Part shown: one piece after another, positions 1 to 59,487 of the stretch | Layout of the letters: each line of letters starts with the position of its first letter | How positions within the stretch are numbered: the first letter of the stretch is position 1 | IMG/VR virus record: IMGVR_UViG_3300027896_005002 | Coordinates: 1 to 59,487 of that record | Origin: a virus | Strand: one strand, 5' to 3' | Length of the DNA stretch: 59,487 nucleotides | Translations under genes and position numbers: made by a program | The notes under the pieces: model-generated | The model's database searches: none | Told to the model about the DNA's origin: nothing | The model's input: the letters and a program-made list of their open reading frames with translations, nothing else

Positions 1-3000
1 CTTATGCCACTATAACCTGACAATCCCGAATATCCTGATGTACCTATACCCGAATAACCTGATTGTCCACTATAACCAGATATGCCCGAATAACCACTTT
101 GACCCGAATATCCTGATGATCCTTGACCAGAATACCCTGATATTCCTGAATAACCAGATGCACCTTCACCTGAATAACCAGATTGTCCTGAATAACCTGA
201 TGTTCCTACACCACTATAACCACTTTGTCCAGAATATCCACTTATACCTGAATAACCACTATGCCCAGAATATCCACTAATTCCTTGAGGTCCTGAAGGT
301 CCTGGAGCTCCACTTAAAGCAACTTCCCAAGTTGAATAAGTTCCTGATCCTGTAGTAAGAGTTATATTTACAACTAATGATCCTGTCCCAAAATCATAAG
401 ATGAAATTGATCCCTCCATCTTATTTGAACTATCATAAGCTATAATAATAGTCTGACCTATTGATAAAGCTAATCCTGCTTCAACAGTTAAATTTTGAAC
501 TCCCGTTCCAATAGTTAATGTAGTAGTTGAAGAAGTAGTATATCTATCACCTTCAAGTCCTGAATAACCTGAAGTACCTAAACCAGAATAACCACTAATA
601 CCTGAATATCCACTCTGTCCTGAATATCCTGAAATACCACTATATCCTGAATTTCCTGAATATCCACTTTGTCCTAATTCTCCTGAATATCCTGATGATC
701 CAGAATCACCTGAATATCCACTCGATCCAGAATACCCTGATGCTCCAGAATATCCACTTATACCTGAATAACCAGATGACCCAGGATTATCGCCACTAAA
801 TCCTGAATATCCACTAACACCCAATCCTGAATAACCACTAATACCTGAATATCCACTAACACCCAATCCTGAATAACCACTATATCCCAAACCTGAATAT
901 CCACTAATACCTGAATAACCGCTATATCCCAAACCTGAATATCCACTAATACCTGAATAACCGGATTGTCCTTGACTTCCTGATACACCTTGTTGTCCTT
1001 GTAAGAATATTATCCACGATGCAAAAGATCCAGATCCACTAATATTACTAACACTAACTGTCATATTTGGATGACTATATGCAGTAATACTACCTTGCAT
1101 ATAATTATTTAAATTTACTGAATAAGAAATGCTAACTCTCTGACCAACAGTAAATGATAAAGAATTTGCTCCATCTAATACAAAACTCTGAGTAAGAAAA
1201 CTTATTGTCATTGAAGTAGTAGATGTTCCATAAAAATTAGAACTTATTCCACTATATCCACTAAGTCCTGAAATTCCAGAATAACCACTTTGTCCTGAAT
1301 AGCCTGAAGATCCAGGATTATCACCACTAAATCCTGAAATTCCACTATACCCTGATGATCCGGGATTATCACCACTAAATCCTGAAACTCCACTATATCC
1401 ACTTTGTCCTGAATATCCTGATGATCCAGGATTATCACCACTAAATCCTGAAACTCCACTATATCCACTAAGACCACTGTATCCCGAATGACCTGACAAA
1501 CCTGAATATCCGCTTCGACCTGAATATCCGCTTCGACCTGAATATCCAGATACTCCTAATTCACCTGAATATCCTGATTGTCCAGAATATCCAGATATTC
1601 CTGAATAGCCTGACATTCCAGAACTACCAATTCCTGAATAGCCTGATTCACCTGAATATCCAGACGCTCCAGAATAACCCGATGTTCCTATTCCAGAATA
1701 TCCTGAAGTACCTACACCAGAATATCCTGAAATTCCGGATTGTCCTTGACTTCCTGATACACCTTGTTGTCCTTGTAAGAATATTATCCACGATGCAAAA
1801 GATCCAGATCCACTAATATTACTAACACTAACTGTCATATTTGGATGACTATATACAGTAATACTACCTTGCATATAATTATTTAAATTTGCTGAATAAG
1901 AAATACTAACTCGTTGTCCGACAGTAAATGATAAAGAATTTGCTCCATCTAATACAAAACTCTGAGTAAGAAGACTTATTGTCATTGAAGTAGTAGATGT
2001 TCCATAAAAATTAGAACTTATTCCACTATATCCGGATGACCCTGAATATCCGCTTTGACCTGAATAGCCTGAAATTCCAATTCCAGAATATCCACTTGCG
2101 CCAATTGTTCCAGAATAACCACTTACACCAACTTCTCCTGAATAACCGCTTACACCAACTTCTCCTGAATATCCTGAAACTCCACTATATCCACTTTGTC
2201 CTGAATAACCTGATGATCCGGGATTATCACCACTAAATCCTGAAACTCCACTATATCCACTTTGTCCTGAATATCCTGATGATCCAGGATTATCACCACT
2301 AAATCCTGAAATTCCACTATACCCTGAAATTCCACTATCACCAGAATATCCGGAAATTCCACTATAACCGGATGTTCCTACTCCAGAATACCCTGATGTT
2401 CCTACTCCAGAATACCCACTTATACCACTATAACCTGACAATCCTGAATATCCACTAATTCCACTATAACCGGATGTTCCAATACCTGAATATCCACTAA
2501 CGCCTATTTCTCCCGAATAACCTGATGTACCTACACCAGAATATCCTGACATTCCAGAATAACCAGACATTCCTGAATATCCACTTATTCCACTATATCC
2601 TGACGATCCAATGCTACCTGAATATCCACTTTCGCCAATTGTTCCTGAATACCCTGAAGTACCTACACCAGAATACCCTGAAGTACCTACACCAGAATAT
2701 CCCGACATTCCACTATATCCTGATCGACCACTATAACCCGATATTCCACTATATCCTGAAACGCCACTATAACCTGATATTCCACTGTATCCTGATGTAC
2801 CGATGCCAGAATACCCACTAATACCTATTTGACCAGAATATCCACTAACACCCGAACCTGAAAAACCAGAATATCCTGATCGACCACTATAACCTGAATA
2901 CCCTTTTTGACCTTCTATTGATACTAACCAATTTGAATATGTACCTGATCCCTGAATTGTATCAACATTAACTGTTAACAATCCAGAACCATTATTATAA

Positions 3001-5843
3001 TTTGTTATTTGACCAAACATATTATTATTAGCATCATAACTAATAACAATATATTGTCCTGAAATTAATGACAATCCCAAATCAACTGTAAAGGTCTGAA
3101 TTCCCAAATTAATCGTCATTGTATCTGATGATGATGTATTATATTTATCCGATTTTCCTGAATAACCTGACAATCCTGAATAACCTGAAAGACCAGATGA
3201 CCCTGACAAACCACTTATTCCAGAATAACCTGACCGACCAGAATAACCCGATTGTCCTGAATATCCACTAAATCCTGAATTTCCACTGTATCCTGAAGCA
3301 GCCTGTCCTGAATACCCAGATTGACCTTGACTACCCATTTGACCAGAATATCCCGAATTTCCTGAATATCCTGATGATCCAGGATTATCACCTGAAAAAC
3401 CTGATAGTCCACTATATCCTGATCCTCCTGAATATCCACTCTGTCCAGAATATCCACTTCTACCTGAATAACCTGATGATCCTGACAGTCCACTATATCC
3501 TGAAGCAGCCTGTCCAGAATATCCTGAAATTCCTATTCCTGAATATCCTGAAACTCCACTATATCCTGACGTTCCTGACATACCAGAATATCCTGATTGT
3601 CCTGAATAACCTGATGATCCAGGATTATCACCACTAAATCCTGAAACTCCACTATACCCTGAAGAACCACTCAGTCCAGAATAACCACTAATACCTGAAT
3701 ATCCACTTATGCCAGAATAACCACTATTGCCGGATTGTCCAGAATACCCTGACATTCCAGAATATCCACTTATACCAAAACCAGAATATCCTGATGTTCC
3801 AGAATATCCTGAAACACCAGAACCACTATATCCTGAAACACCAGAATAACCACTGCGTCCTGAAGTTCCTGATAATCCACTATAACCAGAAATTCCTGAA
3901 CTTCCAGAATAACCTGAAAATCCTGATTGACCTGAATATCCACTTACACCACTATATCCCGAAACACCAGAATAACCAGAAATTCCTGAATAACCTGATG
4001 TGCCACTTCCACTATAACCTGACTTTCCTGACCATCCACTCATTCCACTATAACCACTAATTCCAAAATCCCCAGAATAACCACTATATCCTGAAATGCC
4101 TGAATAGCCTGAAATACCGCTATATCCCGAAAATCCTGATAATCCTGATCGACCACTATAGCCAGAACTTCCTGAATTACCGCTACCACCACTATATCCT
4201 GAAACTCCAGAATACCCTGATTGTCCAGAATAACCTGATACTCCAGAATACCCTGAATATCCACTCCGTCCACTATAACCGGATTGTCCTGAATAACCTG
4301 AATTACCAATAGCACCAGAATAACCTGATGTTCCACTATACCCCGAATATCCTGAAGTCCCTGAATATCCAGAATAACCGCTTCTACCACTATATCCGCT
4401 TCTACCACTATATCCTGATTGACCTGAATATCCGCTACTTCCAGATATTCCAGAATATCCTGATGTTCCACTACCTGATATTCCTGAATAACCTGAATAT
4501 CCACTTCTACCACTATACCCTGAACCACCGGAATAACCACTATTTCCTATTGCACCAGAATATCCACTACTTCCCGATATTCCAGATTGTCCAGACAATC
4601 CACTATATCCTGATTGTCCACTCAGTCCTGATCGTCCCGAATATCCACTTATACCTGAATATCCTGATTCTCCGTCAATACCATCAATACCTGAATATCC
4701 TGAATTTCCAGAAGCCCCAGAATATCCACTTAAACCTGGCCTACCTGACCATCCACTTATTCCACTTCCTGATGCCCCTGAATATCCACTTAAACCTGAA
4801 TAACCTGAACGACCACTATATCCACTTACTCCAGAATATCCTGAAATTCCCGAATATCCTGACAATCCACTATAACCTGATTGTCCACTTAATCCTGATC
4901 TTCCAGAATAACCACTTATTCCTGTAGGTCCAGGAGCAGCACTTAATGACACATTCCAATTACTATATGTTCCAGAACCAATAATTGACGTTACATTAAC
5001 TACGAAATAACCATTTACAGGATTGTAAACAACAACATTGCCTTTCATACTATTACTTGCATCATAAACTATTAAAATTTCTTGACCAATTGAATACGCT
5101 AATTGTGTGCCAATTGTTAATGTTTGAGATCCTGTACCAATTGTTAGAGTCGATGATGATGTTGTTGTGTATCTATCACCCATTATTCCAGAATATCCAC
5201 TATACCCAGAATATCCAGAATATCCACTATGATTGACAATAATTTCTCTTCTACGAGGAAAATGTTGAGCAAAACTATAAACTTCAACGTGAATTAAATC
5301 ACTGTTACCATGTTGATCAATACCAAAAAACTTTAATACTGTATTTGTATTAATAATAATTGGTGAAACATATAGAATTGAAGCTATAGTTGGTACAGAT
5401 CCATCTAATGTATAATAAATACTTGTATTTTGTTTGTCAGAAGTTAACGTTATTTCTTGTGTAGAAACGAACGTTCCTCCGTGAGGAATTGCAATTACAT
5501 GAGGTTTTACAGTATCAGTCGTTACAATTGCAAATGAATAATTATCAGTGTATATAACATTAAGACCATCTTTGACATTAGAATCTATAGTAATAGTTGA
5601 TGCTACAGGAAATAAATTTGTATGTGCTATATAAACATTATATCCATGAACTACAGGTGTAATTGTTCCTGAATAAATAGGCGACTGAAATACACCGTCA
5701 ATAATAGCATCTATAGAATTTATTTTGACATTCAAAGTTGTTATAAGAATTGTTGTGTCAGTGCGAATTTCAAAATATACAGGCGATGTTTCTGGAACGC
5801 CTGTTGCACCTGAATCTGGTGATCTACTTTGGAAAGTTATCAT
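1..5843 (-). CDS. Giant collagen-like / GYSG-repeat fibre protein, 3'-partial (>1947 aa, continues beyond window start)
   Basis: Seen in sequence: minus-strand ATG at 5843-5841, which is 2 nt below the TAA stop of the preceding gene. Translation begins MITFQSRSPDSGATGVPETSPVYFEIRTD. It continues through an Ig-like region and a chitobiase-C/Fn3-like motif (SIYYTLDGSVPT). From about residue 215 it becomes (GYSG/GxSG)n tracts with collagen-like APGPTG spacers. Five ~75-aa beta-sandwich modules (TLTIGTGSQtLtIGT...GSGTYSnWnV) interrupt the repeats. Spot translations at 3-56, 5780-5843 and around 300-540 are all in this frame (plus-strand triplets starting at positions divisible by 3). All five minus-strand ORFs the track lists in 1..5800 lie in the adjacent frame, and none is listed in this one. 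That is what one uninterrupted ORF running off the window edge would produce. I did not check every codon for stops by hand. Confidence 0.7.
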   Translation of the reverse strand, partial: MITFQSRSPDSGATGVPETSPVYFEIRTDTTILITTLNVKINSIDAIIDGVFQSPIYSGTITPVVHGYNVYIAHTNLFPVASTITIDSNVKDGLNVIYTDNYSFAIVTTDTVKPHVIAIPHGGTFVSTQEITLTSDKQNTSIYYTLDGSVPTIASILYVSPIIINTNTVLKFFGIDQHGNSDLIHVEVYSFAQHFPRRREIIVNHSGYSGYSGYSGYSGIMGDRYTTTSSSTLTIGTGSQTLTIGTQLAYSIGQEILIVYDASNSMKGNVVVYNPVNGYFVVNVTSIIGSGTYSNWNVSLSAAPGPTGISGYSGRSGLSGQSGYSGLSGYSGISGYSGVSGYSGRSGYSGLSGYSGASGSGISGWSGRPGLSGYSGASGNSGYSGIDGIDGESGYSGISGYSGRSGLSGQSGYSGLSGQSGISGSSGYSGAIGNSGYSGGSGYSGRSGYSGYSGISGSGTSGYSGISGSSGYSGQSGYSGRSGYSGRSGYSGYSGTSGYSGYSGTSGYSGAIGNSGYSGQSGYSGRSGYSGYSGVSGYSGQSGYSGVSGYSGGSGNSGSSGYSGRSGLSGFSGYSGISGYSGISGYSGYSGDFGISGYSGMSGWSGKSGYSGSGTSGYSGISGYSGVSGYSGVSGYSGQSGFSGYSGSSGISGYSGLSGTSGRSGYSGVSGYSGSGVSGYSGTSGYSGFGISGYSGMSGYSGQSGNSGYSGISGYSGISGYSGLSGSSGYSGVSGFSGDNPGSSGYSGQSGYSGMSGTSGYSGVSGYSGIGISGYSGQAASGYSGLSGSSGYSGRSGYSGQSGYSGGSGYSGLSGFSGDNPGSSGYSGNSGYSGQMGSQGQSGYSGQAASGYSGNSGFSGYSGQSGYSGRSGYSGISGLSGSSGLSGYSGLSGYSGKSDKYNTSSSDTMTINLGIQTFTVDLGLSLISGQYIVISYDANNNMFGQITNYNNGSGLLTVNVDTIQGSGTYSNWLVSIEGQKGYSGYSGRSGYSGFSGSGVSGYSGQIGISGYSGIGTSGYSGISGYSGVSGYSGISGYSGRSGYSGMSGYSGVGTSGYSGVGTSGYSGTIGESGYSGSIGSSGYSGISGYSGMSGYSGMSGYSGVGTSGYSGEIGVSGYSGIGTSGYSGISGYSGLSGYSGISGYSGVGTSGYSGVGTSGYSGISGYSGDSGISGYSGISGFSGDNPGSSGYSGQSGYSGVSGFSGDNPGSSGYSGQSGYSGVSGYSGEVGVSGYSGEVGVSGYSGTIGASGYSGIGISGYSGQSGYSGSSGYSGISSNFYGTSTTSMTISLLTQSFVLDGANSLSFTVGQRVSISYSANLNNYMQGSITVYSHPNMTVSVSNISGSGSFASWIIFLQGQQGVSGSQGQSGISGYSGVGTSGYSGIGTSGYSGASGYSGESGYSGIGSSGMSGYSGISGYSGQSGYSGELGVSGYSGRSGYSGRSGYSGLSGHSGYSGLSGYSGVSGFSGDNPGSSGYSGQSGYSGVSGFSGDNPGSSGYSGISGFSGDNPGSSGYSGQSGYSGISGLSGYSGISSNFYGTSTTSMTISFLTQSFVLDGANSLSFTVGQRVSISYSVNLNNYMQGSITAYSHPNMTVSVSNISGSGSFASWIIFLQGQQGVSGSQGQSGYSGISGYSGLGYSGYSGISGYSGLGYSGYSGLGVSGYSGISGYSGLGVSGYSGFSGDNPGSSGYSGISGYSGASGYSGSSGYSGDSGSSGYSGELGQSGYSGNSGYSGISGYSGQSGYSGISGYSGLGTSGYSGLEGDRYTTSSTTTLTIGTGVQNLTVEAGLALSIGQTIIIAYDSSNKMEGSISSYDFGTGSLVVNITLTTGSGTYSTWEVALSGAPGPSGPQGISGYSGHSGYSGISGYSGQSGYSGVGTSGYSGQSGYSGEGASGYSGISGYSGQGSSGYSGQSGYSGISGYSGQSGYSGIGTSGYSGLSGYSGI
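961..1260 (-). repeat. Copy 1 of a ~300-bp near-identical intragenic direct repeat (the beta-sandwich module plus flanking collagen-like linker)
   Basis: Seen in sequence: 961-1260 and 1735-2033 align with about 8 mismatches over ~300 bp (for example tatgcag vs tatacag, and gctaactctctgacc vs actaactcgttgtcc). Confidence 0.85.
1735..2033 (-). repeat. Copy 2 of the ~300-bp near-identical intragenic direct repeat (offset ~774 bp from copy 1)
   Basis: Seen in sequence: same alignment as the previous feature. Confidence 0.85.
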
Positions 5844-5845
5844 AT

Positions 5846-6283
5846 TTAATCCTTAATTGCAAAAATATCATTAAAAGCCTGAATTAGTCTGTCTTCCAGT
5901 GATGACAAAATATATTTGTCATACAATTTTTTTTGAATTGCTAGCCAATCAATATTACAAACTTTATCATCAAACAAATGATCATAATAAATTTTTCTAC
6001 TAGTATTAAATGACAAAAAAGGCGCATTTTCATTAATTGTATGAATTTTGATATCATTTGCATTTAAGAAATCTAGTGCATTTTGTAGTACCTGACCACT
6101 TCGACATGTCCATAAAATAGTGTGAAAATTATCGTAAATCCAGTTTATAACTTCTTTTGCATATGGAAGTAAAACAAAATTCTTACTATGAACGTCTTCA
6201 TTCAATTGAACAATCGTGCCGTCAAAATCAATTGAAATAATAATTCTGTGTGTGTCTTTAAACAAATTTCCATTTGTATCCAT
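5846..6283 (-). CDS. HAD-superfamily phosphatase-like protein (possible 5'(3')-deoxyribonucleotidase / PNK-phosphatase type)
   Basis: Seen in sequence: HAD motif I, IIISIDFDGTIV (DxDGT), lies close to the N-terminus when the ATG at 6283 is used. The ORF track's longer form starts at a TTG at 6331. The C-terminal part overlaps the GIY-YIG gene end by 26 nt. The family assignment is inferred from motif I alone. Confidence 0.5.
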   Translation of the reverse strand: MDTNGNLFKDTHRIIISIDFDGTIVQLNEDVHSKNFVLLPYAKEVINWIYDNFHTILWTCRSGQVLQNALDFLNANDIKIHTINENAPFLSFNTSRKIYYDHLFDDKVCNIDWLAIQKKLYDKYILSSLEDRLIQAFNDIFAIKD

Positions 6284-6998
6284 AAGCACTTTTACTCTTA
6301 TTTCTACAACAATTAATAATGTTAATTGCAAGTATATTTAATGATTCTTTAATTTTCATTGCATTATCCCAAATTTTTATAAACTCATTTTTTTTCGTTA
6401 ATTGTATTATAGACTTTGAATATTTATCACACGTTAATTTATTAACATCATGCCATTTTTTCAAATTACTAATATAACCATTTTCATATAAATTTTTCTG
6501 TGCATCTGAACAATGCTTTTTTGATTCATCTGAATATTTTTTATGTTTCGATCCTAATTGTACTCTACTTTTTAATTCATTTCTCCATTGTGGATGTTTT
6601 TTACCTAATATTGCTAATCGTAATTTTTCTTTAGTTTCTTTGCTTTTCTTAACACCTAATGTCGATCCTGCTATTTTTGAAACATTATAAATCGGTTGTA
6701 ATAAATCTAAATAATGTTGTTCTCTACTTATTAATTGACTTACATCATTTACTTCCTCCAATATTTCAACTTTAAAAGACTCTATAGAATATTTATTAAA
6801 TGCTCTTTGTAAAATAATAGAATGATGTTTATTTTTATTAAGCATTCTTATATGCAAATTCATTCTATGCCGTAAATTTTTTGTTGATCCTATATAAACT
6901 TTATCTGATATCTTATTTTTAATGCAATAAACACATGAACAAATTGATAATGTTTTAAATAAATCTACATTCCAAAAATCTTTTAAATCTTGTATCAT
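6258..6998 (-). CDS. Free-standing GIY-YIG homing endonuclease (I-TevI/Seg-like) with NUMOD3-type DNA-binding repeats
   Basis: Seen in sequence: CVYCIKNKISDKVYIGST ... HSIILQRAFNKYSIESFKVEILEE ... REQHYL closely parallels the I-TevI catalytic domain (GIYQIKN..KVYVGSA ... HSSIKLQRSFNK ... ILEE). NUMOD3-like repeats follow (GSTLGVKKSKETKEKLRLAILGKKH; GSKHKKYSDESKKHCSDAQK). I take the ATG at 6998 as the start; the ORF track extends to a TTG at 7019. Confidence 0.8.
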   Translation of the reverse strand: MIQDLKDFWNVDLFKTLSICSCVYCIKNKISDKVYIGSTKNLRHRMNLHIRMLNKNKHHSIILQRAFNKYSIESFKVEILEEVNDVSQLISREQHYLDLLQPIYNVSKIAGSTLGVKKSKETKEKLRLAILGKKHPQWRNELKSRVQLGSKHKKYSDESKKHCSDAQKNLYENGYISNLKKWHDVNKLTCDKYSKSIIQLTKKNEFIKIWDNAMKIKESLNILAINIINCCRNKSKSAYGYKWKFV

Positions 6999-7031
6999 CT
7001 GAATAACCGTCAAAATCAATATGTTTAAGGT

Positions 7032-7463
7032 TTAATTTTTTACATTTTTTATAGTTAATAATTTGACAAAATCAACAGATTCATGAATTCCAACAGCACC
7101 TAAACCTGCAACAAAACCAGCAATTAAACTAGCAGTTAAATTCATACCAGTTAGTAAATTATTTATAATACCACTAAGAATACCAAGAATCATTGCAATA
7201 TATGGTTTTGCTGCTTTCATTTTTGGTGTATTAAAAAAAGCAGCAATTGGACCGAAATTTGTCAGCGAGATTAATAATTTAATTACAACTGCTGATACAA
7301 TTAACCACGTTACATCACCGGCTTTTAATCCTTTAATCGCATTAATCACATCACTAGTGTTTTTAACTAAAGAATCAACAGTTACTTTAGTTGAATCGAC
7401 TGCCAACACGACAAAAGCTGCAACAAAAATAAATGCTGTAAATAAGACTACTTTCAGCTTCAT
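7032..7463 (-). CDS. Small membrane protein with 3-4 predicted TM helices, possible holin-like
   Basis: Seen in sequence: ATG at 7463 preceded by a GGAGGA Shine-Dalgarno. Hydrophobic stretches are VVLFTAFIFVAAFVVLAV, WLIVSAVVIKLLISL, YIAMILGILSGIINNLLTG and LIAGFVAGLGAVGI. The holin role is inferred from size, topology and position; there is no recognisable endolysin in the window. Confidence 0.4.
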   Translation of the reverse strand: MKLKVVLFTAFIFVAAFVVLAVDSTKVTVDSLVKNTSDVINAIKGLKAGDVTWLIVSAVVIKLLISLTNFGPIAAFFNTPKMKAAKPYIAMILGILSGIINNLLTGMNLTASLIAGFVAGLGAVGIHESVDFVKLLTIKNVKN

Positions 7464-7622
7464 ATGTCCTCCTACCTATGTTATTGATTTTGACGGTTTG
7501 TATAACTTTTGAACTTGCGCAACAATAAATACTACTATGTTGGCATCCTGAACTATTATTGTTTTATTAACTTTTTATTAATTTTAGAGGAGATAATTAT
7601 AGCGGAATATTAAAGAAGTCGC

Positions 7623-8108
7623 CTAATTTTTAACAACCCAATCTGTAGGTGTTAATACTTTTTCATTTTTTCTATGTTCATATTCTGCAAAAATTTTGCC
7701 TTTATCTTTGTCTGACTTAATTATTACATCAACATCCCAACCACTTGGCAAACAATATCGTAACTTTTCTTGAGGACCATCTAAATTATCTGGATAAAAG
7801 CAATCAAACATTTCTTTTGATATATTTGTTTCAGATTCTTGTTGTAATGGTAAATGTTTTACACCAAGACTATATTGCGGGTCTTTTCCTGATTCTTTTG
7901 TCATTCTAATTCTAGCATAAGCAATAGATTTGTCGCAATTTTTAACATCTCTAAGTTTGCCCTGTTTTATGATTTTAGGTTCAATACTTAAACAATCTTT
8001 TGGCAATTCTCGTAATTCTAGTCTTTTCTCCTGTTCTTTATGAACTTCACCATTCATATCCTGAGCAAATTTTATAAATTCTTTTTGAATTGTTGACAAA
8101 TGATTCAT
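7623..8108 (-). CDS. Hypothetical protein; N-terminus (MNHLSTIQKEFIKFA) is paralogous to the N-terminus of the plus-strand gene at 58881
   Basis: Seen in sequence: complete ORF of 161 aa. MNHLSTIQKEFIKFAQD in this protein aligns with MNHLATIQSEFVKEARK in the 58881 protein. Confidence 0.5.
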   Translation of the reverse strand: MNHLSTIQKEFIKFAQDMNGEVHKEQEKRLELRELPKDCLSIEPKIIKQGKLRDVKNCDKSIAYARIRMTKESGKDPQYSLGVKHLPLQQESETNISKEMFDCFYPDNLDGPQEKLRYCLPSGWDVDVIIKSDKDKGKIFAEYEHRKNEKVLTPTDWVVKN

Positions 8109-8235
8109 TTTAATTCATTCTCCCAAAGGATCTTCAAAATGTATTTTAGGACAAAGAAATTCGATAATAAATGAAACTATTATAATATAACAAATCATAC
8201 CAATAACCCATTTTAAAAATACAGGTATTGTCATA

Positions 8236-9153
8236 TTAGCCTATCAAAATTCTATTGAATCGTGTGCCCGTCCAACGTTTAATGTTTTGTCCGGTCGTCC
8301 AAGGTCCAAGAGCTGCTCCTCTTGAATATGTGTATCGATCTTGTCTTAATCCAACAGTACATAGAATTCTCTTTTTTGCCATTTCTAATTGTTTATCAAT
8401 AGTTCCTTGTAGACTGTTAGCAAAACCTGAATATTTGTCGGATCTTCTAACATCAAGACTTATACCTGCAAGTGAATAATTAAATTCTTCCCCTGCCCAT
8501 AAAATGGCTAAATCATATAATGCATATACTTGAGCCTCAAGAAGCATTAATGGTTCCCAAGCCGATGGATATGTTAACAAATTATAATCGGTTGCCGGAG
8601 GAAATAGATTAACATAATTTGATGCATCTTCAAGATGATTAGCTAAACTATCATCTCTCCATTTATATCCACGAGTTTGCGTAAAACCAGCTATTTCTTG
8701 TTCAGATGATGGTGGTGAAAAATGATAATCTGCATCAGGATTTACATCTCTTAATTTTACTCTTAATTTATGAATTAGTCGTTTAATAGACTCAGGATAT
8801 TCTTCATCTAATATAGTTAGCTTTGAAACAATTTCAAATTCTTCTTTATTTGCAAGTGATATTGATGTTGGTATTTCTTTTACATTCCAAACTATTTTGT
8901 GCATACCAATATTTTCAGTATCAGGAATAACCCATGGAGCAAAATAACTTCCAACAGCAAATTTAATAGGAATTCTATTATTGCCACCAATTAAAACATC
9001 TGTTCCAGAAGTTGAGTCATACAAATCAAAAGTGATAGAATAAGGATCTTTTAGATTACCATTTCTATCATACACAAAAACGTTCAGATTATCTTTTGAT
9101 GTCGTATCACCTCGTCTTATTGCATTCATATATTCTCCTAAGCGCAGCCACAA
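8236..9153 (-). CDS. Hypothetical virion-associated protein; N-terminal beta-rich domain paralogous to 10059..10475
   Basis: Seen in sequence: NGNLKDPYSITFDLYDSTSGTDVLIGGNNRIPIKFAVGSYFAPWVIPDTENIGMHKIVWNVK in this protein aligns with NGEQLTDPYYISYTIFDYTTGSKEIIRQTINSIPMKFDIGSYFVPLRIDPLIFRVGRHIIQWNIK in 10059..10475. Confidence 0.5.
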   Translation of the reverse strand: MWLRLGEYMNAIRRGDTTSKDNLNVFVYDRNGNLKDPYSITFDLYDSTSGTDVLIGGNNRIPIKFAVGSYFAPWVIPDTENIGMHKIVWNVKEIPTSISLANKEEFEIVSKLTILDEEYPESIKRLIHKLRVKLRDVNPDADYHFSPPSSEQEIAGFTQTRGYKWRDDSLANHLEDASNYVNLFPPATDYNLLTYPSAWEPLMLLEAQVYALYDLAILWAGEEFNYSLAGISLDVRRSDKYSGFANSLQGTIDKQLEMAKKRILCTVGLRQDRYTYSRGAALGPWTTGQNIKRWTGTRFNRILIG

Positions 9154-9680
9154 CCAGATAACACTTGAAAATTAATGCCTGTACTTATTTGTCCTACGCC
9201 ATAATATAAAGTATTACATGCTCCTGATTGTTTTGCTGCACCATCAACTGTGTTTGATCCTCCTGTCGAAGCAATATCTGAACCTATACAATTTTCACTT
9301 CTTGTTCTATAAACACTAAATGTATTAGCTTTTGAGATTGTTTGTCCAAATTGTGTGTCTGTTATTTCCCAAACAATAGTATATTGCCCCGGATAAGTTA
9401 TTGGTGTCCATATATAATTAGCATAATATTGTCCAGTTGCATATCTTGATGCTATTTGATTTGTTTGATATTTTACAGGTTTATTTTTTGGACATGTAAT
9501 ACTATAACGAACCATATAAGGATCAAATAAAATATTATTAAAATATGTAAAAATAGACATGTACTTCACAACATTTGGAGCACTACTTTGAAAACCTTTT
9601 ATTTGTGATCCAAAAAAGTTTAAAATAGCTTGACCAGTTCCATTACTGGTGCAAATTATTTCAGAACCATTATAAATCAT
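9138..9680 (-). CDS. Hypothetical protein (180 aa, Gly/Cys-rich C-terminus SGCGCA)
   Basis: ORF with 16-nt overlap to the downstream gene; no recognisable motif. Confidence 0.4.
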   Translation of the reverse strand: MIYNGSEIICTSNGTGQAILNFFGSQIKGFQSSAPNVVKYMSIFTYFNNILFDPYMVRYSITCPKNKPVKYQTNQIASRYATGQYYANYIWTPITYPGQYTIVWEITDTQFGQTISKANTFSVYRTRSENCIGSDIASTGGSNTVDGAAKQSGACNTLYYGVGQISTGINFQVLSGCGCA

Positions 9681-9681
9681 A

Positions 9682-10062
9682 TTAGTGAGGTACCCTATAA
9701 TATAAAGAATTTAAAGTTAAAGTATCACCAGTAGAATAATTAACACCAACAAGTTCAATATCTCCGCCACTGCCTTCAATAGTAACAGTTCCAGATATTT
9801 TAACCACTGACAAATTATCAAGTATTTGAAATTTAGTTACTGTTCCGGTAGTTGTAACAGTTGCACTTTTTGGAAAACTATTTGCAATAGCTTGACCACT
9901 GACTGACAGCGCAAATGCTACTACATCTAAAAGTATAGTTGCAACTGTTAAATTTGCATCTGTTAAAAAAATTATTGATCCAGCATTTAATTCACCACAA
10001 ACTGCATCAGCAATTAAATTTTTTGTAATCATATCATGTTCTATCATATTTATCCCTTTCAA
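9682..10062 (-). CDS. Hypothetical protein (126 aa)
   Basis: ORF tightly packed against its neighbours (it abuts 9138..9680 and overlaps 10059..10475 by 4 nt); no recognisable motif. Confidence 0.4.
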   Translation of the reverse strand: MKGINMIEHDMITKNLIADAVCGELNAGSIIFLTDANLTVATILLDVVAFALSVSGQAIANSFPKSATVTTTGTVTKFQILDNLSVVKISGTVTIEGSGGDIELVGVNYSTGDTLTLNSLYYRVPH

Positions 10063-10475
10063 ACAACAGCCGGTAATTCTGTAAATTTAACTAATACCGG
10101 ATTATTAATTGGTTCTGTCAATGTCGTATCTGGATATGTTGATCTGCAAAATTCACCAGCATAAAAAGCCTGTCTTGAAACATAAAAATCTTGTAAATAA
10201 GTATTAATCGCTGAATCATAATATTGTTTAATATTCCATTGTATAATATGTCGACCAACTCTAAATATTAGAGGGTCAATTCTCAATGGCACAAAATATG
10301 ATCCAATATCAAACTTCATTGGAATACTATTTATAGTCTGTCTAATAATTTCTTTAGATCCTGTTGTATAATCAAAAATTGTGTAAGAAATATAATAAGG
10401 ATCAGTCAACTGTTCACCATTGAAAATATAAATATGTAAATCATTTTTTGATAGTATTTTTCCTAAATAAATCAT
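10059..10475 (-). CDS. Hypothetical virion-associated protein, paralog of the 8236..9153 N-terminal domain
   Basis: See the alignment given for 8236..9153. Confidence 0.45.
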   Translation of the reverse strand: MIYLGKILSKNDLHIYIFNGEQLTDPYYISYTIFDYTTGSKEIIRQTINSIPMKFDIGSYFVPLRIDPLIFRVGRHIIQWNIKQYYDSAINTYLQDFYVSRQAFYAGEFCRSTYPDTTLTEPINNPVLVKFTELPAVV

Positions 10476-10477
10476 AT

Positions 10478-10825
10478 TTATTCTTTCGTAAACTTAACAA
10501 CTAATCCTCCAGCAAAATAACCATCAGATAATACTTGAAATTCTCTTTCTGATGTCATGTCATAATGTGTATCTGGGTTTTCCCCTCTTGCATGAACATA
10601 ATATTTTTGATTAATTAATGCTGTTGATGGTATTAGCCATTGCATTGCATAAAGCCCTGTATCCAAATGTGTTAAGCTTGTTAATGGTACAACTAATACT
10701 TCTGTACTACCATTAAAATATGTAACAGTATAAGCTGCATTAAACACATCAATTAGTTGGCCTGTGTCATCCATAAATGTAAATTCAAAGTCTACAACGT
10801 CATTTCTTTTATAAATTGATGCCAT
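10478..10825 (-). CDS. Hypothetical small beta-rich protein (115 aa)
   Basis: ORF; no diagnostic motif. Confidence 0.4.
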   Translation of the reverse strand: MASIYKRNDVVDFEFTFMDDTGQLIDVFNAAYTVTYFNGSTEVLVVPLTSLTHLDTGLYAMQWLIPSTALINQKYYVHARGENPDTHYDMTSEREFQVLSDGYFAGGLVVKFTKE

Positions 10826-10894
10826 AATACCCTCACTTAAATTGATAATACAATATGTTATCTATTATTAAAAAATCAAAACAAAATAAAATCG

Positions 10895-11644
10895 TCATAC
10901 ATTACGAACATTCTCTATTTTATTATAAGTACTTATGCAATTCCTCAATCCATCATCTATTTTAATTTTTGCTTGCCAATTTGGTACTATTACATTTTTA
11001 TTATCATCTGCAAAATCATTTTGCATTTCTATAACATTTTCAATATTTTCAACAAAAGACAATGGCAATTCAAGCATCATTAATATTTTTCTAATAATAT
11101 TATATTCACTTATTTTAATATTAGTCTTTGCTACATATGTAATGCCGCTTTTTCCATGATTTAAAATGCATTCTATCGCGGAACAACAGTCACTAATGTA
11201 TATCCAATCATACATACTTGAACCATCGTTTTTAATCATCACTAATTCTCTACTAACTGCATTAATAATAGATTTTGGAATAAATTTTTGAAGTTGTTGT
11301 CGAGGACCATAACATCGAGCAAGTCTAATAACTATATCAGACTGCACAGGATCATCATTCCATGATAAAACTTGAATAAATCTTTTTACATTACATTTAA
11401 TTTGTTGTGGAATGAAATTAATAACAATATCAATGTCATATAGTTTAAATAAATGCTCTGATTTATTAATATCTATCTTTTCAAATACAACTGTATCTCT
11501 TACTTTATCTAAATTTTTTGTTTCTTCCTTATCAATAACAATGATTCTATCATTATTATATTTAGCATTTAATAATTCAACAAAATGAGACCCGACAAAA
11601 CCCATTCCACCAATTACTAAAATTGTTTTATTGTAATTTCTCAT
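10895..11644 (-). CDS. NAD(P)-dependent epimerase/dehydratase-like protein (short-chain dehydrogenase/reductase fold), apparently truncated
   Basis: Seen in sequence: N-terminal Rossmann motif ILVIGGMGFVGSHFVELL (GxxGxxG). ARCYGPRQQLQKFIPK resembles the (V/N)YGPxQ..EKLIP segment that follows the catalytic YxxxK in dTDP-glucose 4,6-dehydratase and GalE-like enzymes. At 249 aa it is about 60-100 aa shorter than those enzymes, and I could not locate a clear YxxxK. Confidence 0.55.
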   Translation of the reverse strand: MRNYNKTILVIGGMGFVGSHFVELLNAKYNNDRIIVIDKEETKNLDKVRDTVVFEKIDINKSEHLFKLYDIDIVINFIPQQIKCNVKRFIQVLSWNDDPVQSDIVIRLARCYGPRQQLQKFIPKSIINAVSRELVMIKNDGSSMYDWIYISDCCSAIECILNHGKSGITYVAKTNIKISEYNIIRKILMMLELPLSFVENIENVIEMQNDFADDNKNVIVPNWQAKIKIDDGLRNCISTYNKIENVRNV

Positions 11645-11788
11645 TCTTTTTTTCTTTTATTTTAATAGCGCCAACTACTTCCATATTAGTCTTCACTTTA
11701 TCATTATTCATCATTTTATTACTTTGATTCATAAGATTTTTGGCATCTTTTTTTCTTTCATGTAAATGTAATGAATATTCAATTTCAT

Positions 11789-12775
11789 TCATAATCCCTC
11801 CATTCTCAAATTTTCAAATAATATCTTTTGCTTATCTGTTAATTGTATTGGAATATCAACAATAAACTCAATAATCTCATGTCCTCTAACTTTAGTTATT
11901 CTGTCCGGTAAACCTTTATTTTTAATAATTAATTGTCTAACATTTATAATATTTGGACTTACCATTATTTCATTATCATTTTCACATAACATCTTAATAT
12001 TAATTTTACAACCTAATACAGCTTGTGATAATGACAAATGTGCAGTATAAATAATATCTTGCCCTCGTCTAGCAAAATATTCATGAGATTTAATTTTCAA
12101 TTGTACTACTAAATTTCCACAAAGACCGTTATTCTCACCACAATGACCATAATATTTTAATATTATAATATTCTCATTTACTCCCACATCTATATCTAAT
12201 GTAGCAATCGAATCTTTTAATACTCTACCGGTCCCAGAACAATTATTACAATCTAGCTTTAGAGCATGCCCTGACCCATTACATTTTGAACATATAATAA
12301 CGTTATTTATAGTAAAATATCCCATTGTTTTAGTATTAAATAGCTTTCCTTGACCTTTACAATTGGGACATATTTGTTTTTCAAAATTTGTCGTGCCACT
12401 GCCAGAACAACAAACACATTTTTCATATTTTTTATATTTTATTGTTTTCTTACAACCTTTTAACACTTCCTCAAACGTTAAGTCTAAATTAATTGCTATA
12501 TCTTTGCCTGTTGATCCTCGACGAATTGTTGAAAATGAAAAATTTGAAAAATCAAATTGCTGTTGTAAATCATATTGTTGTCTTTTGATGGGATCTTTAA
12601 GAACATCATATGCTGCAGTTACTTCAGTGAATTTTGATGCAGCTTCGCTACTATGATTTTTATCAGGATGGAAATCTTTTGCGAGTTTAAAATATGCAGA
12701 TTTTATTTGACTATCAGTCGCATCCTTAGATAATCCAAGTATTGAATAATAATCTTTATTAACAACCCTAGCCAT
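11789..12775 (-). CDS. dnaJ: DnaJ-type (Hsp40, type I) co-chaperone with J domain and four CxxCxGxG zinc-finger repeats
   Basis: Seen in sequence: J domain DYYSILGLSKDATDSQIKSAYFKLAKDFHPDKN with the HPD motif. Zinc-finger repeats are CVCCSGSGT, CPNCKGQGK, CSKCNGSGH and CNNCSGTGR. A C-terminal substrate-binding region follows. I take the ATG at 12775 as the start; the ORF track extends to a TTG at 12787. Confidence 0.8.
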   Translation of the reverse strand: MARVVNKDYYSILGLSKDATDSQIKSAYFKLAKDFHPDKNHSSEAASKFTEVTAAYDVLKDPIKRQQYDLQQQFDFSNFSFSTIRRGSTGKDIAINLDLTFEEVLKGCKKTIKYKKYEKCVCCSGSGTTNFEKQICPNCKGQGKLFNTKTMGYFTINNVIICSKCNGSGHALKLDCNNCSGTGRVLKDSIATLDIDVGVNENIIILKYYGHCGENNGLCGNLVVQLKIKSHEYFARRGQDIIYTAHLSLSQAVLGCKINIKMLCENDNEIMVSPNIINVRQLIIKNKGLPDRITKVRGHEIIEFIVDIPIQLTDKQKILFENLRMEGL

Positions 12776-12783
12776 ATCTACTG

Positions 12784-13302
12784 TCAATCAGAATCAGACG
12801 TGATATGACACATCGTTTTCAATGACCTGGTGGCATCCGTATAATCAGACGCATTTACAATACATTTCTTATCAGAAATATTATTGAAATATCCTAATTT
12901 TAATTCTAAAATTGATAAATTAGACGACGTTGGATCAAATACAAAAATAGTTTTTGAATTTTTATGACTAACAGATTCAATACTACATTTTTTTGTTTTT
13001 AAATATGAAGCAAAATATAAATCAGGTGTAATAATTTTATTTTCATCATTATCAAGATGACATAATGTTTTTAAAGCCCTAATAGCATCAGCGAAAGCAA
13101 TAGCTATTACAGAACATTTTTCTGAATGGTCATTATTGAAATATCCATGTTTTAATTCTTGAGCTGATAATTTAGAATCACTGATATCAAAAACAAATGT
13201 TGTTTTCGATCCTTCTCTTTCAATGTCAACTATCTGGCAGGATTTTGCTTTCAAATAGGCGGCAAAATATAAATCAGATGTCGATAATTTTTGTTCATTC
13301 AT
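12784..13302 (-). CDS. Hypothetical protein made of two tandem ~80-aa homologous domains
   Basis: Seen in sequence: DLYFAAYLKAKSCQIVDIEREGSKTTFVFDISDSKLSAQELKHGYFNNDHSEKCSVIAIAFADAIRALKTLCH and DLYFASYLKTKKCSIESVSHKNSKTIFVFDPTSSNLSILELKLGYFNNISDKKCIVNASDYTDATRSLKTMCH are clearly homologous. Confidence 0.5.
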   Translation of the reverse strand: MNEQKLSTSDLYFAAYLKAKSCQIVDIEREGSKTTFVFDISDSKLSAQELKHGYFNNDHSEKCSVIAIAFADAIRALKTLCHLDNDENKIITPDLYFASYLKTKKCSIESVSHKNSKTIFVFDPTSSNLSILELKLGYFNNISDKKCIVNASDYTDATRSLKTMCHITSDSD

Positions 13303-13314
13303 ATTTCATCCTAT

Positions 13315-13833
13315 TTACATTTTTTTTATTTTTTTCTGAATTTCTGCAAGCTTCTCACTAACAGTATCTATAAAAGCTTCTAATTCCACTTTATTATCAG
13401 CAATGTCGTCTTTTATCTTTTTTATTAATGTAGCTACATCAGCTCTAGTTTTCTTAATTTCACTATTATCATTATTAGATTCATGAGTATGGTTTTTTAA
13501 AGAAACAACAGTATCATTTATTTTTGTAATCTTATTTACTATTTCATTAAGCAATTCATTTATTGATTCAAATTGCCGTAAATTATTTGACCGTTCTTCA
13601 TCAACTAATGTTTCAATTACAACAATTTTCTGATTAATGTCACTACATGAATTATCAATGTGATTTGAGAGTGACAATCCGTGATCAGTAATAGTGTTAA
13701 TAGCTGAACGAATTACATCATTTTCAATTTTTGAAATTTTACTGTCAATTCTATTATCAAATTGACCCAATTCAATCTGTTTTGCTAAAATTTCTTTTAC
13801 TATTTTTTCAATCCATTCTCTAAATCCAAACAT
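13315..13833 (-). CDS. Hypothetical coiled-coil protein (172 aa)
   Basis: AAGGAG Shine-Dalgarno 8 nt upstream of the ATG at 13833; Glu/Lys/Ile-rich heptad-like sequence. Confidence 0.45.
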   Translation of the reverse strand: MFGFREWIEKIVKEILAKQIELGQFDNRIDSKISKIENDVIRSAINTITDHGLSLSNHIDNSCSDINQKIVVIETLVDEERSNNLRQFESINELLNEIVNKITKINDTVVSLKNHTHESNNDNSEIKKTRADVATLIKKIKDDIADNKVELEAFIDTVSEKLAEIQKKIKKM

Positions 13834-13860
13834 ATTAATCTCCTTAATTTTATTAATCTA

Positions 13861-13890
13861 AAAAGGGAGCTCGATCGAACTCCCTTTTTT
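13861..13890. terminator. Bidirectional rho-independent terminator hairpin (aaaaGGGAGcTCGAtcgaaCTCCCtttttt)
   Basis: Seen in sequence: a GGGAG/CTCCC stem extended through an inner TCGA/TCGA, flanked by an A-run and a T-run. It sits 12 nt downstream of the stop of 13903..14316 on the minus strand. Confidence 0.6.
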
Positions 13891-13902
13891 ACGATCTTAA
13901 AA

Positions 13903-14316
13903 TTAACCAATGCAAATAATCAATGCCTGCGATGATCCTAAACTACTAGTTACTGTTGTTGTTGTCAATGCAGCATTATGAACAATTGTAATTCCACTAA
14001 GAACTACTGCAGGCGCTGTAGGAGTTGTATTATTGATAACTTGCACTCGAGGAATAACACCCAAATTATGAGTTATCACAATTGAACCACCATTGCTTAG
14101 CGTTGCAGTATCATTAATGCTAATCTTATTTGCAGCAAGAAAACGATGAATGTCACCAGCCTGATAGCTCAAAAGAACTTCTGTTGTGTCCAGAAGATAC
14201 TTCGAAGCACCAGCATTCAATTTAATATCACGAAGAATTGGTGACACACCTTTGATGTAACTTCCAAGATCATTGAACTCCAATACTCCACTTGACAAAA
14301 GACTTGTAATCTTCAT
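13903..14316 (-). CDS. Hypothetical structural protein (137 aa)
   Basis: ORF with a GGAGGAG Shine-Dalgarno upstream (plus-strand ctcctcc at about 14323-14329); followed by a terminator. Confidence 0.45.
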   Translation of the reverse strand: MKITSLLSSGVLEFNDLGSYIKGVSPILRDIKLNAGASKYLLDTTEVLLSYQAGDIHRFLAANKISINDTATLSNGGSIVITHNLGVIPRVQVINNTTPTAPAVVLSGITIVHNAALTTTTVTSSLGSSQALIICIG

Positions 14317-14339
14317 ACAATCTCCTCCTATGTTTTAAA

Positions 14340-14822
14340 TTAAGTTGTTGTTACCAATTTACCACTCGTATCAACTGCTGTAGGTATGAATCGTTTTTCT
14401 GCATCGTTCCAACCTACTACAGCAGTTGTCCGTAATTCTGGATATTGCAATCTCATTAAGCCATTAGCCGTATACGGTGCAATAACTATCGGGCCCTCAA
14501 ATGCTTGTTCGGCACCTGAAATGACCGCTTTCATTTTAATGTAATTTGTAATATCATTATTCCATCCGGGTATCAAACTTGGAACAACATTCAATACTAC
14601 TTTTTTGTAATAAGAACGAATTCCAAATGCTTCTGGCTGAATATTAGGACCATTCTGTACACTACCTAATAATTTACTAAATCCACCGGAAGATGAAGAA
14701 TCCCAATATACATTATAAGATTCAGGTGTCGTCAAATTACTTGCATTTGGTCTAACGGGCCACATCAAGGTTATCCGATCAGACAACCTATAAACTACTT
14801 GAATCTTATTATTTATTGCCAC
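14340..14822 (-). CDS. Hypothetical structural protein (160 aa)
   Basis: ORF with a Shine-Dalgarno; no diagnostic motif. Confidence 0.45.
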   Translation of the reverse strand: MAINNKIQVVYRLSDRITLMWPVRPNASNLTTPESYNVYWDSSSSGGFSKLLGSVQNGPNIQPEAFGIRSYYKKVVLNVVPSLIPGWNNDITNYIKMKAVISGAEQAFEGPIVIAPYTANGLMRLQYPELRTTAVVGWNDAEKRFIPTAVDTSGKLVTTT

Positions 14823-14837
14823 TTGCCCGTCTCCTGT

Positions 14838-15311
14838 TTAAGATTTTTTACCAATTTTCATCTTATTTCTAATTTTCATCTTAATTTCTTTCTTAATATC
14901 AGCTGCTGTATGCTTTGCCTCAACTGGTCTTCTATCATCTCTTGCAGCAACTAATTCATCAACGCCAGGTGTAACTTCATCTGCTAATTGATCAGGTTCG
15001 AATTCCTTTGCACCAAGTACACCTTCATCAATTCTTCTTTTTTCAGCTTTTGGCCCATTAACTTTTACTTTACCAATCGCAGGCTTTAATGGCTCAGTCT
15101 CATCCTGCTGCTGATTTTTTATTAAATTACGTTTCAAAATTGAAGCTGCTTCTGCATCCGAAATCTTTATAATCCATCGCGCCCTAAGTGCAGCAGCCAT
15201 AGATCTTGAAGATAATTCATAATTTTCATCTTTTGGGTCAAAAACATCATCTTTATCTAAATAAATGTTTTTGTCAGTTAATCTGAATTTTTCTTGAACT
15301 AAATACTTCAT
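14838..15311 (-). CDS. Hypothetical highly charged protein (157 aa)
   Basis: ORF with a GGAGGA Shine-Dalgarno upstream. Confidence 0.4.
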   Translation of the reverse strand: MKYLVQEKFRLTDKNIYLDKDDVFDPKDENYELSSRSMAAALRARWIIKISDAEAASILKRNLIKNQQQDETEPLKPAIGKVKVNGPKAEKRRIDEGVLGAKEFEPDQLADEVTPGVDELVAARDDRRPVEAKHTAADIKKEIKMKIRNKMKIGKKS

Positions 15312-15352
15312 TTTAATCCTCCATTCATATAAATTTTTTGAATTTGTTTAAT

Positions 15353-16108
15353 TTATTTATCCGCTTTGCCAACTTCATCTCTTTTATCTTTGAATGTTCC
15401 AGGACCAATATCTATCCATTCTTTATCTCCAGTCTGAGAATCCATATTAGCATCTGGATCATCTTTCTTCTCATTATGCTCGGAAGGATGAGTTGCTTCT
15501 TTTTTCAATAATTCTGCTGTTGCTTGCTGAATCAAACCTTCATCATCATCAGCCAATTCTTCTTCTTCAAGATCACTATCAAGTCCAAGATCATCATCAC
15601 TAACATCACCTTCAGGCGCACCAATTTCTTCACTATAATCTTCATCCTCTTTTTCCATGTCATCAGCCATCTTATTCAAATTAACAGCTGATTTTGTCAA
15701 ATTGGCGGCAGTACGTCTCAAACTGCTTGCAGTAGCAGCAGCTCGACCAATAGCATCTCTTTTATCACTTTGCCAATTATTCTTAGGAGCAACTTCCTCT
15801 TCATGACCTTTACCAATCTGACCAGTTTGACCCTTACCTGCATCATAATCATTCTGGACAGTTGCATCATATCCCGACGACAATTCATCAATATAACTAG
15901 CTTTCCTTGAACCTTTCATTTTTTCCTCCTTACAATTATTTATTTGACTATTATCGGATGCATGAATCTCGTAATCTGTCTTATCTATGGGCTGAAATAT
16001 ATTATCAAAATCACTATTATCAAAATCATGATACTTATCAACTAACCCATTATTATTTATATCATTTATCTCACGATTTGTTAATGTATGCGCTTGTCTT
16101 CTTTTCAT
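15353..16108 (-). CDS. Hypothetical strongly acidic protein (251 aa; DDDLGLDSDLEEEELADDDE)
   Basis: ORF; acidic low-complexity C-terminal half. Confidence 0.45.
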   Translation of the reverse strand: MKRRQAHTLTNREINDINNNGLVDKYHDFDNSDFDNIFQPIDKTDYEIHASDNSQINNCKEEKMKGSRKASYIDELSSGYDATVQNDYDAGKGQTGQIGKGHEEEVAPKNNWQSDKRDAIGRAAATASSLRRTAANLTKSAVNLNKMADDMEKEDEDYSEEIGAPEGDVSDDDLGLDSDLEEEELADDDEGLIQQATAELLKKEATHPSEHNEKKDDPDANMDSQTGDKEWIDIGPGTFKDKRDEVGKADK

Positions 16109-16201
16109 AATCTATATCTCACTACTTACTACAATATAAAAGAAAAATTAAATATAAAATTTATTTACTAAAATAAGTTAATTATAAATTGTGAAGAAAA
16201 T

Positions 16202-19200
16202 TTAAACTGATTTTTTTGCTTCCGCTCTAAAATTTATTAAAGGATGAGGGATTTGCTCTGGCATAATTTGTATATCAGTAAATCCCGCCCACGTTAAATG
16301 ATCCCATAACATTTCCGGATACCACCCCCATAAATGGGGTGAAGTAATATCACCTTGACCGCCCTTATCTGTAGTATTAACTGGACAAAAGAAACAATTC
16401 AATATACCATATCTTGTTTTTTTATCTGCAGTTACAAACATCTTACATAATTCTTCAATATTTGGTACTTCAATTACAAGTTTTCCACCTGGTTTTAATA
16501 TTCGTTTCCAATTGTTAAGAACCTCGACCACCTTGTATGGATTTATATGTTCTAGTAAATGCGATGCCAAAATCTCTTCAACAGAATTTTCTGGTAAATC
16601 TAATTCATAAACATCAGCAATAATCAATGCTCGCATATCATACTTATCAACACTAATATATCCAGGAAATTCCACACCACCAGATCCTAAATTCAATTTT
16701 ATGTGTTTATTGTAACGAAGCATGTTTTTCATACCATTAACTTTAATTACATGCGTACTATATTCAGGAAATTCTTTGACAGAAAAAGTTCCTTCACCAA
16801 TATGATATATTGGAAATCGACCTTCATTTGTAAAAGTAAAAATTAAATCATTATCCGGAACTACGACCTGTTTATATCCTGCAATTTGTGCTTTAACGCA
16901 AAAATCTATATCTTCTCCTCCTCCAGGACTATATGATTCATCAAGTAATCCAATCTTATCAAAAACTTTACTTCGTATCATAACGCAGAAAAATATCATT
17001 ACATCATATCCGGCATAATTATCATACAATTGTAATGGTCCAGTGATTCCCACAGTTTCATCATTCAAAAATGGATGAACTAAAATATCTATCCAGGCAT
17101 TATGCAGCAATCCCTTATCTAAAAGAATAGTATCATTATTTAAAAGAATGATATAATCACCTACTGCAGCTTTTATTCCAATGTTTGTAGCTTTAGTAAA
17201 TCCAAGTCCGTCATCATACCAAATAAGCTTAAAAGGATGACCCAAACTATCAATATAATCTGCAGTATTATCTTTACAACCATTTGCCACAACAATTATT
17301 TCAACATCGTCAAGTTTAGTAAATTTTTTAATACTATCAAGACATGGTTTCAAACAATCTTCTAAATGATTGTATGTCGGAATGACAATTGAATATTTTG
17401 GCTTTTTCTGATGTTTACTATAAAGAATGTTTCTATTATATCTCATAGTTGAGACATTTTTTTGTTTTTTGTCAATTGTTGTCGGACTACTTGGATGATA
17501 TAATGGAAAATCATTCTTTAAACCAATAGGAACAATTGAATAACCGGCTTTTGATATTCTTAAACTAAAATCAGTATCACTTAAATATCCTATTCCAAAA
17601 TTGCAGTCAAATCCATTTATTTGATCCCAAATGTATTTAGGATACATTGCGCAACCACTATGTAATGCTAGCCCTAAAAATGGGTAATCTGCAATAAAAA
17701 TTCCTGTAGCACCTGTTAATTTATCATTTAAAAATGGTTCATATAATTTGCTAATCCATGAATCAACCTCTTGAGGCAATAAAAGAGAATCATCATCAAG
17801 TAATATCAAATAAGATCCTCTAGAAGCAATTGCAGCCGAATTAACAGCAATTGGAACCCCAACTTTTTTATGATGATCTATTAATGTTATCCTTCTTTTT
17901 AAAGATTCTAAATGTGTAATAGCAGCATTATCACAACCATTTGCAGATACAATAACTTCTTTATCAATAAGATTTGTAAATTGAAACACTCTATTTAAAC
18001 AATCAGAAATAACATCATTTGAAGCACATGTCGGAATGATAATACTAAATTTTGGTCGTCTGCGCAATACTATTAAACCATTTGAACCAATTATTTCAAA
18101 ATCCATTTCCCAATTATCATTTGTTTGCAAAAAATCCTGTACAGCAAGTTGTAGTCCTTTTCTATCTAAATTAGTTTGCACTTCATCTTCTTGACCATAT
18201 TTTGTCGTATCATGCAATAAAATATATTTTCTAACTTTATTTGCATGAAGTGTTAATTCTTGTGATAATTGTTTATAAGTGTGTAATGTGTCTATAAATA
18301 ATAAATCAGTTTCTTCTATCTCAGTTGTCAAAACGTCATGCTCAATAAATTTGAAATCAATACCATTTTCTTTAGCAACATCAATAGCTTCATGAATATT
18401 TTCACATGTATAAATGTCATATGACGTCATTTTAATAGGCTTAGCTACAAGAAATGCATATGTAGAAAATACACCACGAACACCAAATTCTGTTATACAT
18501 TCGCATCTACAAGCATATTTTCTCAATGTCGGAAATAATTTGTTAATATCACATTCATGATTCAAAGCAATATTATAAATTTTTTCTAATCTACTTGCAT
18601 ATTTATCTTCTAAAATTTTGTTGTTTCTTTGAATAATTTCATTTTTCATATCTACTTTATTAAACGTTCCATTACCTTCATGATATATCGGAAAACTGTA
18701 ATCTGTCACTCCTTCACCAAATTGTTTTGATCCATCATTAGGAACTTGAACTAATCGATAACCAATTAATTCTGCTCTAAGTGAAAAATCACCATCTTCA
18801 CCCATTCCTGGATTAAAATTTTCATCTAAAAATCCTATTTCATTTACTAATGATCGTTGAAACATACAACACCAAAAAGCAATTGATGTTCGATTTATTC
18901 CTCCACAGTCCCAGATGAATTTTATAGGACCAGTTATCCCTATGTTTGCACATTCAATAAATGGATTTTTTAATATTTCTATCCATCTATTTTTAGGTTG
19001 TTCAAGTAATATAATATCATCATTCAACAAAATAATAAAATCACCCAAAGAATTTTTTAAACCTATATTTACAGCTTTAGTATAACCTATTGGTTGTTCA
19101 AATTGTATAATTTTAGTATTTTGCAAATCGCTTCTGACATTGTCACAACCATTTGCAACAACAATTAGTTCAACATTATCCAAATCGGTGTATTTAACTA

Positions 19201-19261
19201 TACTATCATAACATGATATTAGATTATTAAAATTGCAGGTGGGGATTATAATTGAAATCAT
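16202..19261 (-). CDS. Five-domain carbohydrate-modifying enzyme: GT2 glycosyltransferase, class-I SAM methyltransferase (TylF/CmcI-like), GT2, GT2, class-I SAM methyltransferase
   Basis: Seen in sequence: three GT2 signatures, SIIIPTCNF..LIVVANGCDN..ILLNDDIIL, FSIIIPTCAS..VIVSANGCDN..LILLDDDSLL and YSIVIPTYNH..IIVVANGCKDN..ILLNNDTIL..GGGEDIDF. An internal methyltransferase-like region is CECITEFGVRGVFSTYAFL...LLFIDTLHTY. A C-terminal Methyltransf_11-like domain is LNLGSGGVEFPGYISVDKYD...ILASHLLEHI...LKPGGKLVIEV. Confidence 0.8.
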   Translation of the reverse strand: MISIIIPTCNFNNLISCYDSIVKYTDLDNVELIVVANGCDNVRSDLQNTKIIQFEQPIGYTKAVNIGLKNSLGDFIILLNDDIILLEQPKNRWIEILKNPFIECANIGITGPIKFIWDCGGINRTSIAFWCCMFQRSLVNEIGFLDENFNPGMGEDGDFSLRAELIGYRLVQVPNDGSKQFGEGVTDYSFPIYHEGNGTFNKVDMKNEIIQRNNKILEDKYASRLEKIYNIALNHECDINKLFPTLRKYACRCECITEFGVRGVFSTYAFLVAKPIKMTSYDIYTCENIHEAIDVAKENGIDFKFIEHDVLTTEIEETDLLFIDTLHTYKQLSQELTLHANKVRKYILLHDTTKYGQEDEVQTNLDRKGLQLAVQDFLQTNDNWEMDFEIIGSNGLIVLRRRPKFSIIIPTCASNDVISDCLNRVFQFTNLIDKEVIVSANGCDNAAITHLESLKRRITLIDHHKKVGVPIAVNSAAIASRGSYLILLDDDSLLLPQEVDSWISKLYEPFLNDKLTGATGIFIADYPFLGLALHSGCAMYPKYIWDQINGFDCNFGIGYLSDTDFSLRISKAGYSIVPIGLKNDFPLYHPSSPTTIDKKQKNVSTMRYNRNILYSKHQKKPKYSIVIPTYNHLEDCLKPCLDSIKKFTKLDDVEIIVVANGCKDNTADYIDSLGHPFKLIWYDDGLGFTKATNIGIKAAVGDYIILLNNDTILLDKGLLHNAWIDILVHPFLNDETVGITGPLQLYDNYAGYDVMIFFCVMIRSKVFDKIGLLDESYSPGGGEDIDFCVKAQIAGYKQVVVPDNDLIFTFTNEGRFPIYHIGEGTFSVKEFPEYSTHVIKVNGMKNMLRYNKHIKLNLGSGGVEFPGYISVDKYDMRALIIADVYELDLPENSVEEILASHLLEHINPYKVVEVLNNWKRILKPGGKLVIEVPNIEELCKMFVTADKKTRYGILNCFFCPVNTTDKGGQGDITSPHLWGWYPEMLWDHLTWAGFTDIQIMPEQIPHPLINFRAEAKKSV

Positions 19262-19301
19262 ACATCTCTCTCTGAAGAATTTTAATTTATTTAATTTATT
19301 G

Positions 19302-19335
19302 AAAAAAAAGAGAGCGGTTAATAACCGCTCTCTTT
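19302..19335 (-). terminator. Strong rho-independent terminator for the minus-strand late transcript (10-bp perfect stem AAGAGAGCGG/CCGCTCTCTT, 7-nt loop, U8 tail)
   Basis: Seen in sequence: plus strand gaaaaaaaaGAGAGCGGttaataaCCGCTCTCttt, about 20 nt downstream of the stop of 19354..20226. Confidence 0.8.
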
Positions 19336-19353
19336 AACAATCTCTCAGAAATG

Positions 19354-20226
19354 TTATCTTGTAACCAAAATCTGAGATACACCTCTTGGGTTCCAAATAC
19401 CAATCCCAATTTGTTCGAAGATACTCCAGCCGATCAGGCGGCTGTCAGGATCATCAGCTGGAAGAACAGTGATGTCGATACGTTGAGGCATAATTCCTAA
19501 GAATTTTTCCTCTGTGCATACATAAACTGTTCCAATAGGTACGATACGTGATACAATGATTTCAGCACCCCAAAGCATTGCCATAAGACCAGTAGCCAGC
19601 AAGCTTTTCTGAGTGACTGGATCGAGTTGATCACGACCCCATTTTCTGATGTCACTATAGTCACGAGCATTCATGAACATGCGAGCAACTCGCAAGTCAT
19701 GTTTTTCAACTTCTGCCATAGCATCAGCGAGAGAGTCACGATCGAGAGAACCAGCAGCGTTCGTTACAGCATTGAAAGCAACGCCAGTTGTCGGATCGAT
19801 CTGCGTTAGAGCAACATCAAAGGCAGCAAATCCAAGTTCATCTTCAGCAGCCTGAATTTCCTGTTTTGCTTTGTCCTGAGCACGGTCAATCAGATTATAA
19901 CGTCTTTCCTTTACCTGTGTGAATGGAATCTTGGGATTTGAACCAAGTTCGAACAACGGTATAAGAATACGTTTTCCTTTAACGATCGTTTCTGGTGTTT
20001 GACCTTCTTCAGAGATTACGATAGCCGGAACATTGATGTCCTTATCGTAATAAGGAAGTGCGCCTTGAGGAAGAGGATCAACTACGATTGCTCTACGAAA
20101 AACGCCTTCGTAGTCAAGTCTTTCACGCAGAGGGTTTTGCATCGAAGCAGCAAGTTTCATTTTACCTTCTGCTGTTGAAAGGAGCTTATTAATAACAGCT
20201 TCTTTTTGTGCAGGATTGAGTTTCAT
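19354..20226 (-). CDS. Putative major capsid protein (HK97-fold size class, 290 aa)
   Basis: Inference from position: it is the last gene of the terminase-portal-scaffold block. It has a strong AAGGAGA Shine-Dalgarno, GC content markedly higher than its surroundings, and the strong terminator follows immediately. I did not verify a capsid-fold motif. Confidence 0.5.
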   Translation of the reverse strand: MKLNPAQKEAVINKLLSTAEGKMKLAASMQNPLRERLDYEGVFRRAIVVDPLPQGALPYYDKDINVPAIVISEEGQTPETIVKGKRILIPLFELGSNPKIPFTQVKERRYNLIDRAQDKAKQEIQAAEDELGFAAFDVALTQIDPTTGVAFNAVTNAAGSLDRDSLADAMAEVEKHDLRVARMFMNARDYSDIRKWGRDQLDPVTQKSLLATGLMAMLWGAEIIVSRIVPIGTVYVCTEEKFLGIMPQRIDITVLPADDPDSRLIGWSIFEQIGIGIWNPRGVSQILVTR

Positions 20227-20297
20227 TTAGTGTCTCCTTTAAAAATTCTATTCTAATGTTAAAAGTCAGTAATTAATCCCATATAGCAATTAAGCTA

Positions 20298-20816
20298 TTA
20301 TATAATAGTATTGAATCCTAAGAATGGGTTAGTTGCTGACGGAGCTTTTGTTACATAACCAACGATCATTGAACCAGTATTTTCTGTAGTTAACAAACCG
20401 AAATTTGAAACATACAGAGGTAAACCAATAGAGTTTACCCATGCAACACCAAGTGCTCCACCGGCTTCTGTCACTGTTTCATAAATATCAGTCTCATATG
20501 ATCCAGGACCTGTCATAACAGTAACTTTTCCAGATGCAACTGCAGGTGTATTTTCAAAAGCCTGACCAGCAGCGTCATTAAGGAAAAAACCAATGACTTG
20601 CGGAATGTCACCTGATGCTGTATTATCAGCAGAAATATTTACAGTGTAGCTATCAACCATCATTGCAGCCATTCCTGCCATTGCTCCGGCAGGAGCATTA
20701 ACACTAATACGACCAAGTGGTCGCGTAGCTTGAGCTGCTGTATTCGGACGAGTGAAACCAGTAGCTGCAAGATTGTACAGCGTGTTTCTATTTCCAGGGT
20801 ATTTAATAATTAACAT
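20298..20816 (-). CDS. Putative capsid-associated protein (decoration or minor capsid; Ala/Gly-rich, 172 aa)
   Basis: It lies between the scaffold and the putative capsid gene, with a GGAGGA Shine-Dalgarno and higher GC. The function is inferred from synteny only. Confidence 0.35.
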   Translation of the reverse strand: MLIIKYPGNRNTLYNLAATGFTRPNTAAQATRPLGRISVNAPAGAMAGMAAMMVDSYTVNISADNTASGDIPQVIGFFLNDAAGQAFENTPAVASGKVTVMTGPGSYETDIYETVTEAGGALGVAWVNSIGLPLYVSNFGLLTTENTGSMIVGYVTKAPSATNPFLGFNTII

Positions 20817-20848
20817 TTCATCCTCCTATAGTTTGTCTTAATAAAAAA

Positions 20849-22675
20849 TTATTCAGTCTTACGCCATAGACTTTCGAGTTCTTGAACCTGTGAATCGCCA
20901 GCCATATCATTATGTTCGATTCTATCAGAAGCAACTTTTGTATGACCTTCATTGGCAATTTTCTTAGTATCTTTTTTTCCAGCTTCTTTGTCAGTGTCAT
21001 CCGGTTCAATTTCACCAACGTCGTCTGCTTCATCTTCATCAATGTCACCAGCAACTGCAGCATTAATTTCCTCATCGGATGGCATTGCATCGTCTGCATC
21101 ACCTGCAGGTTCTTCACTTGCTTCTTTTGTATCTTCATCCAATAAAGAGGCCAAAGGATCATCATCTTTCGGAGCATCTATAACATCGTCAGTTTTCTTA
21201 GCATCTGAATCATCAGCATCTGTAGCGGCTTTAATTTCTGCTGTCATTTCTGGTTTAGCAGCGTCTTCTACTTTGCCAGTATCTACACTTGCAACAGCAG
21301 GTTCAGCTGTCTTGAAACTTTCCATTGACTCTATCGGTTTTGCATCATCATCGCATTTTTTACCATCATCACCACATTTTTTTGCATCGTCATCATCATC
21401 ACTTGTTTTCGCCATTGAAGCTTCAACTGTTGATGCAAGTTGTTCAGCTTCATCAGCTATTTCATCTTCTACATCAGCTTCATCAGTTTTGCCTTCAGCT
21501 TCAAGATCGTCAGCTTTCTTTCTGTGTTCAGCTGCAATCTTTTTATAAATGGAAGCAGCTGCTGCATATTTTTCATCGTCGTCATCTTCATCATCTTCTT
21601 CATCATCAGCAGTCTTAGTAGCTATTACGCTGTTTGCCATCTGTTCTGCTTCACCGGCAATTTCATTTTCAGTTACGGCAGCTTCTTTGTTTCCTGCAGT
21701 TTCAAGTTCTTCAGCTTTTTTCTTATGATCTGCTGCAATTTTCTTATAAATAGCTGCTGCAGCTTCAATTTCCATATCTTCATCAGAAAAATCATCATCA
21801 TCAAATTCATCTTCTTCATCAACATCATCAATTAATTCATTGTCACCATCACCAACATCATCAGGACTTTCATCACTTGCAATTTTCTTTCCTTGAGCAT
21901 CTACACCTTTTGGTTGATCTTTAATTTGAGCAGCAACATCAGTAGATGTTCCTTTATCAGCTTCAGCTTTGTACTGAGCATATTCATTAGCGACATTAAA
22001 GGCTTCTTTCGCAAGTGATTCACATCTTGCAGCTTTTGAATCTTCTTCATCAGCAGTATCTTCATCACCAGATACTTCAGCATCTTCAGCGGCTTGACGA
22101 TGTAATCTTGATTTTCTAGCAAATCTTCGGCCAGCAGTAGCAGCATCATCTTCAGAAGCATAAAGTTTAATGCCGGCAACTTTCTTTTCAAGTAATGCAA
22201 CTTCTTCTGTCGACATTGCCGTAATTTTCATTGCTTCCTTTTTAATCGTTTCAGCATCATTTGCAATCTTATTCTGACCAACTAATGTTTTTACAATTGC
22301 AAGTGCTCTGCGAGCTTTCTTTTCAACCATTGCTTCTTTTTCAAGCTTAGCAATCTTTTTCTTTAAATAAATATTCTCATCAGCGATAGAAGCTTCTTTT
22401 ACTGATTTACCTTTAGCATCAGTATTAACAGCTTTTAAAGCTACACTTTGTTCTTCGCCCTTTGTATCTACATCAGGTTCTGCACCTGGATTTGTCATCT
22501 GCTTAGCGCATTTTGCATTCAACTTTGTAACTAAACCAGCAGCAAATTCTTTTGCTGTCTTTGTCTGAAAAGTATCTGCCCCTGCACGAATAATTTTTGT
22601 CACGCTACCATTCTTTAATAGCTGAATTCGATCGCCAGAGGTATGCACCCTTGCGGTCCATAATTCATTACTCAT
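20849..22675 (-). CDS. Putative scaffolding protein (608 aa, very acidic, coiled-coil, internal ~60-aa tandem repeat)
   Basis: Seen in sequence: AAGGAGG Shine-Dalgarno; Asp/Glu runs (DDEEDDEDDDDE). Repeats are AAAAIYKKIAADHKKKAEELETAGNKEAAVTENEIAGEAEQ and AAASIYKKIAAEHRKKADDLEAEGKTDEADVEDEIADEAEQ. It sits between the portal and the capsid gene. Confidence 0.55.
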   Translation of the reverse strand: MSNELWTARVHTSGDRIQLLKNGSVTKIIRAGADTFQTKTAKEFAAGLVTKLNAKCAKQMTNPGAEPDVDTKGEEQSVALKAVNTDAKGKSVKEASIADENIYLKKKIAKLEKEAMVEKKARRALAIVKTLVGQNKIANDAETIKKEAMKITAMSTEEVALLEKKVAGIKLYASEDDAATAGRRFARKSRLHRQAAEDAEVSGDEDTADEEDSKAARCESLAKEAFNVANEYAQYKAEADKGTSTDVAAQIKDQPKGVDAQGKKIASDESPDDVGDGDNELIDDVDEEDEFDDDDFSDEDMEIEAAAAIYKKIAADHKKKAEELETAGNKEAAVTENEIAGEAEQMANSVIATKTADDEEDDEDDDDEKYAAAASIYKKIAAEHRKKADDLEAEGKTDEADVEDEIADEAEQLASTVEASMAKTSDDDDDAKKCGDDGKKCDDDAKPIESMESFKTAEPAVASVDTGKVEDAAKPEMTAEIKAATDADDSDAKKTDDVIDAPKDDDPLASLLDEDTKEASEEPAGDADDAMPSDEEINAAVAGDIDEDEADDVGEIEPDDTDKEAGKKDTKKIANEGHTKVASDRIEHNDMAGDSQVQELESLWRKTE

Positions 22676-22895
22676 TTAATCCTCCTTGGATTAATGTTAA
22701 CCCTTGCTGTTAAATTTCCAATCTTTGTTGTAAATCAAAGCATCAATGATTTATGTAATCAGAAGTAAAATTAAAACAATTGAAACTCTGGTTGAATCAC
22801 AATAACCGACATTAATCGAGTTACGATTTAATTTTATTAATTTTTAAGTAAAATAAGATGTGAAAAAATATAAGATTTGATCAAATAAGTAGTGA

Positions 22896-24581
22896 CTACC
22901 ACATTGTAGCATCAACGTCAATATTTATATTGTCATCTTTTATAGATGCTTGAAATTTAAATAAAGTATTGTTAAGTTTCGTATTTATACAAAAAGATTT
23001 ATCATATTTTCTGCTTGCTTGTTTGGGCTTAATACACATAATATCATGTTGCACATTATCAATATGATTTTCATATTTATCTAAAAGTTGTGCTTGCTTT
23101 TCATTCCAATTAGCTGATTTAAATTGATAATATCGTCCATTCCACTTTCCAGAAAAAGCAACTAATTTATTTACACTAGCCCACTTAATTTTACCTTCAG
23201 TAAACATAGATTTTGGCAATTTTTCTTTTGTTCCTAATTTACTTCCTTCAATCCATCTAACTTCAATACCATCATCATCCTTTTTTAACACTTGGAATTT
23301 ATCATCTGTATCAACAATAGTGCCTTGACGTTCAATAGATATATCATCATCAGTATATTTTTTTGCACATTTTTTCAATTGATCTTTATAATCCTGAATT
23401 GAAAACTTAGATATATTTTCGACTGGAATATTTTTAATCATGCCAACTCTTGGAAAATAAATAGCACAAGTATCAGCAACTTTTGCAATTAATCTACCTA
23501 CAGTTTTTTCTGATAAAAAATTAAATAAATCAGAAGCTTTCCTATCACTTGATGGAATATCATATCTACTATTTAATATTACTAATGATCCATAATCTTC
23601 GCATTTTGCAGTTTTCTTTTTCCCTTTTCCAGCATCAATTACAGATTCTTCTTGTTGTTCATCAAATTTCTCTAATACATTATGAGGATCAGTATAAGGA
23701 ATATCTGCATGAACATCTTCCGGTATGTAATCAACATTTTGTTCTTTTTCCGATGGATGCATAGCAGCAATTTTTGCAACTTCATTTTGAAAATCCATAG
23801 AATTTATACTCCTACATAAAATATTAGACAATAATTGCATTGAAACCTTATCTGATGCTACTAATTTTCTAAAAACAGCACCTGCAAAAGCAGGATTTGC
23901 AACAATTGAACAATCATAAAATGTATTTTTATAACATAATTCGCATGCTTTTCTATATTTACCATCAGCACACTTATATACCTGATTCTTATTTTTAATA
24001 TGTATGCAATATTCTTTTTCATCGTGTGCTACATTACCACATATAGAACATACAGTATATTTTGTCGTACATCCCATTGAAACTGCATTTGCCAAACCTG
24101 TTTCAATATTATGTACTAAATCTTCATGTCTTTTGTCAACGCAAAATAGTAGATCAATTAATACAGTATCTCCCATATCACGCGGTACAGCGTCTAAAAC
24201 TTTTCCTTTTGCGCGTTCAGGGTTTTGATCATGTTCAACATATACTGTACCATTAGTTATAAATGTCTGATAATCATTTAATAATTCATCTTTAGTCCAC
24301 GCATCACCATTTGTATTAATATATTTTTCAGTATCTTTTGTAATGTAATAATCTGAATTTGGCTCAAGATTAACAGAAGCCATGATTGTAGTATGTATAT
24401 ATATATAATTATCAGGATCAATTTGACATACTACTCTTTGATCATCAGTCGGTTCTAAATTTTTATGTATAACAATACCTTCAGCTGTCGACACTTTATT
24501 TTTTACATCGGTCCACTCTGATGCAGACTTAATGAAATTATTCGACACTATTGAAAAAATGGCACCGTGTTTAATAAACAT
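22896..24581 (-). CDS. Hypothetical head-morphogenesis-region protein with a Cys-rich putative zinc-binding centre (561 aa)
   Basis: Seen in sequence: CTTKYTVCSICGNVAHDEKEYCIHIKNKNQVYKCADGKYRKACELCYKNTFYDC. It is encoded between the portal and the scaffold, where a prohead protease or minor head protein would sit by synteny, but I saw no protease motif. Confidence 0.4.
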   Translation of the reverse strand: MFIKHGAIFSIVSNNFIKSASEWTDVKNKVSTAEGIVIHKNLEPTDDQRVVCQIDPDNYIYIHTTIMASVNLEPNSDYYITKDTEKYINTNGDAWTKDELLNDYQTFITNGTVYVEHDQNPERAKGKVLDAVPRDMGDTVLIDLLFCVDKRHEDLVHNIETGLANAVSMGCTTKYTVCSICGNVAHDEKEYCIHIKNKNQVYKCADGKYRKACELCYKNTFYDCSIVANPAFAGAVFRKLVASDKVSMQLLSNILCRSINSMDFQNEVAKIAAMHPSEKEQNVDYIPEDVHADIPYTDPHNVLEKFDEQQEESVIDAGKGKKKTAKCEDYGSLVILNSRYDIPSSDRKASDLFNFLSEKTVGRLIAKVADTCAIYFPRVGMIKNIPVENISKFSIQDYKDQLKKCAKKYTDDDISIERQGTIVDTDDKFQVLKKDDDGIEVRWIEGSKLGTKEKLPKSMFTEGKIKWASVNKLVAFSGKWNGRYYQFKSANWNEKQAQLLDKYENHIDNVQHDIMCIKPKQASRKYDKSFCINTKLNNTLFKFQASIKDDNINIDVDATMW

Positions 24582-24629
24582 CTTGTCTCCTATTAATCAA
24601 TTTTAGATTATCAATTAATAAAAGTAAAA

Positions 24630-25037
24630 TCAATCAACTGTAAAATTTTCAATTAAATCTTTTAAGGAAGTATATACATGTTTGCATATTAGATATTTGC
24701 CTGTAGGATCACGTACGACTGGTCGGCTCAAATCAGAAAATGTTCTTTCACTATATCCTTGATCAACAGCATTAAAATCAGGACCATTCCATTTCCAAAA
24801 CCTGCATGAACAACTAGCCAAAACATGTCTATTTTTTATTTTTCTTAACATGGATGGTTTAGTTAATTGTTGTGGCATATTAATTATAGTTATTCTAACA
24901 ACTTTTCCATTGACTTTATAAACCCAACGATTTCCACTGTGACGCACAAGTATTGGCTCATGCTCAGTCGCACGATTAATTATTTCAACAGGAGTATTTG
25001 ATAGTAAATAAGAAATTGTTACAGATTCTTTTTTCAT
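24630..25037 (-). CDS. Small SWIM-like zinc-finger protein (135 aa)
   Basis: Seen in sequence: the CxC...CxH arrangement SCSCRFWKWNG...LICKHV. It overlaps the portal gene end by 4 nt. Confidence 0.35.
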   Translation of the reverse strand: MKKESVTISYLLSNTPVEIINRATEHEPILVRHSGNRWVYKVNGKVVRITIINMPQQLTKPSMLRKIKNRHVLASCSCRFWKWNGPDFNAVDQGYSERTFSDLSRPVVRDPTGKYLICKHVYTSLKDLIENFTVD

Positions 25038-27610
25038 ATTGTCAATGACCTAATATCTGTTATAATGGCATCTATTGTATCTCTAAATGCTTTTCTAATA
25101 TTAGATTCATTTCTCTGAAATACTTCAATAGACTTGCTTACAACATTTTTTGGATCTAATTTTTGTGCAACTTTTCTATTTGCTGTCGACATTAATTCAA
25201 TTTTCTGAATTAATGTCTGTGCTTTTTTAGCAATATCATCACTAAATGTTCCTTTAACACTTTGTGTTGCACTAAAAATTGAATCGGTAGGACAAACTAA
25301 ACAGTGATACACTGAAGCATAAATTTGTTTCACTCTTTTTTCTATATTTTCATTTAATAAAGAATTCGCAACTTTGTTAGTTAATCCATAATAAGCTGTA
25401 GTAATTTCATTTTCAGCTGCACTCATTAATTTTCTGGAATGTTCATCAATACCAATTTTCATTAATTGTTTTGATCTATCAGATAATTCTGTTGATACTT
25501 TTTTCTGATTATCAACCAATTCTTTTACTTTTTGAGGTGATTGAAACGGCATATTATCATAACCAACAGAAATTTCCGATACCGGTTTTAAATCAACCTT
25601 TATCTCATCCTCTTTTTCTTCACTAATTGCTTGTTTTAATCTACTATCATCAAATTGTCTATCTAACATATTATCTGCAATAAACATTTTTGGTACTTTT
25701 TTATTCTGCAAATCTTTCCGCGGTGGTTTTAATTTCTTTCCAGTATCTTTTACTTCATATTTTTCTTTAGATTCCTCAACTTTTTTATTTGAATGATTTA
25801 ACTGTCGATTATGGCGACGTTGTTCTCTACTTTCAGCAGTTTTTATTTGTTCAGGTAACTGTTGATCTGGTGTTTTTGCCTGTTTTGGTACTTCATATTC
25901 AACGATTTCAATTTTTGGTTTTATTATTAATGATCCATCATCACCATAATCAATATCAAAATTCTTTGCAAATTTAGTAATAGGAACTTTACTAGACCCA
26001 AACATTCCAAAACCACCACCACCTTGATCTTCAAGTTCAATACCATAAGCGTCTGCATAAACTTTTGCAACACCAGGCCCTAAAGATCGACCAACTTCCA
26101 TCATTATTGACCGTCTTAATTCATTATACGTTGGATCTAAAACTGTATCTTCATTTGCTTTTAATCTTTCAGCAATTGATTCTTGATTTAATCCCATATG
26201 TTCTAACCACGTTCCAACATCAACTTTGCCTTCAGTTACTGCTTGTGCAAGCATTTGTTTATGTTGAGTATCATCTGTTAGATTTAATTTGTTCCATCTA
26301 ACCTTGGGATATAATAAAACTTCTTTAGGATCATTTTTAGAAGTTCCAGGAGCATATTCAATAAAATCATTATTTCTAGCTATTGGTATAAATAAATTTC
26401 GTTCAATAAATGATTCTAATACTTCTCTAAATATTGCATACCTTTGATTCAAAACTTCAAGTACAGTTTGTCCACCTGCAAATCTACCTTCACCAAGTAA
26501 AACATTTTTATTAATCATTAAACCAACTAATAAATCTTCAGTCACCCATTCTCGTTCTGTCGCTAATTGCATTAGTCCACTACTAGTTCCAACAAGTTCC
26601 CAATGTAACTCATAATTAGTAATAATTGCAGAGTCTGGATTCAACATTGCATCTTCAACTTGTTCTCTAATTTCATTTACATCTGCTCTACTAGCATAAT
26701 CTGCCCAAATTAAATGCTTTGGCGTCAAATGTCTTGTAGCAATGGCATCTTGTGACTGTCTTAATCTATCCTTATAAACTAATGTTTTGAAATTTCTCTC
26801 AATAATTGATGTTCCCCAATCAATATAATCTGCTAATTTTCTTGCCAAATGTGAAACATGAGATCCTTCACTAGGATCTGTTGACAATGGTATTTCTTTA
26901 CCAACATTTACTTTTTCAATGACATCTTCTGATAATGTTCTATATAAAGCACCTGTTTTTTCATCACTTTCTCCAGCATGTACAATATGTCTTAATTTAT
27001 CATCAGGTACCAAACTAACAGTCATTGAATTTGTCAATCCCAATTTTTCAAGATGAATATAATCAGGATTTAAACATGTTAATCTATCCCATTTTGAACC
27101 TGAAGGATTCATTTGTGCCCATGGAAATACATTACCTACTTTATAATACTCAACACCAAACATTAATAATTTGTTAAATAAGTCAATCCCAGTATTGCCA
27201 ATCATATCAACATAATGTTCTAATACTCTATTAGCTTTCTTTTTATTAACTGATGTTGGAAGATCTAATCTAATTTTAGATAATGGTAGTTCTGAATGCA
27301 TATCAACAGCAGTTGACACTAATGCATCATATTTATAAAAATAGTTGCACCAGCTATTGATTTCAATCCTATCCTTTGGAAGCATCAATGATGATGGTTC
27401 AAAATCAGGATGATAGAATGTAGGTATTGATTGTCTTATATCTGCAGCGGCAGTTTTAGCAAAATGATTTACAATTTTTATTGCCTTATTATTGTGTTTT
27501 CTAACAGGTCCTCTATATATTTCTGACTGCAATGATGGCTGAGGCTCTTTAATTGCACTATTCTTAATAGCTGCAGATTTAACAAATTTTATTTTTGGTA
27601 TTTTTGTCAT
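25034..27610 (-). CDS. Putative portal protein (about 858 aa)
   Basis: Inference from size and position, separated from the large terminase by two small acidic ORFs. The ATG at 27610 is preceded by an AGGAAGG Shine-Dalgarno; the ORF track extends to a GTG at 27619. I did not verify a portal motif. Confidence 0.5.
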   Translation of the reverse strand: MTKIPKIKFVKSAAIKNSAIKEPQPSLQSEIYRGPVRKHNNKAIKIVNHFAKTAAADIRQSIPTFYHPDFEPSSLMLPKDRIEINSWCNYFYKYDALVSTAVDMHSELPLSKIRLDLPTSVNKKKANRVLEHYVDMIGNTGIDLFNKLLMFGVEYYKVGNVFPWAQMNPSGSKWDRLTCLNPDYIHLEKLGLTNSMTVSLVPDDKLRHIVHAGESDEKTGALYRTLSEDVIEKVNVGKEIPLSTDPSEGSHVSHLARKLADYIDWGTSIIERNFKTLVYKDRLRQSQDAIATRHLTPKHLIWADYASRADVNEIREQVEDAMLNPDSAIITNYELHWELVGTSSGLMQLATEREWVTEDLLVGLMINKNVLLGEGRFAGGQTVLEVLNQRYAIFREVLESFIERNLFIPIARNNDFIEYAPGTSKNDPKEVLLYPKVRWNKLNLTDDTQHKQMLAQAVTEGKVDVGTWLEHMGLNQESIAERLKANEDTVLDPTYNELRRSIMMEVGRSLGPGVAKVYADAYGIELEDQGGGGFGMFGSSKVPITKFAKNFDIDYGDDGSLIIKPKIEIVEYEVPKQAKTPDQQLPEQIKTAESREQRRHNRQLNHSNKKVEESKEKYEVKDTGKKLKPPRKDLQNKKVPKMFIADNMLDRQFDDSRLKQAISEEKEDEIKVDLKPVSEISVGYDNMPFQSPQKVKELVDNQKKVSTELSDRSKQLMKIGIDEHSRKLMSAAENEITTAYYGLTNKVANSLLNENIEKRVKQIYASVYHCLVCPTDSIFSATQSVKGTFSDDIAKKAQTLIQKIELMSTANRKVAQKLDPKNVVSKSIEVFQRNESNIRKAFRDTIDAIITDIRSLTI

Positions 27611-27645
27611 TATGAACACCTTCCTGAACTATAGTATTTCATAAA

Positions 27646-28152
27646 TTATACTGCCCCGCCAGTATCAACAGTCGTGTTCAAATCTACTATCTTGTTAAGA
27701 CCCATTTGGTCATTCAATTGTTCAAGTTGATTTACCAATTTTTCTTGTAAACCAGTTTTTTTATCATCTACATTCTTTTCAATATCTTTTAGCTTTTTCA
27801 TTATACCACTCATATCAGCATTTTCAGTGTCTTCTTCAGCATCTTCACCTTTATCTTCATCTTTAGATTTACCTTTTTTATCAGCTACAGGCGACTTTGC
27901 CTCATCCTTTTTTTCAGGTTTTGCATCATTTTTTTCATCCTTTTTTGGACTAGCAGAATCTTCTTCTCCACCTGAAGATCCTTCCAATGTCTGTAATTCT
28001 TTTTCTATAGCATCTAATTCTTCAGGAGTTTTTGCATCCTCAATTTTTTTCTCAAGCTCTTTTATTTTTTCATCTTGTGCGCGCTTTGAGATTGCTGAGC
28101 TTTCTTTTGTTATCAAATCTTCCAGCCACGGTGGCATTTGGTTCCCTAACAT
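27646..28152 (-). CDS. Hypothetical acidic Lys/Glu/Asp-rich protein (168 aa)
   Basis: ORF; overlaps the 3' end of 28070..28450 by about 80 nt in a different frame. Confidence 0.4.
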   Translation of the reverse strand: MLGNQMPPWLEDLITKESSAISKRAQDEKIKELEKKIEDAKTPEELDAIEKELQTLEGSSGGEEDSASPKKDEKNDAKPEKKDEAKSPVADKKGKSKDEDKGEDAEEDTENADMSGIMKKLKDIEKNVDDKKTGLQEKLVNQLEQLNDQMGLNKIVDLNTTVDTGGAV

Positions 28153-28450
28153 TTTGTTTCTCCTCTCTCATCTTTTTTATTGAAATTAATTGATAAATTT
28201 GCAAGCTACAATCTACATCTAAGTATTCTAATTCTTTTTGCAAACTATCAATAGATTGCACAATATTTGCAACTTCATTTTTAATTTTGTTTTTCCTATG
28301 TAACAACTTATTGGGTATTGAATCAACAAATGTCATGTTAGATTCAAGATCCCTATAAAATTCAACAGCAGATTGCTTTATATTATCAGCTATATCACTG
28401 GATTTTCGTCTACAAGCTTGATAATTTTTTACTTCTTCATCAATATTCAT
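28070..28450 (-). CDS. Hypothetical protein (126 aa) translationally coupled to the large terminase (4-nt overlap)
   Basis: ORF; an ATGA-type overlap with the terminase stop. Confidence 0.35.
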   Translation of the reverse strand: MNIDEEVKNYQACRRKSSDIADNIKQSAVEFYRDLESNMTFVDSIPNKLLHRKNKIKNEVANIVQSIDSLQKELEYLDVDCSLQIYQLISIKKMREEKQNVREPNATVAGRFDNKRKLSNLKARTR

Positions 28451-30357
28451 ATTATTCTTTGTCTCGTTCTCATTATGCCAAGTTGCCTAGCATAAATCAA
28501 TTTATCAAAATCTGATCTACCTTTACGTCCAAGATTGACATTAGCCATGCCAATTTCAGCAGATCTTGAAACAACAGATGTAGAAATAATTTTTGCTGCA
28601 GATGCATCAGATTCATCATCCATTGCTATAGCAACAACATTAGCTAAAACGTCAGCTAAGTCATCAGTTACTACATCGCCAGACTTAGGCGCTTCAACAA
28701 CAAATTCTTTTTTTCCAACTTTTTTCTCTTGTAAATAAATTAGTTCGTCAATTCCATCTTTATTATATAAGAGTGATATCTTCCTATCATATATTATAGA
28801 CCGTAAATTTTTATAAATTTTCATATTATATTGTCTTGAAAAATGCGTTTTTGTAGCATCAATTCCAGCCTTTACAAATTTTTGAATTGACGCAGCAGAT
28901 TCAAATTGGTCATATACTATTTTAGCAACTCTAAAATTTCTAGTTAAATCTAATACATAATTATCAATGAATTCAATATCAATAAAATCAAACTCTGAAA
29001 ATTCAGGATCATCTACATGCCATCGTTTCCACTTATCAACTATTGCAATTAATCTACCCAAAGAATCTTTCTCACAGTGAACCATTGCTAATGCATAACC
29101 ATTATTATTTGTTGCTGGGTCCAGTGCAATATAATGTTTATATCTACCTGTCTGTCTGTCTGTCTCAGGTCTATAAACTGGAATTTTCTTTAATTGACCT
29201 TCATCGTCATATTGTTCATCATATCTAATAACACTAACACACTCTCGTATTTTTTCAGGAAATTTAAAAAACCCTGATACTGTCGTTGAAAATTGTGCTC
29301 CAAATTCAGTCCAATATGAATCAGGATTCTTTTTATACCGATTTTGTAACCATTCAAAAGTAATTGATACATTCATTTCCCATGTCGGCATCTGCAACAT
29401 TCGAGTATCTTGATCTTCAAATGACTTAGTATAAATATCATAAAATACACCACTTTTTGTATTTGGGCTTGAAATGTCAATAATCTTACTATCTTTACCA
29501 AAAGTTGCTCCCGATGGTGTCAAACTTTCATAAACTTTTTTACCACCTCTATTGCCTTCATTATCAACAAAATGTGCTAACTCATCAAATAAAGCAACAA
29601 TAACTGATCCACCTCTTGAACCTCTAGCAGAACATAATAATGATTCAATTTTAATTGATGCTCGTTTTTTTAATGGCTTACCGTATCTCTTTTCCTCTTC
29701 TTTCATTTTTTTAATATCATGTTTTGTTTTTAAATTTATTTCTTCATTATTGAAACTAGCAATATACGGTAAAAACCACTCACAATTAAATATTCTATTT
29801 TGAATTTGTGTAGAAAGTTCTAATGCTTGATCACCTGATGAAGCAACATTAACAATTTTAATTTTTTCATCTTCAGCCATTTTATAATAAGCCTGTGGAT
29901 TATCTTTTATAATTAATTTGTATGACTCATAAGTTGATATAATAGAAGCAATAAAAGTTTTTCCACCTCGTCTGCCACAAGCTAATAATAGTTCTGATGA
30001 TGCAAAAATTTCATCAATTGATGTAGATTCTATATTAATTCTCTTTTGATTTATCAGATACTGCGCATATTCTTTTTCAGTAAATAATTTACCTTCTTCA
30101 TCGTAAGGAAATGATCTTATTAAAATATCTCGTTTTGTATCATTAAATGGTAAATGATAAAAAACTTTTAAAATAAATCGTTGTGCCGGTTGTAAAGTTT
30201 TAATATTTAAATAAAATGGCGATTCAATAAATGTTAGAATATCAACCTCAACATCTTCATCTACTAAATTATCACAGTACTCATTAAAGATATCTTCAAA
30301 TGAAGATACTTGTTGATTTTCTTCAACTTCAACTAATTTTTGTGAAACTTTTGGCAT
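28447..30357 (-). CDS. terL: Terminase large subunit (ATPase plus nuclease)
   Basis: Seen in sequence: Walker-A-like LLACGRRGGKTFIASI; a possible Walker B / catalytic carboxylate segment in VIVALFDELAHF; an acidic C-terminal nuclease-like half; 636 aa; position upstream of the portal. Confidence 0.7.
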   Translation of the reverse strand: MPKVSQKLVEVEENQQVSSFEDIFNEYCDNLVDEDVEVDILTFIESPFYLNIKTLQPAQRFILKVFYHLPFNDTKRDILIRSFPYDEEGKLFTEKEYAQYLINQKRINIESTSIDEIFASSELLLACGRRGGKTFIASIISTYESYKLIIKDNPQAYYKMAEDEKIKIVNVASSGDQALELSTQIQNRIFNCEWFLPYIASFNNEEINLKTKHDIKKMKEEEKRYGKPLKKRASIKIESLLCSARGSRGGSVIVALFDELAHFVDNEGNRGGKKVYESLTPSGATFGKDSKIIDISSPNTKSGVFYDIYTKSFEDQDTRMLQMPTWEMNVSITFEWLQNRYKKNPDSYWTEFGAQFSTTVSGFFKFPEKIRECVSVIRYDEQYDDEGQLKKIPVYRPETDRQTGRYKHYIALDPATNNNGYALAMVHCEKDSLGRLIAIVDKWKRWHVDDPEFSEFDFIDIEFIDNYVLDLTRNFRVAKIVYDQFESAASIQKFVKAGIDATKTHFSRQYNMKIYKNLRSIIYDRKISLLYNKDGIDELIYLQEKKVGKKEFVVEAPKSGDVVTDDLADVLANVVAIAMDDESDASAAKIISTSVVSRSAEIGMANVNLGRKGRSDFDKLIYARQLGIMRTRQRII

Positions 30358-30358
30358 A

Positions 30359-31630
30359 TTAGTTTAAATTCCGAATTGCTTCTTTATGATAACAATTTTT
30401 TTCACCACAATCACAAACTAATTGACTAGCAAATTTACTAACCTTATATTTTTCATCAACAATATATGCTGATCCAATTTTAACAATAGTTTCTGGCACA
30501 TAAACAAATCTTAAATTCTTATCCATGGCTTTCTTAAGTAATAAAATATTAACTGCTGTTCTTAATTTTTTTAATCTTGGATTTTTTTGCAATTGAACTT
30601 CAGCACGTTCAAGCTCTCGTCTAATTGTTGATCGTGGTATTCTTTGACCTTTACTTTCAAATTCATTTGAAATTTCACCTATACTCATTGGTTTACCTTC
30701 AACAGTTAAACCATATGTCATTTTAATCAATTGTTCTCTTAATGGATCACCTAATTCACTAATTGCTTTTAAAACTTCATCTGATGTTCTAGCTTTAATA
30801 ACTTGTTGTTCAGGTGTATCATAAAATGGACTTTCAGCGGGTAAATCTTCAGGTGGTATATCTGTAGATATCTGTTCTGGACCTATTACTTCATGCAATG
30901 TTCTAGATTTTTCATCGGCATCACTAACTTCAGATTCTAATGAGATAGCTTCACTAGTAAGCAGATTTGAAATTTCACCTGGTGTCACAGTAATCTTTAA
31001 GTTAGGATCTGCATTAATATCTCTTGCCATCTGTTCAAGATTTGGATATCGATCATCTGGATGATTATGTATATATTTTTGAATTATTCTAAGTTTTTTT
31101 CTATCAGTAGGCTCCATTGTTACTGTCCGTCTAAATACTTTACGAACTTCACTTTTTAAATGATTATTTAATGTTATTTTTAAATAATTAAATAACCCTG
31201 GATTATTAGGATCAGCTCTTCCCAATGTATCAACAAATATCAATTGAGCCATTTGTTTTATATCTTCTAAATCTTCACGAGATGGATACCTCGAACCAAT
31301 AACACGTTTAATTGCAGCACCTATCATTGGCATAAAATTATCCTGCAATTTTTCAAACTCTGCTTGAGATCCCGTTGTTTGAAAAGTCTTAAGTGAATTT
31401 TGTACTTGCGGTAATGTCATTTTAAAATTCTTAAAATCTTCATCATCACCATCTTTTAATTCCCTAAATTTGTCACTAGGTTTTGCTGTTAAAGTTCTTC
31501 TAGAACCAGGATGTTTTTTCAAATATACTCTTTGCTCATCTAAAGTTAATTCATCCCAATCGCGAGAGCATTTTACAACATTTGCTATTTTACTATTTAA
31601 TAACCTTTCTAATATCAAAACCTTAAACAT
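30359..31630 (-). CDS. Sigma-70-family RNA polymerase sigma factor with an N-terminal extension and a C-terminal Cys/His tail
   Basis: Seen in sequence: a region-2-like segment EDLEDIKQMAQLIFVDTLGRADPNNPGLFNYLKITLNNHLKSEVRKVFRR, and a region-4 helix-turn-helix LREQLIKMTYGLTVEGKPMSIGEISNEFESKGQRIPRSTIRRELERAEVQLQK. AAGGAG Shine-Dalgarno 8 nt before the ATG at 31630. Confidence 0.6.
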   Translation of the reverse strand: MFKVLILERLLNSKIANVVKCSRDWDELTLDEQRVYLKKHPGSRRTLTAKPSDKFRELKDGDDEDFKNFKMTLPQVQNSLKTFQTTGSQAEFEKLQDNFMPMIGAAIKRVIGSRYPSREDLEDIKQMAQLIFVDTLGRADPNNPGLFNYLKITLNNHLKSEVRKVFRRTVTMEPTDRKKLRIIQKYIHNHPDDRYPNLEQMARDINADPNLKITVTPGEISNLLTSEAISLESEVSDADEKSRTLHEVIGPEQISTDIPPEDLPAESPFYDTPEQQVIKARTSDEVLKAISELGDPLREQLIKMTYGLTVEGKPMSIGEISNEFESKGQRIPRSTIRRELERAEVQLQKNPRLKKLRTAVNILLLKKAMDKNLRFVYVPETIVKIGSAYIVDEKYKVSKFASQLVCDCGEKNCYHKEAIRNLN

Positions 31631-31642
31631 ATTTAAACTCCT

Positions 31643-32041
31643 TTATTCCTTCAATAAATGATTAAGCTCATCCCTTTTTGTTATGCCTGCGTCACTTTTA
31701 GCTTTATTTATAACAGTATTAGCACTATTTTGTTTTTGTAAAATTACAGATATTCTTTCAGACTCTTTCTTTTTTACTTCATCTTGTGATATATTACCAT
31801 ATTGTTTTTTCTGTCTTTTATTTTTATTATCATAAATCGCTTGCCATCTTTTATTAGCGTCTTCACCCACAATCTTGTCAATAGATGTGTTAGTACTATT
31901 CTTTACTACAAAACTAGTTGATGACATAATCTTTTCAGATTCATTACCGCAAACGGGACACCGAGCATCAAAGTTATTTAATGTTTTTAACTCTTCAAAT
32001 TTTTGACCACAAGTTTTACAAACAAATTCATAAATCGGCAT
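31643..32041 (-). CDS. FmdB-family zinc-ribbon protein
   Basis: Seen in sequence: MPIYEFVCKTCGQKFE...CPVCGNES. I take the ATG at 32041, preceded by an AAGGAG Shine-Dalgarno, as the start; the ORF track's start at 32056 lies on top of that Shine-Dalgarno. Confidence 0.55.
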   Translation of the reverse strand: MPIYEFVCKTCGQKFEELKTLNNFDARCPVCGNESEKIMSSTSFVVKNSTNTSIDKIVGEDANKRWQAIYDNKNKRQKKQYGNISQDEVKKKESERISVILQKQNSANTVINKAKSDAGITKRDELNHLLKE

Positions 32042-32064
32042 ATAAATCTCCTTCATTTTTAAAT

Positions 32065-32865
32065 TTAAGTCTGCTTTATTCCGACAACTTTCTCAAAAAA
32101 TGTATCTAATTCCAATCTTAACTGTATTTTTTCTTTAATCTTATCAGCAGATACATCAATAGCTCTTTTATATACCTCAAAAGCTATACTGGTGAATTTA
32201 TCTTTTAACAATTTAATAGAATCTTTCAATTCCTCTCGAGAAATTAGTCTATCACCAATATACCACATATCAATAAATTCGCAACCTAATTGAAATAAAT
32301 ACTCGACTTTCTCATCAACAAAAACTTCAAATTCAGAATTTGATAAATTAGAAAATTCATCACTTAAAAAAGATGTCTTTATACAGTCTTTAATATCTTC
32401 ACGTAACATCGATTCAACAAATCTATTATAACTAATGTAATCTTCATGAGCACTTATACTTATACTTTCATGTAACTTTTTACTAAGTAAATTAGCATAA
32501 TCTGCCAATAATATTGATTTGACATTCTTGAGTTTTTGTTCAACATATGTCATTTGTATATTAATAATTTCAATATAATCAATTCGACAATTTTTTGTAA
32601 CAATTTCAGATGTTTTTGCAACTATATAACTAAAGTCAATATTATGTGGACAATTTTTATGAGGTACATCTTTTCCACTACGTCTTAAATTGTCAAATGA
32701 TAAAAATGAATTTCCAATTTTTAAATTTGGTTTTGTAATTATTATAAATAATGTCACACACAATACAACAAAAATAATTGTCACTATTACTTTTTGATCT
32801 GACGCATATATAAATATTTTTGCAATTGAATCCCATACACCAGTTGCTTTAGTCGTATCAATCAT
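32065..32865 (-). CDS. Hypothetical membrane-anchored protein (one N-terminal TM helix, 266 aa)
   Basis: Seen in sequence: the hydrophobic stretch VIVTIIFVVLCVTLFIII near the N-terminus. Confidence 0.45.
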   Translation of the reverse strand: MIDTTKATGVWDSIAKIFIYASDQKVIVTIIFVVLCVTLFIIITKPNLKIGNSFLSFDNLRRSGKDVPHKNCPHNIDFSYIVAKTSEIVTKNCRIDYIEIINIQMTYVEQKLKNVKSILLADYANLLSKKLHESISISAHEDYISYNRFVESMLREDIKDCIKTSFLSDEFSNLSNSEFEVFVDEKVEYLFQLGCEFIDMWYIGDRLISREELKDSIKLLKDKFTSIAFEVYKRAIDVSADKIKEKIQLRLELDTFFEKVVGIKQT

Positions 32866-32877
32866 GTTATCCTCATT

Positions 32878-33066
32878 CTATATGTAAACTCGAATTTTTG
32901 TCCTATCCTTATATCTTTTACCAAAACAATCTGTACAAACAACTTCACCATATGCTATTTCAATAATTTCATGTGTCTTTTTATCAACAATTTCAATCGG
33001 TATTCTTAACATTGAATCCTTTATCTCATTGCAGTCTGGACATCTTAATCCAGTCCTAATATTCAT
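32878..33066 (-). CDS. Small zinc-ribbon protein (62 aa; CPDC...CTDC)
   Basis: Seen in sequence: ATG at 33066 preceded by a GGGAGAG Shine-Dalgarno. The ORF track's longer form starts at a GTG at 33123. Confidence 0.45.
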   Translation of the reverse strand: MNIRTGLRCPDCNEIKDSMLRIPIEIVDKKTHEIIEIAYGEVVCTDCFGKRYKDRTKIRVYI

Positions 33067-33200
33067 ATTAATCTCTCCCATTGAAATTAATTTTATAAAT
33101 TTCAAAATACAGTATTCTAACACTTCAATTTTTCAAATAGACAACACACAAGATTTATAAAATTATAAACCGATAAGAAGGAAAATTAAGGGGTAGGAAA

Positions 33201-35240
33201 CTAATCTTTTTTGGATTTTTTGTGGAACTTAAATTCTATAGGAGTACCATCAAGAGAAAACATTCGTTTACAACGCGGAAATTTCGAACATCCACCAAAT
33301 TGCTTACCAGATTTTTTGCCTGTTCTAATAATAATCGGTGATCCACATTTATCACAAACAACACCTGTAAGATATTCTGCCGGCTTTTTCTCTACTATTA
33401 AAGGTTGATTATTTGTACCAATTTTAAAGATCGCTTTACACGGTTTATCTTTATTTGTATAACCTGCGCAACCATAAAAATAACCATATTTACTAAATCG
33501 CTTAACTAATTTATTTTTACCACAAGTTGGACATATTATATCTGTTTCCTCATATTTTTTAGTATCATCTTTTCTAACATTATTCAATCTTTTCTTTAAT
33601 TCAATAAAGAAATCATCAACTACTTTATACCATATAACATCACCAGAAACTATTGCATCTAATCTGTCCTCTACTCTTGCAGTATAATTCAAGTTCATCA
33701 ATTCTGGAAATGATTGTAATAAATACCTTGCAACTTTTTTTCCTAATTCTGTAGGCACAAAAGCTTTACCATTCTTTTCAATATAAAATCTCGCCAATAA
33801 TGTTGATACGATCGTTGCATAGGTCGACGGTCTACCAATTCCTTGTTCTTCTAATGTTTTAACTAATGATGCAGTATTATATGCAGCTGGAGGTTTTGTA
33901 AAATGTTGCTTGCTATCAACAACTGTTAATTTTACAATTTCATCTTCTTGAACTTGAGGTAATAATTCATCTTTTGAATCACTATACGGCCAATATTTTA
34001 AAAAACCATCAAATACTAATGTTTGACCATTAGCAACAAATATATGTTTTTCATTATCTGATTCAACTTCAACTTTTGTTACGTCAAATTCTGCATCAGA
34101 CATTTGACAGGAAACAAATCTATAATAAATCGCTTCATACAATTTATATTCATCATCAGGTATACTTTGCCTAACTTGACTTAAAGTAAATTCTAAATGT
34201 GCAGGTCGAATACCTTCATGAGCTTCCTGTGCAGATATATTTTTTGATTTAAATATTCGTGGACTTTCAGATAAATATTTTTGTCCCTCTTTATCTAAAA
34301 TAAATTGTCTGACTGCACTTAAAGCTTCAGAACTAATATTTACAGAATCTGTTCTATGATAAGTAATTAATCCTGTAGAATCATGACCAACAATTTGAAA
34401 ACCTTCATATAACCTTTGAGCATTTTTCATTGTTCTATCACCATCCCAACCAAAAGATGATGAACAAAATTGCTGTAAAGAAGCTGTATTAAACAATGGT
34501 GATGGTGATCGTTTTTTCTTCGTTTTTGTTGTAGATTTAATCGACCACTTTTTGACATCTCTAATCAATTCTAAAGCAGCATCCGTCTGCTGCTTATTAA
34601 CTAATTTTTCATCGCTTTTATAATTTGCAGAAAATATATTATTTCTTGGCGTTGAAAATTTACCTGTTATATCCCAATATTCTTCTGGTTTAAAAGCATC
34701 AATTTCATCTTGTCTTTCAACAATCAATTTTAACCCAATTGATTGAACTCTACCAGCAGATGTTCCTTTACAAACATATTTCCATAAAATCGGTGATACT
34801 TTGAATCCTACTAAAAAATCTAATACGGATCTTGCCTGTTGAGCATTATATAAATGTTCATCAAGTGTCGTAGGATTTTGAATCGCTCGTAATATTGCTG
34901 ATTTAGTTATTTCCTGAAATCTTGCGCGTTTAATAGGACATTTTTTTCCTACAACAAATTTTGCAATATGCATTCCAATAGCAGTACCTTCTCTGTCGTC
35001 ATCAGTTGCTATTATAACTTCATCGCATTCTTTTGCTAATGCTCTTATTTCATTAATGACTTGCTTTTTCTTAGGTATTGCAATATAATTTGGTGTATAA
35101 TTATTTTCAATATCTATTGCAGTAACTTTTGGTTCAATTTGATAACAGTGACCCACACTGGCTTTTACCCTATATTCAGGCCCCAAAAACGATTGAATCA
35201 CTCTTACTTTACCTGGAGATTCCACAATAAATAATTTCAT
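33201..35240 (-). CDS. topA: DNA topoisomerase I (type IA) with two C-terminal C4 zinc-ribbon motifs
   Basis: Seen in sequence: a Toprim N-terminus MKLFIVESPGKVRVIQ...IIATDDDREGTAIG, the active-site tyrosine context GLITYHRTDS, and C-terminal CPTCGKNKLVKR...GCAGY and CDKCGSPIIIRTGKKSGKQFGGCSKFPRCK. Confidence 0.9.
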   Translation of the reverse strand: MKLFIVESPGKVRVIQSFLGPEYRVKASVGHCYQIEPKVTAIDIENNYTPNYIAIPKKKQVINEIRALAKECDEVIIATDDDREGTAIGMHIAKFVVGKKCPIKRARFQEITKSAILRAIQNPTTLDEHLYNAQQARSVLDFLVGFKVSPILWKYVCKGTSAGRVQSIGLKLIVERQDEIDAFKPEEYWDITGKFSTPRNNIFSANYKSDEKLVNKQQTDAALELIRDVKKWSIKSTTKTKKKRSPSPLFNTASLQQFCSSSFGWDGDRTMKNAQRLYEGFQIVGHDSTGLITYHRTDSVNISSEALSAVRQFILDKEGQKYLSESPRIFKSKNISAQEAHEGIRPAHLEFTLSQVRQSIPDDEYKLYEAIYYRFVSCQMSDAEFDVTKVEVESDNEKHIFVANGQTLVFDGFLKYWPYSDSKDELLPQVQEDEIVKLTVVDSKQHFTKPPAAYNTASLVKTLEEQGIGRPSTYATIVSTLLARFYIEKNGKAFVPTELGKKVARYLLQSFPELMNLNYTARVEDRLDAIVSGDVIWYKVVDDFFIELKKRLNNVRKDDTKKYEETDIICPTCGKNKLVKRFSKYGYFYGCAGYTNKDKPCKAIFKIGTNNQPLIVEKKPAEYLTGVVCDKCGSPIIIRTGKKSGKQFGGCSKFPRCKRMFSLDGTPIEFKFHKKSKKD

Positions 35241-35512
35241 GTTTGTACCTTTATCACTTTTAGCGGCAATTTTGAATCATCAGGCCATTCCATTTGATAA
35301 CCACAAAACTTCCACCAATTATCACCAAGTTTGCGAATATGGTCCTTCCATTTTTTACTTCGTTCATATTCACGTTCAAACTGCCAACTTGGATTATTCA
35401 AAAAAATTGGAGATGGTGGATTCAATTTTTTCCATGTTTCATACTCATTTTTACAAAACATTATCCATTCTTGTTCTAATTCAAAACTAATATCATCTGA
35501 ATTTTCATTCAT
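35237..35512 (-). CDS. Hypothetical Trp-rich protein (91 aa)
   Basis: ORF with 4-nt overlaps on both sides. Confidence 0.4.
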   Translation of the reverse strand: MNENSDDISFELEQEWIMFCKNEYETWKKLNPPSPIFLNNPSWQFEREYERSKKWKDHIRKLGDNWWKFCGYQMEWPDDSKLPLKVIKVQT

Positions 35513-35733
35513 TTAACTTTACTTGCAAGATAATCAACTAAATCATCAAGTTTGTGAAAATTAGCAATATCTTCATCGGGAATTTCAAGACTAAAAGCTT
35601 CTTCCGTAGCAATTATAAGATTTACACAATCTAAAGAATCAATGTTAAAGGCAGTGGCATCATCTACTATGTCGATACAAAGTTCGTCAGCAATAATTTG
35701 TTTTAATTTGTCTTTAATAGTATTTCTATCCAT
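35509..35733 (-). CDS. acpP: Acyl carrier protein
   Basis: Seen in sequence: a 74-aa acidic protein with the phosphopantetheine-attachment motif FNIDSLDCVNLIIATEEAF (DSLD); GAAAGGA Shine-Dalgarno upstream. Confidence 0.8.
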   Translation of the reverse strand: MDRNTIKDKLKQIIADELCIDIVDDATAFNIDSLDCVNLIIATEEAFSLEIPDEDIANFHKLDDLVDYLASKVK

Positions 35734-35745
35734 AAATTATCCTTT

Positions 35746-38313
35746 CTAATCTTCATCTTTTGATTCAATAACAGCATCATCAACATCTGATTCTTGAATA
35801 CCCTCAAGCATTTTTTCATCAGTAACTACACCGATATATGCTACAGCAGCAATTGAATCATCCTTTAGTTTTTGAATTTTACAACCTTGTGTATTTCGAC
35901 CAAGTTTATGAATTTGATTTATTCTTAATCTTATTAATATCCCCTTTTGTGTAATGACAATAAATTGTTCATCTTCATTTTCAATAACATTTGCAGATAT
36001 AATCTTTCCTGTAACAATATTAACATTCATGCAAATTATACCACAACCACCTCGATTCTGTGTTCTAAATTTTGTTAATACAGTCTTTTTAGAATATCCA
36101 CGCTCAGTAACAACTATTAAACAACTTGATTCAATTTTTATCAAATTTGAAGAAACAATACAATCATTATCTGATAATTTAATTCCTCTAATACCAATAC
36201 TATGTTTTCCTGCAGCTCTAACAGAACTACTTGGAAATCGAATTGACATTCCTCCTCTTGTAACTAATAATAAGTCAACATCATGATCCAATAGTTTTAC
36301 ATCTACTAATGAATCATCATTTTCCAAACCAATTATCATTGTACCCGTAGATCGAGGTCTTTGTAATTTCTCAGCTTTTAATTTCTTAACCTGACCATTT
36401 TTGGTAACAATAATAAAATGCTTACCTGTTAAATCTGATATTGGAATAACCCTAACAACTTTTTCATTTTCATTTAATTTTAAAATATTTAATATTGAAC
36501 TACCGGCTGCAGTTCTTCCCAAAGAGGGTATGTCATAAGCATTCATCTTATAACATAAGCCTTTATTTGTAAAAACCAATGTATAACTTCTAGTTGATAG
36601 TTGAAAAATACTTTCTACATAATCTTCATCCTTAATATCAACACCAATTAATCCTCTTCCTTTAACATTTTGCAATTTATATTCAGTTACTGGTGTTCGT
36701 TTAACTAATCCATTATGAGTAACTGTGATAACAACATCTTCCTCTTGTATTTCCTCAATATCATCAATATTTTTTTCATTCTCATCAATATCTAAAATCT
36801 TCGTCTTTCTTTCATCTCCAAACCGTGTTTTAATATCAATCAATTCATCTTTTATTTGCTTAATTATCAAATCTTCAGATTCTAAAAATTCGGTCAACTT
36901 TTTGATAATTTTGGCAATTTCTATATGGTCATTAACAATTGTATCGCGTTCAAATTGAGCTAATTTCTGAATCCTCAAATCTAGAATTGCTTTGATTTGA
37001 ATATCATCCAATCCATATTTTCTTAATTTTGTATATGTTTCCTCAGTCGAAGAAGATGTTTTAACATCTATCAATATTTGATCCAAATTATCAAAGACAA
37101 TTAAAAATCCTTCTAAAATATGACATCGTTCTTTGTTCTTTCTTAATTCAAATTCGGCGCGTCTAATAACAATATCTTTTCTATGAATTAAAAAATGTTT
37201 AAATATTTCCTTCAATCCAACCATCCTTGGCATGTTATTTACTAATGCTCTCATATAAATAGCATGCTTACATTGCAATTCTGTGCGTCGATATAAAGTA
37301 TTCAAAACCATTGAAGCTTGAACACCTTTTCGTAATTCAATTACAATCCTAGTTCCTGTTTTATCAGATTCATCTCGCAGATCAGCTATACCATCAATAC
37401 CTTCTAACTTTTCTTCCTTACTCTGATATAACTCCGCAATACGAGTAATTAAATTTTCTCTATCTAATTGATATGGTAATTCCGTAATGATAATCCTATG
37501 TTTTTTGCCTTTTTCATCAATTTCTGCTTTTGCTCTTAAAGTAACAGAACCTCGACCAGTTTCATAAATTTGAGCAAGATTTGTTTTAAACATATAAGCA
37601 CCAGATGGAAAATCTGGACCTTTAATATACTGCATCAATTCCTGAACAGTAATATCTTCATTAGCAATATAAGCAATTAAAGCATCAACTACTTCAGTTA
37701 AATTATGTGGTGGAGTAGATGTAGCCATACCGACTGCAATTCCAAGTGATCCATTTATCAAAAATAGCGGCACTTTCGTTGGCAATACTTTGGGTTCCTG
37801 TAACGTACCATCATAATTTGGCATAAAATCCACAGTATCTTTATCAAGATCTGCCAATATTACATCATCCGAGATTTTTGCCAATTTCATTTCTGTATAT
37901 CGATGAGCAGCTGGAGGATCTTCTAACGATCCAAAATTTCCTTGACCAAAAATTAACGGATATCTTGTAGTAAAAGGTTGTACTAATCTAACAGCAGCTC
38001 CATAACTTTCACCGTGAGGATGATATTTGGCCATTACAGTGCCAACAACATTTGCAGATTTTTTTGTAACTTTATTATTGGTTAAACCCATTTCATGCAT
38101 TGTATATAAAATTCTACGAGCAACAGGTTTTAACCCATCACAAATATCTGGTAATGCTCTTTCCTTAATAACACTTAAAGCATAAGCCAAATACATCTTT
38201 GGTAAAATTTCGTGCGCTTTAACGTCAAATTGACCAATTTCTATGCCAATATTAACGTCAACTTCGTCGCCTTCATCAATATCATCTAATTCATCAGACA
38301 TTCTTACCACCAT
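35746..38313 (-). CDS. gyrA: DNA gyrase subunit A (type IIA topoisomerase A subunit, with C-terminal beta-pinwheel region)
   Basis: Seen in sequence: AYALSVIKERALPDICDGLKPVARRILYTMHE; KYHPHGESYGAAVRLVQ; the active-site tyrosine context AAHRYTEMKL; 855 aa. An alternative ATG start at 38301 (MSDELDD) is possible. Confidence 0.9.
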   Translation of the reverse strand: MVVRMSDELDDIDEGDEVDVNIGIEIGQFDVKAHEILPKMYLAYALSVIKERALPDICDGLKPVARRILYTMHEMGLTNNKVTKKSANVVGTVMAKYHPHGESYGAAVRLVQPFTTRYPLIFGQGNFGSLEDPPAAHRYTEMKLAKISDDVILADLDKDTVDFMPNYDGTLQEPKVLPTKVPLFLINGSLGIAVGMATSTPPHNLTEVVDALIAYIANEDITVQELMQYIKGPDFPSGAYMFKTNLAQIYETGRGSVTLRAKAEIDEKGKKHRIIITELPYQLDRENLITRIAELYQSKEEKLEGIDGIADLRDESDKTGTRIVIELRKGVQASMVLNTLYRRTELQCKHAIYMRALVNNMPRMVGLKEIFKHFLIHRKDIVIRRAEFELRKNKERCHILEGFLIVFDNLDQILIDVKTSSSTEETYTKLRKYGLDDIQIKAILDLRIQKLAQFERDTIVNDHIEIAKIIKKLTEFLESEDLIIKQIKDELIDIKTRFGDERKTKILDIDENEKNIDDIEEIQEEDVVITVTHNGLVKRTPVTEYKLQNVKGRGLIGVDIKDEDYVESIFQLSTRSYTLVFTNKGLCYKMNAYDIPSLGRTAAGSSILNILKLNENEKVVRVIPISDLTGKHFIIVTKNGQVKKLKAEKLQRPRSTGTMIIGLENDDSLVDVKLLDHDVDLLLVTRGGMSIRFPSSSVRAAGKHSIGIRGIKLSDNDCIVSSNLIKIESSCLIVVTERGYSKKTVLTKFRTQNRGGCGIICMNVNIVTGKIISANVIENEDEQFIVITQKGILIRLRINQIHKLGRNTQGCKIQKLKDDSIAAVAYIGVVTDEKMLEGIQESDVDDAVIESKDED

Positions 38314-38603
38314 CTTTTCATATGTTCACGAAGCTTTTTAAAATCATTTGTCATCATTGCATCATTAGCAAGTTCTATCAATTCATCTTGAAATATTCCA
38401 TAAGCAAAATTATATATTCTTGCTTTCTCATTAGCATTTATAGTTTTTTCAATATAATAAGCACATTTATTTGCACTATGAGCATGTGCACCGTTTCCAA
38501 AATTTTTTAATTTCCTAATTACTTCTTCTGCTTCATTTTTTTGATCTAATATCTCATTAAATTTTCGTTCTAACATATTAAGCATCAATTTCAGATTCAT
38601 CAA
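38304..38603 (-). CDS. Hypothetical 99-aa protein encoded between gyrB and gyrA
   Basis: ORF overlapping both gyrase genes (26 nt with gyrB, 10 nt with gyrA); helical and charged. Confidence 0.4.
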   Translation of the reverse strand: MMNLKLMLNMLERKFNEILDQKNEAEEVIRKLKNFGNGAHAHSANKCAYYIEKTINANEKARIYNFAYGIFQDELIELANDAMMTNDFKKLREHMKRWW

Positions 38604-40491
38604 TTGTTAAAGCATTTGTTGTAATATATTCTTTTCGAGGACCAACGTCATCACTCATTAATATTTTGAAAATATTATCAGTTTCTATGTCATCAGTAAT
38701 AATAACTCTTGCGAGTCTTCGCGTTTTAGGATCCATTGTTGTCACAGCTAATTGTTCAGGATTCATTTCACCTAAACCTTTAAACCGTGTAATAATTGCG
38801 CTTTCTGCATTCTTAGCATTTTTCTTCCATGCTGTCAATTCTTCATCATCATTTACATATTGATCATGTTTACCTACTCTTATTTTATATAATGGAGGCT
38901 GTGCTAAATAAATATGACCTTCTGTTATCAATGGTTTCATATATCGATAAAATAATGTTAATAATAATGATCGAATATGAGCGCCATCAACATCGGCATC
39001 CGTCATAATAATAACTTTTGAATATCGTAATTTTGATAGATCATTTGTTTCAATGTTATATCCAATAGAAGCAATTAATGATTGAATTTCTTTATTATCC
39101 AATATTTTCGTTAATACATTCTTTTCAACATTTAATACTTTACCTTTTAATGATAATACTGCTTGAAAATCCCGATCTCTACCTTGTTTTGCAGACCCGG
39201 CAGCACTTTCTCCTTCAACAATCAATAATTCACATTTTTCAGGATTTTTGCATGAACAATCAGTCAATTTTCCAGGTAATGAAAATGATGACAAAATATT
39301 TTTTCGTCGAACAGTATCCCTTGCTTTTCTAGCCTCTTCAGCTGCAATACATGCCTGAGCAATTTTACCAGCAATTGCCATTGCTGTATCATTAAATTCT
39401 GCAAAATAATCATTTATTGCTTTTAAAACTTGATCGTAGACTATTTTTTTGATTTCTGGATTACCTAATGTAGATTTTGTTTGACCTTCAAATTCAGGAT
39501 TAGGTAATTTTATGGAGATGATAGCTGTTAGACCTTCAAGAATATCTCTTGGTGTTGGTCTAATATCTAATCCTTTATATAATTTTTTCTTTTCTGAGTA
39601 AATAAGAATAGCATCTAATAATGCAGATTTAAATCCAGATAAATGTGATCCACCATCTCGAGTATTTACATTATTTGCAAATGATAAAACTTCTTCTGAA
39701 TATGTTTTATTATATTGAAATGCTATTTCAATTCTTATTTTTTCAATTTGCTCATCCAAATAAATAATTGGACTAATTACTTCTTTGTCATTATTTAAAT
39801 TTTCAATAAATGCAGTTATTCCACCATCAGAGAAAAATTCAACTTTTTCATTAGTTTTTTCATCTAAAAGAATTATTTTAACGCCTTTATTCAAATACGC
39901 CAATTGTTGTAATCGATTATAAAGAATTTTGTATTGAAATTCAATAGTTTGAAAAATACTATGATCAGGTTTAAACTTAATTTCAGTTCCAGTTAACTTA
40001 GAACTTTGGCCTTTAATAAGAGGACCTGTAATTACCCCCTTTTTATATGATTGTGACCATGAAAATCCATCTCTACAAACTGTTAAAAACAAATCTTCCG
40101 ATAAAAAATTAACTGCTGATACACCCACACCATGTAAACCTGATGATGTCTTATATGAATCATTATCAAATTTTCCACCTGAACGAAATGTCGTCATTAC
40201 CATTTCTACAGCAGGTTTATTCGTATCCGGATGGATATCAACAGGTATTCCTCGACCATTATCTTTTACAGTTACAAAACCATCTTTATGAATGACACAA
40301 GTTATTTCATCACCATAACCATTTGTAATTTCATCAATACAATTATCTACGACTTCATATACTAAATGATGTAATCCAAAAGATCCTGTGTCACCAATAT
40401 ACATTGCAGGTCTTAATCTGCAATGAGTTCTATCATCCATTTGTTGGATAGATCTTGCATCATATTTTTTGTCTACGACATCATTATTCAT
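38578..40491 (-). CDS. gyrB: DNA gyrase subunit B (GHKL ATPase plus Toprim)
   Basis: Seen in sequence: GLHHLVYEVVDNCIDE; LHGVGVSAVN; a Toprim segment LLIVEGESAAGSAKQGRDRDFQAVLSLKGKVLNVEK; PLYK; 637 aa (the short Gram-positive type length). Confidence 0.9.
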   Translation of the reverse strand: MNNDVVDKKYDARSIQQMDDRTHCRLRPAMYIGDTGSFGLHHLVYEVVDNCIDEITNGYGDEITCVIHKDGFVTVKDNGRGIPVDIHPDTNKPAVEMVMTTFRSGGKFDNDSYKTSSGLHGVGVSAVNFLSEDLFLTVCRDGFSWSQSYKKGVITGPLIKGQSSKLTGTEIKFKPDHSIFQTIEFQYKILYNRLQQLAYLNKGVKIILLDEKTNEKVEFFSDGGITAFIENLNNDKEVISPIIYLDEQIEKIRIEIAFQYNKTYSEEVLSFANNVNTRDGGSHLSGFKSALLDAILIYSEKKKLYKGLDIRPTPRDILEGLTAIISIKLPNPEFEGQTKSTLGNPEIKKIVYDQVLKAINDYFAEFNDTAMAIAGKIAQACIAAEEARKARDTVRRKNILSSFSLPGKLTDCSCKNPEKCELLIVEGESAAGSAKQGRDRDFQAVLSLKGKVLNVEKNVLTKILDNKEIQSLIASIGYNIETNDLSKLRYSKVIIMTDADVDGAHIRSLLLTLFYRYMKPLITEGHIYLAQPPLYKIRVGKHDQYVNDDEELTAWKKNAKNAESAIITRFKGLGEMNPEQLAVTTMDPKTRRLARVIITDDIETDNIFKILMSDDVGPRKEYITTNALTIDESEIDA

Positions 40492-40555
40492 ATAGTCTCC
40501 ATATATATATAATCACAATTTTAGTCATAGAAATCATAGATTTATAACAAAGATT

Positions 40556-40822
40556 TTATTGAAGATCATTGACTGATGATACCGATTTATTATGATTTGC
40601 AGCTTTTTTTCCAGCTTTTAAATTTTTTTCAGTCATTGATTTTTTAAAGCGAGAACTTGAGGATGAAAATCCATCACCTTTTAAAATAAATCCCGATCCA
40701 CCTGTAATTAATCTGTGTGTACTGTCTTTACATTTATTACACTTTATTTCTGGAGTTTCATTTACACCATGCATTTCTTCTTGTATATTACCACAATTAT
40801 TGCATTCATATTCATATATCAT
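40556..40822 (-). CDS. FmdB-family zinc-ribbon protein (paralog of 31643..32041)
   Basis: Seen in sequence: MIYEYECNNCGNIQEE...CNKCKDS. Confidence 0.55.
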   Translation of the reverse strand: MIYEYECNNCGNIQEEMHGVNETPEIKCNKCKDSTHRLITGGSGFILKGDGFSSSSSRFKKSMTEKNLKAGKKAANHNKSVSSVNDLQ

Positions 40823-41208
40823 TTTTTCTTATCCTTTGTTACTGATTTTTTATACCAGTCTATTAATCTTTCCCTTACATTTTCAAAACTACCTAAATGA
40901 AAGTTCTCAACCTCCTTACCATATTTCCATAAACTACCTACTAAAAATGATTTTTTAGCATCCCAAGAAATTACAGCATTAGCATATTTACCAATTATAT
41001 AAATAGGAGCACTTTGTGTCTTAAATAATTTTATAGCTTCATCAACAGCTTTTACATTTGATAACAACCAACCATTACGAACTATACCATTGTCGGTAAC
41101 ATAATTCATATGTTTAACAGCAAATTTCATCTTAAGCATTAAATTAGTTTGATCAAATAATGCAGCAACAGGAATTCTTGATCCTTTTTTAATTGACTTC
41201 ATTTGCAT
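40819..41208 (-). CDS. Hypothetical protein (129 aa)
   Basis: ORF in the coupled operon. APIYIIGKY...W vaguely recalls nucleoside 2-deoxyribosyltransferase-like folds; I do not claim that assignment. Confidence 0.4.
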   Translation of the reverse strand: MQMKSIKKGSRIPVAALFDQTNLMLKMKFAVKHMNYVTDNGIVRNGWLLSNVKAVDEAIKLFKTQSAPIYIIGKYANAVISWDAKKSFLVGSLWKYGKEVENFHLGSFENVRERLIDWYKKSVTKDKKK

Positions 41209-41390
41209 TGTTCCAAAAGAATGATATCTTTTTTCCTTATTGTTATTTTATGACCTCTAATATCTCTAACCGTTATAAATCTTCTAAAACTAAATATACT
41301 TTTAAACTGTTTTTCTACTTTTTTAAATTCACCATCATTAACAATAATGCCAATAGCATTATTTAATTGTATTATATTTTGATTATGCAT
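41199..41390 (-). CDS. Hypothetical small protein (63 aa)
   Basis: ORF overlapping both neighbours. Confidence 0.3.
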   Translation of the reverse strand: MHNQNIIQLNNAIGIIVNDGEFKKVEKQFKSIFSFRRFITVRDIRGHKITIRKKDIILLEQCK

Positions 41391-42006
41391 TTAACACAGT
41401 TTTAATTTCAGAAGCAATTTGGTTTATATATCCTTCTCGTTCATTCATTGGCATATATGTAAAAATATAACTCGTATGAAATGCACTAACAATAGGTTTA
41501 TTAAGTTTCAATCTTTTTATTGCAACTTTTGCTGCTTTACCAAATGTAACTATTAATTTTATATTTTGCATTAATGCAATTCTTTTTGCTAAATACGACA
41601 AACAATTATCAATTTCATCTATTGTTGGTCGTCGATATTCTGGAGGACTACAACATACTGCATTAAAATGTTGTATATCTTCCCATCCTACATTTGCACG
41701 ACCGTAAATCTCCATCAATAATTTTCCAACTCTTGCAATATTTTGTATCCTATTGTCATATATATCGTGAAATTGTTCTAATTTTTCAATGTAAACTTCA
41801 CCTTTATGTGGCTTATATACACCCGGTGCTTCAGCAATAGAACATATTCTAGCATTAAGATAATGATTAAAATCAAATCCTAAAACTGGACAATTATGAA
41901 TTCTTTTTTGTCGTAAAGTAAACAATTCCTCACATTTATTACAATTAAAGATTTCTTTTTCAAGATCATTTATTCTTTGCTTTAATAATGAATGTTTCAT
42001 TCCCAA
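41383..42006 (-). CDS. Uracil-DNA glycosylase family-4-like protein (Fe-S type; catalytic competence uncertain)
   Basis: Seen in sequence: an N-terminal CNKCEEL pair, motif-A-like SIAEAPGVY (cf. GEAPG), FNAVCCSPP, and motif-B-like SAFHTSYI. Confidence 0.55.
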   Translation of the reverse strand: MGMKHSLLKQRINDLEKEIFNCNKCEELFTLRQKRIHNCPVLGFDFNHYLNARICSIAEAPGVYKPHKGEVYIEKLEQFHDIYDNRIQNIARVGKLLMEIYGRANVGWEDIQHFNAVCCSPPEYRRPTIDEIDNCLSYLAKRIALMQNIKLIVTFGKAAKVAIKRLKLNKPIVSAFHTSYIFTYMPMNEREGYINQIASEIKTVLNA

Positions 42007-42191
42007 ACACTTGCAGCATCAGCTAAGCCATCCGGTCGAGTATCATCATTTTCATCTTCAACCGGTTGTGTATATTTACATTTAGGATAATTCGTACAAC
42101 CTAAAAATCGTTTATTTTCTCTATTTTTTCGTTTAATTAATCTACCATCACATCTAGGACAGTCCCAAATTGTAATATCATCATCTTTCAT
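41997..42191 (-). CDS. Stand-alone topoisomerase-type C4 zinc-finger protein (64 aa) with acidic tail
   Basis: Seen in sequence: WDCPRCDGRLIKRKNRENKRFLGCTNYPKCKYTQP matches the CPxCG..L..R.gR.G.FlGCsnYPkCkyT zinc-finger pattern, of which topA in this window carries two copies. Confidence 0.6.
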   Translation of the reverse strand: MKDDDITIWDCPRCDGRLIKRKNRENKRFLGCTNYPKCKYTQPVEDENDDTRPDGLADAASVWE

Positions 42192-43258
42192 AAAAATATC
42201 GGCCTTTTTTGAATATTACTATTAAGAAACACATTTATATGATCATATCTGTCACAATATTTACACTGCTCAAAGCATTTACTACAATTCAAAAATTTGT
42301 TAACAATATCATAATATTTTTTACTACTATAAATATTACTTAACTTACTTTCTTTAACATTGCCAATTACAAAATCTAATTGTTGTTTGTCCATTGAAAA
42401 AACAGGTTCATACATATAACAACAAGGAAATACATTACCATCTGCAGCTATTAGTCCAAATAATTGAGGAGCAAAACAAGATTTATAATCTATATAATAA
42501 TTTGAAACAAAATGTTTTCTAACGTTACTTTTATCAATTTCTCCGCCATAAATCATTAAATCTTCGAAAATTTTAAGTATTTTAGTTTCTATTGTTTTAG
42601 ACTTTTCATCATTTCTATTTTTTTGTAAATGTGAAATTATTTCTCTCGATAACCATAAGAAAATAGGTACTTGAAAATTGTTTATCCTTAAAAACGATAT
42701 TAGATTTTTAGAAAAATTGTCTATGTTGTACTCATGAATTGTTATATTAATTCTAGTTTCACAATGTGACATTTTATTTTTTTCAAGTAATATTCTTAAA
42801 TTTTCTGTCCATTCATCAAATAAATCAACTCCACGAGTTTCTGCATAATTTTCTCTAGTAAAACCATCAGATGAAAAACGGATCCAATTACAATTTCTTG
42901 ATAATGATGTCCAATCAATATTTGGTTTTCCTAATCCAGAAGTTATTATACCAATATAGTAACCATCAGCTTTTAACTTTTCAATAATTTTTTCAATATC
43001 TTTATGTAATAACGGTTCACCTCCTGAAAAAACTATAGTTTGTAAAGTAGGAAAATTTTTCAATTCATTTAAAACATTTTGTTCTAAAACATCAGTATTA
43101 AGTTTTGTCTTTACGGGCCATTTCCAATGCTCACAACCTTTACATTTACAAACACAAAAATCAGTTAAATTAATTTGCAATGTAACCAAACACTGTTCAG
43201 GAGATGATTTAACTTTATATGCAAATGGTAATAATTTCTCATCAACAGAAAATTTCAT
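42188..43258 (-). CDS. Radical SAM enzyme with C-terminal SPASM/twitch auxiliary Fe-S domain
   Basis: Seen in sequence: LTDFCVCKCKGCEHW contains CxxxCxxC; IVFSGGEPLL; a C-terminal CFAPQLFGLIAADGNVFPCC...FVIGNVKESKLSNIYSS...CSKCFEQCKYCD fits the SPASM cysteine pattern. Confidence 0.8.
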   Translation of the reverse strand: MKFSVDEKLLPFAYKVKSSPEQCLVTLQINLTDFCVCKCKGCEHWKWPVKTKLNTDVLEQNVLNELKNFPTLQTIVFSGGEPLLHKDIEKIIEKLKADGYYIGIITSGLGKPNIDWTSLSRNCNWIRFSSDGFTRENYAETRGVDLFDEWTENLRILLEKNKMSHCETRINITIHEYNIDNFSKNLISFLRINNFQVPIFLWLSREIISHLQKNRNDEKSKTIETKILKIFEDLMIYGGEIDKSNVRKHFVSNYYIDYKSCFAPQLFGLIAADGNVFPCCYMYEPVFSMDKQQLDFVIGNVKESKLSNIYSSKKYYDIVNKFLNCSKCFEQCKYCDRYDHINVFLNSNIQKRPIFL

Positions 43259-43809
43259 AATAACACCTTAAAATTAAATTTATCATTTAAAAATTTTCTT
43301 GATATATCAATCACATCTTTAATACTATGTGATCCTGAATCTATACTAATAGATTTTATTTTTGTTTTTAAAAAAATACGATTAAAATGTGATGTTAATT
43401 CATCATAATCATCCTGACTATAAACATTGTTTTTATCTTTTTTTCGTGCCAATAAATATTTATAATCGCAATATAAATATATTAATGCAACTTTATATCG
43501 TGATAATTTATCATCAATCATTTCAAATCTTCTCATTGCTTTGTCTTTAGTAATACGATTAAATGCTTGACTATAAGCATATTCAGATAAATGCAAACGA
43601 TCAAATAAGATATTATAATCTCTTGACATGAATTGAGCAAACCATGCAATAGAACAGTTATTGCCTAATGCAAAATCTGATATATTTGCTATCCGGGCAT
43701 TTGCAAATTCGGGAAATAATCGTTTACTTGCGAAGAGGTCAAAGTGCTTGAAACTATTTGCTAGCGTAGATTTACCTGTATCGTGCAGACCTTCTATAAT
43801 CACAAACAT
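43255..43809 (-). CDS. P-loop deoxynucleoside/nucleotide-kinase-like protein
   Basis: Seen in sequence: Walker A VIIEGLHDTGKSTLA; FDRLHLSEYAY resembles the dNK/dNMP-kinase DR...E motif; 184 aa. Confidence 0.55.
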   Translation of the reverse strand: MFVIIEGLHDTGKSTLANSFKHFDLFASKRLFPEFANARIANISDFALGNNCSIAWFAQFMSRDYNILFDRLHLSEYAYSQAFNRITKDKAMRRFEMIDDKLSRYKVALIYLYCDYKYLLARKKDKNNVYSQDDYDELTSHFNRIFLKTKIKSISIDSGSHSIKDVIDISRKFLNDKFNFKVLL

Positions 43810-43843
43810 GATAGTATTAATTTACCATTTTTTTCATTGAATT

Positions 43844-45007
43844 TTATTCGATATCTATTTCTAACAAATCAACAACATTATCTGAATTTAAATCAATTGT
43901 TGATCCTGTTGTTTTATACATTTCAGACATAAAATTCAAATATGGATCATATCGTAAAATCCTAGATTTATCCGCATCAAATATTAACATTGTATCATCT
44001 ACTCGTCCAGGTTTTAATACCGTAATAGTTTTAGCAATATAATTTGAATCACCTGTATTTTCAAACGACGAATTAACTCTCAAAATTTTAATTCCATCAT
44101 TCAAATAAAGATAATTATTTGCAAGTTTAACCATTCCTAAATATGTAGTATCAGGCACACCTGCTATTACTTGATTTTCAAACATCGAAAAAGAATCTGT
44201 ACCTTCAACTGTTTTTAATATATTTTTAGATTTGCCACAAATAAAAAAGCTATCTACATTATATCCTCTAACAAATCCTGTTGGCATTAATTCATTGCCA
44301 TTATCCATAAGAGGTAAACTTACTTTTTTACTTACAAGATTTGTAGATATTCGTTCAATTTTAATATTTCCACTAGTCGTTAATCCCAATATATATATAT
44401 CATGCGTTATGTCATCGTTGTACAAATAATATGGTTTATGTGTTAATACAGCTGATGTACTATATAAAGTACCACTACCAACAATTGTAATATCAATTGG
44501 TATATTACTCAAAGCATTTTGATAAGTCGTTGCAACTTTAATTAAGTTTGTTGAAACAGCAATAGTATAATATGTAGTATTAACTATTAAAGGTCTTGGC
44601 ATTCTGTCAATGCCAGGATGTTTTAAATTAAATTTTATTGTATCACCTGTATGATAAATATGAGGCGTACCGTCAGTTACAATGTCATCTGTATGATTTG
44701 TTATAGTAATATTATTATCTATATTTGCAGTAACAATATTCATTTTTTGTTGTGTTATATCTGGAAATTGTCCTAAATAAGATAAATTTGAGCCTAATTT
44801 AACAATTCTATTATTATTATAATCGCATAAAAATATAAATTGATTGTCTGAATCAGCAACAACTGATGACGGAAATCGTAATGTGCCTGGCACACCATAC
44901 ACACCATAACTTGTACCGTCATAATGTGATATTGAATTATTTGAATCCAATCTTTTTACAATATGTTTATCTGTACATTGAACAACGTAGGTTTTGAAGT
45001 CACTCAT
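43844..45007 (-). CDS. NHL-repeat (six-bladed beta-propeller-like) fibre protein, paralog family member
   Basis: Seen in sequence: N-terminal YVVQCTDKHIVKRLD...YGVYGVPGTLRFPSSVVADSDNQFIFLCDYNNNRIVKL; C-terminal LNDGIKILRVNSSFENTGDSNYIAKT...LIFDADKSRILRYD. Confidence 0.55.
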   Translation of the reverse strand: MSDFKTYVVQCTDKHIVKRLDSNNSISHYDGTSYGVYGVPGTLRFPSSVVADSDNQFIFLCDYNNNRIVKLGSNLSYLGQFPDITQQKMNIVTANIDNNITITNHTDDIVTDGTPHIYHTGDTIKFNLKHPGIDRMPRPLIVNTTYYTIAVSTNLIKVATTYQNALSNIPIDITIVGSGTLYSTSAVLTHKPYYLYNDDITHDIYILGLTTSGNIKIERISTNLVSKKVSLPLMDNGNELMPTGFVRGYNVDSFFICGKSKNILKTVEGTDSFSMFENQVIAGVPDTTYLGMVKLANNYLYLNDGIKILRVNSSFENTGDSNYIAKTITVLKPGRVDDTMLIFDADKSRILRYDPYLNFMSEMYKTTGSTIDLNSDNVVDLLEIDIE

Positions 45008-45015
45008 ATATATCC

Positions 45016-46899
45016 TTAACTAAAATTTTTTTCTAACAATCCAGAAACATATTTTAAATCTGTAGTTATTGTGCTTCCAGAATCTGTAAATACAGTTTCA
45101 ATAAAATTCAGATTCAAATCATATCTTAAAATTGACATTGTTTCTACATTATATATTAATAAACTATCACCTAATCCAATTGATAATCCATATAATGTCT
45201 TTGAAATAAAATCAGAATAATTAATAATTGTCAAATCTGAACCTTTAATAACAGCTTTTGCTAATCTTTCACCAGTATTCAAAAATATAGCTTGTTGATC
45301 ACTCATCATAACCATTCCTACATATCTTTTTGGCACTTTATCAAATGGTGCAACGATAAGTTGTTTTTCAACAGCTTGAGAAAATGGTGATCCGTTCTCT
45401 AATACACTGTATAAAGTATTTCTTATTCCACAAATTAAAATCTCATTAAAATCGAGCCCTCTACAAAACCAAAATGGTTTGAAATTAAAATTACTTAATT
45501 GACCAAAAAGATTATTAGAATAACCTTGATCAGTCAATGATGTTGATAATTTTTGTATACCAACATACATAAATAAATCTCTACCAGAAATTGTTACAAA
45601 ATTTATTCCCAATACATAAAGAAAGACATTTAATTCATCATAAAATATAGCACATGGTTTACCAATAGTATTACTCGTATTGTATTGATTTGAAAATCGT
45701 AAAAACTCATCCAATTTGATAACTCTTGAATTCTCATAATCACAAACATAAATTTGATTACCGACATCCATAGTAATATTTTGAGGAAAATTTAATCCTG
45801 TTAATCCACTACCGGGTGTCCCAAATATTCCAAAAAAAGCATTATCATATATTGCAGGTACAGGATTTGTCGTATCAAATCGTTTTACTACATGCTTTTT
45901 AGTTTGTTGTACAATAAATAATTTATTTCCAGTAAGAGGTACTGGTGTATAAACACCATTAAGAGCGCCTATTGTTGTTATGCCTAATGTACGGACATCA
46001 CCATTAAAATCATCAATAGGAACATCATTATCAATATTATGACCAATTGCATTAAAAAAACATGGACTATTATCAATTGGATTAAATAATGCTGCTGCTG
46101 GATTTTCAAGTAAAGGATTTAAAAATCTCAAATTATGAGAACCAATATATGCACTGACATTACTAAAATCAGTTCCTCCATGTGGCGCAAAAGTAATGTT
46201 ATAATCAATTGACAATCCACCACCACCAACATTACCATCAGAATTAATACATGTATCATTTTGGCTCGAAAATATATTATTTAATATTTTACCTTGATGA
46301 ATATTAATTAAATTTATACCAGTTTGACCAGTATATAGAGTATTACTAACTATAACAATATTCGTGACGCCTGAACCTTCTCGTGTTTCTATAAAATTCG
46401 TTAATGCATCAAATTGTCCAGTATTAGTAAAAATACTATTAATTACTTTTAATGAAATAGAGCCTTGTGAATATCGATCGAGTACAGATGCATGATCAAA
46501 ATAACATTGTTCTACAAAAATTGATGTTTGATGATATGCAGCAATTACATTAGTATAATAACCGGCACCAGTAATTTTAAGTTGATATAAATAGACAGAC
46601 CCTGGTGATCCAGATCTATCAAAAGCAATAGATACTAATTCAGTATCATCTCGTAATGGAATATGCCATGTCGGTTTATTTATATTACTTGGCCATGATT
46701 GTATAGTTAATGAAAATGGAACTAATAAAAAATTACCTAATTCAGGTTCCATAATAATACCATTGTCTACTACATCAATTGTATCATCATTTGCAAGTCC
46801 TGGTATTCCTGCTATAAGACCAGTCAAAGAATGATATCCTTCATTAGGAATTAAACCTGTTTGCGTTGTAGACCCAGCATTCAAAAAATAAGTTGTCAT
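45016..46899 (-). CDS. Fibre or tailspike-like protein: N-terminal right-handed beta-helix-like region followed by NHL-repeat region
   Basis: Seen in sequence: N/I/T-rich ~22-aa rungs (TNIVIVSNTLYTGQTGINLINIHQGKILNNIFSS), then LFIVQQTKKHVVKRFD...FGIFGTPGSGLTGLNFPQNITMDVGNQIYVCDYENSRVIKL. Confidence 0.5.
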   Translation of the reverse strand: MTTYFLNAGSTTQTGLIPNEGYHSLTGLIAGIPGLANDDTIDVVDNGIIMEPELGNFLLVPFSLTIQSWPSNINKPTWHIPLRDDTELVSIAFDRSGSPGSVYLYQLKITGAGYYTNVIAAYHQTSIFVEQCYFDHASVLDRYSQGSISLKVINSIFTNTGQFDALTNFIETREGSGVTNIVIVSNTLYTGQTGINLINIHQGKILNNIFSSQNDTCINSDGNVGGGGLSIDYNITFAPHGGTDFSNVSAYIGSHNLRFLNPLLENPAAALFNPIDNSPCFFNAIGHNIDNDVPIDDFNGDVRTLGITTIGALNGVYTPVPLTGNKLFIVQQTKKHVVKRFDTTNPVPAIYDNAFFGIFGTPGSGLTGLNFPQNITMDVGNQIYVCDYENSRVIKLDEFLRFSNQYNTSNTIGKPCAIFYDELNVFLYVLGINFVTISGRDLFMYVGIQKLSTSLTDQGYSNNLFGQLSNFNFKPFWFCRGLDFNEILICGIRNTLYSVLENGSPFSQAVEKQLIVAPFDKVPKRYVGMVMMSDQQAIFLNTGERLAKAVIKGSDLTIINYSDFISKTLYGLSIGLGDSLLIYNVETMSILRYDLNLNFIETVFTDSGSTITTDLKYVSGLLEKNFS

Positions 46900-46907
46900 T
46901 TTATTCC

Positions 46908-49493
46908 TTATAAAGTATTGGTTTCTGCTATGTCTTCAACATCATAAGCATCAGTACCAATAGTTCCATCAGTATTTGAATAAACAATATTAACAAAATT
47001 TAAATTTGTATCATATTTTACTATTTTTTGTTTATCAGCATCATAAAGCATGAGTGTTTCATCTAGTTCACTTAATTTTAATCCTATTAATGTCTTTGTT
47101 ATAAAATTTGTGCGACCAATACGTTCAAATGATGAATTAACTTTTATAACACTTTTACCATCATTAAGATATAAAAATCCTTCATCAGAAACAATACCTT
47201 TATATAAAACTTGAGATTCACCAACATCACATATTATATTTTTTCTAACAAATAATGAAAAACTATTATCAGATTCTACAGTTTGATACAATGCTAAATT
47301 TACACCAGATATTAAAATACTATTAGCATCAAATCCCAAACATATACCGGTTGGATAATGTATTACATCACCAGGATTATTTAAATTTCCACTAACTTTT
47401 AAACTACTTAATGATGTAGATAACTTTTCTATTCTAATTTGATATGCATAATTAGATGTAAAAAAAACACCGACAACATATAATGAATTATTATTGTCAT
47501 CATACATAATTACCACTGGATTGCCAATTGTAGAAATTGTACTATATTTACTAACAAAATTTAATGTAGAATTTAATTTAACAATTCTATTATTAACTGT
47601 GTCACATACATAAATATTATTATCACCATCAATTGTAATACCATTTGGATAATTTAACATTGAATCTGTCGTTCCAGGCGTTTGATATACTCCAAATTCA
47701 TGTCCATCATATATTGCAGGTATTATAGAAGAATCTAAACTCTTTATAATATGACGTTTTGTTCGTTGTGTTAAATACATTTTAATAGTTGGTAAAACTG
47801 TAAAATCTACTGCACCTATTCCTATACGAACAGAATTCCATAAGCCTTGTTCATATTCTGTATAAGGAGGATTTCCGGGTTGTGTAGGTGTCAATGTTCC
47901 CACTGCTAATATAGAATTAGAAAAATTTGATCTACTACCATCCCATATAGGAGGAGGAGGTTGAATCCATCCAACTTGACAGTTAGTTAAAGTAGGTCTT
48001 ACAAGAGGCGCTACAGACATTGCACTATTTTTAAATATACCATCATCGACGTTTGCAGTTGATCCAAGTAAACAATCTATAAAAGTTGATTGCTTGTTAA
48101 AATAGACTGCACCAATACCAATTCTATTTGATCCCCATAAACCTTTTTCATATCCTACATAAGGTGCAATTCCGGGTTGTGGGGGACTTTCAGTACCCAA
48201 AGAAAGTATAGAATTATAAAATCCCTGTTTATCACCATCCCATTGCGGAACGGTAGGTTGAGTCCATCCTACTTGACATTCATCTACTAATCCACCTATT
48301 TGAGGAGTGTCAGCCATAGCACATCTTACAAAATTACCATTGTCAACATCTACAACAGATCCAAGTAAGCAATCTACAAACACTGATGGTGCTAAAACAT
48401 TTATATATCTATTCTTTAAAAGTTCAACATATCTCACTCTTAACATCACATTAAATTTTCCTGAATTATAATAATCGTGAGAAGGATTCTCGTCTGCTGA
48501 ATGACCTCCATCACCAAAATCCCAATAATAATCTAAAGAAAAACCCAATGGATTAGACACAATATGTAAAAAATCTACATGAAGCGGGTGAAATCCTACT
48601 CTGGGAGACGCAGAAAAATCACTCTGCACCATCACCATCCATGACCTTCCTAATAAAACATCTAAAAACTTATTTGACGGTGATGCATTGACGTCAGAAA
48701 TGCCAACCTTTACAAAGATACTCAAATCAAAGTTCCATATATACAAATCTGTCCCTACTCCTACATACAATATTCCATAATCATTATCTAAATATATGCT
48801 ATTAATGTTTCCTGGAATAGACCCTAAAGTAGAAGTTACTCCATTATACATATATAAGATAGTGTTTCCTGAACCATCGGGAGCATAAAAATATACTATC
48901 TCTCCTGTAGTTGTATATCCACCTACTCCTCTTCCCACATAATCAGTTTCCACAAACTCACTGGTTAATGAGTTCCATTTCGCAAAATATCCTATATCTG
49001 GATTAGATATTCTAGTTCCACAAGCATACATATTAGAAGGCGTATTAAAAATTTTAATGCTTTGTATTTCATAAGGAAAAGAAAAAAGTTGAACAGAATC
49101 AGTCATATCAAAAAAACCATAAAAATTAGCGGTATAAATATGACCGTTAAAATACGTTATAGATTCATACCCGCCTGTATAGAATGGAATACCTCTCCAA
49201 GCCAACCATCCTTCCTCTTCAGTCCAAGTATGTACAGCATTAAAAGTCCCACATATATATATTTTTGTTCCATCTGTAGTTAAATCAAGAAAGGCATCAA
49301 TTGAACCCGACATTTGAGAAGATGCAAACCAATTAAAAAGATCCGAAGTATAATACAATATTTGCCCTGTATATCCAAAATCACCTCGATTCATGGCAAA
49401 TATCTTGCCTCCACAAATAGCATATCTACTATCTCCCCCAGAAGCAAGAAGATGAATTAATATTTGATTATAATTAAAATCAGGTGCTGACAT
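46908..49493 (-). CDS. Fibre protein: beta-propeller, PKD domain, two ~95-aa Cys-containing tandem modules, NHL-repeat region
   Basis: Seen in sequence: PKD motif YYWDFGDGGHSADENPSHDY. Tandem modules FVDCLLGSVVDVDNGNF...CQVGWTQP...GLWGSNRIGIGAV and FIDCLLGSTANVDDGIF...CQVGWIQP...GLWNSVRIGIGAV. YLTQRTKRHIIKSLD...NNIYVCDTVNNRIVKL. Confidence 0.55.
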   Translation of the reverse strand: MSAPDFNYNQILIHLLASGGDSRYAICGGKIFAMNRGDFGYTGQILYYTSDLFNWFASSQMSGSIDAFLDLTTDGTKIYICGTFNAVHTWTEEEGWLAWRGIPFYTGGYESITYFNGHIYTANFYGFFDMTDSVQLFSFPYEIQSIKIFNTPSNMYACGTRISNPDIGYFAKWNSLTSEFVETDYVGRGVGGYTTTGEIVYFYAPDGSGNTILYMYNGVTSTLGSIPGNINSIYLDNDYGILYVGVGTDLYIWNFDLSIFVKVGISDVNASPSNKFLDVLLGRSWMVMVQSDFSASPRVGFHPLHVDFLHIVSNPLGFSLDYYWDFGDGGHSADENPSHDYYNSGKFNVMLRVRYVELLKNRYINVLAPSVFVDCLLGSVVDVDNGNFVRCAMADTPQIGGLVDECQVGWTQPTVPQWDGDKQGFYNSILSLGTESPPQPGIAPYVGYEKGLWGSNRIGIGAVYFNKQSTFIDCLLGSTANVDDGIFKNSAMSVAPLVRPTLTNCQVGWIQPPPPIWDGSRSNFSNSILAVGTLTPTQPGNPPYTEYEQGLWNSVRIGIGAVDFTVLPTIKMYLTQRTKRHIIKSLDSSIIPAIYDGHEFGVYQTPGTTDSMLNYPNGITIDGDNNIYVCDTVNNRIVKLNSTLNFVSKYSTISTIGNPVVIMYDDNNNSLYVVGVFFTSNYAYQIRIEKLSTSLSSLKVSGNLNNPGDVIHYPTGICLGFDANSILISGVNLALYQTVESDNSFSLFVRKNIICDVGESQVLYKGIVSDEGFLYLNDGKSVIKVNSSFERIGRTNFITKTLIGLKLSELDETLMLYDADKQKIVKYDTNLNFVNIVYSNTDGTIGTDAYDVEDIAETNTL

Positions 49494-51437
49494 TTATTCC
49501 TCTGTAATATAAAGATGTCCATAAACAGTTAATCCTTTTCCCACTATTCCACTAACATCTATATTAGTAGCTATCAATACTACATCCTTACATTCATACA
49601 TTCTATGTATATCTCCTCTTGTATATAGTATAGCATCTTTTATCCTTGAATCAGTGTTATCAAAAGTATCTTCAGGCACCAAACGTAAGTCCCCGACACC
49701 TATATTCCCTATTCTCCAATTTCCATTTATATCTGGCATTTGACTTTGCCAGTGATTACTATAAATTCCAAGTATCTCTTCTACATCCGTATTTAACGTT
49801 CTTATTCCTTTAATACTAAAATAATTTTCTATCTGATTAGAAGAAGAATATACCTTTAACTCATCATATGTAAATTGATCATTAAATGTTCCTAAATGTC
49901 CCGATCCTGTATAAGAATTATCTATTGTTGCATAAAGACATGTAAAATTAAATAATGTTTCAACAATATTACTTGGTATATAATTAGTCTTATATGCTTT
50001 TGCACGAAGTGTTACTCCATCTAAAGCTATATAGAAAGGATTTACATAAAGTAAAGAAGAAGGAGAAGGTTCTGTACCATCAAGAGTATATCTTATAGAA
50101 ACCCCAGGAGTAGAACATGATAATCTTACCAAAACTGGATTTGTAAAACTCCCTCCATTAGGATCAATTATAGGATCTTCACAAAATGGCGTTTGTGCAT
50201 CTATATAAGCAATTTTTGTATTTTCAACTATTCCCCATCCAGATATAGTAGCTCTTAGTACTACTGTATAAGTGTTAATCGCTGTATAAATATGAGATGG
50301 ATTTTGAGTACTGCCATGAGATGATCCATCTCCAAAATCCCAATCCCATACTGTTATCCTATCTGAAGGTTGGGTAAGGTCTGTAAAATTAACTGTCAAC
50401 GGAATGGGTCCTGAAACAGGGTCTCCACTAAAATCAGCTGCAGGTTCTAATACAGAAATATAATTTATTTTTATCTTAGAATGCGGCCCAGATTCATCTG
50501 TAACTATAAGTGATATAGTATACTGGTTTGGTACATTATATAAATGCGGCGGAGGGGTCTGTAAAGAACTATGCAATGATCCGTCTCCAAAATCCCAATC
50601 CCAACTTATTGGACTTGGCCATGTAGATAAATCAGTAAATTGTACAGTAGAACCTGCATACAATGATGTCGGGGTACCTGAAAAATCAGTTCTTATTGTA
50701 CTTTCATATTCAAAAATGTCCTCCTGTTGAGAATTTGCATAAAGAACTTCGGTTGGCGTAACACACATACCTAACCAATTATGGAATGGTTGTCCCAAAG
50801 CAACAAAATCTCCAATACCCGCTGTTCGTTTATAAACATCTCCTGCATAATCACTTATATAGACATCCCCATTAGAAAGATCAGATGCTATACCATAATA
50901 CCATAAAGGATGTCCATCTCGTATAAAAGGTAAACCCAGTGGAATAAAATCTCCAATACCCCCAGCTTGTACAAAAATATCATCTTCCCAAGAAGCTGCA
51001 TAAATATCACCATTTAAGGCGGAACCCATGCCTCTCCAAGCTCTCGTAGTCTGAGTCTGTTCTATCCAATCAACTCCAACTTGTTTAAATATTTTCCAAT
51101 CATTTATTGCTAAATATATATCACCATTAGGTGCGACTGTTACTGCAAATGCACCGCTATCTGAGTCTACATATATAAAATCACCAATACCTCCACTCCT
51201 TTTAAACAAACCATCACCATAGGACACTACATAAATATCCCCGGTATTCGGATTAGCAGCCATATTTGTCCAATTTAATTGTTGTTGATTTAAAGCAATA
51301 AAGTCACCGGATCCTCCTGCTTGTATATAAATATCTCCACCATTACCAATGCAAGCATAAACGTCACCATTAGGCGCAGCGGTCATCCCAGACCATCCTA
51401 AGGCTCCTTGATTTAATGCTACAAATTCATAAGGCAC
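49494..51437 (-). CDS. Fibre protein: ~40-aa beta-propeller-type repeats (GDIY...GG.GDF), two PKD domains, chitobiase-C/Fn3-like domain
   Basis: Seen in sequence: repeats GDVYACIGNGGDIYIQAGGSGDFIAL, GDIYVVSYGDGLFKRSGGIGDFIYV, GDIYAASWEDDIFVQAGGIGDFIPL. PKD motifs WDWDFGDGSLHSS and WDWDFGDGSSHGSTQNPSHIY. SIRYTLDGTEPSPSSLLY. GTG start at 51437 preceded by AGAGGT. Confidence 0.55.
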   Translation of the reverse strand: MPYEFVALNQGALGWSGMTAAPNGDVYACIGNGGDIYIQAGGSGDFIALNQQQLNWTNMAANPNTGDIYVVSYGDGLFKRSGGIGDFIYVDSDSGAFAVTVAPNGDIYLAINDWKIFKQVGVDWIEQTQTTRAWRGMGSALNGDIYAASWEDDIFVQAGGIGDFIPLGLPFIRDGHPLWYYGIASDLSNGDVYISDYAGDVYKRTAGIGDFVALGQPFHNWLGMCVTPTEVLYANSQQEDIFEYESTIRTDFSGTPTSLYAGSTVQFTDLSTWPSPISWDWDFGDGSLHSSLQTPPPHLYNVPNQYTISLIVTDESGPHSKIKINYISVLEPAADFSGDPVSGPIPLTVNFTDLTQPSDRITVWDWDFGDGSSHGSTQNPSHIYTAINTYTVVLRATISGWGIVENTKIAYIDAQTPFCEDPIIDPNGGSFTNPVLVRLSCSTPGVSIRYTLDGTEPSPSSLLYVNPFYIALDGVTLRAKAYKTNYIPSNIVETLFNFTCLYATIDNSYTGSGHLGTFNDQFTYDELKVYSSSNQIENYFSIKGIRTLNTDVEEILGIYSNHWQSQMPDINGNWRIGNIGVGDLRLVPEDTFDNTDSRIKDAILYTRGDIHRMYECKDVVLIATNIDVSGIVGKGLTVYGHLYITEE

Positions 51438-51594
51438 TGTAACCTCTATTCTGTTTAATTATTCTTTAAACATTATGTATTTTTATTATACAATATAAAA
51501 CTCATTTATATCATCTCATATAAATTCATTATAAAGATCACTGTTTTCGCACTTATTATCCAAATTAAAAACTACTTTTATATATCATTTGCTT

Positions 51595-52818
51595 TTAAAC
51601 AGAAACAGTTTTTCTACTTTTATTTGATATCTCAATATTTTTCTTTAAAGAATCTTTAATATTTTCATTATCACTATTTCTATATTTTATCCTTAAATTA
51701 TCATCATGATCAATATGAATTAATGAAGTGAAAGCAAATGAATGTTCATACAATCCAATATCAATAAACTTATGAAAAATATCTTCATCTTCATATCCAT
51801 ATCCATTCATCGACTCATTGAACCCATTTACCCTTTTAAAATTTGATAATTCAACAAAAAATGTACCTAACGTATGTCTATCATTAGGCAACCCTCCTCT
51901 AAAAAAACAATTTTTTACTTCAAAAATATTTAAATTACTTGCAATTTTTACATCTGAATCTATAAACATTACATACTTTGTAGTAACAAATTTAGCTCCA
52001 AAATTTCTTGATTTAGATCCATGAAATTCTTTTTGTCCATCTACTCGTATAATTTTTACCAATTTATTGAGCTCTTCAATTTCTTGCAAATTTATATCAC
52101 TAGACCAATCAACGACAATAATATTAGTAAAACCATAATTTAACCATGATTTATAACTCTGTAACAGGAAACTTTCTCGATTCATGCACACAGTAACTAA
52201 AGTAACATCATCATTATTAAAATTAAAATTAATTTTTGGATAATTAGATAAAAATTCATGACCTTCAAATTTAACTAAAATTTTATTATTATCTTGTCTA
52301 GTAAAACAAATATCTTGATTTGAAATTTGCTGCCATAATCCTGCAATATTATTTAATGTTAAACCAATAGCAAGATGTTTAAAATATCCTTCAGGTATTA
52401 TTTGAAATCTATGCTTATACTTAGCTAATAAACTAGACATGTGTCGTTTATCAAAAACAGAAAAATTATTTATAATTTCATACACTAATTCACGATCATT
52501 ATGACTTATATACATAACACATTCATAAGGACCTTTAAATAAATAGGATAACTCAGGATTAAAATCAAACCATTTAGTAATAATTATGTCAGAATCCATC
52601 CATATAGAATCAGGATTATCCCTCAAATATTGTAGTCGAAATAAAGAACTAGCAAATCGAATGTCTGAAAATTTAGACAAATCAAAATTTTGTGGAAACT
52701 TAGTAATTAATTTATATTGAACATTCTGTGGTTTATCATTTTTAATTTTATCCATGAAAAATTTGTAACATTCTGGAATTTTATCACTATTGAAAAACTG
52801 TACAATCTTCATGTTCAT
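51595..52818 (-). CDS. Two-domain glycosyltransferase (N-terminal DXD sugar-binding GT32-like domain; C-terminal GT2/GT7-like domain)
   Basis: Seen in sequence: ASSLFRLQYLRDNPDSIWMDSDIII matches the Gly_transf_sug pattern (R.L.yL...GG/ds.yiDtD). C-terminal VTLVTVCMNRES...NIIVVDWSSD...VMFIDSDV...GYGYEDEDIFHK is GT2/beta-4-GalT-like. Confidence 0.6.
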   Translation of the reverse strand: MNMKIVQFFNSDKIPECYKFFMDKIKNDKPQNVQYKLITKFPQNFDLSKFSDIRFASSLFRLQYLRDNPDSIWMDSDIIITKWFDFNPELSYLFKGPYECVMYISHNDRELVYEIINNFSVFDKRHMSSLLAKYKHRFQIIPEGYFKHLAIGLTLNNIAGLWQQISNQDICFTRQDNNKILVKFEGHEFLSNYPKINFNFNNDDVTLVTVCMNRESFLLQSYKSWLNYGFTNIIVVDWSSDINLQEIEELNKLVKIIRVDGQKEFHGSKSRNFGAKFVTTKYVMFIDSDVKIASNLNIFEVKNCFFRGGLPNDRHTLGTFFVELSNFKRVNGFNESMNGYGYEDEDIFHKFIDIGLYEHSFAFTSLIHIDHDDNLRIKYRNSDNENIKDSLKKNIEISNKSRKTVSV

Positions 52819-52832
52819 TTATTCCAAATTGA

Positions 52833-54128
52833 TTATGCTGGAAAATTTGATTGATCATACCATACCCAATAAGAGATATATGCTGTATCAGTCCAATTAT
52901 TATACAGTCCTACTTTAACCGAATCAATTGCTGGATCATGATAAATAGCAGGATCACTATGTTTTGCATCTAGCATATATACATTTAATGTTCCAGGATT
53001 TGTTCTACTAGATGCTGAAAGATGTACCGGATCAGCATTATAAATAAAAGTAATAACTACATTACCATATTGATTATTAGTAAAATGAAAAAAACCAGAA
53101 ACCATATTTGTTAATGGTTCATCACCTGGTAAATAAGCTGTAATAAAACCAAAACCAACAAGACTTCGACTACCAGTACCTTCTGTAAAAATAATTGGTA
53201 AATCTTCTTGCTCTGCCAAATATATTCTATCAGCCTTAAAATGCGCTCCAACTGATGTAGGCGGGTCAGGATGACCAACAGGATCACCACCATAAAGAGT
53301 TTTATTTGCTACACTATACCAAATACTATTTACGGCATCATTACCTGTATCATAAATAGCAGTATATGGCGAATTAATAATTACTCTTGCTGGACTTATT
53401 GGCCATAAATTAATATCTGTAGAACAATAAATTCCAGTACTAGCACCAGCCCCGCTATTATCACCAATACTTAAAAAATTAAAAGTTGATTCATTAACAT
53501 AATTAAAAATAACAGAAAATATACCAGGATCTAAAAATGTTGCAAGAACAGATCCTATATATGTTGCAAATCCTACACCATTAACTATCATTGTACTATA
53601 AAAACTTGAGTCTATCGCTACATAAGGAACAAAACTTATAACGGCAGTACTATCTTCAATTTCAAATTTTGACACTAATGGTGCATTTCCAATACCAACA
53701 TTAGTTCCATCAGTTTTTACTGGCGATGAAGCTATAGAACTTGCACTAGTAAATTTCGCCAAATAACCGGATGATCCTGATCCAGCAAATGCTCCTGAAA
53801 TACCTGAATAACCACTAATTCCTTGCGTACCTGGTGGTCCTTGTATTCCTTGTGAACCAATATGCCCTGAATAACCTGAATAACCTGAATAACCTGAATA
53901 ACCAGATATACCTTGAGCACCAGAATATCCAGAAAAACCAAGACCTGAATATCCTGAAAATCCAGTGACAAAATGATTGCCATCTTTGTCTTTCATAACA
54001 ACATGATGAGTATCATTTGCAATTCCAGCTTGACATGGATCTAAATTTGCAATTAAATCTACTTCAGTATTATTTATCCATGTTATATGTTTTGGCACTG
54101 AATTAGGTTCATTATATTGATTACCCAT
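52833..54128 (-). CDS. Collagen-like GYSG-repeat fibre protein with C-terminal globular domain (431 aa)
   Basis: Seen in sequence: GFSGYSGLGFSGYSGAQGISGYSGYSGYSGYSGHIGSQGIQGPPGTQGISGYSGISG. Strong AAAGGAGA Shine-Dalgarno. Confidence 0.65.
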   Translation of the reverse strand: MGNQYNEPNSVPKHITWINNTEVDLIANLDPCQAGIANDTHHVVMKDKDGNHFVTGFSGYSGLGFSGYSGAQGISGYSGYSGYSGYSGHIGSQGIQGPPGTQGISGYSGISGAFAGSGSSGYLAKFTSASSIASSPVKTDGTNVGIGNAPLVSKFEIEDSTAVISFVPYVAIDSSFYSTMIVNGVGFATYIGSVLATFLDPGIFSVIFNYVNESTFNFLSIGDNSGAGASTGIYCSTDINLWPISPARVIINSPYTAIYDTGNDAVNSIWYSVANKTLYGGDPVGHPDPPTSVGAHFKADRIYLAEQEDLPIIFTEGTGSRSLVGFGFITAYLPGDEPLTNMVSGFFHFTNNQYGNVVITFIYNADPVHLSASSRTNPGTLNVYMLDAKHSDPAIYHDPAIDSVKVGLYNNWTDTAYISYWVWYDQSNFPA

Positions 54129-54137
54129 ACATCTCCT

Positions 54138-55088
54138 TTACGGAAAAAATTCAACAAAATCTGAAATATCATATGCATCAGTTGCTATTAACCCATCATT
54201 AGGATATGAATATACATCATCTATATATGTTAACTCTGAATCAAATCGCATAATTTTTCTTTTATTTGCATCATATGTCAACAATTGACCGGTCATTCTA
54301 TTTTCAGTTAATCCTAATAATGACCTGGAAATATTCTGCGTGTTGCCAATTTTATTAAAAGTGCTATCAACTCTAATTAATTTTTGCCCATTATTAAAAT
54401 AATAATCATCATTGGAATGTTTAATCACTTTATTGTAATTTGTATCAGTAAATGTACTATAAATTGTTCCTTTAGTAGTCTCACCATGGATTACCTGTCG
54501 AACTAAAGGTGAAAATGTTTGTGTTGCAAAATAATAATTTGTAATATAAATATATTCATCTATTCCAGTAATAAAATATTGAATATATACAGTTTCAAAA
54601 TCAGGTGTAGGTGATACAAAATAAAAACCTGTAGGCTTACAATTATTATTCTTTAAAGTATATAAAACATCACTCACAACAGGATCTGTTAAACTATTTG
54701 CTGATAATTTTATTATTCTAAGATTTAATTTAGAATCAACTACAATTACAAATATATTATCTTGCAGCATAGTAACTCGCCATTCATAACTTATTGCATA
54801 GGGATAACCATAATTCTCTGTTAAATATGATGCAACAAAAAATCCTTCTGGAAAAAAACTATCAAGTAAAAGTACTCTTTTATTACCAGTATCAGAGATA
54901 TAAAAATTAGTATTCGACAAACTAACATCTGAAATACATTGGGGACAATTCAATTTTGTGAGGGAATTTCCTGGAATACCAAATACACCAAATTCAATAC
55001 CATTATACACTGCAGGATCAACAGTAGCATCCAGACTTTTCAAAATATGACGTTTTGACCTTTGCGTCAAATAAATTGTTCTCGACAT
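54138..55088 (-). CDS. NHL-repeat fibre protein, paralog family member (316 aa)
   Basis: Seen in sequence: MSRTIYLTQRSKRHILKSLD...FGVFGIPGNSLTKLNCPQCISDV...DTGNKRVLLL; C-terminal FNNGQKLIRVDSTFNKIGNTQ...LLTYDANKRKIMRFD. Confidence 0.5.
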   Translation of the reverse strand: MSRTIYLTQRSKRHILKSLDATVDPAVYNGIEFGVFGIPGNSLTKLNCPQCISDVSLSNTNFYISDTGNKRVLLLDSFFPEGFFVASYLTENYGYPYAISYEWRVTMLQDNIFVIVVDSKLNLRIIKLSANSLTDPVVSDVLYTLKNNNCKPTGFYFVSPTPDFETVYIQYFITGIDEYIYITNYYFATQTFSPLVRQVIHGETTKGTIYSTFTDTNYNKVIKHSNDDYYFNNGQKLIRVDSTFNKIGNTQNISRSLLGLTENRMTGQLLTYDANKRKIMRFDSELTYIDDVYSYPNDGLIATDAYDISDFVEFFP

Positions 55089-55107
55089 ATAACTTTGTCT
55101 CCATAAA

Positions 55108-56526
55108 CTAAGAAATTTCTACAATATCTGTTACGTCATATGCACTTGTCTGAAGTGTATCTCCAGTACCATGAAATACATTCTCAATAAAATTAAGATT
55201 TGCACTATATCTCGAAATTGTTTGTGTATCAGCATTATATATTAACAATGACTGATATCTAGGATCGTGAATGTCACCAACATTACTAACTTTTAAACAA
55301 CGAATAGTTTTTGCAATAATATCCGTATCACCTTCATTTACAAAACTACTATTAACTCTCAAAATTTTTCGACCATTATTAACAAAAATATATCCATTTG
55401 GATGTTTTACAATCGCATTAAAAGCTGTATTCATAAATTCATTTGGCCACGTTGGTAATTCACCAATTACAGTTTGTGTAGTAAAAACAGAAAAGTTTGT
55501 TGATTCAATTGTTTGAAATAAACTACCAACAGCATAACCGCCATTAATAGGGCGCACATTTGGTAAATAAACAGTCCAAGGAAAATGTGTTCCTGAACCA
55601 TTTGTTGATGTAACATTTACTACTAAATTACCATTTATATGATTATATGAAGTAATAGTCCCTTGCATATTATTAGATACATCGTACTTAATAATAATAT
55701 TTTGCCCTGCAGAAAATGCTAAACCTGTTCCTATAACAAGTGATTGACTGCCAGTTCCAATAGTTAAATGCGTCGATGATGATGTTGTTGAACTAGTTGC
55801 ATAAGTAGGACTTGAAACAACTCTAGCAGCTCCACTTACTATAAAACTATTTGAAGCAAATCCTCTACAAATTCCCGTCGGTCTAAACCACGCAGTTTGT
55901 ATATTGTTTAAATTTCCACTAACTTTTACACTAACTAAATTTGTTGTAAGTCTTTCAATTCTAATAAAAGGACCACTATGATCTGGTAAATAAACAGACC
56001 AAGAAGAATATGTTCCTGAACCATTTATTGATAATACATTAACAACTAATTGACCATTTATCGGATTATAAGAAGTAATCATTCCTTGCATGTTAATTGA
56101 TGGATTATTAAAATATTCAATAATAATATTTTGTCCGACTGAATATGACAAACTCGTTTGTATAACTAGAGATTGACTACCCAATCCAACAGTTAACGAT
56201 GTTATTGATGTTGATGATGGTGGTTCTCCTGCACCCATGCCAACTACATACAAATCATTTGTAATATCATCATACATTATAGCATATGGTTTACCTATAG
56301 TATTTGCAGTACTATGCTCTGAATGATACGTTAAATTGGGATAAAGTTTTACAACTCTTGAATGATCACAAACAAACCAATATCCACTATTTGCAACACC
56401 CCATGGATAATTTAATGTACTATTAGTCTCACCTTTAACACCAAACGTACCAAAACTATCACCTACAACACCATTATTTACGGCTTTAACAACATGACAT
56501 TTAGTTCTTTGTGTAAAATGAATCAT
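55108..56526 (-). CDS. NHL-repeat fibre protein carrying two copies of the beta-sandwich module also found in the giant GYSG protein
   Basis: Seen in sequence: LTVGLGSQSLVIQTSLSYSVGQNIIIEYFNNPSINMQGMITSYNPINGQLVVNVLSINGSGTYSSWSVYLP and HLTIGTGSQSLVIGTGLAFSAGQNIIIKYDVSNNMQGTITSYNHINGNLVVNVTSTNGSGTHFPWTVYLP. These align with TLTIGTGSQTLTIGTQLAYSIGQEILIVYDASNSMKGNVVVYNPVNGYFVVNVTSIIGSGTYSNWNVSL from 1..5843. Confidence 0.55.
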   Translation of the reverse strand: MIHFTQRTKCHVVKAVNNGVVGDSFGTFGVKGETNSTLNYPWGVANSGYWFVCDHSRVVKLYPNLTYHSEHSTANTIGKPYAIMYDDITNDLYVVGMGAGEPPSSTSITSLTVGLGSQSLVIQTSLSYSVGQNIIIEYFNNPSINMQGMITSYNPINGQLVVNVLSINGSGTYSSWSVYLPDHSGPFIRIERLTTNLVSVKVSGNLNNIQTAWFRPTGICRGFASNSFIVSGAARVVSSPTYATSSTTSSSTHLTIGTGSQSLVIGTGLAFSAGQNIIIKYDVSNNMQGTITSYNHINGNLVVNVTSTNGSGTHFPWTVYLPNVRPINGGYAVGSLFQTIESTNFSVFTTQTVIGELPTWPNEFMNTAFNAIVKHPNGYIFVNNGRKILRVNSSFVNEGDTDIIAKTIRCLKVSNVGDIHDPRYQSLLIYNADTQTISRYSANLNFIENVFHGTGDTLQTSAYDVTDIVEIS

Positions 56527-56541
56527 TTACATCCTCTTAAA

Positions 56542-56570
56542 TAAAAGGCCCACTATCCGTGAGCCTTTTT
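56542..56570 (-). terminator. Rho-independent terminator-like hairpin after the intein-containing gene (aaaaGGCcCACtatccGTGaGCCtttt)
   Basis: Seen in sequence: a 7+3-bp stem with one mismatch and a 5-nt loop. A U-rich tail follows on the minus-strand transcript, about 20 nt after the stop at 56589. Confidence 0.5.
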
Positions 56571-56588
56571 AACAAACAACGCGATTTA

Positions 56589-58499
56589 TTAAAATAATCC
56601 TTCGCTAGCTAACCTTGCAACAAAAGCTTCTGTATTATCATAAGTTTCTACATTGCCATTTTTATCAACAATATACTCTTCAAGTACAGGTTGACCATTT
56701 TCTTCTTTATAATTAGTCTTTATTGTAATATAACCATCACCTTGCTTTACAGTGTCAACTGTTGAATAACTTTTGTTTGATTCAGCAAAAGTTACCTCAG
56801 GCATTGTAATAACTTCATCAAAAATATCATCTACTACTTGAGCAATCCTTTCATTAACTGATGATTTCTTTTTCTTCTTCTTGTCTTCTTTATAATGAGG
56901 TTCTGGCTTCTTCGTTAATTTTCCACCAGGACCCCATTTTTCACCAGGTTTCTTTTTTGACATCCACCAACTATTATGAACAAAAACACCTGCATCTAAA
57001 GCAAAATTATGATACTTATCAACCGTAAAATCATAGACATCTTCTTTAACATCAAGTACTTTTGCACTAACAACTTTATGATTAATTTTTAATTGGTACT
57101 TTTTCTCTGTTTCAAAAATAAGATTATCTAAAGTACCAAAAGTTTTGATAGCAGTACAAAAATCAGGATTGTTAATTGAATGTCTATGTTCATCCCATGT
57201 ATTTTCATTAATTGGTAAATTAGCTTCAATAATTCTTTTTGTTACTTTCATTGATTTTGCTTTTACCATATTACCAAATTTAAATTTTTCATCTACATTA
57301 ATTTTAATTTGATCAACTGTACCAAAGTGTAAAATTGCTGTAGAAAAAGATGGATTACTTTTGTATCCCATATGCTCAAACCATGTATTTTCATTAATTG
57401 ACAACCCATAATCCATTATTCTTTTTGCTATCCTCAAAATTTTTGATTTTGTAATCGTGCCATCAATATTTCTTTCTCTAATAGCTTCAATTGCTTCTTC
57501 AGATTCATTATATTTTCCTAAAGCAATTTTTCCAGCTTCAGCACCTAACATTCCATTTTCCTTACAGTTTTTAATTTGCTCACCGCGATGCTTTTGCCAC
57601 AATAATTTCATATTACGTCTTCCAATAATAGACGCCATTATTCGACCTTCTTCAGACTTATTATATTCAATTAGATATTTTGCACAATCAGCTCTACGAT
57701 GAAGTATTGAATGTTCACTACCAGTAAGTAATTTGATATTATTTGGATGGTTATTATCTTTATTAAAATCGTCATGATGATTAATAAAACCTCTTGTCCA
57801 TTCTTTACCAAACTTCATCTTAGCAACAAGTCTATGAACAAAATGTTTTTTTCCATCATTCGACCAACATCGTTTATAACCGTCACAAAAACTTCCTTCA
57901 TATCTATCAAAATAAATCGGCATCAAAGATTCATTACATTGCAAATTCTGAGCTTCTTTATAAGAACCATCAATTAACATAAACTTATGATTTTTAGTAC
58001 ATCTAATTGATTGTCCATTATCAAGAATAATCTCAATAAGCTCAGCATTATTAATTGTTTTATGAAAATTAAATGCTTTTCCTACAACAATTTTATTTTG
58101 ATCAACATCAAAAGAATAAACAAATGTTTCTTTATCTATACCAAATTCATCAACTAATTGTTTTATTGATAACACTCTTCCATCCAACAGTGGTACTTTA
58201 GTATCACCAGTAAAACACAATGCCCAAGGATTTGTAATATTCTTGTGCTTTTTCATTGCACGTGTTGTTCCTCCCCATCCTGGAGGAGATACAGCTACTT
58301 TTTCGTTTGCCAATACTTCACTGGCAACACGATCAATATTTTCATTCATACTACCTCTCCTTAAACGATTCTTAAATTGTTCCTCGATTAGTTCTTTACC
58401 ATCACTCGGCAAATCAACAAATCTCTTCTCTAACTGATCATGTCCATTTTCGGCATAATCAGTTCGTTCACGTAATGGCTGTAACTTCTCGTCTAACAT
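56589..58499 (-). CDS. Intein-containing precursor of a ~221-aa Lys/Trp-rich protein of unknown function (94-aa N-extein, 415-aa intein, 127-aa C-extein)
   Basis: Seen in sequence: the extein junctions are ...NITNPWAL | CFTGDTKVPLLDG (intein block A, Cys1) and ...VYDFTVDKYHNFALDAGVFVHN | SWWMSKK (terminal His-Asn, Ser+1). Block B TxxH is IRCTKNHKFML. Confidence 0.75.
   Translation of the reverse strand: MLDEKLQPLRERTDYAENGHDQLEKRFVDLPSDGKELIEEQFKNRLRRGSMNENIDRVASEVLANEKVAVSPPGWGGTTRAMKKHKNITNPWALCFTGDTKVPLLDGRVLSIKQLVDEFGIDKETFVYSFDVDQNKIVVGKAFNFHKTINNAELIEIILDNGQSIRCTKNHKFMLIDGSYKEAQNLQCNESLMPIYFDRYEGSFCDGYKRCWSNDGKKHFVHRLVAKMKFGKEWTRGFINHHDDFNKDNNHPNNIKLLTGSEHSILHRRADCAKYLIEYNKSEEGRIMASIIGRRNMKLLWQKHRGEQIKNCKENGMLGAEAGKIALGKYNESEEAIEAIRERNIDGTITKSKILRIAKRIMDYGLSINENTWFEHMGYKSNPSFSTAILHFGTVDQIKINVDEKFKFGNMVKAKSMKVTKRIIEANLPINENTWDEHRHSINNPDFCTAIKTFGTLDNLIFETEKKYQLKINHKVVSAKVLDVKEDVYDFTVDKYHNFALDAGVFVHNSWWMSKKKPGEKWGPGGKLTKKPEPHYKEDKKKKKKSSVNERIAQVVDDIFDEVITMPEVTFAESNKSYSTVDTVKQGDGYITIKTNYKEENGQPVLEEYIVDKNGNVETYDNTEAFVARLASEGLF
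56973..58217 (-). mobile_element. Intein (Hint domain split by an HNH homing-endonuclease domain and two copies of a ~45-aa helical repeat)
   Basis: Seen in sequence: I mapped the boundaries codon by codon (Cys1 codon at 58215-58217; terminal Asn codon at 56973-56975). The HNH-like region is HFVHRLVAKMKFGKEWTRGFINHHDDFNKDNNHPNNIKLLTGSEHSILHRR. The internal duplicates are NENTWFEHMGYKSNPSFSTAILHFGTVDQI and NENTWDEHRHSINNPDFCTAIKTFGTLDNL. Confidence 0.75.
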
Positions 58500-58735
58500 T
58501 AATAAATGTTAAAGTTCTTATCATATCCACCAGTTCCAAATCCTTCTTTCGAACGATTTGTAAGCGGAGATGATACACCGTCAATAGTAGTAACACTTGA
58601 ATCTACTCGACGTGTTGTTCCAGTTGTTGTTGGCTCAATCTGAGCAAACTTCGGGTCATCAAATCTAAAAGTTTCAACTTTTGATGCAACACCTGCAACA
58701 ACAGCTTCTTTTAAAGTAGTGTTAATAGCACTCAT
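58499..58735 (-). CDS. Hypothetical small protein (78 aa); first minus-strand gene after the strand switch
   Basis: ORF whose TAA stop overlaps the ATG of the intein-containing gene by 1 nt (TAATG). A GGAGGA Shine-Dalgarno lies upstream on the minus strand (plus-strand tcctcc at 58741-58746). Confidence 0.45.
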   Translation of the reverse strand: MSAINTTLKEAVVAGVASKVETFRFDDPKFAQIEPTTTGTTRRVDSSVTTIDGVSSPLTNRSKEGFGTGGYDKNFNIY

Positions 58736-58880
58736 ACTGTCCTCCTAAAAAATGTTTAAGATACTGTTATTTAATTTCATTTCATTTTTAAATAGAATAA
58801 ATATTAACTCATTATTAATATAAATGAAATCAAAGTAATTTTATTTTGATAAATATGTTACTAAAAAGGAGAAATAATTA
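58736..58880. promoter_or_regulatory. AT-rich divergent intergenic region at the strand switch (minus-strand structural operon leftwards, plus-strand gene rightwards)
   Basis: Seen in sequence: 145 bp at about 80% A+T between divergent start codons, with an AAGGAG Shine-Dalgarno at 58866-58871 nine nt before the plus-strand ATG. I could not confidently pick out specific -35/-10 elements. Confidence 0.4.
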
Positions 58881-59487
58881 ATGAACCATCTAGCAACTAT
58901 TCAATCTGAATTCGTTAAAGAAGCTCGTAAGTGGAAAGATCTAACTTATGACGAACAAAAAGGCTATTTAAAAAGACATCCTAGAACAAAAAGAAAATTG
59001 ACTGCTAAACCCGATGGTTCTTCTACAAGTCAAGAATCTTCACAAGCTGCTGGATCAGACGACGAATCTACAAAAAATAAAATTCTTAACATGACATATG
59101 CAGATTTTGCTGAAAAATTGTCTGGTCAATCAAAGTCTTCTATAAAAGATAGAATTGAAAAATTACAATTCAAAATGGATAGAACACAAGCAGCAGCTGC
59201 ACGTAGAGAACAACGAGCACAAGGAGACTTAGATGGTACAGCTTTTGAAGCAGCATATGAAAGAAATCGACCACTAGAAATTGAACAAAAATTACTTAAA
59301 CATTTTCTAGAACATGGTAATAAAAAACTACCTCCAGAATTACAACAAGAATTTGATGAAGTTAACAAACACAAACAACGACATTCCGAGTATAAACAAG
59401 AACAAAAAACAGAAAAAGAAAAACATGCACATCTAATTGGTAAAAAAATTACTTGGATATCATCAAAATATCACGGTCAAGAGATGT
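58881..59487 (+). CDS. Hypothetical protein, 3'-partial (>202 aa); N-terminus shares a ~45-aa module with the sigma factor (30359..31630) and with 7623..8108
   Basis: Seen in sequence: ATG at 58881 after an AAGGAG Shine-Dalgarno; the frame is open to the window end. MNHLATIQSEFVKEARKWKDLTYDEQKGYLKRHPRTKRKLTAKP aligns with sigma-factor residues RDWDELTLDEQRVYLKKHPGSRRTLTAKP and with MNHLSTIQKEFIKF of 7623..8108. No sigma motifs are visible in the part inside the window. Confidence 0.55.
   Translation, partial: MNHLATIQSEFVKEARKWKDLTYDEQKGYLKRHPRTKRKLTAKPDGSSTSQESSQAAGSDDESTKNKILNMTYADFAEKLSGQSKSSIKDRIEKLQFKMDRTQAAAARREQRAQGDLDGTAFEAAYERNRPLEIEQKLLKHFLEHGNKKLPPELQQEFDEVNKHKQRHSEYKQEQKTEKEKHAHLIGKKITWISSKYHGQEM

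What the first reader, a model, noticed from the sequence alone, without database searches (positions are those of the whole stretch)
51595..52818. Second two-domain glycosyltransferase (DXD sugar-binding GT32-like plus GT2/GT7-like) embedded among the fibre genes
Its position is between a PKD/propeller fibre gene and the collagen-like GYSG gene. That embedding argues that the glycosyltransferases act on the neighbouring fibre proteins. The RLQYLRDNPDSIWMDSDIII and GYGYEDEDIF signatures are individually typical of retaining and inverting GT families respectively, so the two domains may add different linkages.
Basis: partly seen in the sequence, partly recalled or inferred. Interest (0 to 1): 0.55.

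Follow-up and report, generated by a model that had tools for sequence, protein, structure and literature searches.

The report
Two-domain glycosyltransferase paired with phage fibre
A large uncultivated phage encodes a soluble enzyme made of two different sugar-transferring domains directly behind a collagen-like tail-fibre gene, and the first domain belongs to an undescribed family that sat directly behind a virion fibre-like gene in all nine other phage contexts examined, so it most likely puts sugars on phage fibres.

The parts
51595..52818 (-). Whole ORF, 407 aa: a soluble two-domain glycosyltransferase. An alternative start at Met3 would be 52812.
   Evidence: ORF list. The same fused gene is present in the independent contig L001. 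There is no transmembrane segment: the maximum Kyte-Doolittle 19-residue mean is 0.97.
52243..52818 (-). N-terminal domain, residues 1 to about 192: a compact GT-A domain of an undescribed DxD family.
52588..52596 (-). DxD motif of the N-domain (D75-S76-D77), directly after the strand at residues 71-74.
   Evidence: D75 and D77 are identical in 55 of 55 family members. Secondary structure of the model.
52372..52398 (-). IPEGYFKHL motif containing P142 and H148. H148 is a candidate third metal ligand.
   Evidence: H148 is present in 54 of 55 members and P142 in 52 of 55. The metal-ligand role is inferred by analogy with GT8-type enzymes.
52636..52653 (-). ASSLFR, residues 56-61. This corresponds to the family's S-D-x-x-R helix motif; the target has S58 where 34 of 55 members have D.
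   Evidence: Column counts. The motif aligns with SDiLR of the YGT toxin and SDmLR of SetA.
51706..52200 (-). C-terminal domain, residues 207-371: GT2-type GT-A with a GT7 (beta-1,4-galactosyltransferase-like) C-terminal region.
   Evidence: PF00535 40 bits (cut-off 23.3), PF10111 34.8 bits (27.3), PF02709 34 bits (23). All subfamily-invariant residues are kept: R214, D237-W-S-S240, N272, D287, D289, E335, D344, D346, H371.
51952..51960 (-). DxD motif of the C-domain (D287-S288-D289).
   Evidence: Invariant in alignment A6. Aligns to FVDSDD of GalT1, PDB 5hea.
51775..51804 (-). GYGYEDEDIF, the acidic motif of the GT7-like C-terminal region.
   Evidence: Aligns with WGWGGEDDDIF of beta-1,4-galactosyltransferase 1. 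D344 and D346 are invariant.
52833..54128 (-). Upstream collagen-like fibre gene, 431 aa, with a GYS/GIS triplet run at residues 64-114 and an SGYLAKFT neck. It is the most likely substrate.
   Evidence: Pfam Collagen and PHROG tail-fibre hits. Triplet counts. A profile of the fibres that precede the closest stand-alone DxD genes scores 21.8 bits against it, versus a best of 10.0 among 1000 shuffles. The gap to the GT gene is 14 nt.
49494..51437 (-). Downstream fibre-like gene with two PKD domains and a CHB_HEX_C domain. It is a possible further substrate.
   Evidence: Pfam. In L009 a Kelch-propeller protein, which I read as also carrying a Thr/Pro-rich linker and a PKD-like WDFGDG end, is the gene directly upstream of a stand-alone DxD gene.

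Best explanation
The gene encodes a soluble, cytoplasmic, bifunctional glycosyltransferase that decorates phage fibre proteins before or during virion assembly. Shown: there are two intact GT-A domains, and both keep their metal and nucleotide-sugar binding motifs. Also shown: the N-domain belongs to a family of roughly 180-aa enzymes that, in other phages, are encoded as separate genes directly behind a fibre-like gene. Inferred: the N-domain is the fibre-specific initiating enzyme. It would transfer a first sugar from a nucleotide sugar onto a Ser, Thr or Tyr hydroxyl of the fibre, probably with retention of configuration. The best candidate acceptor is the G-X-Ser collagen-like region or the neck of the upstream fibre 52833..54128. 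The C-domain, an inverting GT2/GT7-type enzyme whose stand-alone relatives sit in multi-enzyme glycan-building clusters, would then add a second, beta-linked sugar. Fusing the two would make a short glycan in a single encounter with the fibre.
For: Domain identity. Catalytic residues are kept. In the N-domain, D75 and D77 are 55/55, H148 is 54/55 and R61 is 52/55. In the C-domain all 16 subfamily-invariant positions are kept. Soluble: there is no hydrophobic segment. Conserved gene pairing: in L002, L003, L004, L005/L006, L008, L009/L010, L011 and L012/L013 the stand-alone DxD gene starts within a few bases of, or overlaps, the stop of a fibre-like gene. These contigs include P22-like podophages, so the pairing is not a peculiarity of one lineage. 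L008 was retrieved as a prospective test of the pairing, and it held. The window's fibre is homologous to the fibres of the closest subfamily. The best structural neighbours are mostly protein-glycosylating enzymes, including the viral capsid glycosyltransferase A64R and the collagen glycosyltransferase LH3. C-domain relatives lie among GT47, GT29 and sulfotransferase genes in a cyanophage-like contig, and among GT1, GT2, GT11 and GT61 genes in a polysaccharide cluster. Precedents: C. difficile SgtA is encoded next to bclA3 and adds O-GlcNAc to Thr, and to Ser peptides, of its collagen-like repeats (PMC7157674). Mimivirus L230 glucosylates collagen-like proteins (PMC9614988). Mycobacteriophage capsid and tail-tube subunits carry glycans (Freeman et al. 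2023, as cited in PMC12619734).
Against: No glycan, donor sugar or acceptor residue has been observed; everything about the substrate is inference from gene order and fold. A small gene directly behind a fibre gene is also the classic position of a fibre assembly chaperone. The target departs from the family consensus at two conserved positions: S58 where 34 of 55 members have D, and H106 where 51 of 55 have N, although N107 is adjacent. The upstream fibres do not all share one domain: a broader C-terminal profile failed to detect the window's fibre, so there is no single obvious conserved acceptor. TM-scores to solved structures are only about 0.5. The order of action of the two domains is a guess.
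Confidence: 0.55

Rival explanations
1. The enzyme remodels a host cell-surface glycan (LPS O-chain, capsule or S-layer glycan) during infection, for example to block superinfection. It would lie among fibre genes only because both belong to a hypervariable host-interaction region.
For: This is the published interpretation of glycosyltransferases embedded among tail-fibre genes in pelagimyophages (PMC7029224). Stand-alone relatives of the C-domain occur in polysaccharide-type clusters. The window also carries a dehydratase-like sugar gene and a 1019-aa multi-GT protein.
Against: The protein has no membrane segment. The N-domain family is coupled gene-to-gene with a fibre-like gene in all nine other contexts examined, including small podophage structural modules that carry no other called sugar genes. 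Its closest folds are protein glycosyltransferases rather than lipid-linked-glycan enzymes. No relative was found in 185,579 species genomes with the patterns tried.
Confidence: 0.15
2. The N-domain family is a fibre assembly chaperone or fibre-bound accessory protein that merely retains a GT-A fold. Only the C-domain would be catalytic.
For: A short gene that overlaps the end of a fibre gene is the typical arrangement for tail-fibre assembly proteins (established knowledge). DxD subfamilies track the type of upstream fibre, as a chaperone-client pair would. The target lacks the family's common D58 and N106.
Against: The DxD is invariant in 55 of 55 members and H148 in 54 of 55, despite roughly 25% overall identity. 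That is the pattern of a conserved active site. There is no match to any chaperone family in Pfam or PHROGs. The fold matches are all nucleotide-sugar transferases. In this phage the domain is fused to a bona fide glycosyltransferase.
Confidence: 0.1
3. The enzyme glycosylates modified bases in phage DNA to evade restriction.
For: This is a common role of phage glycosyltransferases and is cited in several of the papers read. The window carries nucleotide-related genes nearby: a kinase-like AAA_18 protein and a UDG-superfamily protein.
Against: No hydroxymethylase-type gene turned up among the ORFs scanned. The gene lies inside the fibre block rather than the replication block. The conserved pairing with fibre-like genes in structural modules is unexplained by this reading.
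Confidence: 0.07
4. The enzyme glycosylates other virion proteins, such as the capsid or the giant G-Y-S protein at the left end of the window, rather than the adjacent fibre. The neighbourhood would then be only loosely informative.
For: A 1950-aa or longer ORF (3..5852) has about 1200 residues of G-X-Y with 155 GYS triplets, far more potential acceptor sites than the 431-aa fibre. Mycobacteriophage glycans are on capsid and tail tube (cited in PMC12619734).
Against: This is a variant of the main explanation rather than a contradiction of it. The capsid already has its own adjacent multi-GT gene, and the capsid protein has no Ser/Thr-rich extension.
Confidence: 0.1

Closest known systems
PBCV-1 A64R N-terminal domain (PDB 2p6w, 2p72), the viral glycosyltransferase involved in glycosylating the major capsid protein
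   Different: Sequence identity is 10-12%, and no sequence profile links the two. A64R comes from a eukaryotic giant virus, acts on the capsid and is not paired with a fibre gene.
Large clostridial toxin-type glucosyltransferase domains and their relatives (TcdB/TcdA, YGT, Legionella SetA and LtpM, YeGT, lymphostatin)
   Different: Those domains are 450-550 aa with extra helical subdomains, and only about 150 residues align. E-values are marginal (0.024-0.24). The target has Ser in place of the motif's Asp. They are effectors that act on eukaryotic host proteins.
CAZy GT32 / Pfam Gly_transf_sug and Caps_synth (for example Och1)
   Different: No profile match for the target at E<=1. The structural similarity is lower than to toxin-type enzymes and A64R.
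C. difficile SgtA with BclA3, and mimivirus L230 with collagen-like proteins
   Same: In each case a GT-A enzyme is encoded next to, or dedicated to, a collagen-like surface protein and glycosylates its repeat region (PMC7157674, PMC9614988).
   Different: SgtA is a GT2-type domain with TPR repeats and is an inverting O-GlcNAc transferase. L230 acts on hydroxylysine and is fused to a hydroxylase. Neither is a phage fibre system, and neither has the DxD mini-domain described here.
Mycobacteriophage virion glycosylation (Freeman et al. 2023, as cited in PMC12619734)
   Same: Phage-encoded glycosyltransferases decorate structural proteins of a tailed phage.
   Different: The reported targets are the C-termini of capsid and tail-tube subunits, not fibres. 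I could not read the paper itself, so the enzyme families were not compared.
GT2 / GT7-type 'galactosyltransferase-related' proteins (C-domain), for example Synechococcus phage S-SCSM2R GT2 and metagenomic P0002-P0011
   Same: 28-32% identity over the whole C-domain, with the same VDWSS, DxD, G(W/Y)(D/E)D.D and H..H motifs.
   Different: All of these relatives lack the N-terminal DxD domain. Among the proteins found, the fusion is unique to this phage and its 99% twin.

Membership tests
GT-A fold nucleotide-diphospho-sugar transferases (N-domain) | A single Rossmann-like alpha/beta/alpha domain that superposes on solved GT-A enzymes | tested here: met
GT-A fold nucleotide-diphospho-sugar transferases (N-domain) | DxD metal and nucleotide-sugar binding motif at the end of a central beta-strand | tested here: met
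   D75-S-D77 follows the strand at residues 71-74 and is invariant in 55 of 55 members.
CAZy GT32 / Pfam PF04488 Gly_transf_sug (N-domain) | Match to the family profile at or above the curated cut-off | tested here: not met
   No Pfam hit at E<=1 for the target, either whole or as the N-half alone. None of the 55 members hits PF04488, and only 3 weakly hit Caps_synth.
GT44 / clostridial-toxin-type glucosyltransferases (N-domain) | Sequence-profile membership and the full domain of about 540 aa with its helical subdomains | tested here: not met
   Only marginal PDB profile hits (E 0.024 to 0.24) restricted to the motif. The domain is about 190 aa, and 156 residues align to TcdB.
GT44 / clostridial-toxin-type glucosyltransferases (N-domain) | Conserved Asp and Arg of the S-D-x-x-R helix preceding the DxD | tested here: inconclusive
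   The Arg is kept (R61, 52 of 55). The Asp is Ser in the target and is present in only 34 of 55 family members.
Retaining versus inverting mechanism (N-domain) | Stereochemistry of the product | not testable with these tools
GT2, Pfam PF00535 (C-domain) | Profile match above the gathering score, with the DxD present | tested here: met
   40 bits against a cut-off of 23.3, residues 207-291. D287 and D289 are invariant in the subfamily.
GT7 C-terminal region, Pfam PF02709 (C-domain) | Profile match above the gathering score, with the acidic G-W/Y-G-x-E-D-D/E-D motif | tested here: met
   34 bits against a cut-off of 23, residues 318-371. The motif aligns with beta-1,4-GalT1.
Tail-fibre assembly chaperones | Match to a known chaperone family or fold | tested here: not met
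   No Pfam or PHROG match for the target or five stand-alone members. The fold is GT-A.
Gtr-type O-antigen modification enzymes (GtrB-like) | Membrane-anchored GT2 with transmembrane helices, accompanied by flippase and serotype-specific membrane proteins | tested here: not met
   The maximum 19-residue hydropathy is 0.97, so no transmembrane helix is predicted. The neighbours are fibre genes.
Fibre-linked DxD mini-glycosyltransferase module (proposed here) | A DxD gene directly downstream of, and tightly coupled to, a virion fibre-like gene | tested here: met
   The window has a 14-nt gap. The same arrangement is present in L002, L003, L004, L005/6, L008, L009/10, L011 and L012/13.
Phage virion protein glycosylation systems | A glycan demonstrated on a structural protein and dependent on the phage enzyme | not testable with these tools
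   This needs mass spectrometry of co-expressed or virion-derived fibre.

The most novel reading that the evidence does not exclude
Many uncultivated tailed phages, from P22-like podophages to huge phages, carry a two-gene module: a tail fibre (often collagen-like, with G-X-Ser or G-X-Thr triplets) followed by a dedicated glycosyltransferase of about 180 aa from a previously undescribed GT-A family. If so, O-glycosylated tail fibres would be a widespread and unrecognised feature of phage host recognition or immune evasion. In this phage the module has been upgraded by fusion to a second, chain-extending transferase.
Probability: 0.45. Interest if true: 0.75.

Novelty: new variant of a known kind. 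Interest (0 to 1): 0.6.

Why it matters
Glycosylation of tailed-phage virions is so far documented, as far as I could find, only for capsid and tail-tube subunits of mycobacteriophages. Glycosyltransferases found among tail-fibre genes of aquatic phages are usually read as host-surface or DNA modifiers. A dedicated, fibre-coupled transferase family would give those genes a different meaning: sugar coats on the receptor-binding apparatus itself. That has consequences for host range, for resistance to proteases and antibodies, and for phage engineering. The hypothesis can be tested directly with two genes and a mass spectrometer. It also adds an unannotated GT-A family with a clear signature (S-D-x-x-R, W-x-D-x-D, I-P-x-G-Y-F-x-H) to the catalogue.

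Tried and rejected
1. AlphaFold on the whole protein without an alignment gave pLDDT 33 and was discarded.
2. Pfam, PHROGs and NCBIfam gave nothing for the N-domain. tblastn against 50,697 phage records gave nothing even at E<=1.
3. Scans of IMG/VR with the whole protein and with a subfamily alignment found no relative. Two scans of the species-genome collection also found none. The pattern-based method is insensitive, so absence is weak evidence.
4. Alignments A1 and A4 were too diverse for the locus finder.
5. I tested whether all upstream fibres share one C-terminal domain. L002, L003 and L005 do (E 1e-27 to 1e-9), but a profile of five C-termini did not detect the window's fibre above shuffles. 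Only the narrower profile from the closest subfamily did. So a single conserved acceptor domain is rejected.
6. The promoter and terminator scan was uninformative: 55 promoter-like sites against 51.6 expected, and no terminator between the fibre and the GT.
7. The AFDB50 fold library was unavailable.
8. Freeman et al. 2023 could not be read, and the Jabs preprint text held nothing on glycans.
9. The poly-Thr ORF end upstream of the DxD gene in L007 rests on 90 nt only, so I treat it as anecdotal.

Full report
**Observation**

The window holds an ATG-to-stop ORF of 407 aa at exactly 51595..52818 on the minus strand. RLQYLRDNPDSIWMDSDIII is residues 61-80 and GYGYEDEDIF is residues 339-348.

The window is from a large tailed phage, with all large ORFs on the minus strand. 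It carries an HK97-type capsid protein, a terminase-like protein whose best match is a 485-kb uncultured phage at 27% identity, gyrase A and B, topoisomerase I, DnaJ and an intein.

The target lies inside a run of fibre-like genes. Just upstream in transcription, 14 nt away, is a 431-aa collagen-like protein (52833..54128). It has a Pfam Collagen hit and PHROG tail-fibre hits, and its G-X-Y run is mostly GYS and GIS triplets. Downstream, after the largest gap in the block (157 nt), is a protein with two PKD domains and a CHB_HEX_C domain (49494..51437).

An independent JGI contig (L001) is 99.56% identical over 4.8 kb and has the same fused gene behind the same fibre, so the fusion is real.

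**C-terminal half**

- Residues 207-371 match Pfam GT2 (40 bits, cut-off 23.3), Glyco_tranf_2_2 (34.8 bits, cut-off 27.3) and the GT7 C-terminal family (34 bits, cut-off 23).
- Against PDB sequences, the DxD region aligns with GalT1 (5hea), and GYGYEDEDIF aligns with WGWGGEDDDIF of beta-1,4-galactosyltransferase 1.
- Ten metagenomic relatives and one cyanophage GT2 cover only this half, at 28-32% identity.
- In an alignment with eight of them, the target keeps all sixteen invariant positions, including VDWSS, D287-x-D289, E335, D344, D346 and H371.
- Two of these stand-alone relatives sit in multi-enzyme glycan-building clusters. One lies with GT47, sulfotransferase and GT29 genes in a cyanophage-like contig. 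The other lies with GT1, GT2, GT11, GT61, an ABC transporter and an epimerase. That fits a sugar-onto-sugar, chain-extending role.

**N-terminal half**

- Residues 1-196 have no Pfam hit even at E<=1, no PHROG hit and no tblastn hit in 50,697 phage genomes.
- An exhaustive HMMER search of 1.84 billion representatives found 54 relatives. All are stand-alone proteins of 121-209 aa, median 178.
- The alignment shows a clear signature: R..SD..R..LL..NP...W.D.D, then NG, then IP.GYF.HL. D75 and D77 are invariant (55/55). H148 is present in 54/55, R61 in 52/55 and P142 in 52/55.
- The target has Ser at the motif's Asp, which is present in only 34 of 55 members. It also has His-Asn where 51 of 55 have Asn-Gly. 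These are mild departures.
- A profile of the family gives marginal PDB hits to the YGT toxin glycosyltransferase domain (E 0.024) and Legionella SetA (E 0.23). Both align on SD.LR...D.D. Three members weakly touch Pfam Caps_synth.
- With the alignment, AlphaFold gives a confident model (pLDDT 88.6, pTM 0.84) in which the DxD directly follows a central strand.
- Foldseek independently puts A64R first (E 2.5e-6, TM 0.51), followed by the collagen glycosyltransferase LH3, a GT6 blood-group transferase (4ayl), LtpM and mimivirus R699. Viral predicted structures give GT34, GT8, DXD and GT25 proteins.

So the N-half is a compact DxD GT-A domain of a family that the curated libraries do not hold. 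It resembles retaining, protein-glycosylating enzymes. It does not pass a GT32 profile test.

**Context, the main new result**

Where DNA was available, I read the neighbourhood of stand-alone family members.

| Locus | Gene directly upstream of the DxD gene | Coupling |
|---|---|---|
| L002 | Protein with PHROG tail-fibre hits | Overlaps its stop |
| L003 | 846-aa GYSGYSG collagen-like fibre | Overlaps its stop |
| L004 | 417-aa collagen-like protein | Follows directly |
| L005/L006 | 354-aa fibre with an LPKF neck | Follows directly |
| L008 | 409-aa fibre with a GYLAKFT neck | Overlaps its end; an 824-aa collagen-like fibre follows |
| L011 (P22-like), L012, L013 | Same kind of fibre as in L008 | Same three-gene cassette as L008 |
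| L009/L010 (38.7-kb P22-like podophage) | 642-aa Kelch-propeller protein, which by my reading also has a Thr/Pro-rich linker and a PKD-like end | Overlaps by 26 nt |

L008 came from a subfamily whose context I had not yet seen, so it served as a prospective test of the pairing. Every readable context therefore has a virion fibre-like gene directly upstream.

A profile built from the L008, L011 and L012 fibres scores 21.8 bits on the window's fibre. The best of 1000 shuffles scores 10.0. The matches are collinear, one on the neck (residues 104-145) and one on the C-terminal domain (residues 294-425). The window's fibre-plus-GT pair therefore belongs to this module.

A broader profile of more distant fibre C-termini did not detect the window's fibre. 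The family is thus coupled to fibres of several kinds, not to one domain.

**Mechanism**

- Shown: two intact GT-A domains, no membrane segment, and conserved fibre coupling.
- Inferred: the N-domain is the fibre-specific initiating transferase, probably retaining. It would act on Ser, Thr or Tyr hydroxyls.
- Inferred: the C-domain, which is of an inverting type, extends the glycan.

The G-X-Ser triplets of the fibre recall the G-P-Thr repeats of BclA3. Those are O-GlcNAc-modified by SgtA, whose gene is adjacent and which also accepts Ser peptides (PMC7157674). Mimivirus L230 glucosylates collagen-like proteins through a GT domain of about 194 aa (PMC9614988). Mycobacteriophage capsid and tail-tube glycans are the tailed-phage precedent (cited in PMC12619734).

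**Rivals**

- Host-surface glycan remodelling is the published reading for glycosyltransferases among pelagimyophage fibre genes (PMC7029224). It does not explain the gene-to-gene coupling in small podophage structural modules, or the lack of membrane anchoring.
- A catalytically dead chaperone is hard to square with an invariant DxD and a near-invariant His at about 25% overall identity, or with the fusion to a second transferase.
- DNA glycosylation has no support from position.
- Other virion targets are possible, notably the ORF of at least 1950 aa at 3..5852 with 155 GYS triplets. That would be a variant of the main explanation.

**Verdict**

The label 'GT32-like' should be replaced by 'undescribed DxD GT-A family nearest to toxin-type and A64R-type retaining protein glycosyltransferases'. 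The recurrent fibre-plus-mini-transferase module is, as far as my searches show, not described. I rate it a new variant of a known kind (phage virion glycosylation), interest 0.6. No glycan has been demonstrated.

Noticed in passing
window 3..5852 (-): A stop-free frame of at least 1950 aa runs off the left end of the window. About 1200 residues lie in G-X-Y runs dominated by GYS (155 triplets) and other G-x-S triplets. It is a giant collagen-like protein of the same repeat type as the 431-aa fibre and a further candidate glycosylation substrate.
   Followed up: partly
window 16202..19261 (-), next to 19354..20226 (-): A 1019-aa protein with three GT2 stretches, a weak GT7C hit and methyltransferase domains lies directly downstream of the HK97-type major capsid gene. 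This capsid-then-glycosyltransferase arrangement parallels the fibre-then-glycosyltransferase one. The capsid protein has no Ser/Thr-rich extension.
   Followed up: partly
window 10895..11644 (-): A 249-aa short-chain dehydrogenase matches the N-terminal Rossmann part and the C-terminal third of dTDP-glucose 4,6-dehydratase, but seems to lack the middle. It may be a truncated or minimal sugar-nucleotide enzyme.
   Followed up: no
window 43844..49493, 54138..56526 (-): Five neighbouring fibre-like proteins share a module that starts with a motif like (Y/I)(L/F)TQR(T/S)K(R/C)H(I/V)(I/L/V)K. Three of them have Pfam NHL-repeat hits. This suggests a paralogous family of propeller-type receptor-binding proteins in one phage.
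   Followed up: no
window 56589..58499 (-): A 636-aa protein is interrupted by an intein with an HNH endonuclease (Pfam Intein_splicing 77 bits). The host protein itself has no family match.
   Followed up: no
window 42188..43258 (-): A radical SAM/SPASM enzyme sits at the edge of the fibre block, next to a kinase-like AAA_18 gene. Its best NCBIfam hits are a tungsten-cofactor maturase and other peptide or cofactor maturases, all far below their cut-offs. It could be another protein-modifying enzyme.
   Followed up: no
L007 1..90 and L009 8098..10026: Two proteins encoded directly upstream of stand-alone DxD genes carry Thr-rich stretches. One is a probable C-terminal poly-Thr tail (TTTT...APTTTTTTTTTPEP). 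The other is a TTTTESPTTAAPTTPAP linker between a Kelch propeller and a PKD-like end. Both resemble typical O-glycosylation targets.
   Followed up: partly
L008 2426..4900, L011 8961..10277, L012 2481..4205: In the subfamily closest to the window's domain, the DxD gene is also followed by a very long collagen-like fibre that starts MPTI..C.DCGTPGATG and has GFYGQTGIQGLT-type repeats. The transferase gene is therefore sandwiched between two fibres.
   Followed up: partly
window 51438..51594: A 157-nt AT-rich spacer follows the glycosyltransferase gene. It is by far the largest gap in an otherwise tightly packed fibre block (other gaps are 0-62 nt), which suggests a transcription-unit boundary right after the enzyme gene.
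   Followed up: no
window 33201..40491 (-): The phage encodes its own topoisomerase I and both gyrase subunits with full-length, high-scoring Pfam matches. This is consistent with a very large genome.
   Followed up: no

What the first reader, a model, noticed from the sequence alone, without database searches (positions are those of the whole stretch)
56589..58499. 415-aa intein with HNH homing endonuclease inserted in a small Lys/Trp-rich protein of unknown function
All canonical splicing elements are visible: Cys1 in CFTGDTKV, TxxH in CTKNHKF, a C-terminal HN, and Ser+1. Inteins normally target highly conserved sites of essential enzymes such as terminase, polymerase, helicase or RNR. Here the host protein is a 221-aa basic protein that I cannot assign (spliced junction ...GWGGTTRAMKKHKNITNPWAL-SWWMSKKKPGEKWGPGG...). 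It sits at the head of the fibre operon.

The intein itself contains an internal duplication of a ~45-aa helical unit flanking the HNH domain.
Basis: seen in the sequence. Interest (0 to 1): 0.6.

Follow-up and report, generated by a model that had tools for sequence, protein, structure and literature searches.

The report
HNH intein splitting a conserved phage mini-domain
A gene of a ~416-kb "huge" phage is interrupted by an ordinary self-splicing protein element (an intein with an HNH homing nuclease); the one unusual point is its target, a 40-residue module of unknown function that is common in uncultured phages and has no entry in any database searched.

Summary
On the minus strand, 58499..56589 encodes a 636-aa precursor: a 94-aa N-extein, a 415-aa intein and a 127-aa C-extein. 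Pfam and NCBIfam intein models pass their curated cut-offs. Cys1, TxxH, the terminal HN and Ser+1 are intact, and a confident AlphaFold model matches solved inteins.

More than 24 intein-less homologues (194-242 aa) align across the junction without a gap. The closest one comes from the same metagenome. Other alleles carry the same HNH intein, a one-repeat version or a 150-aa mini-intein at the same site.

- The internal duplication is a tandem pair of about 59-aa four-helix units downstream of the HNH domain, not flanking it.
- The host protein is acidic at both ends and basic only in the centre.

The insertion site lies inside the host's most conserved motif, (A/S)PPGW.GT.KAMKKHK.I.NPWAL|(S/A)WWM. 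This module occurs in over 1,000 protein clusters from uncultured phages, often as a stand-alone protein of about 60 aa. Pfam, PHROGs, NCBIfam, PDB and deposited phage genomes have no match for it.

A related intein sits at the same module position in a non-orthologous protein. The host's function remains unknown; gene context hints at virion association.

Verdict: a new member of a known kind, of modest interest.

The parts
56589..58499 (-). Precursor ORF, 636 aa plus stop: N-extein, intein, C-extein
   Evidence: The identical protein is found on a 415,903-bp contig and on two other contigs from other samples.
58218..58499 (-). N-extein, aa 1-94, ending ...HKNITNPWAL
   Evidence: colinear with intein-less homologues
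58218..58301 (-). N-terminal half of the conserved module (KVAVSPPGWGGTTRAMKKHKNITNPWAL)
   Evidence: The invariant columns of alignment A1 cluster here. The module recurs in more than 1,000 clusters.
56973..58217 (-). Intein, 415 aa (Cys1 ... His414-Asn415)
   Evidence: Pfam and NCBIfam; PDB sequence hits to DnaE and DnaB inteins; AF2 pLDDT 88.4; Foldseek matches to solved inteins at probability 1.00
57903..58217 (-). HINT N-lobe (intein residues 1-105; blocks A and B, T74/H77)
57708..57842 (-). HNH_3 endonuclease core (intein residues 126-170; H147 H148 N156 N160 H169 H173 invariant)
57279..57455 (-). Helical repeat 1 (intein residues 255-313), a four-helix unit; presumed DNA-binding
57093..57269 (-). 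Helical repeat 2 (intein residues 317-375); 42% aa and 62% nt identical to repeat 1
   Evidence: A single copy is present in alleles P0188 and P0026.
56973..57080 (-). HINT C-lobe (intein residues 380-415; blocks F and G, VYDFTVDKYHNFAL...GVFVHN)
56592..56972 (-). C-extein, aa 510-636, starting with Ser+1 (SWWMSKKK...)
56889..56972 (-). C-terminal half of the module plus the start of the Lys-rich linker (SWWMSKKKPGEKWGPGGKLTKKPEPHYK)
56592..56777 (-). C-terminal small domain of the host protein (spliced aa 160-221; four strands plus a helix). This is the only confidently modelled part of the extein.
   Evidence: block pLDDT about 79-88; conserved in A1
58499..58735 (-). Conserved 78-aa upstream ORF whose stop overlaps the host gene's start (ATGA); first gene of the unit
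   Evidence: homologues stand upstream of intein-less alleles in L002 and L094, and as the C-terminus of a 256-aa protein in L001

Best explanation
This is a canonical class-1 intein carrying an in-frame HNH (HNH_3-type) homing endonuclease and two tandem four-helix units.

Shown: It is inserted in frame in a gene conserved among phage-G-like huge phages. The insertion point lies inside the host protein's most conserved motif, ...AMKKHK.ItNPWAL|SWWM....

Inferred mechanism: After translation the HINT domain (Cys1, Thr74/His77, His414-Asn415, Ser+1) excises the 415 residues and ligates the exteins into the 221-aa protein. At the DNA level, the HNH nuclease would cut the intein-less allele when an intein-free relative co-infects the same cell. 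The helical units probably guide it to the site. Recombinational repair then copies the intein in. The site codes for Trp, Met, Asn and Pro and so has little synonymous freedom, which makes it a stable target. Only alleles with Ser at +1, rather than the commoner Ala, can carry the element.

Host protein: It has an acidic N-terminal region, a basic Trp/Lys-rich ~40-aa module with a Lys-rich linker, and a small acidic beta-rich C-terminal domain. The module is an autonomous, phage-restricted mini-domain of unknown function. My best guess, at low confidence (about 0.3), is that this protein is virion-associated and made late with the receptor-binding or fibre cassette, and that the module is a binding element for a common ligand such as nucleic acid.
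For: Intein identity:
- Pfam Intein_splicing (1.7e-21) and HNH_3 both pass their cut-offs.
- NCBIfam intein_Nterm and intein_Cterm match exactly at the predicted boundaries.
- phmmer finds Npu/Ssp DnaE and DnaB inteins, aligning TKNHKF with TKDHKF and VYDFTVDKYHNFAL with VYDIGVE.DHNFAL.
- In 30 related inteins these residues are invariant: C1, T74, H77, H147, H148, N156, N160, H169, H173, H403, N404, H414, N415.
- The AF2 model has pLDDT 88.4 and shows HINT beta-lobes, a beta-beta-alpha HNH and two four-helix repeats. Foldseek matches solved inteins at probability 1.00.

True insertion:
- 24 intein-less homologues of 194-242 aa (E down to 1e-102) align with no gap at the junction, and the invariant columns are concentrated around it.

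Mobility signature:
- Alleles at the same site include 415-aa two-repeat inteins (P0185-P0187, L015/L016), a one-repeat form (P0188), a 150-aa mini-intein (P0045/L095) and empty sites.
- The closest empty allele (P0001, 72% aa identity) is from the same sample as the 416-kb intein-bearing contig.
- The intein has 28% GC, against 39% and 33% for the exteins.
- All 7 intein-bearing alleles have Ser+1, whereas 63 of 69 modules in IMG/VR have Ala.

Host context:
- The gene order 75-78-aa ORF, host gene, variable NHL / beta-helix / PKD / collagen-like genes, then a dTMP-kinase-like gene (183-191 aa in relatives) and a radical-SAM/SPASM gene recurs in the window and in L001, L002 and L003. In L004 and L095, short contigs truncated at the gene's 5' end, only the downstream NHL-type genes are visible.
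- In a T4-like contig, a module-bearing protein lies between the portal and the prohead protease, among genes whose N-termini look like the T4 capsid-targeting sequence.
- Other module proteins lie next to TerL and portal, or next to tail sheath.
Against: Splicing and endonuclease activity are inferred from intact motifs only.

No function is shown for the host protein. AF2 of the spliced extein is poor (pLDDT 60). Pfam, PHROGs, NCBIfam, PDB and BFVD give nothing for it.

Gene contexts for the module are heterogeneous. The abundant stand-alone ~56-77-aa forms sit next to primase and PD-(D/E)XK exonuclease genes rather than structural genes. The virion-association idea is therefore weak.

The window's protein lacks the T4-type targeting sequence. 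Some family members lack the module entirely (P0031, P0033, P0046), so it may not be essential to the family's core role.
Confidence: 0.88

Rival explanations
1. It is a bacterial-intein-like (BIL) or other Hint-only domain, or a PT-HINT toxin cassette. Such a domain would cleave or rearrange the protein rather than splice precisely out of a conserved host.
For: Pfam gives weak sub-threshold hits to Hint (E=0.027) and PT-HINT (E=0.64). Foldseek also lists BIL2 and hedgehog Hint domains at lower rank, as expected for one superfamily.
Against: The intein-specific models pass their curated cut-offs, while the Hint and PT-HINT models do not. The C-terminal His-Asn plus Ser+1 are present and invariant. 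The exteins are colinear with 24 intein-less homologues. The insertion lies in a conserved site, not a variable one. The gene carries no toxin module.
Confidence: 0.03
2. The element still splices, because it must in order to restore the conserved motif, but its HNH nuclease is no longer an active homing enzyme. On this view it is a fixed, vertically inherited passenger on its way to becoming a mini-intein.
For: Mini-intein (150 aa) and one-repeat derivatives exist at the same site. The HNH_3 score is only just above the cut-off (26.7 against 24.8). The inteins in different alleles are 46-61% identical, so they are old.
Against: All HNH metal-binding and catalytic positions are invariant across 30 relatives. 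The domain is modelled with high confidence. The ORF is uninterrupted and identical in contigs from at least 3 samples. Empty and occupied alleles co-occur in one sample.
Confidence: 0.2
3. The intein has been co-opted as a conditional switch. Splicing would respond to redox state, temperature or assembly state, and would time the activation of the module-bearing protein during infection.
For: The intein interrupts the core of the module, so the precursor is probably inactive. Conditional protein splicing is known for some inteins (my own background knowledge). The association with this site is long-standing across diverged alleles.
Against: About half of the family and most modules lack any intein and have Ala at +1, so regulation by splicing is not needed for function. 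Nothing in the sequence indicates a sensor, such as a Cys pair forming a redox trap near the junction.
Confidence: 0.07
4. Alternative for the host: the module protein is an intracellular, replication-associated or host-takeover factor (for example a small DNA- or protein-binding effector), not a virion component.
For: Stand-alone module genes (P0382, P0311, L034) and the intein-bearing P0189 sit beside Toprim primase and PD-(D/E)XK exonuclease genes.
Against: In the window's family the gene is always co-oriented with, and immediately upstream of, the fibre-like cassette. Module proteins also occur in portal-protease, TerL-portal and sheath neighbourhoods.
Confidence: 0.35

Closest known systems
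[quoted passage not shown] 1997; reported as rare 'non-canonical' inteins of actinobacteriophages in bioRxiv 10.1101/2025.01.02.630785)
   Same: A HINT splicing domain is split by an in-frame HNH nuclease. The element is phage-borne and patchily distributed, with mini-intein derivatives. The closest sequence relatives outside this site sit in RtcB, GyrA, C1 peptidase, gp25-like and ThyA exteins. The best NCBIfam whole-protein hit is 'intein-containing RtcB family protein'.
   Different: The extein is a new one: a non-enzymatic ~40-aa module of unknown function. The endonuclease region also carries a tandem duplication of a four-helix unit.
Mycobacteriophage inteins (Kelley et al. 2016, PMC5050341)
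   Same: These are phage inteins that concentrate in conserved motifs. That survey already lists 11 inteins in a cluster C1 'hypothetical protein, unknown function'. An intein in an unassigned phage protein therefore has precedent.
   Different: Those inteins are mostly of LAGLIDADG type and sit mostly in nucleotide-binding enzymes. This one is in a huge phage related to Bacillus phage G, in a tiny non-catalytic module.
Npu/Ssp DnaE and DnaB inteins (PDB 4kl5, 2keq, 1zd7, 4o1r, 1mi8)
   Same: The closest solved splicing domains by sequence (E about 1e-7) and by fold. They share block B TK(D/N)HKF and block F/G ...VYD..V...HNFAL..G...HN.
   Different: Those are mini or split inteins without a nuclease, and they sit in replication enzymes.
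T4 internal head proteins with a capsid-targeting sequence (IPI-III, Alt)
   Same: A module-bearing protein (P0034, MKTFLQFIEN...) lies between the portal and the S77 protease in a T4-like contig. It sits among about 8 genes that start M(K/L/I)TF.QF.E, one of them an ADP-ribosyltransferase. This resembles the T4 sequence MKTYQEFIAE (my own background knowledge).
   Different: The window's protein has no such N-terminus; it starts MLDEKLQPLRERTDY. The link is through the shared module only.

Membership tests
Intein (class 1, HINT superfamily) | Nucleophilic Cys/Ser at intein position 1 (block A) | tested here: met
   Cys95 of the precursor. TIGR01445 starts at residue 95. C1 is invariant in 30 relatives.
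Intein (class 1, HINT superfamily) | Block B Thr-x-x-His | tested here: met
   CTKNHKF; T74 and H77 are invariant. It aligns to TKDHKF of the DnaE inteins.
Intein (class 1, HINT superfamily) | Blocks F and G with penultimate His, terminal Asn, and a Ser/Thr/Cys at +1 | tested here: met
   VYDFTVDKYHNFAL...GVFVHN|S. TIGR01443 covers residues 487-510. H414 and N415 are invariant. All 7 intein-bearing alleles have Ser+1.
Intein (class 1, HINT superfamily) | In-frame insertion whose removal restores a protein colinear with intein-less homologues | tested here: met
   24 homologues of 194-242 aa show no gap at the junction. Empty-site DNA is seen in L001, L002, L014 and L094.
Intein (class 1, HINT superfamily) | HINT fold | tested here: met
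   AF2 pLDDT 88.4. Foldseek matches PI-PfuI and the NpuDnaB, Ssp DnaE and DnaB inteins at probability 1.00.
Intein (class 1, HINT superfamily) | Protein splicing demonstrated | not testable with these tools
   Needs expression followed by SDS-PAGE or mass spectrometry.
HNH homing endonuclease (Pfam HNH_3 type) | Beta-beta-alpha-metal core with the His...Asn...His/Asn motif | tested here: met
   HNH_3 scores 26.7 bits against a cut-off of 24.8. PHROG HNH families reach down to 3.8e-11. H147, H148, N156, N160, H169 and H173 are invariant. The beta-beta-alpha core is modelled at residues 144-177.
HNH homing endonuclease (Pfam HNH_3 type) | Presence/absence polymorphism at one site among close alleles (the footprint of homing) | tested here: met
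   Occupied, mini and empty alleles exist. An empty allele occurs in the same sample.
HNH homing endonuclease (Pfam HNH_3 type) | Site-specific cleavage of the empty allele | not testable with these tools
   Needs an in vitro cleavage assay.
Bacterial intein-like (BIL) domain | Hint domain in variable regions of non-conserved proteins, without the canonical C-terminal His-Asn plus a conserved +1 nucleophile | tested here: not met
   The insertion is in the most conserved motif, and HN plus Ser+1 are present. This is therefore not a BIL domain.
T4-type packaged internal protein | N-terminal capsid-targeting sequence (M-K-T-[YF]-x-x-F-[IL]-x-E) and a gp21-type protease | tested here: not met
   The window's protein starts MLDEKLQPLRERTDY. 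The window's head protease matches phrog_18299 but no Pfam S77 model. Only the distant module carriers P0034, P0060 and P0088 have this sequence.

The most novel reading that the evidence does not exclude
The real novelty would be the target rather than the intein. The motif (A/S)PPGW.GT.KAMKKHK.I.NPWAL(A/S)WWMK.KGY..H would be an undescribed, phage-restricted mini-domain. It appears in over 1,000 clusters at 50% identity, either as a stand-alone ~60-aa protein or embedded one to several times in proteins of up to 1,360 aa.

This HNH intein lineage would home to the module itself, not to one gene. That would have let it jump between non-orthologous genes of unrelated phages: the 221-aa huge-phage protein here, and a ~77-aa primase-linked protein, P0189 (intein-bearing) versus P0382 (intein-less). 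The intein would then mark the NPWAL|SWWM helix start as the functional core of a new, widespread phage domain.
Probability: 0.45. Interest if true: 0.55.

Novelty: new member of a known kind. Interest (0 to 1): 0.4.

Why it matters
The intein is textbook, so it matters mainly as annotation. The gene should be read as a 221-aa protein plus a mobile element, not as a 636-aa 'HNH endonuclease'.

It also offers three smaller things:
- A naturally compact HNH intein and a related 150-aa mini-intein with Ser+1, which could serve as splicing tools.
- A clean case of occupied, mini and empty alleles in co-occurring huge phages, usable for studying homing in uncultured viruses.
- A pointer to an unannotated, very common phage mini-domain. 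Inteins usually mark functionally critical surfaces, so the NPWAL|SWWM site is a sensible first target for mutagenesis once a cultured carrier is found.

Tried and rejected
Function of the extein. None of the following gave a significant match:
- Pfam, PHROGs and NCBIfam on the spliced sequence.
- PDB profile searches with the family alignment and the module alignment.
- AF2 of the spliced protein, which reached only pLDDT 60, followed by Foldseek against BFVD.

Cultured relatives:
- blastn and tblastn of the locus, the spliced protein, a module consensus and P0034 against 50,697 deposited phage genomes found no match. Bacillus phage G and the 485-kb uncultured phage LR745208 share the capsid protein, but the tblastn searches found no homologue of this protein in any deposited record.

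Literature:
- Searching full text for the motif strings found 0 papers.

Cellular genomes:
- The scan found one hit, on a 5-kb MAG contig.

Function of module carriers:
- Ten representative long module proteins matched only PHROGs of unknown function.

Protease-site idea:
- The capsid protein has NPLRERLDY at aa 31-39, which resembles the host's QPLRERTDY. Phage G's capsid protein has NPIRVSLDY at that position. I treat the resemblance as unsupported.

Codon idea:
- I considered that the AGT codon for Ser+1 might be a co-conversion mark of intein-bearing alleles. The empty allele L094 also uses AGT, so I rejected it.

L004 (P0026):
- This locus looked like a decayed intein, but the contig is short, has low coverage and has an odd GC-rich 5' end. 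I drew no conclusion from it.

Promoter and terminator scan:
- It found fewer promoter-like sites than in shuffled sequence (11 against 17.1+-3.9) and no terminator-like site, so it was uninformative.
Full report
1. THE OBSERVATION

The ORF lies on the minus strand, 58499..56589, and encodes 636 aa. Cutting at CFTGDTKV and at VFVHN|S gives a 94-aa N-extein (58218-58499), a 415-aa intein (56973-58217) and a 127-aa C-extein (56592-56972).

Profile searches confirm the assignment:
- Pfam Intein_splicing spans its whole model (E=1.7e-21, 77 bits against a gathering score of 35.8).
- Pfam HNH_3 passes its cut-off (26.7 against 24.8) at aa 220-264.
- PHROGs shows only HNH families.
- NCBIfam intein_Nterm starts at residue 95 (6.5e-14), and intein_Cterm ends at residue 510 (4.9e-5). 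Both are above their cut-offs.
- phmmer against PDB finds the Npu/Ssp DnaE, DnaB, RadA and NrdJ-1 inteins. The block B and block F/G residues line up.

An alignment of 30 related inteins shows these residues invariant: C1, T74, H77, H147, H148, N156, N160, H169, H173, H403, N404, H414 and N415.

AlphaFold2 on that alignment gives pLDDT 88.4. The model has:
- HINT strands at residues 1-105 and 380-415.
- A beta-beta-alpha HNH unit.
- A helical region at residues 180-251.
- Two four-helix units at residues 254-313 and 316-373.

Foldseek against PDB returns solved inteins at probability 1.00.

The internal duplication is real (local score 137 against 32+-5 for shuffles). It is a tandem pair of ~59-aa units, 42% identical in protein and 62% in DNA. 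Both units lie C-terminal to the HNH domain; they do not flank it.

Alleles P0185-P0187 share both copies. P0188 and P0026 have one copy. The duplication is therefore old within one branch of this intein lineage.

The spliced host protein is not basic overall (pI 6.4). It has an acidic N-terminal part (pI 4.9), a basic centre at aa 67-130 (pI 10.4, with all five Trp) and an acidic C-terminal part (pI 4.1).

3. A TRUE INSERTION, WITH A MOBILITY FOOTPRINT

The spliced 221-aa sequence finds at least 24 full-length homologues of 194-242 aa (50-72% identity, E down to 1e-102). All are metagenomic, unnamed and without Pfam domains. They align across the junction without a gap. The invariant columns cluster around it: AVSPPGW.GT..AMKKHK.I.NPWAL|(S/A)WWM..K..G..WG.GG.L.

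Other alleles at the same site carry:
- A 415-aa two-repeat intein (P0185/L015, P0186, P0187/L016).
- A one-repeat intein (P0188).
- A 150-aa mini-intein without a nuclease (P0045/L095).

These are documented.

The exact 636-aa protein occurs on a 415,903-bp contig and on two shorter contigs from other samples. The nearest empty allele (P0001, 72% identity) comes from the same sample as the 416-kb contig.

The intein is more AT-rich (28% GC) than the exteins (39% and 33%).

All seven intein-bearing alleles have Ser at +1. The family is split about evenly between Ser and Ala. Among 69 modules in IMG/VR, 63 have Ala. This fits the chemical need for a +1 nucleophile.

4. THE GENOME AND THE NEIGHBOURHOOD

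The window encodes the following:
- Topoisomerase II subunits and a type IA topoisomerase.
- TerL, portal and a head protease.
- A 290-aa capsid protein.

The capsid protein is 48-52% identical to those of Bacillus phage G and a 485-kb uncultured phage. The source is therefore a phage-G-like huge phage.

The host gene is second in a co-oriented unit. Upstream there is a divergent 335-aa gene. Then comes a conserved 78-aa ORF whose stop overlaps the host gene's start.

Downstream come:
- 472-aa and 316-aa proteins.
- A collagen-like fibre protein.
- A glycosyltransferase.
- PKD/NHL proteins.
- A dTMP-kinase-like gene and a radical-SAM/SPASM gene.

The same frame recurs around intein-less alleles in L001, L002 and L003, with a different set of NHL, beta-helix and LamG genes in between. 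NHL-type genes also follow the intein-bearing or mini-intein alleles in L004 and L095, two short contigs truncated at the gene's 5' end. 'Head of the fibre operon' is therefore approximately right.

5. THE HOST PROTEIN AND ITS MODULE

Nothing assigns the extein:
- Pfam, PHROGs and NCBIfam on the spliced sequence.
- A PDB profile search.
- AF2, which reaches pLDDT 60. Only the C-terminal four-strand-plus-helix domain is confident.
- Foldseek against BFVD.
- tblastn against deposited phages.

A profile search of 1.8 billion cluster representatives gave 1,034 hits at E<=1e-3. Most match only profile positions ~60-100, that is, the motif (A/S)PPGW.GT.KAMKKHK.I.NPWAL(A/S)WWMK.KGY..H.

This module occurs at N-termini, at C-termini or internally. 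It appears once to several times in proteins of 50 to 1,360 aa, many of them long, charged and low in complexity. It is very often a stand-alone 48-84-aa protein.

It has no entry or match in:
- Pfam, PHROGs, NCBIfam or PDB.
- 50,697 deposited phage genomes.
- The searched literature.
- Species-representative cellular genomes, apart from a single hit on a 5-kb MAG contig among 185,579 genomes.

Gene contexts of the module are mixed:
- In a T4-like contig the carrier P0034 (MKTFLQFIEN...) lies between Portal_T4 and Peptidase_S77 / T4_CASP / Gp23. It sits among about eight genes whose N-termini resemble the T4 capsid-targeting sequence, one of them an ADP-ribosyltransferase.
- Other carriers lie two genes after TerL and before the portal, or next to a tail sheath or an Ig-like structural protein.
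- P0029 sits between LamG/beta-helix fibre-like genes.
- The abundant stand-alone forms (P0382, P0311, L034) sit beside primase and PD-(D/E)XK exonuclease genes.

Some members of the window's family lack the module altogether (P0031-P0033, P0046).

My commitment on function is therefore limited. The protein is probably late-expressed and virion-associated (about 0.3). The module is a small binding element for a common ligand. Neither point is shown.

6. THE INTEIN TARGETS THE MODULE

After the same-family alleles, the next best relative of the window's intein is P0189 (215 bits, 33% identity over the full length). It ranks above all inteins in RtcB, GyrA, C1 peptidase, gp25-like and ThyA exteins.

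P0189 is a 436-aa protein with a 31-aa N-extein and a 46-aa C-extein that contain little beyond the module. Its 359-aa HNH intein sits at the identical position (...EIKNPWAL|C...VFVHN|SWSMKKKGYKPHYK).

Its neighbourhood (volactin, Toprim primase, PDDEXK exonuclease) matches that of the intein-less 77-aa P0382 and of L034.

The same intein lineage therefore occupies the same module position in two non-orthologous genes of unrelated phages. This suggests that the homing site is the module-coding DNA itself: AAT CCN TGG GCN YTN | AGT/TCN TGG .... A proper phylogeny is still needed to prove it.

7. COMPARISON WITH WHAT IS KNOWN, AND NOVELTY

In-frame HNH inteins have been known since 1997. A recent survey describes them as rare, non-canonical phage inteins (bioRxiv 10.1101/2025.01.02.630785). 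Inteins in phage 'hypothetical proteins' have been recorded before: 11 in cluster C1 mycobacteriophages (PMC5050341).

All sequence-testable defining features of an intein and of an HNH endonuclease are met. The BIL alternative fails.

This is a new member of a known kind in a new extein. The tandem helical duplication and the module target are the only unusual features.

8. VERDICT

The finding is real and correctly interpreted. Its main claim to surprise, an intein outside a conserved functional site, dissolves because the site is the most conserved motif of the host.

The remaining interest lies in the undescribed, widespread phage mini-domain that the intein marks, and in possible module-level homing.

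Interest 0.4.

Noticed in passing
window 56889-56972 and 58218-58301; loci L017-L093, L098-L100: The ~40-aa module (A/S)PPGW.GT.KAMKKHK.I.NPWAL(A/S)WWMK.KGY..H appears to be an undescribed phage-restricted mini-domain. It gives 1,034 hits among cluster representatives (50% identity). It often forms stand-alone 48-84-aa proteins and is sometimes present several times in one protein. No match was found in Pfam, PHROGs, NCBIfam, PDB, deposited phage genomes or the searched literature, and only one in cellular genomes.
   Followed up: partly
L008 4582-8559 and 13282-14695: A T4-like contig carries about 8 small genes, mostly between the portal and the S77 protease. Their products start M(K/L/I/V)TF.QF.E, resembling the T4 capsid-targeting sequence. 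One is an ADP-ribosyltransferase and one carries the module. This looks like a large array of candidate packaged internal proteins.
   Followed up: partly
window 19354-20226 (-), capsid protein aa 31-39: The capsid protein has NPLRERLDY near its N-terminus, resembling QPLRERTDY at aa 7-15 of the intein host. These are the only two matches to P[LIV].E[RKQ].[DE][YF] in all six frames of the window. Phage G's capsid protein has NPIRVSLDY there, so a shared protease site or assembly motif is not supported.
   Followed up: partly
window 58499-58735 (-): A 78-aa ORF has a stop that overlaps the host gene's ATG. It is conserved upstream of intein-less alleles (L002, L094), and in L001 it forms the C-terminus of a 256-aa protein. 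The conserved end is ...SPL.N.SKEG.GTGGYD..FN(I/V)(Y/F). Its function is unknown; it is probably translationally coupled to the host gene.
   Followed up: partly
window 55108-56526 (-): The 472-aa protein just downstream contains an internal duplication of about 125 aa. The best-conserved core is LT(V/I)G.GSQSLVI.T.L..S.GQNIII.Y....NMQG.ITSYN.ING.LVVNV.S.NGSGT...W.VYLP. It has no Pfam or PHROG match.
   Followed up: partly
window 43844-56526 compared with L001 8730-13834 and L002 8698-14705: Between the host gene and the conserved dTMP-kinase-like and radical-SAM/SPASM pair, each related phage carries a different set of NHL, PKD, beta-helix, LamG and collagen-like genes. The window's set also includes a glycosyltransferase. 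This looks like a hypervariable receptor-binding cassette in a fixed frame.
   Followed up: partly
P0031-P0033, P0046 (relatives; no window coordinates): Some family members lack the whole module and Lys-rich linker. In P0031, P0032 and P0046 the sequence resumes directly after the conserved ...(K)IAVS. At least two different deletion end-points follow that start. It is unclear whether the module behaves as a cassette or whether these are assembly artefacts.
   Followed up: no
window 33201-40491 (-): The window encodes both subunits of a type II topoisomerase (637 aa and 855 aa) and a type IA topoisomerase with Toprim and zinc-ribbon domains (679 aa) side by side.
   Followed up: no
window 16202-19261 (-): A 1,019-aa protein lies next to the capsid gene. 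It combines several glycosyltransferase domains with a SAM-dependent methyltransferase domain. It might serve virion or DNA glycosylation.
   Followed up: no
L004 1-390: The contig that holds allele P0026 has stop codons just upstream of the HNH motif and a GC-rich 5' end unlike the rest. It is either a decaying intein or a chimeric low-coverage assembly.
   Followed up: no
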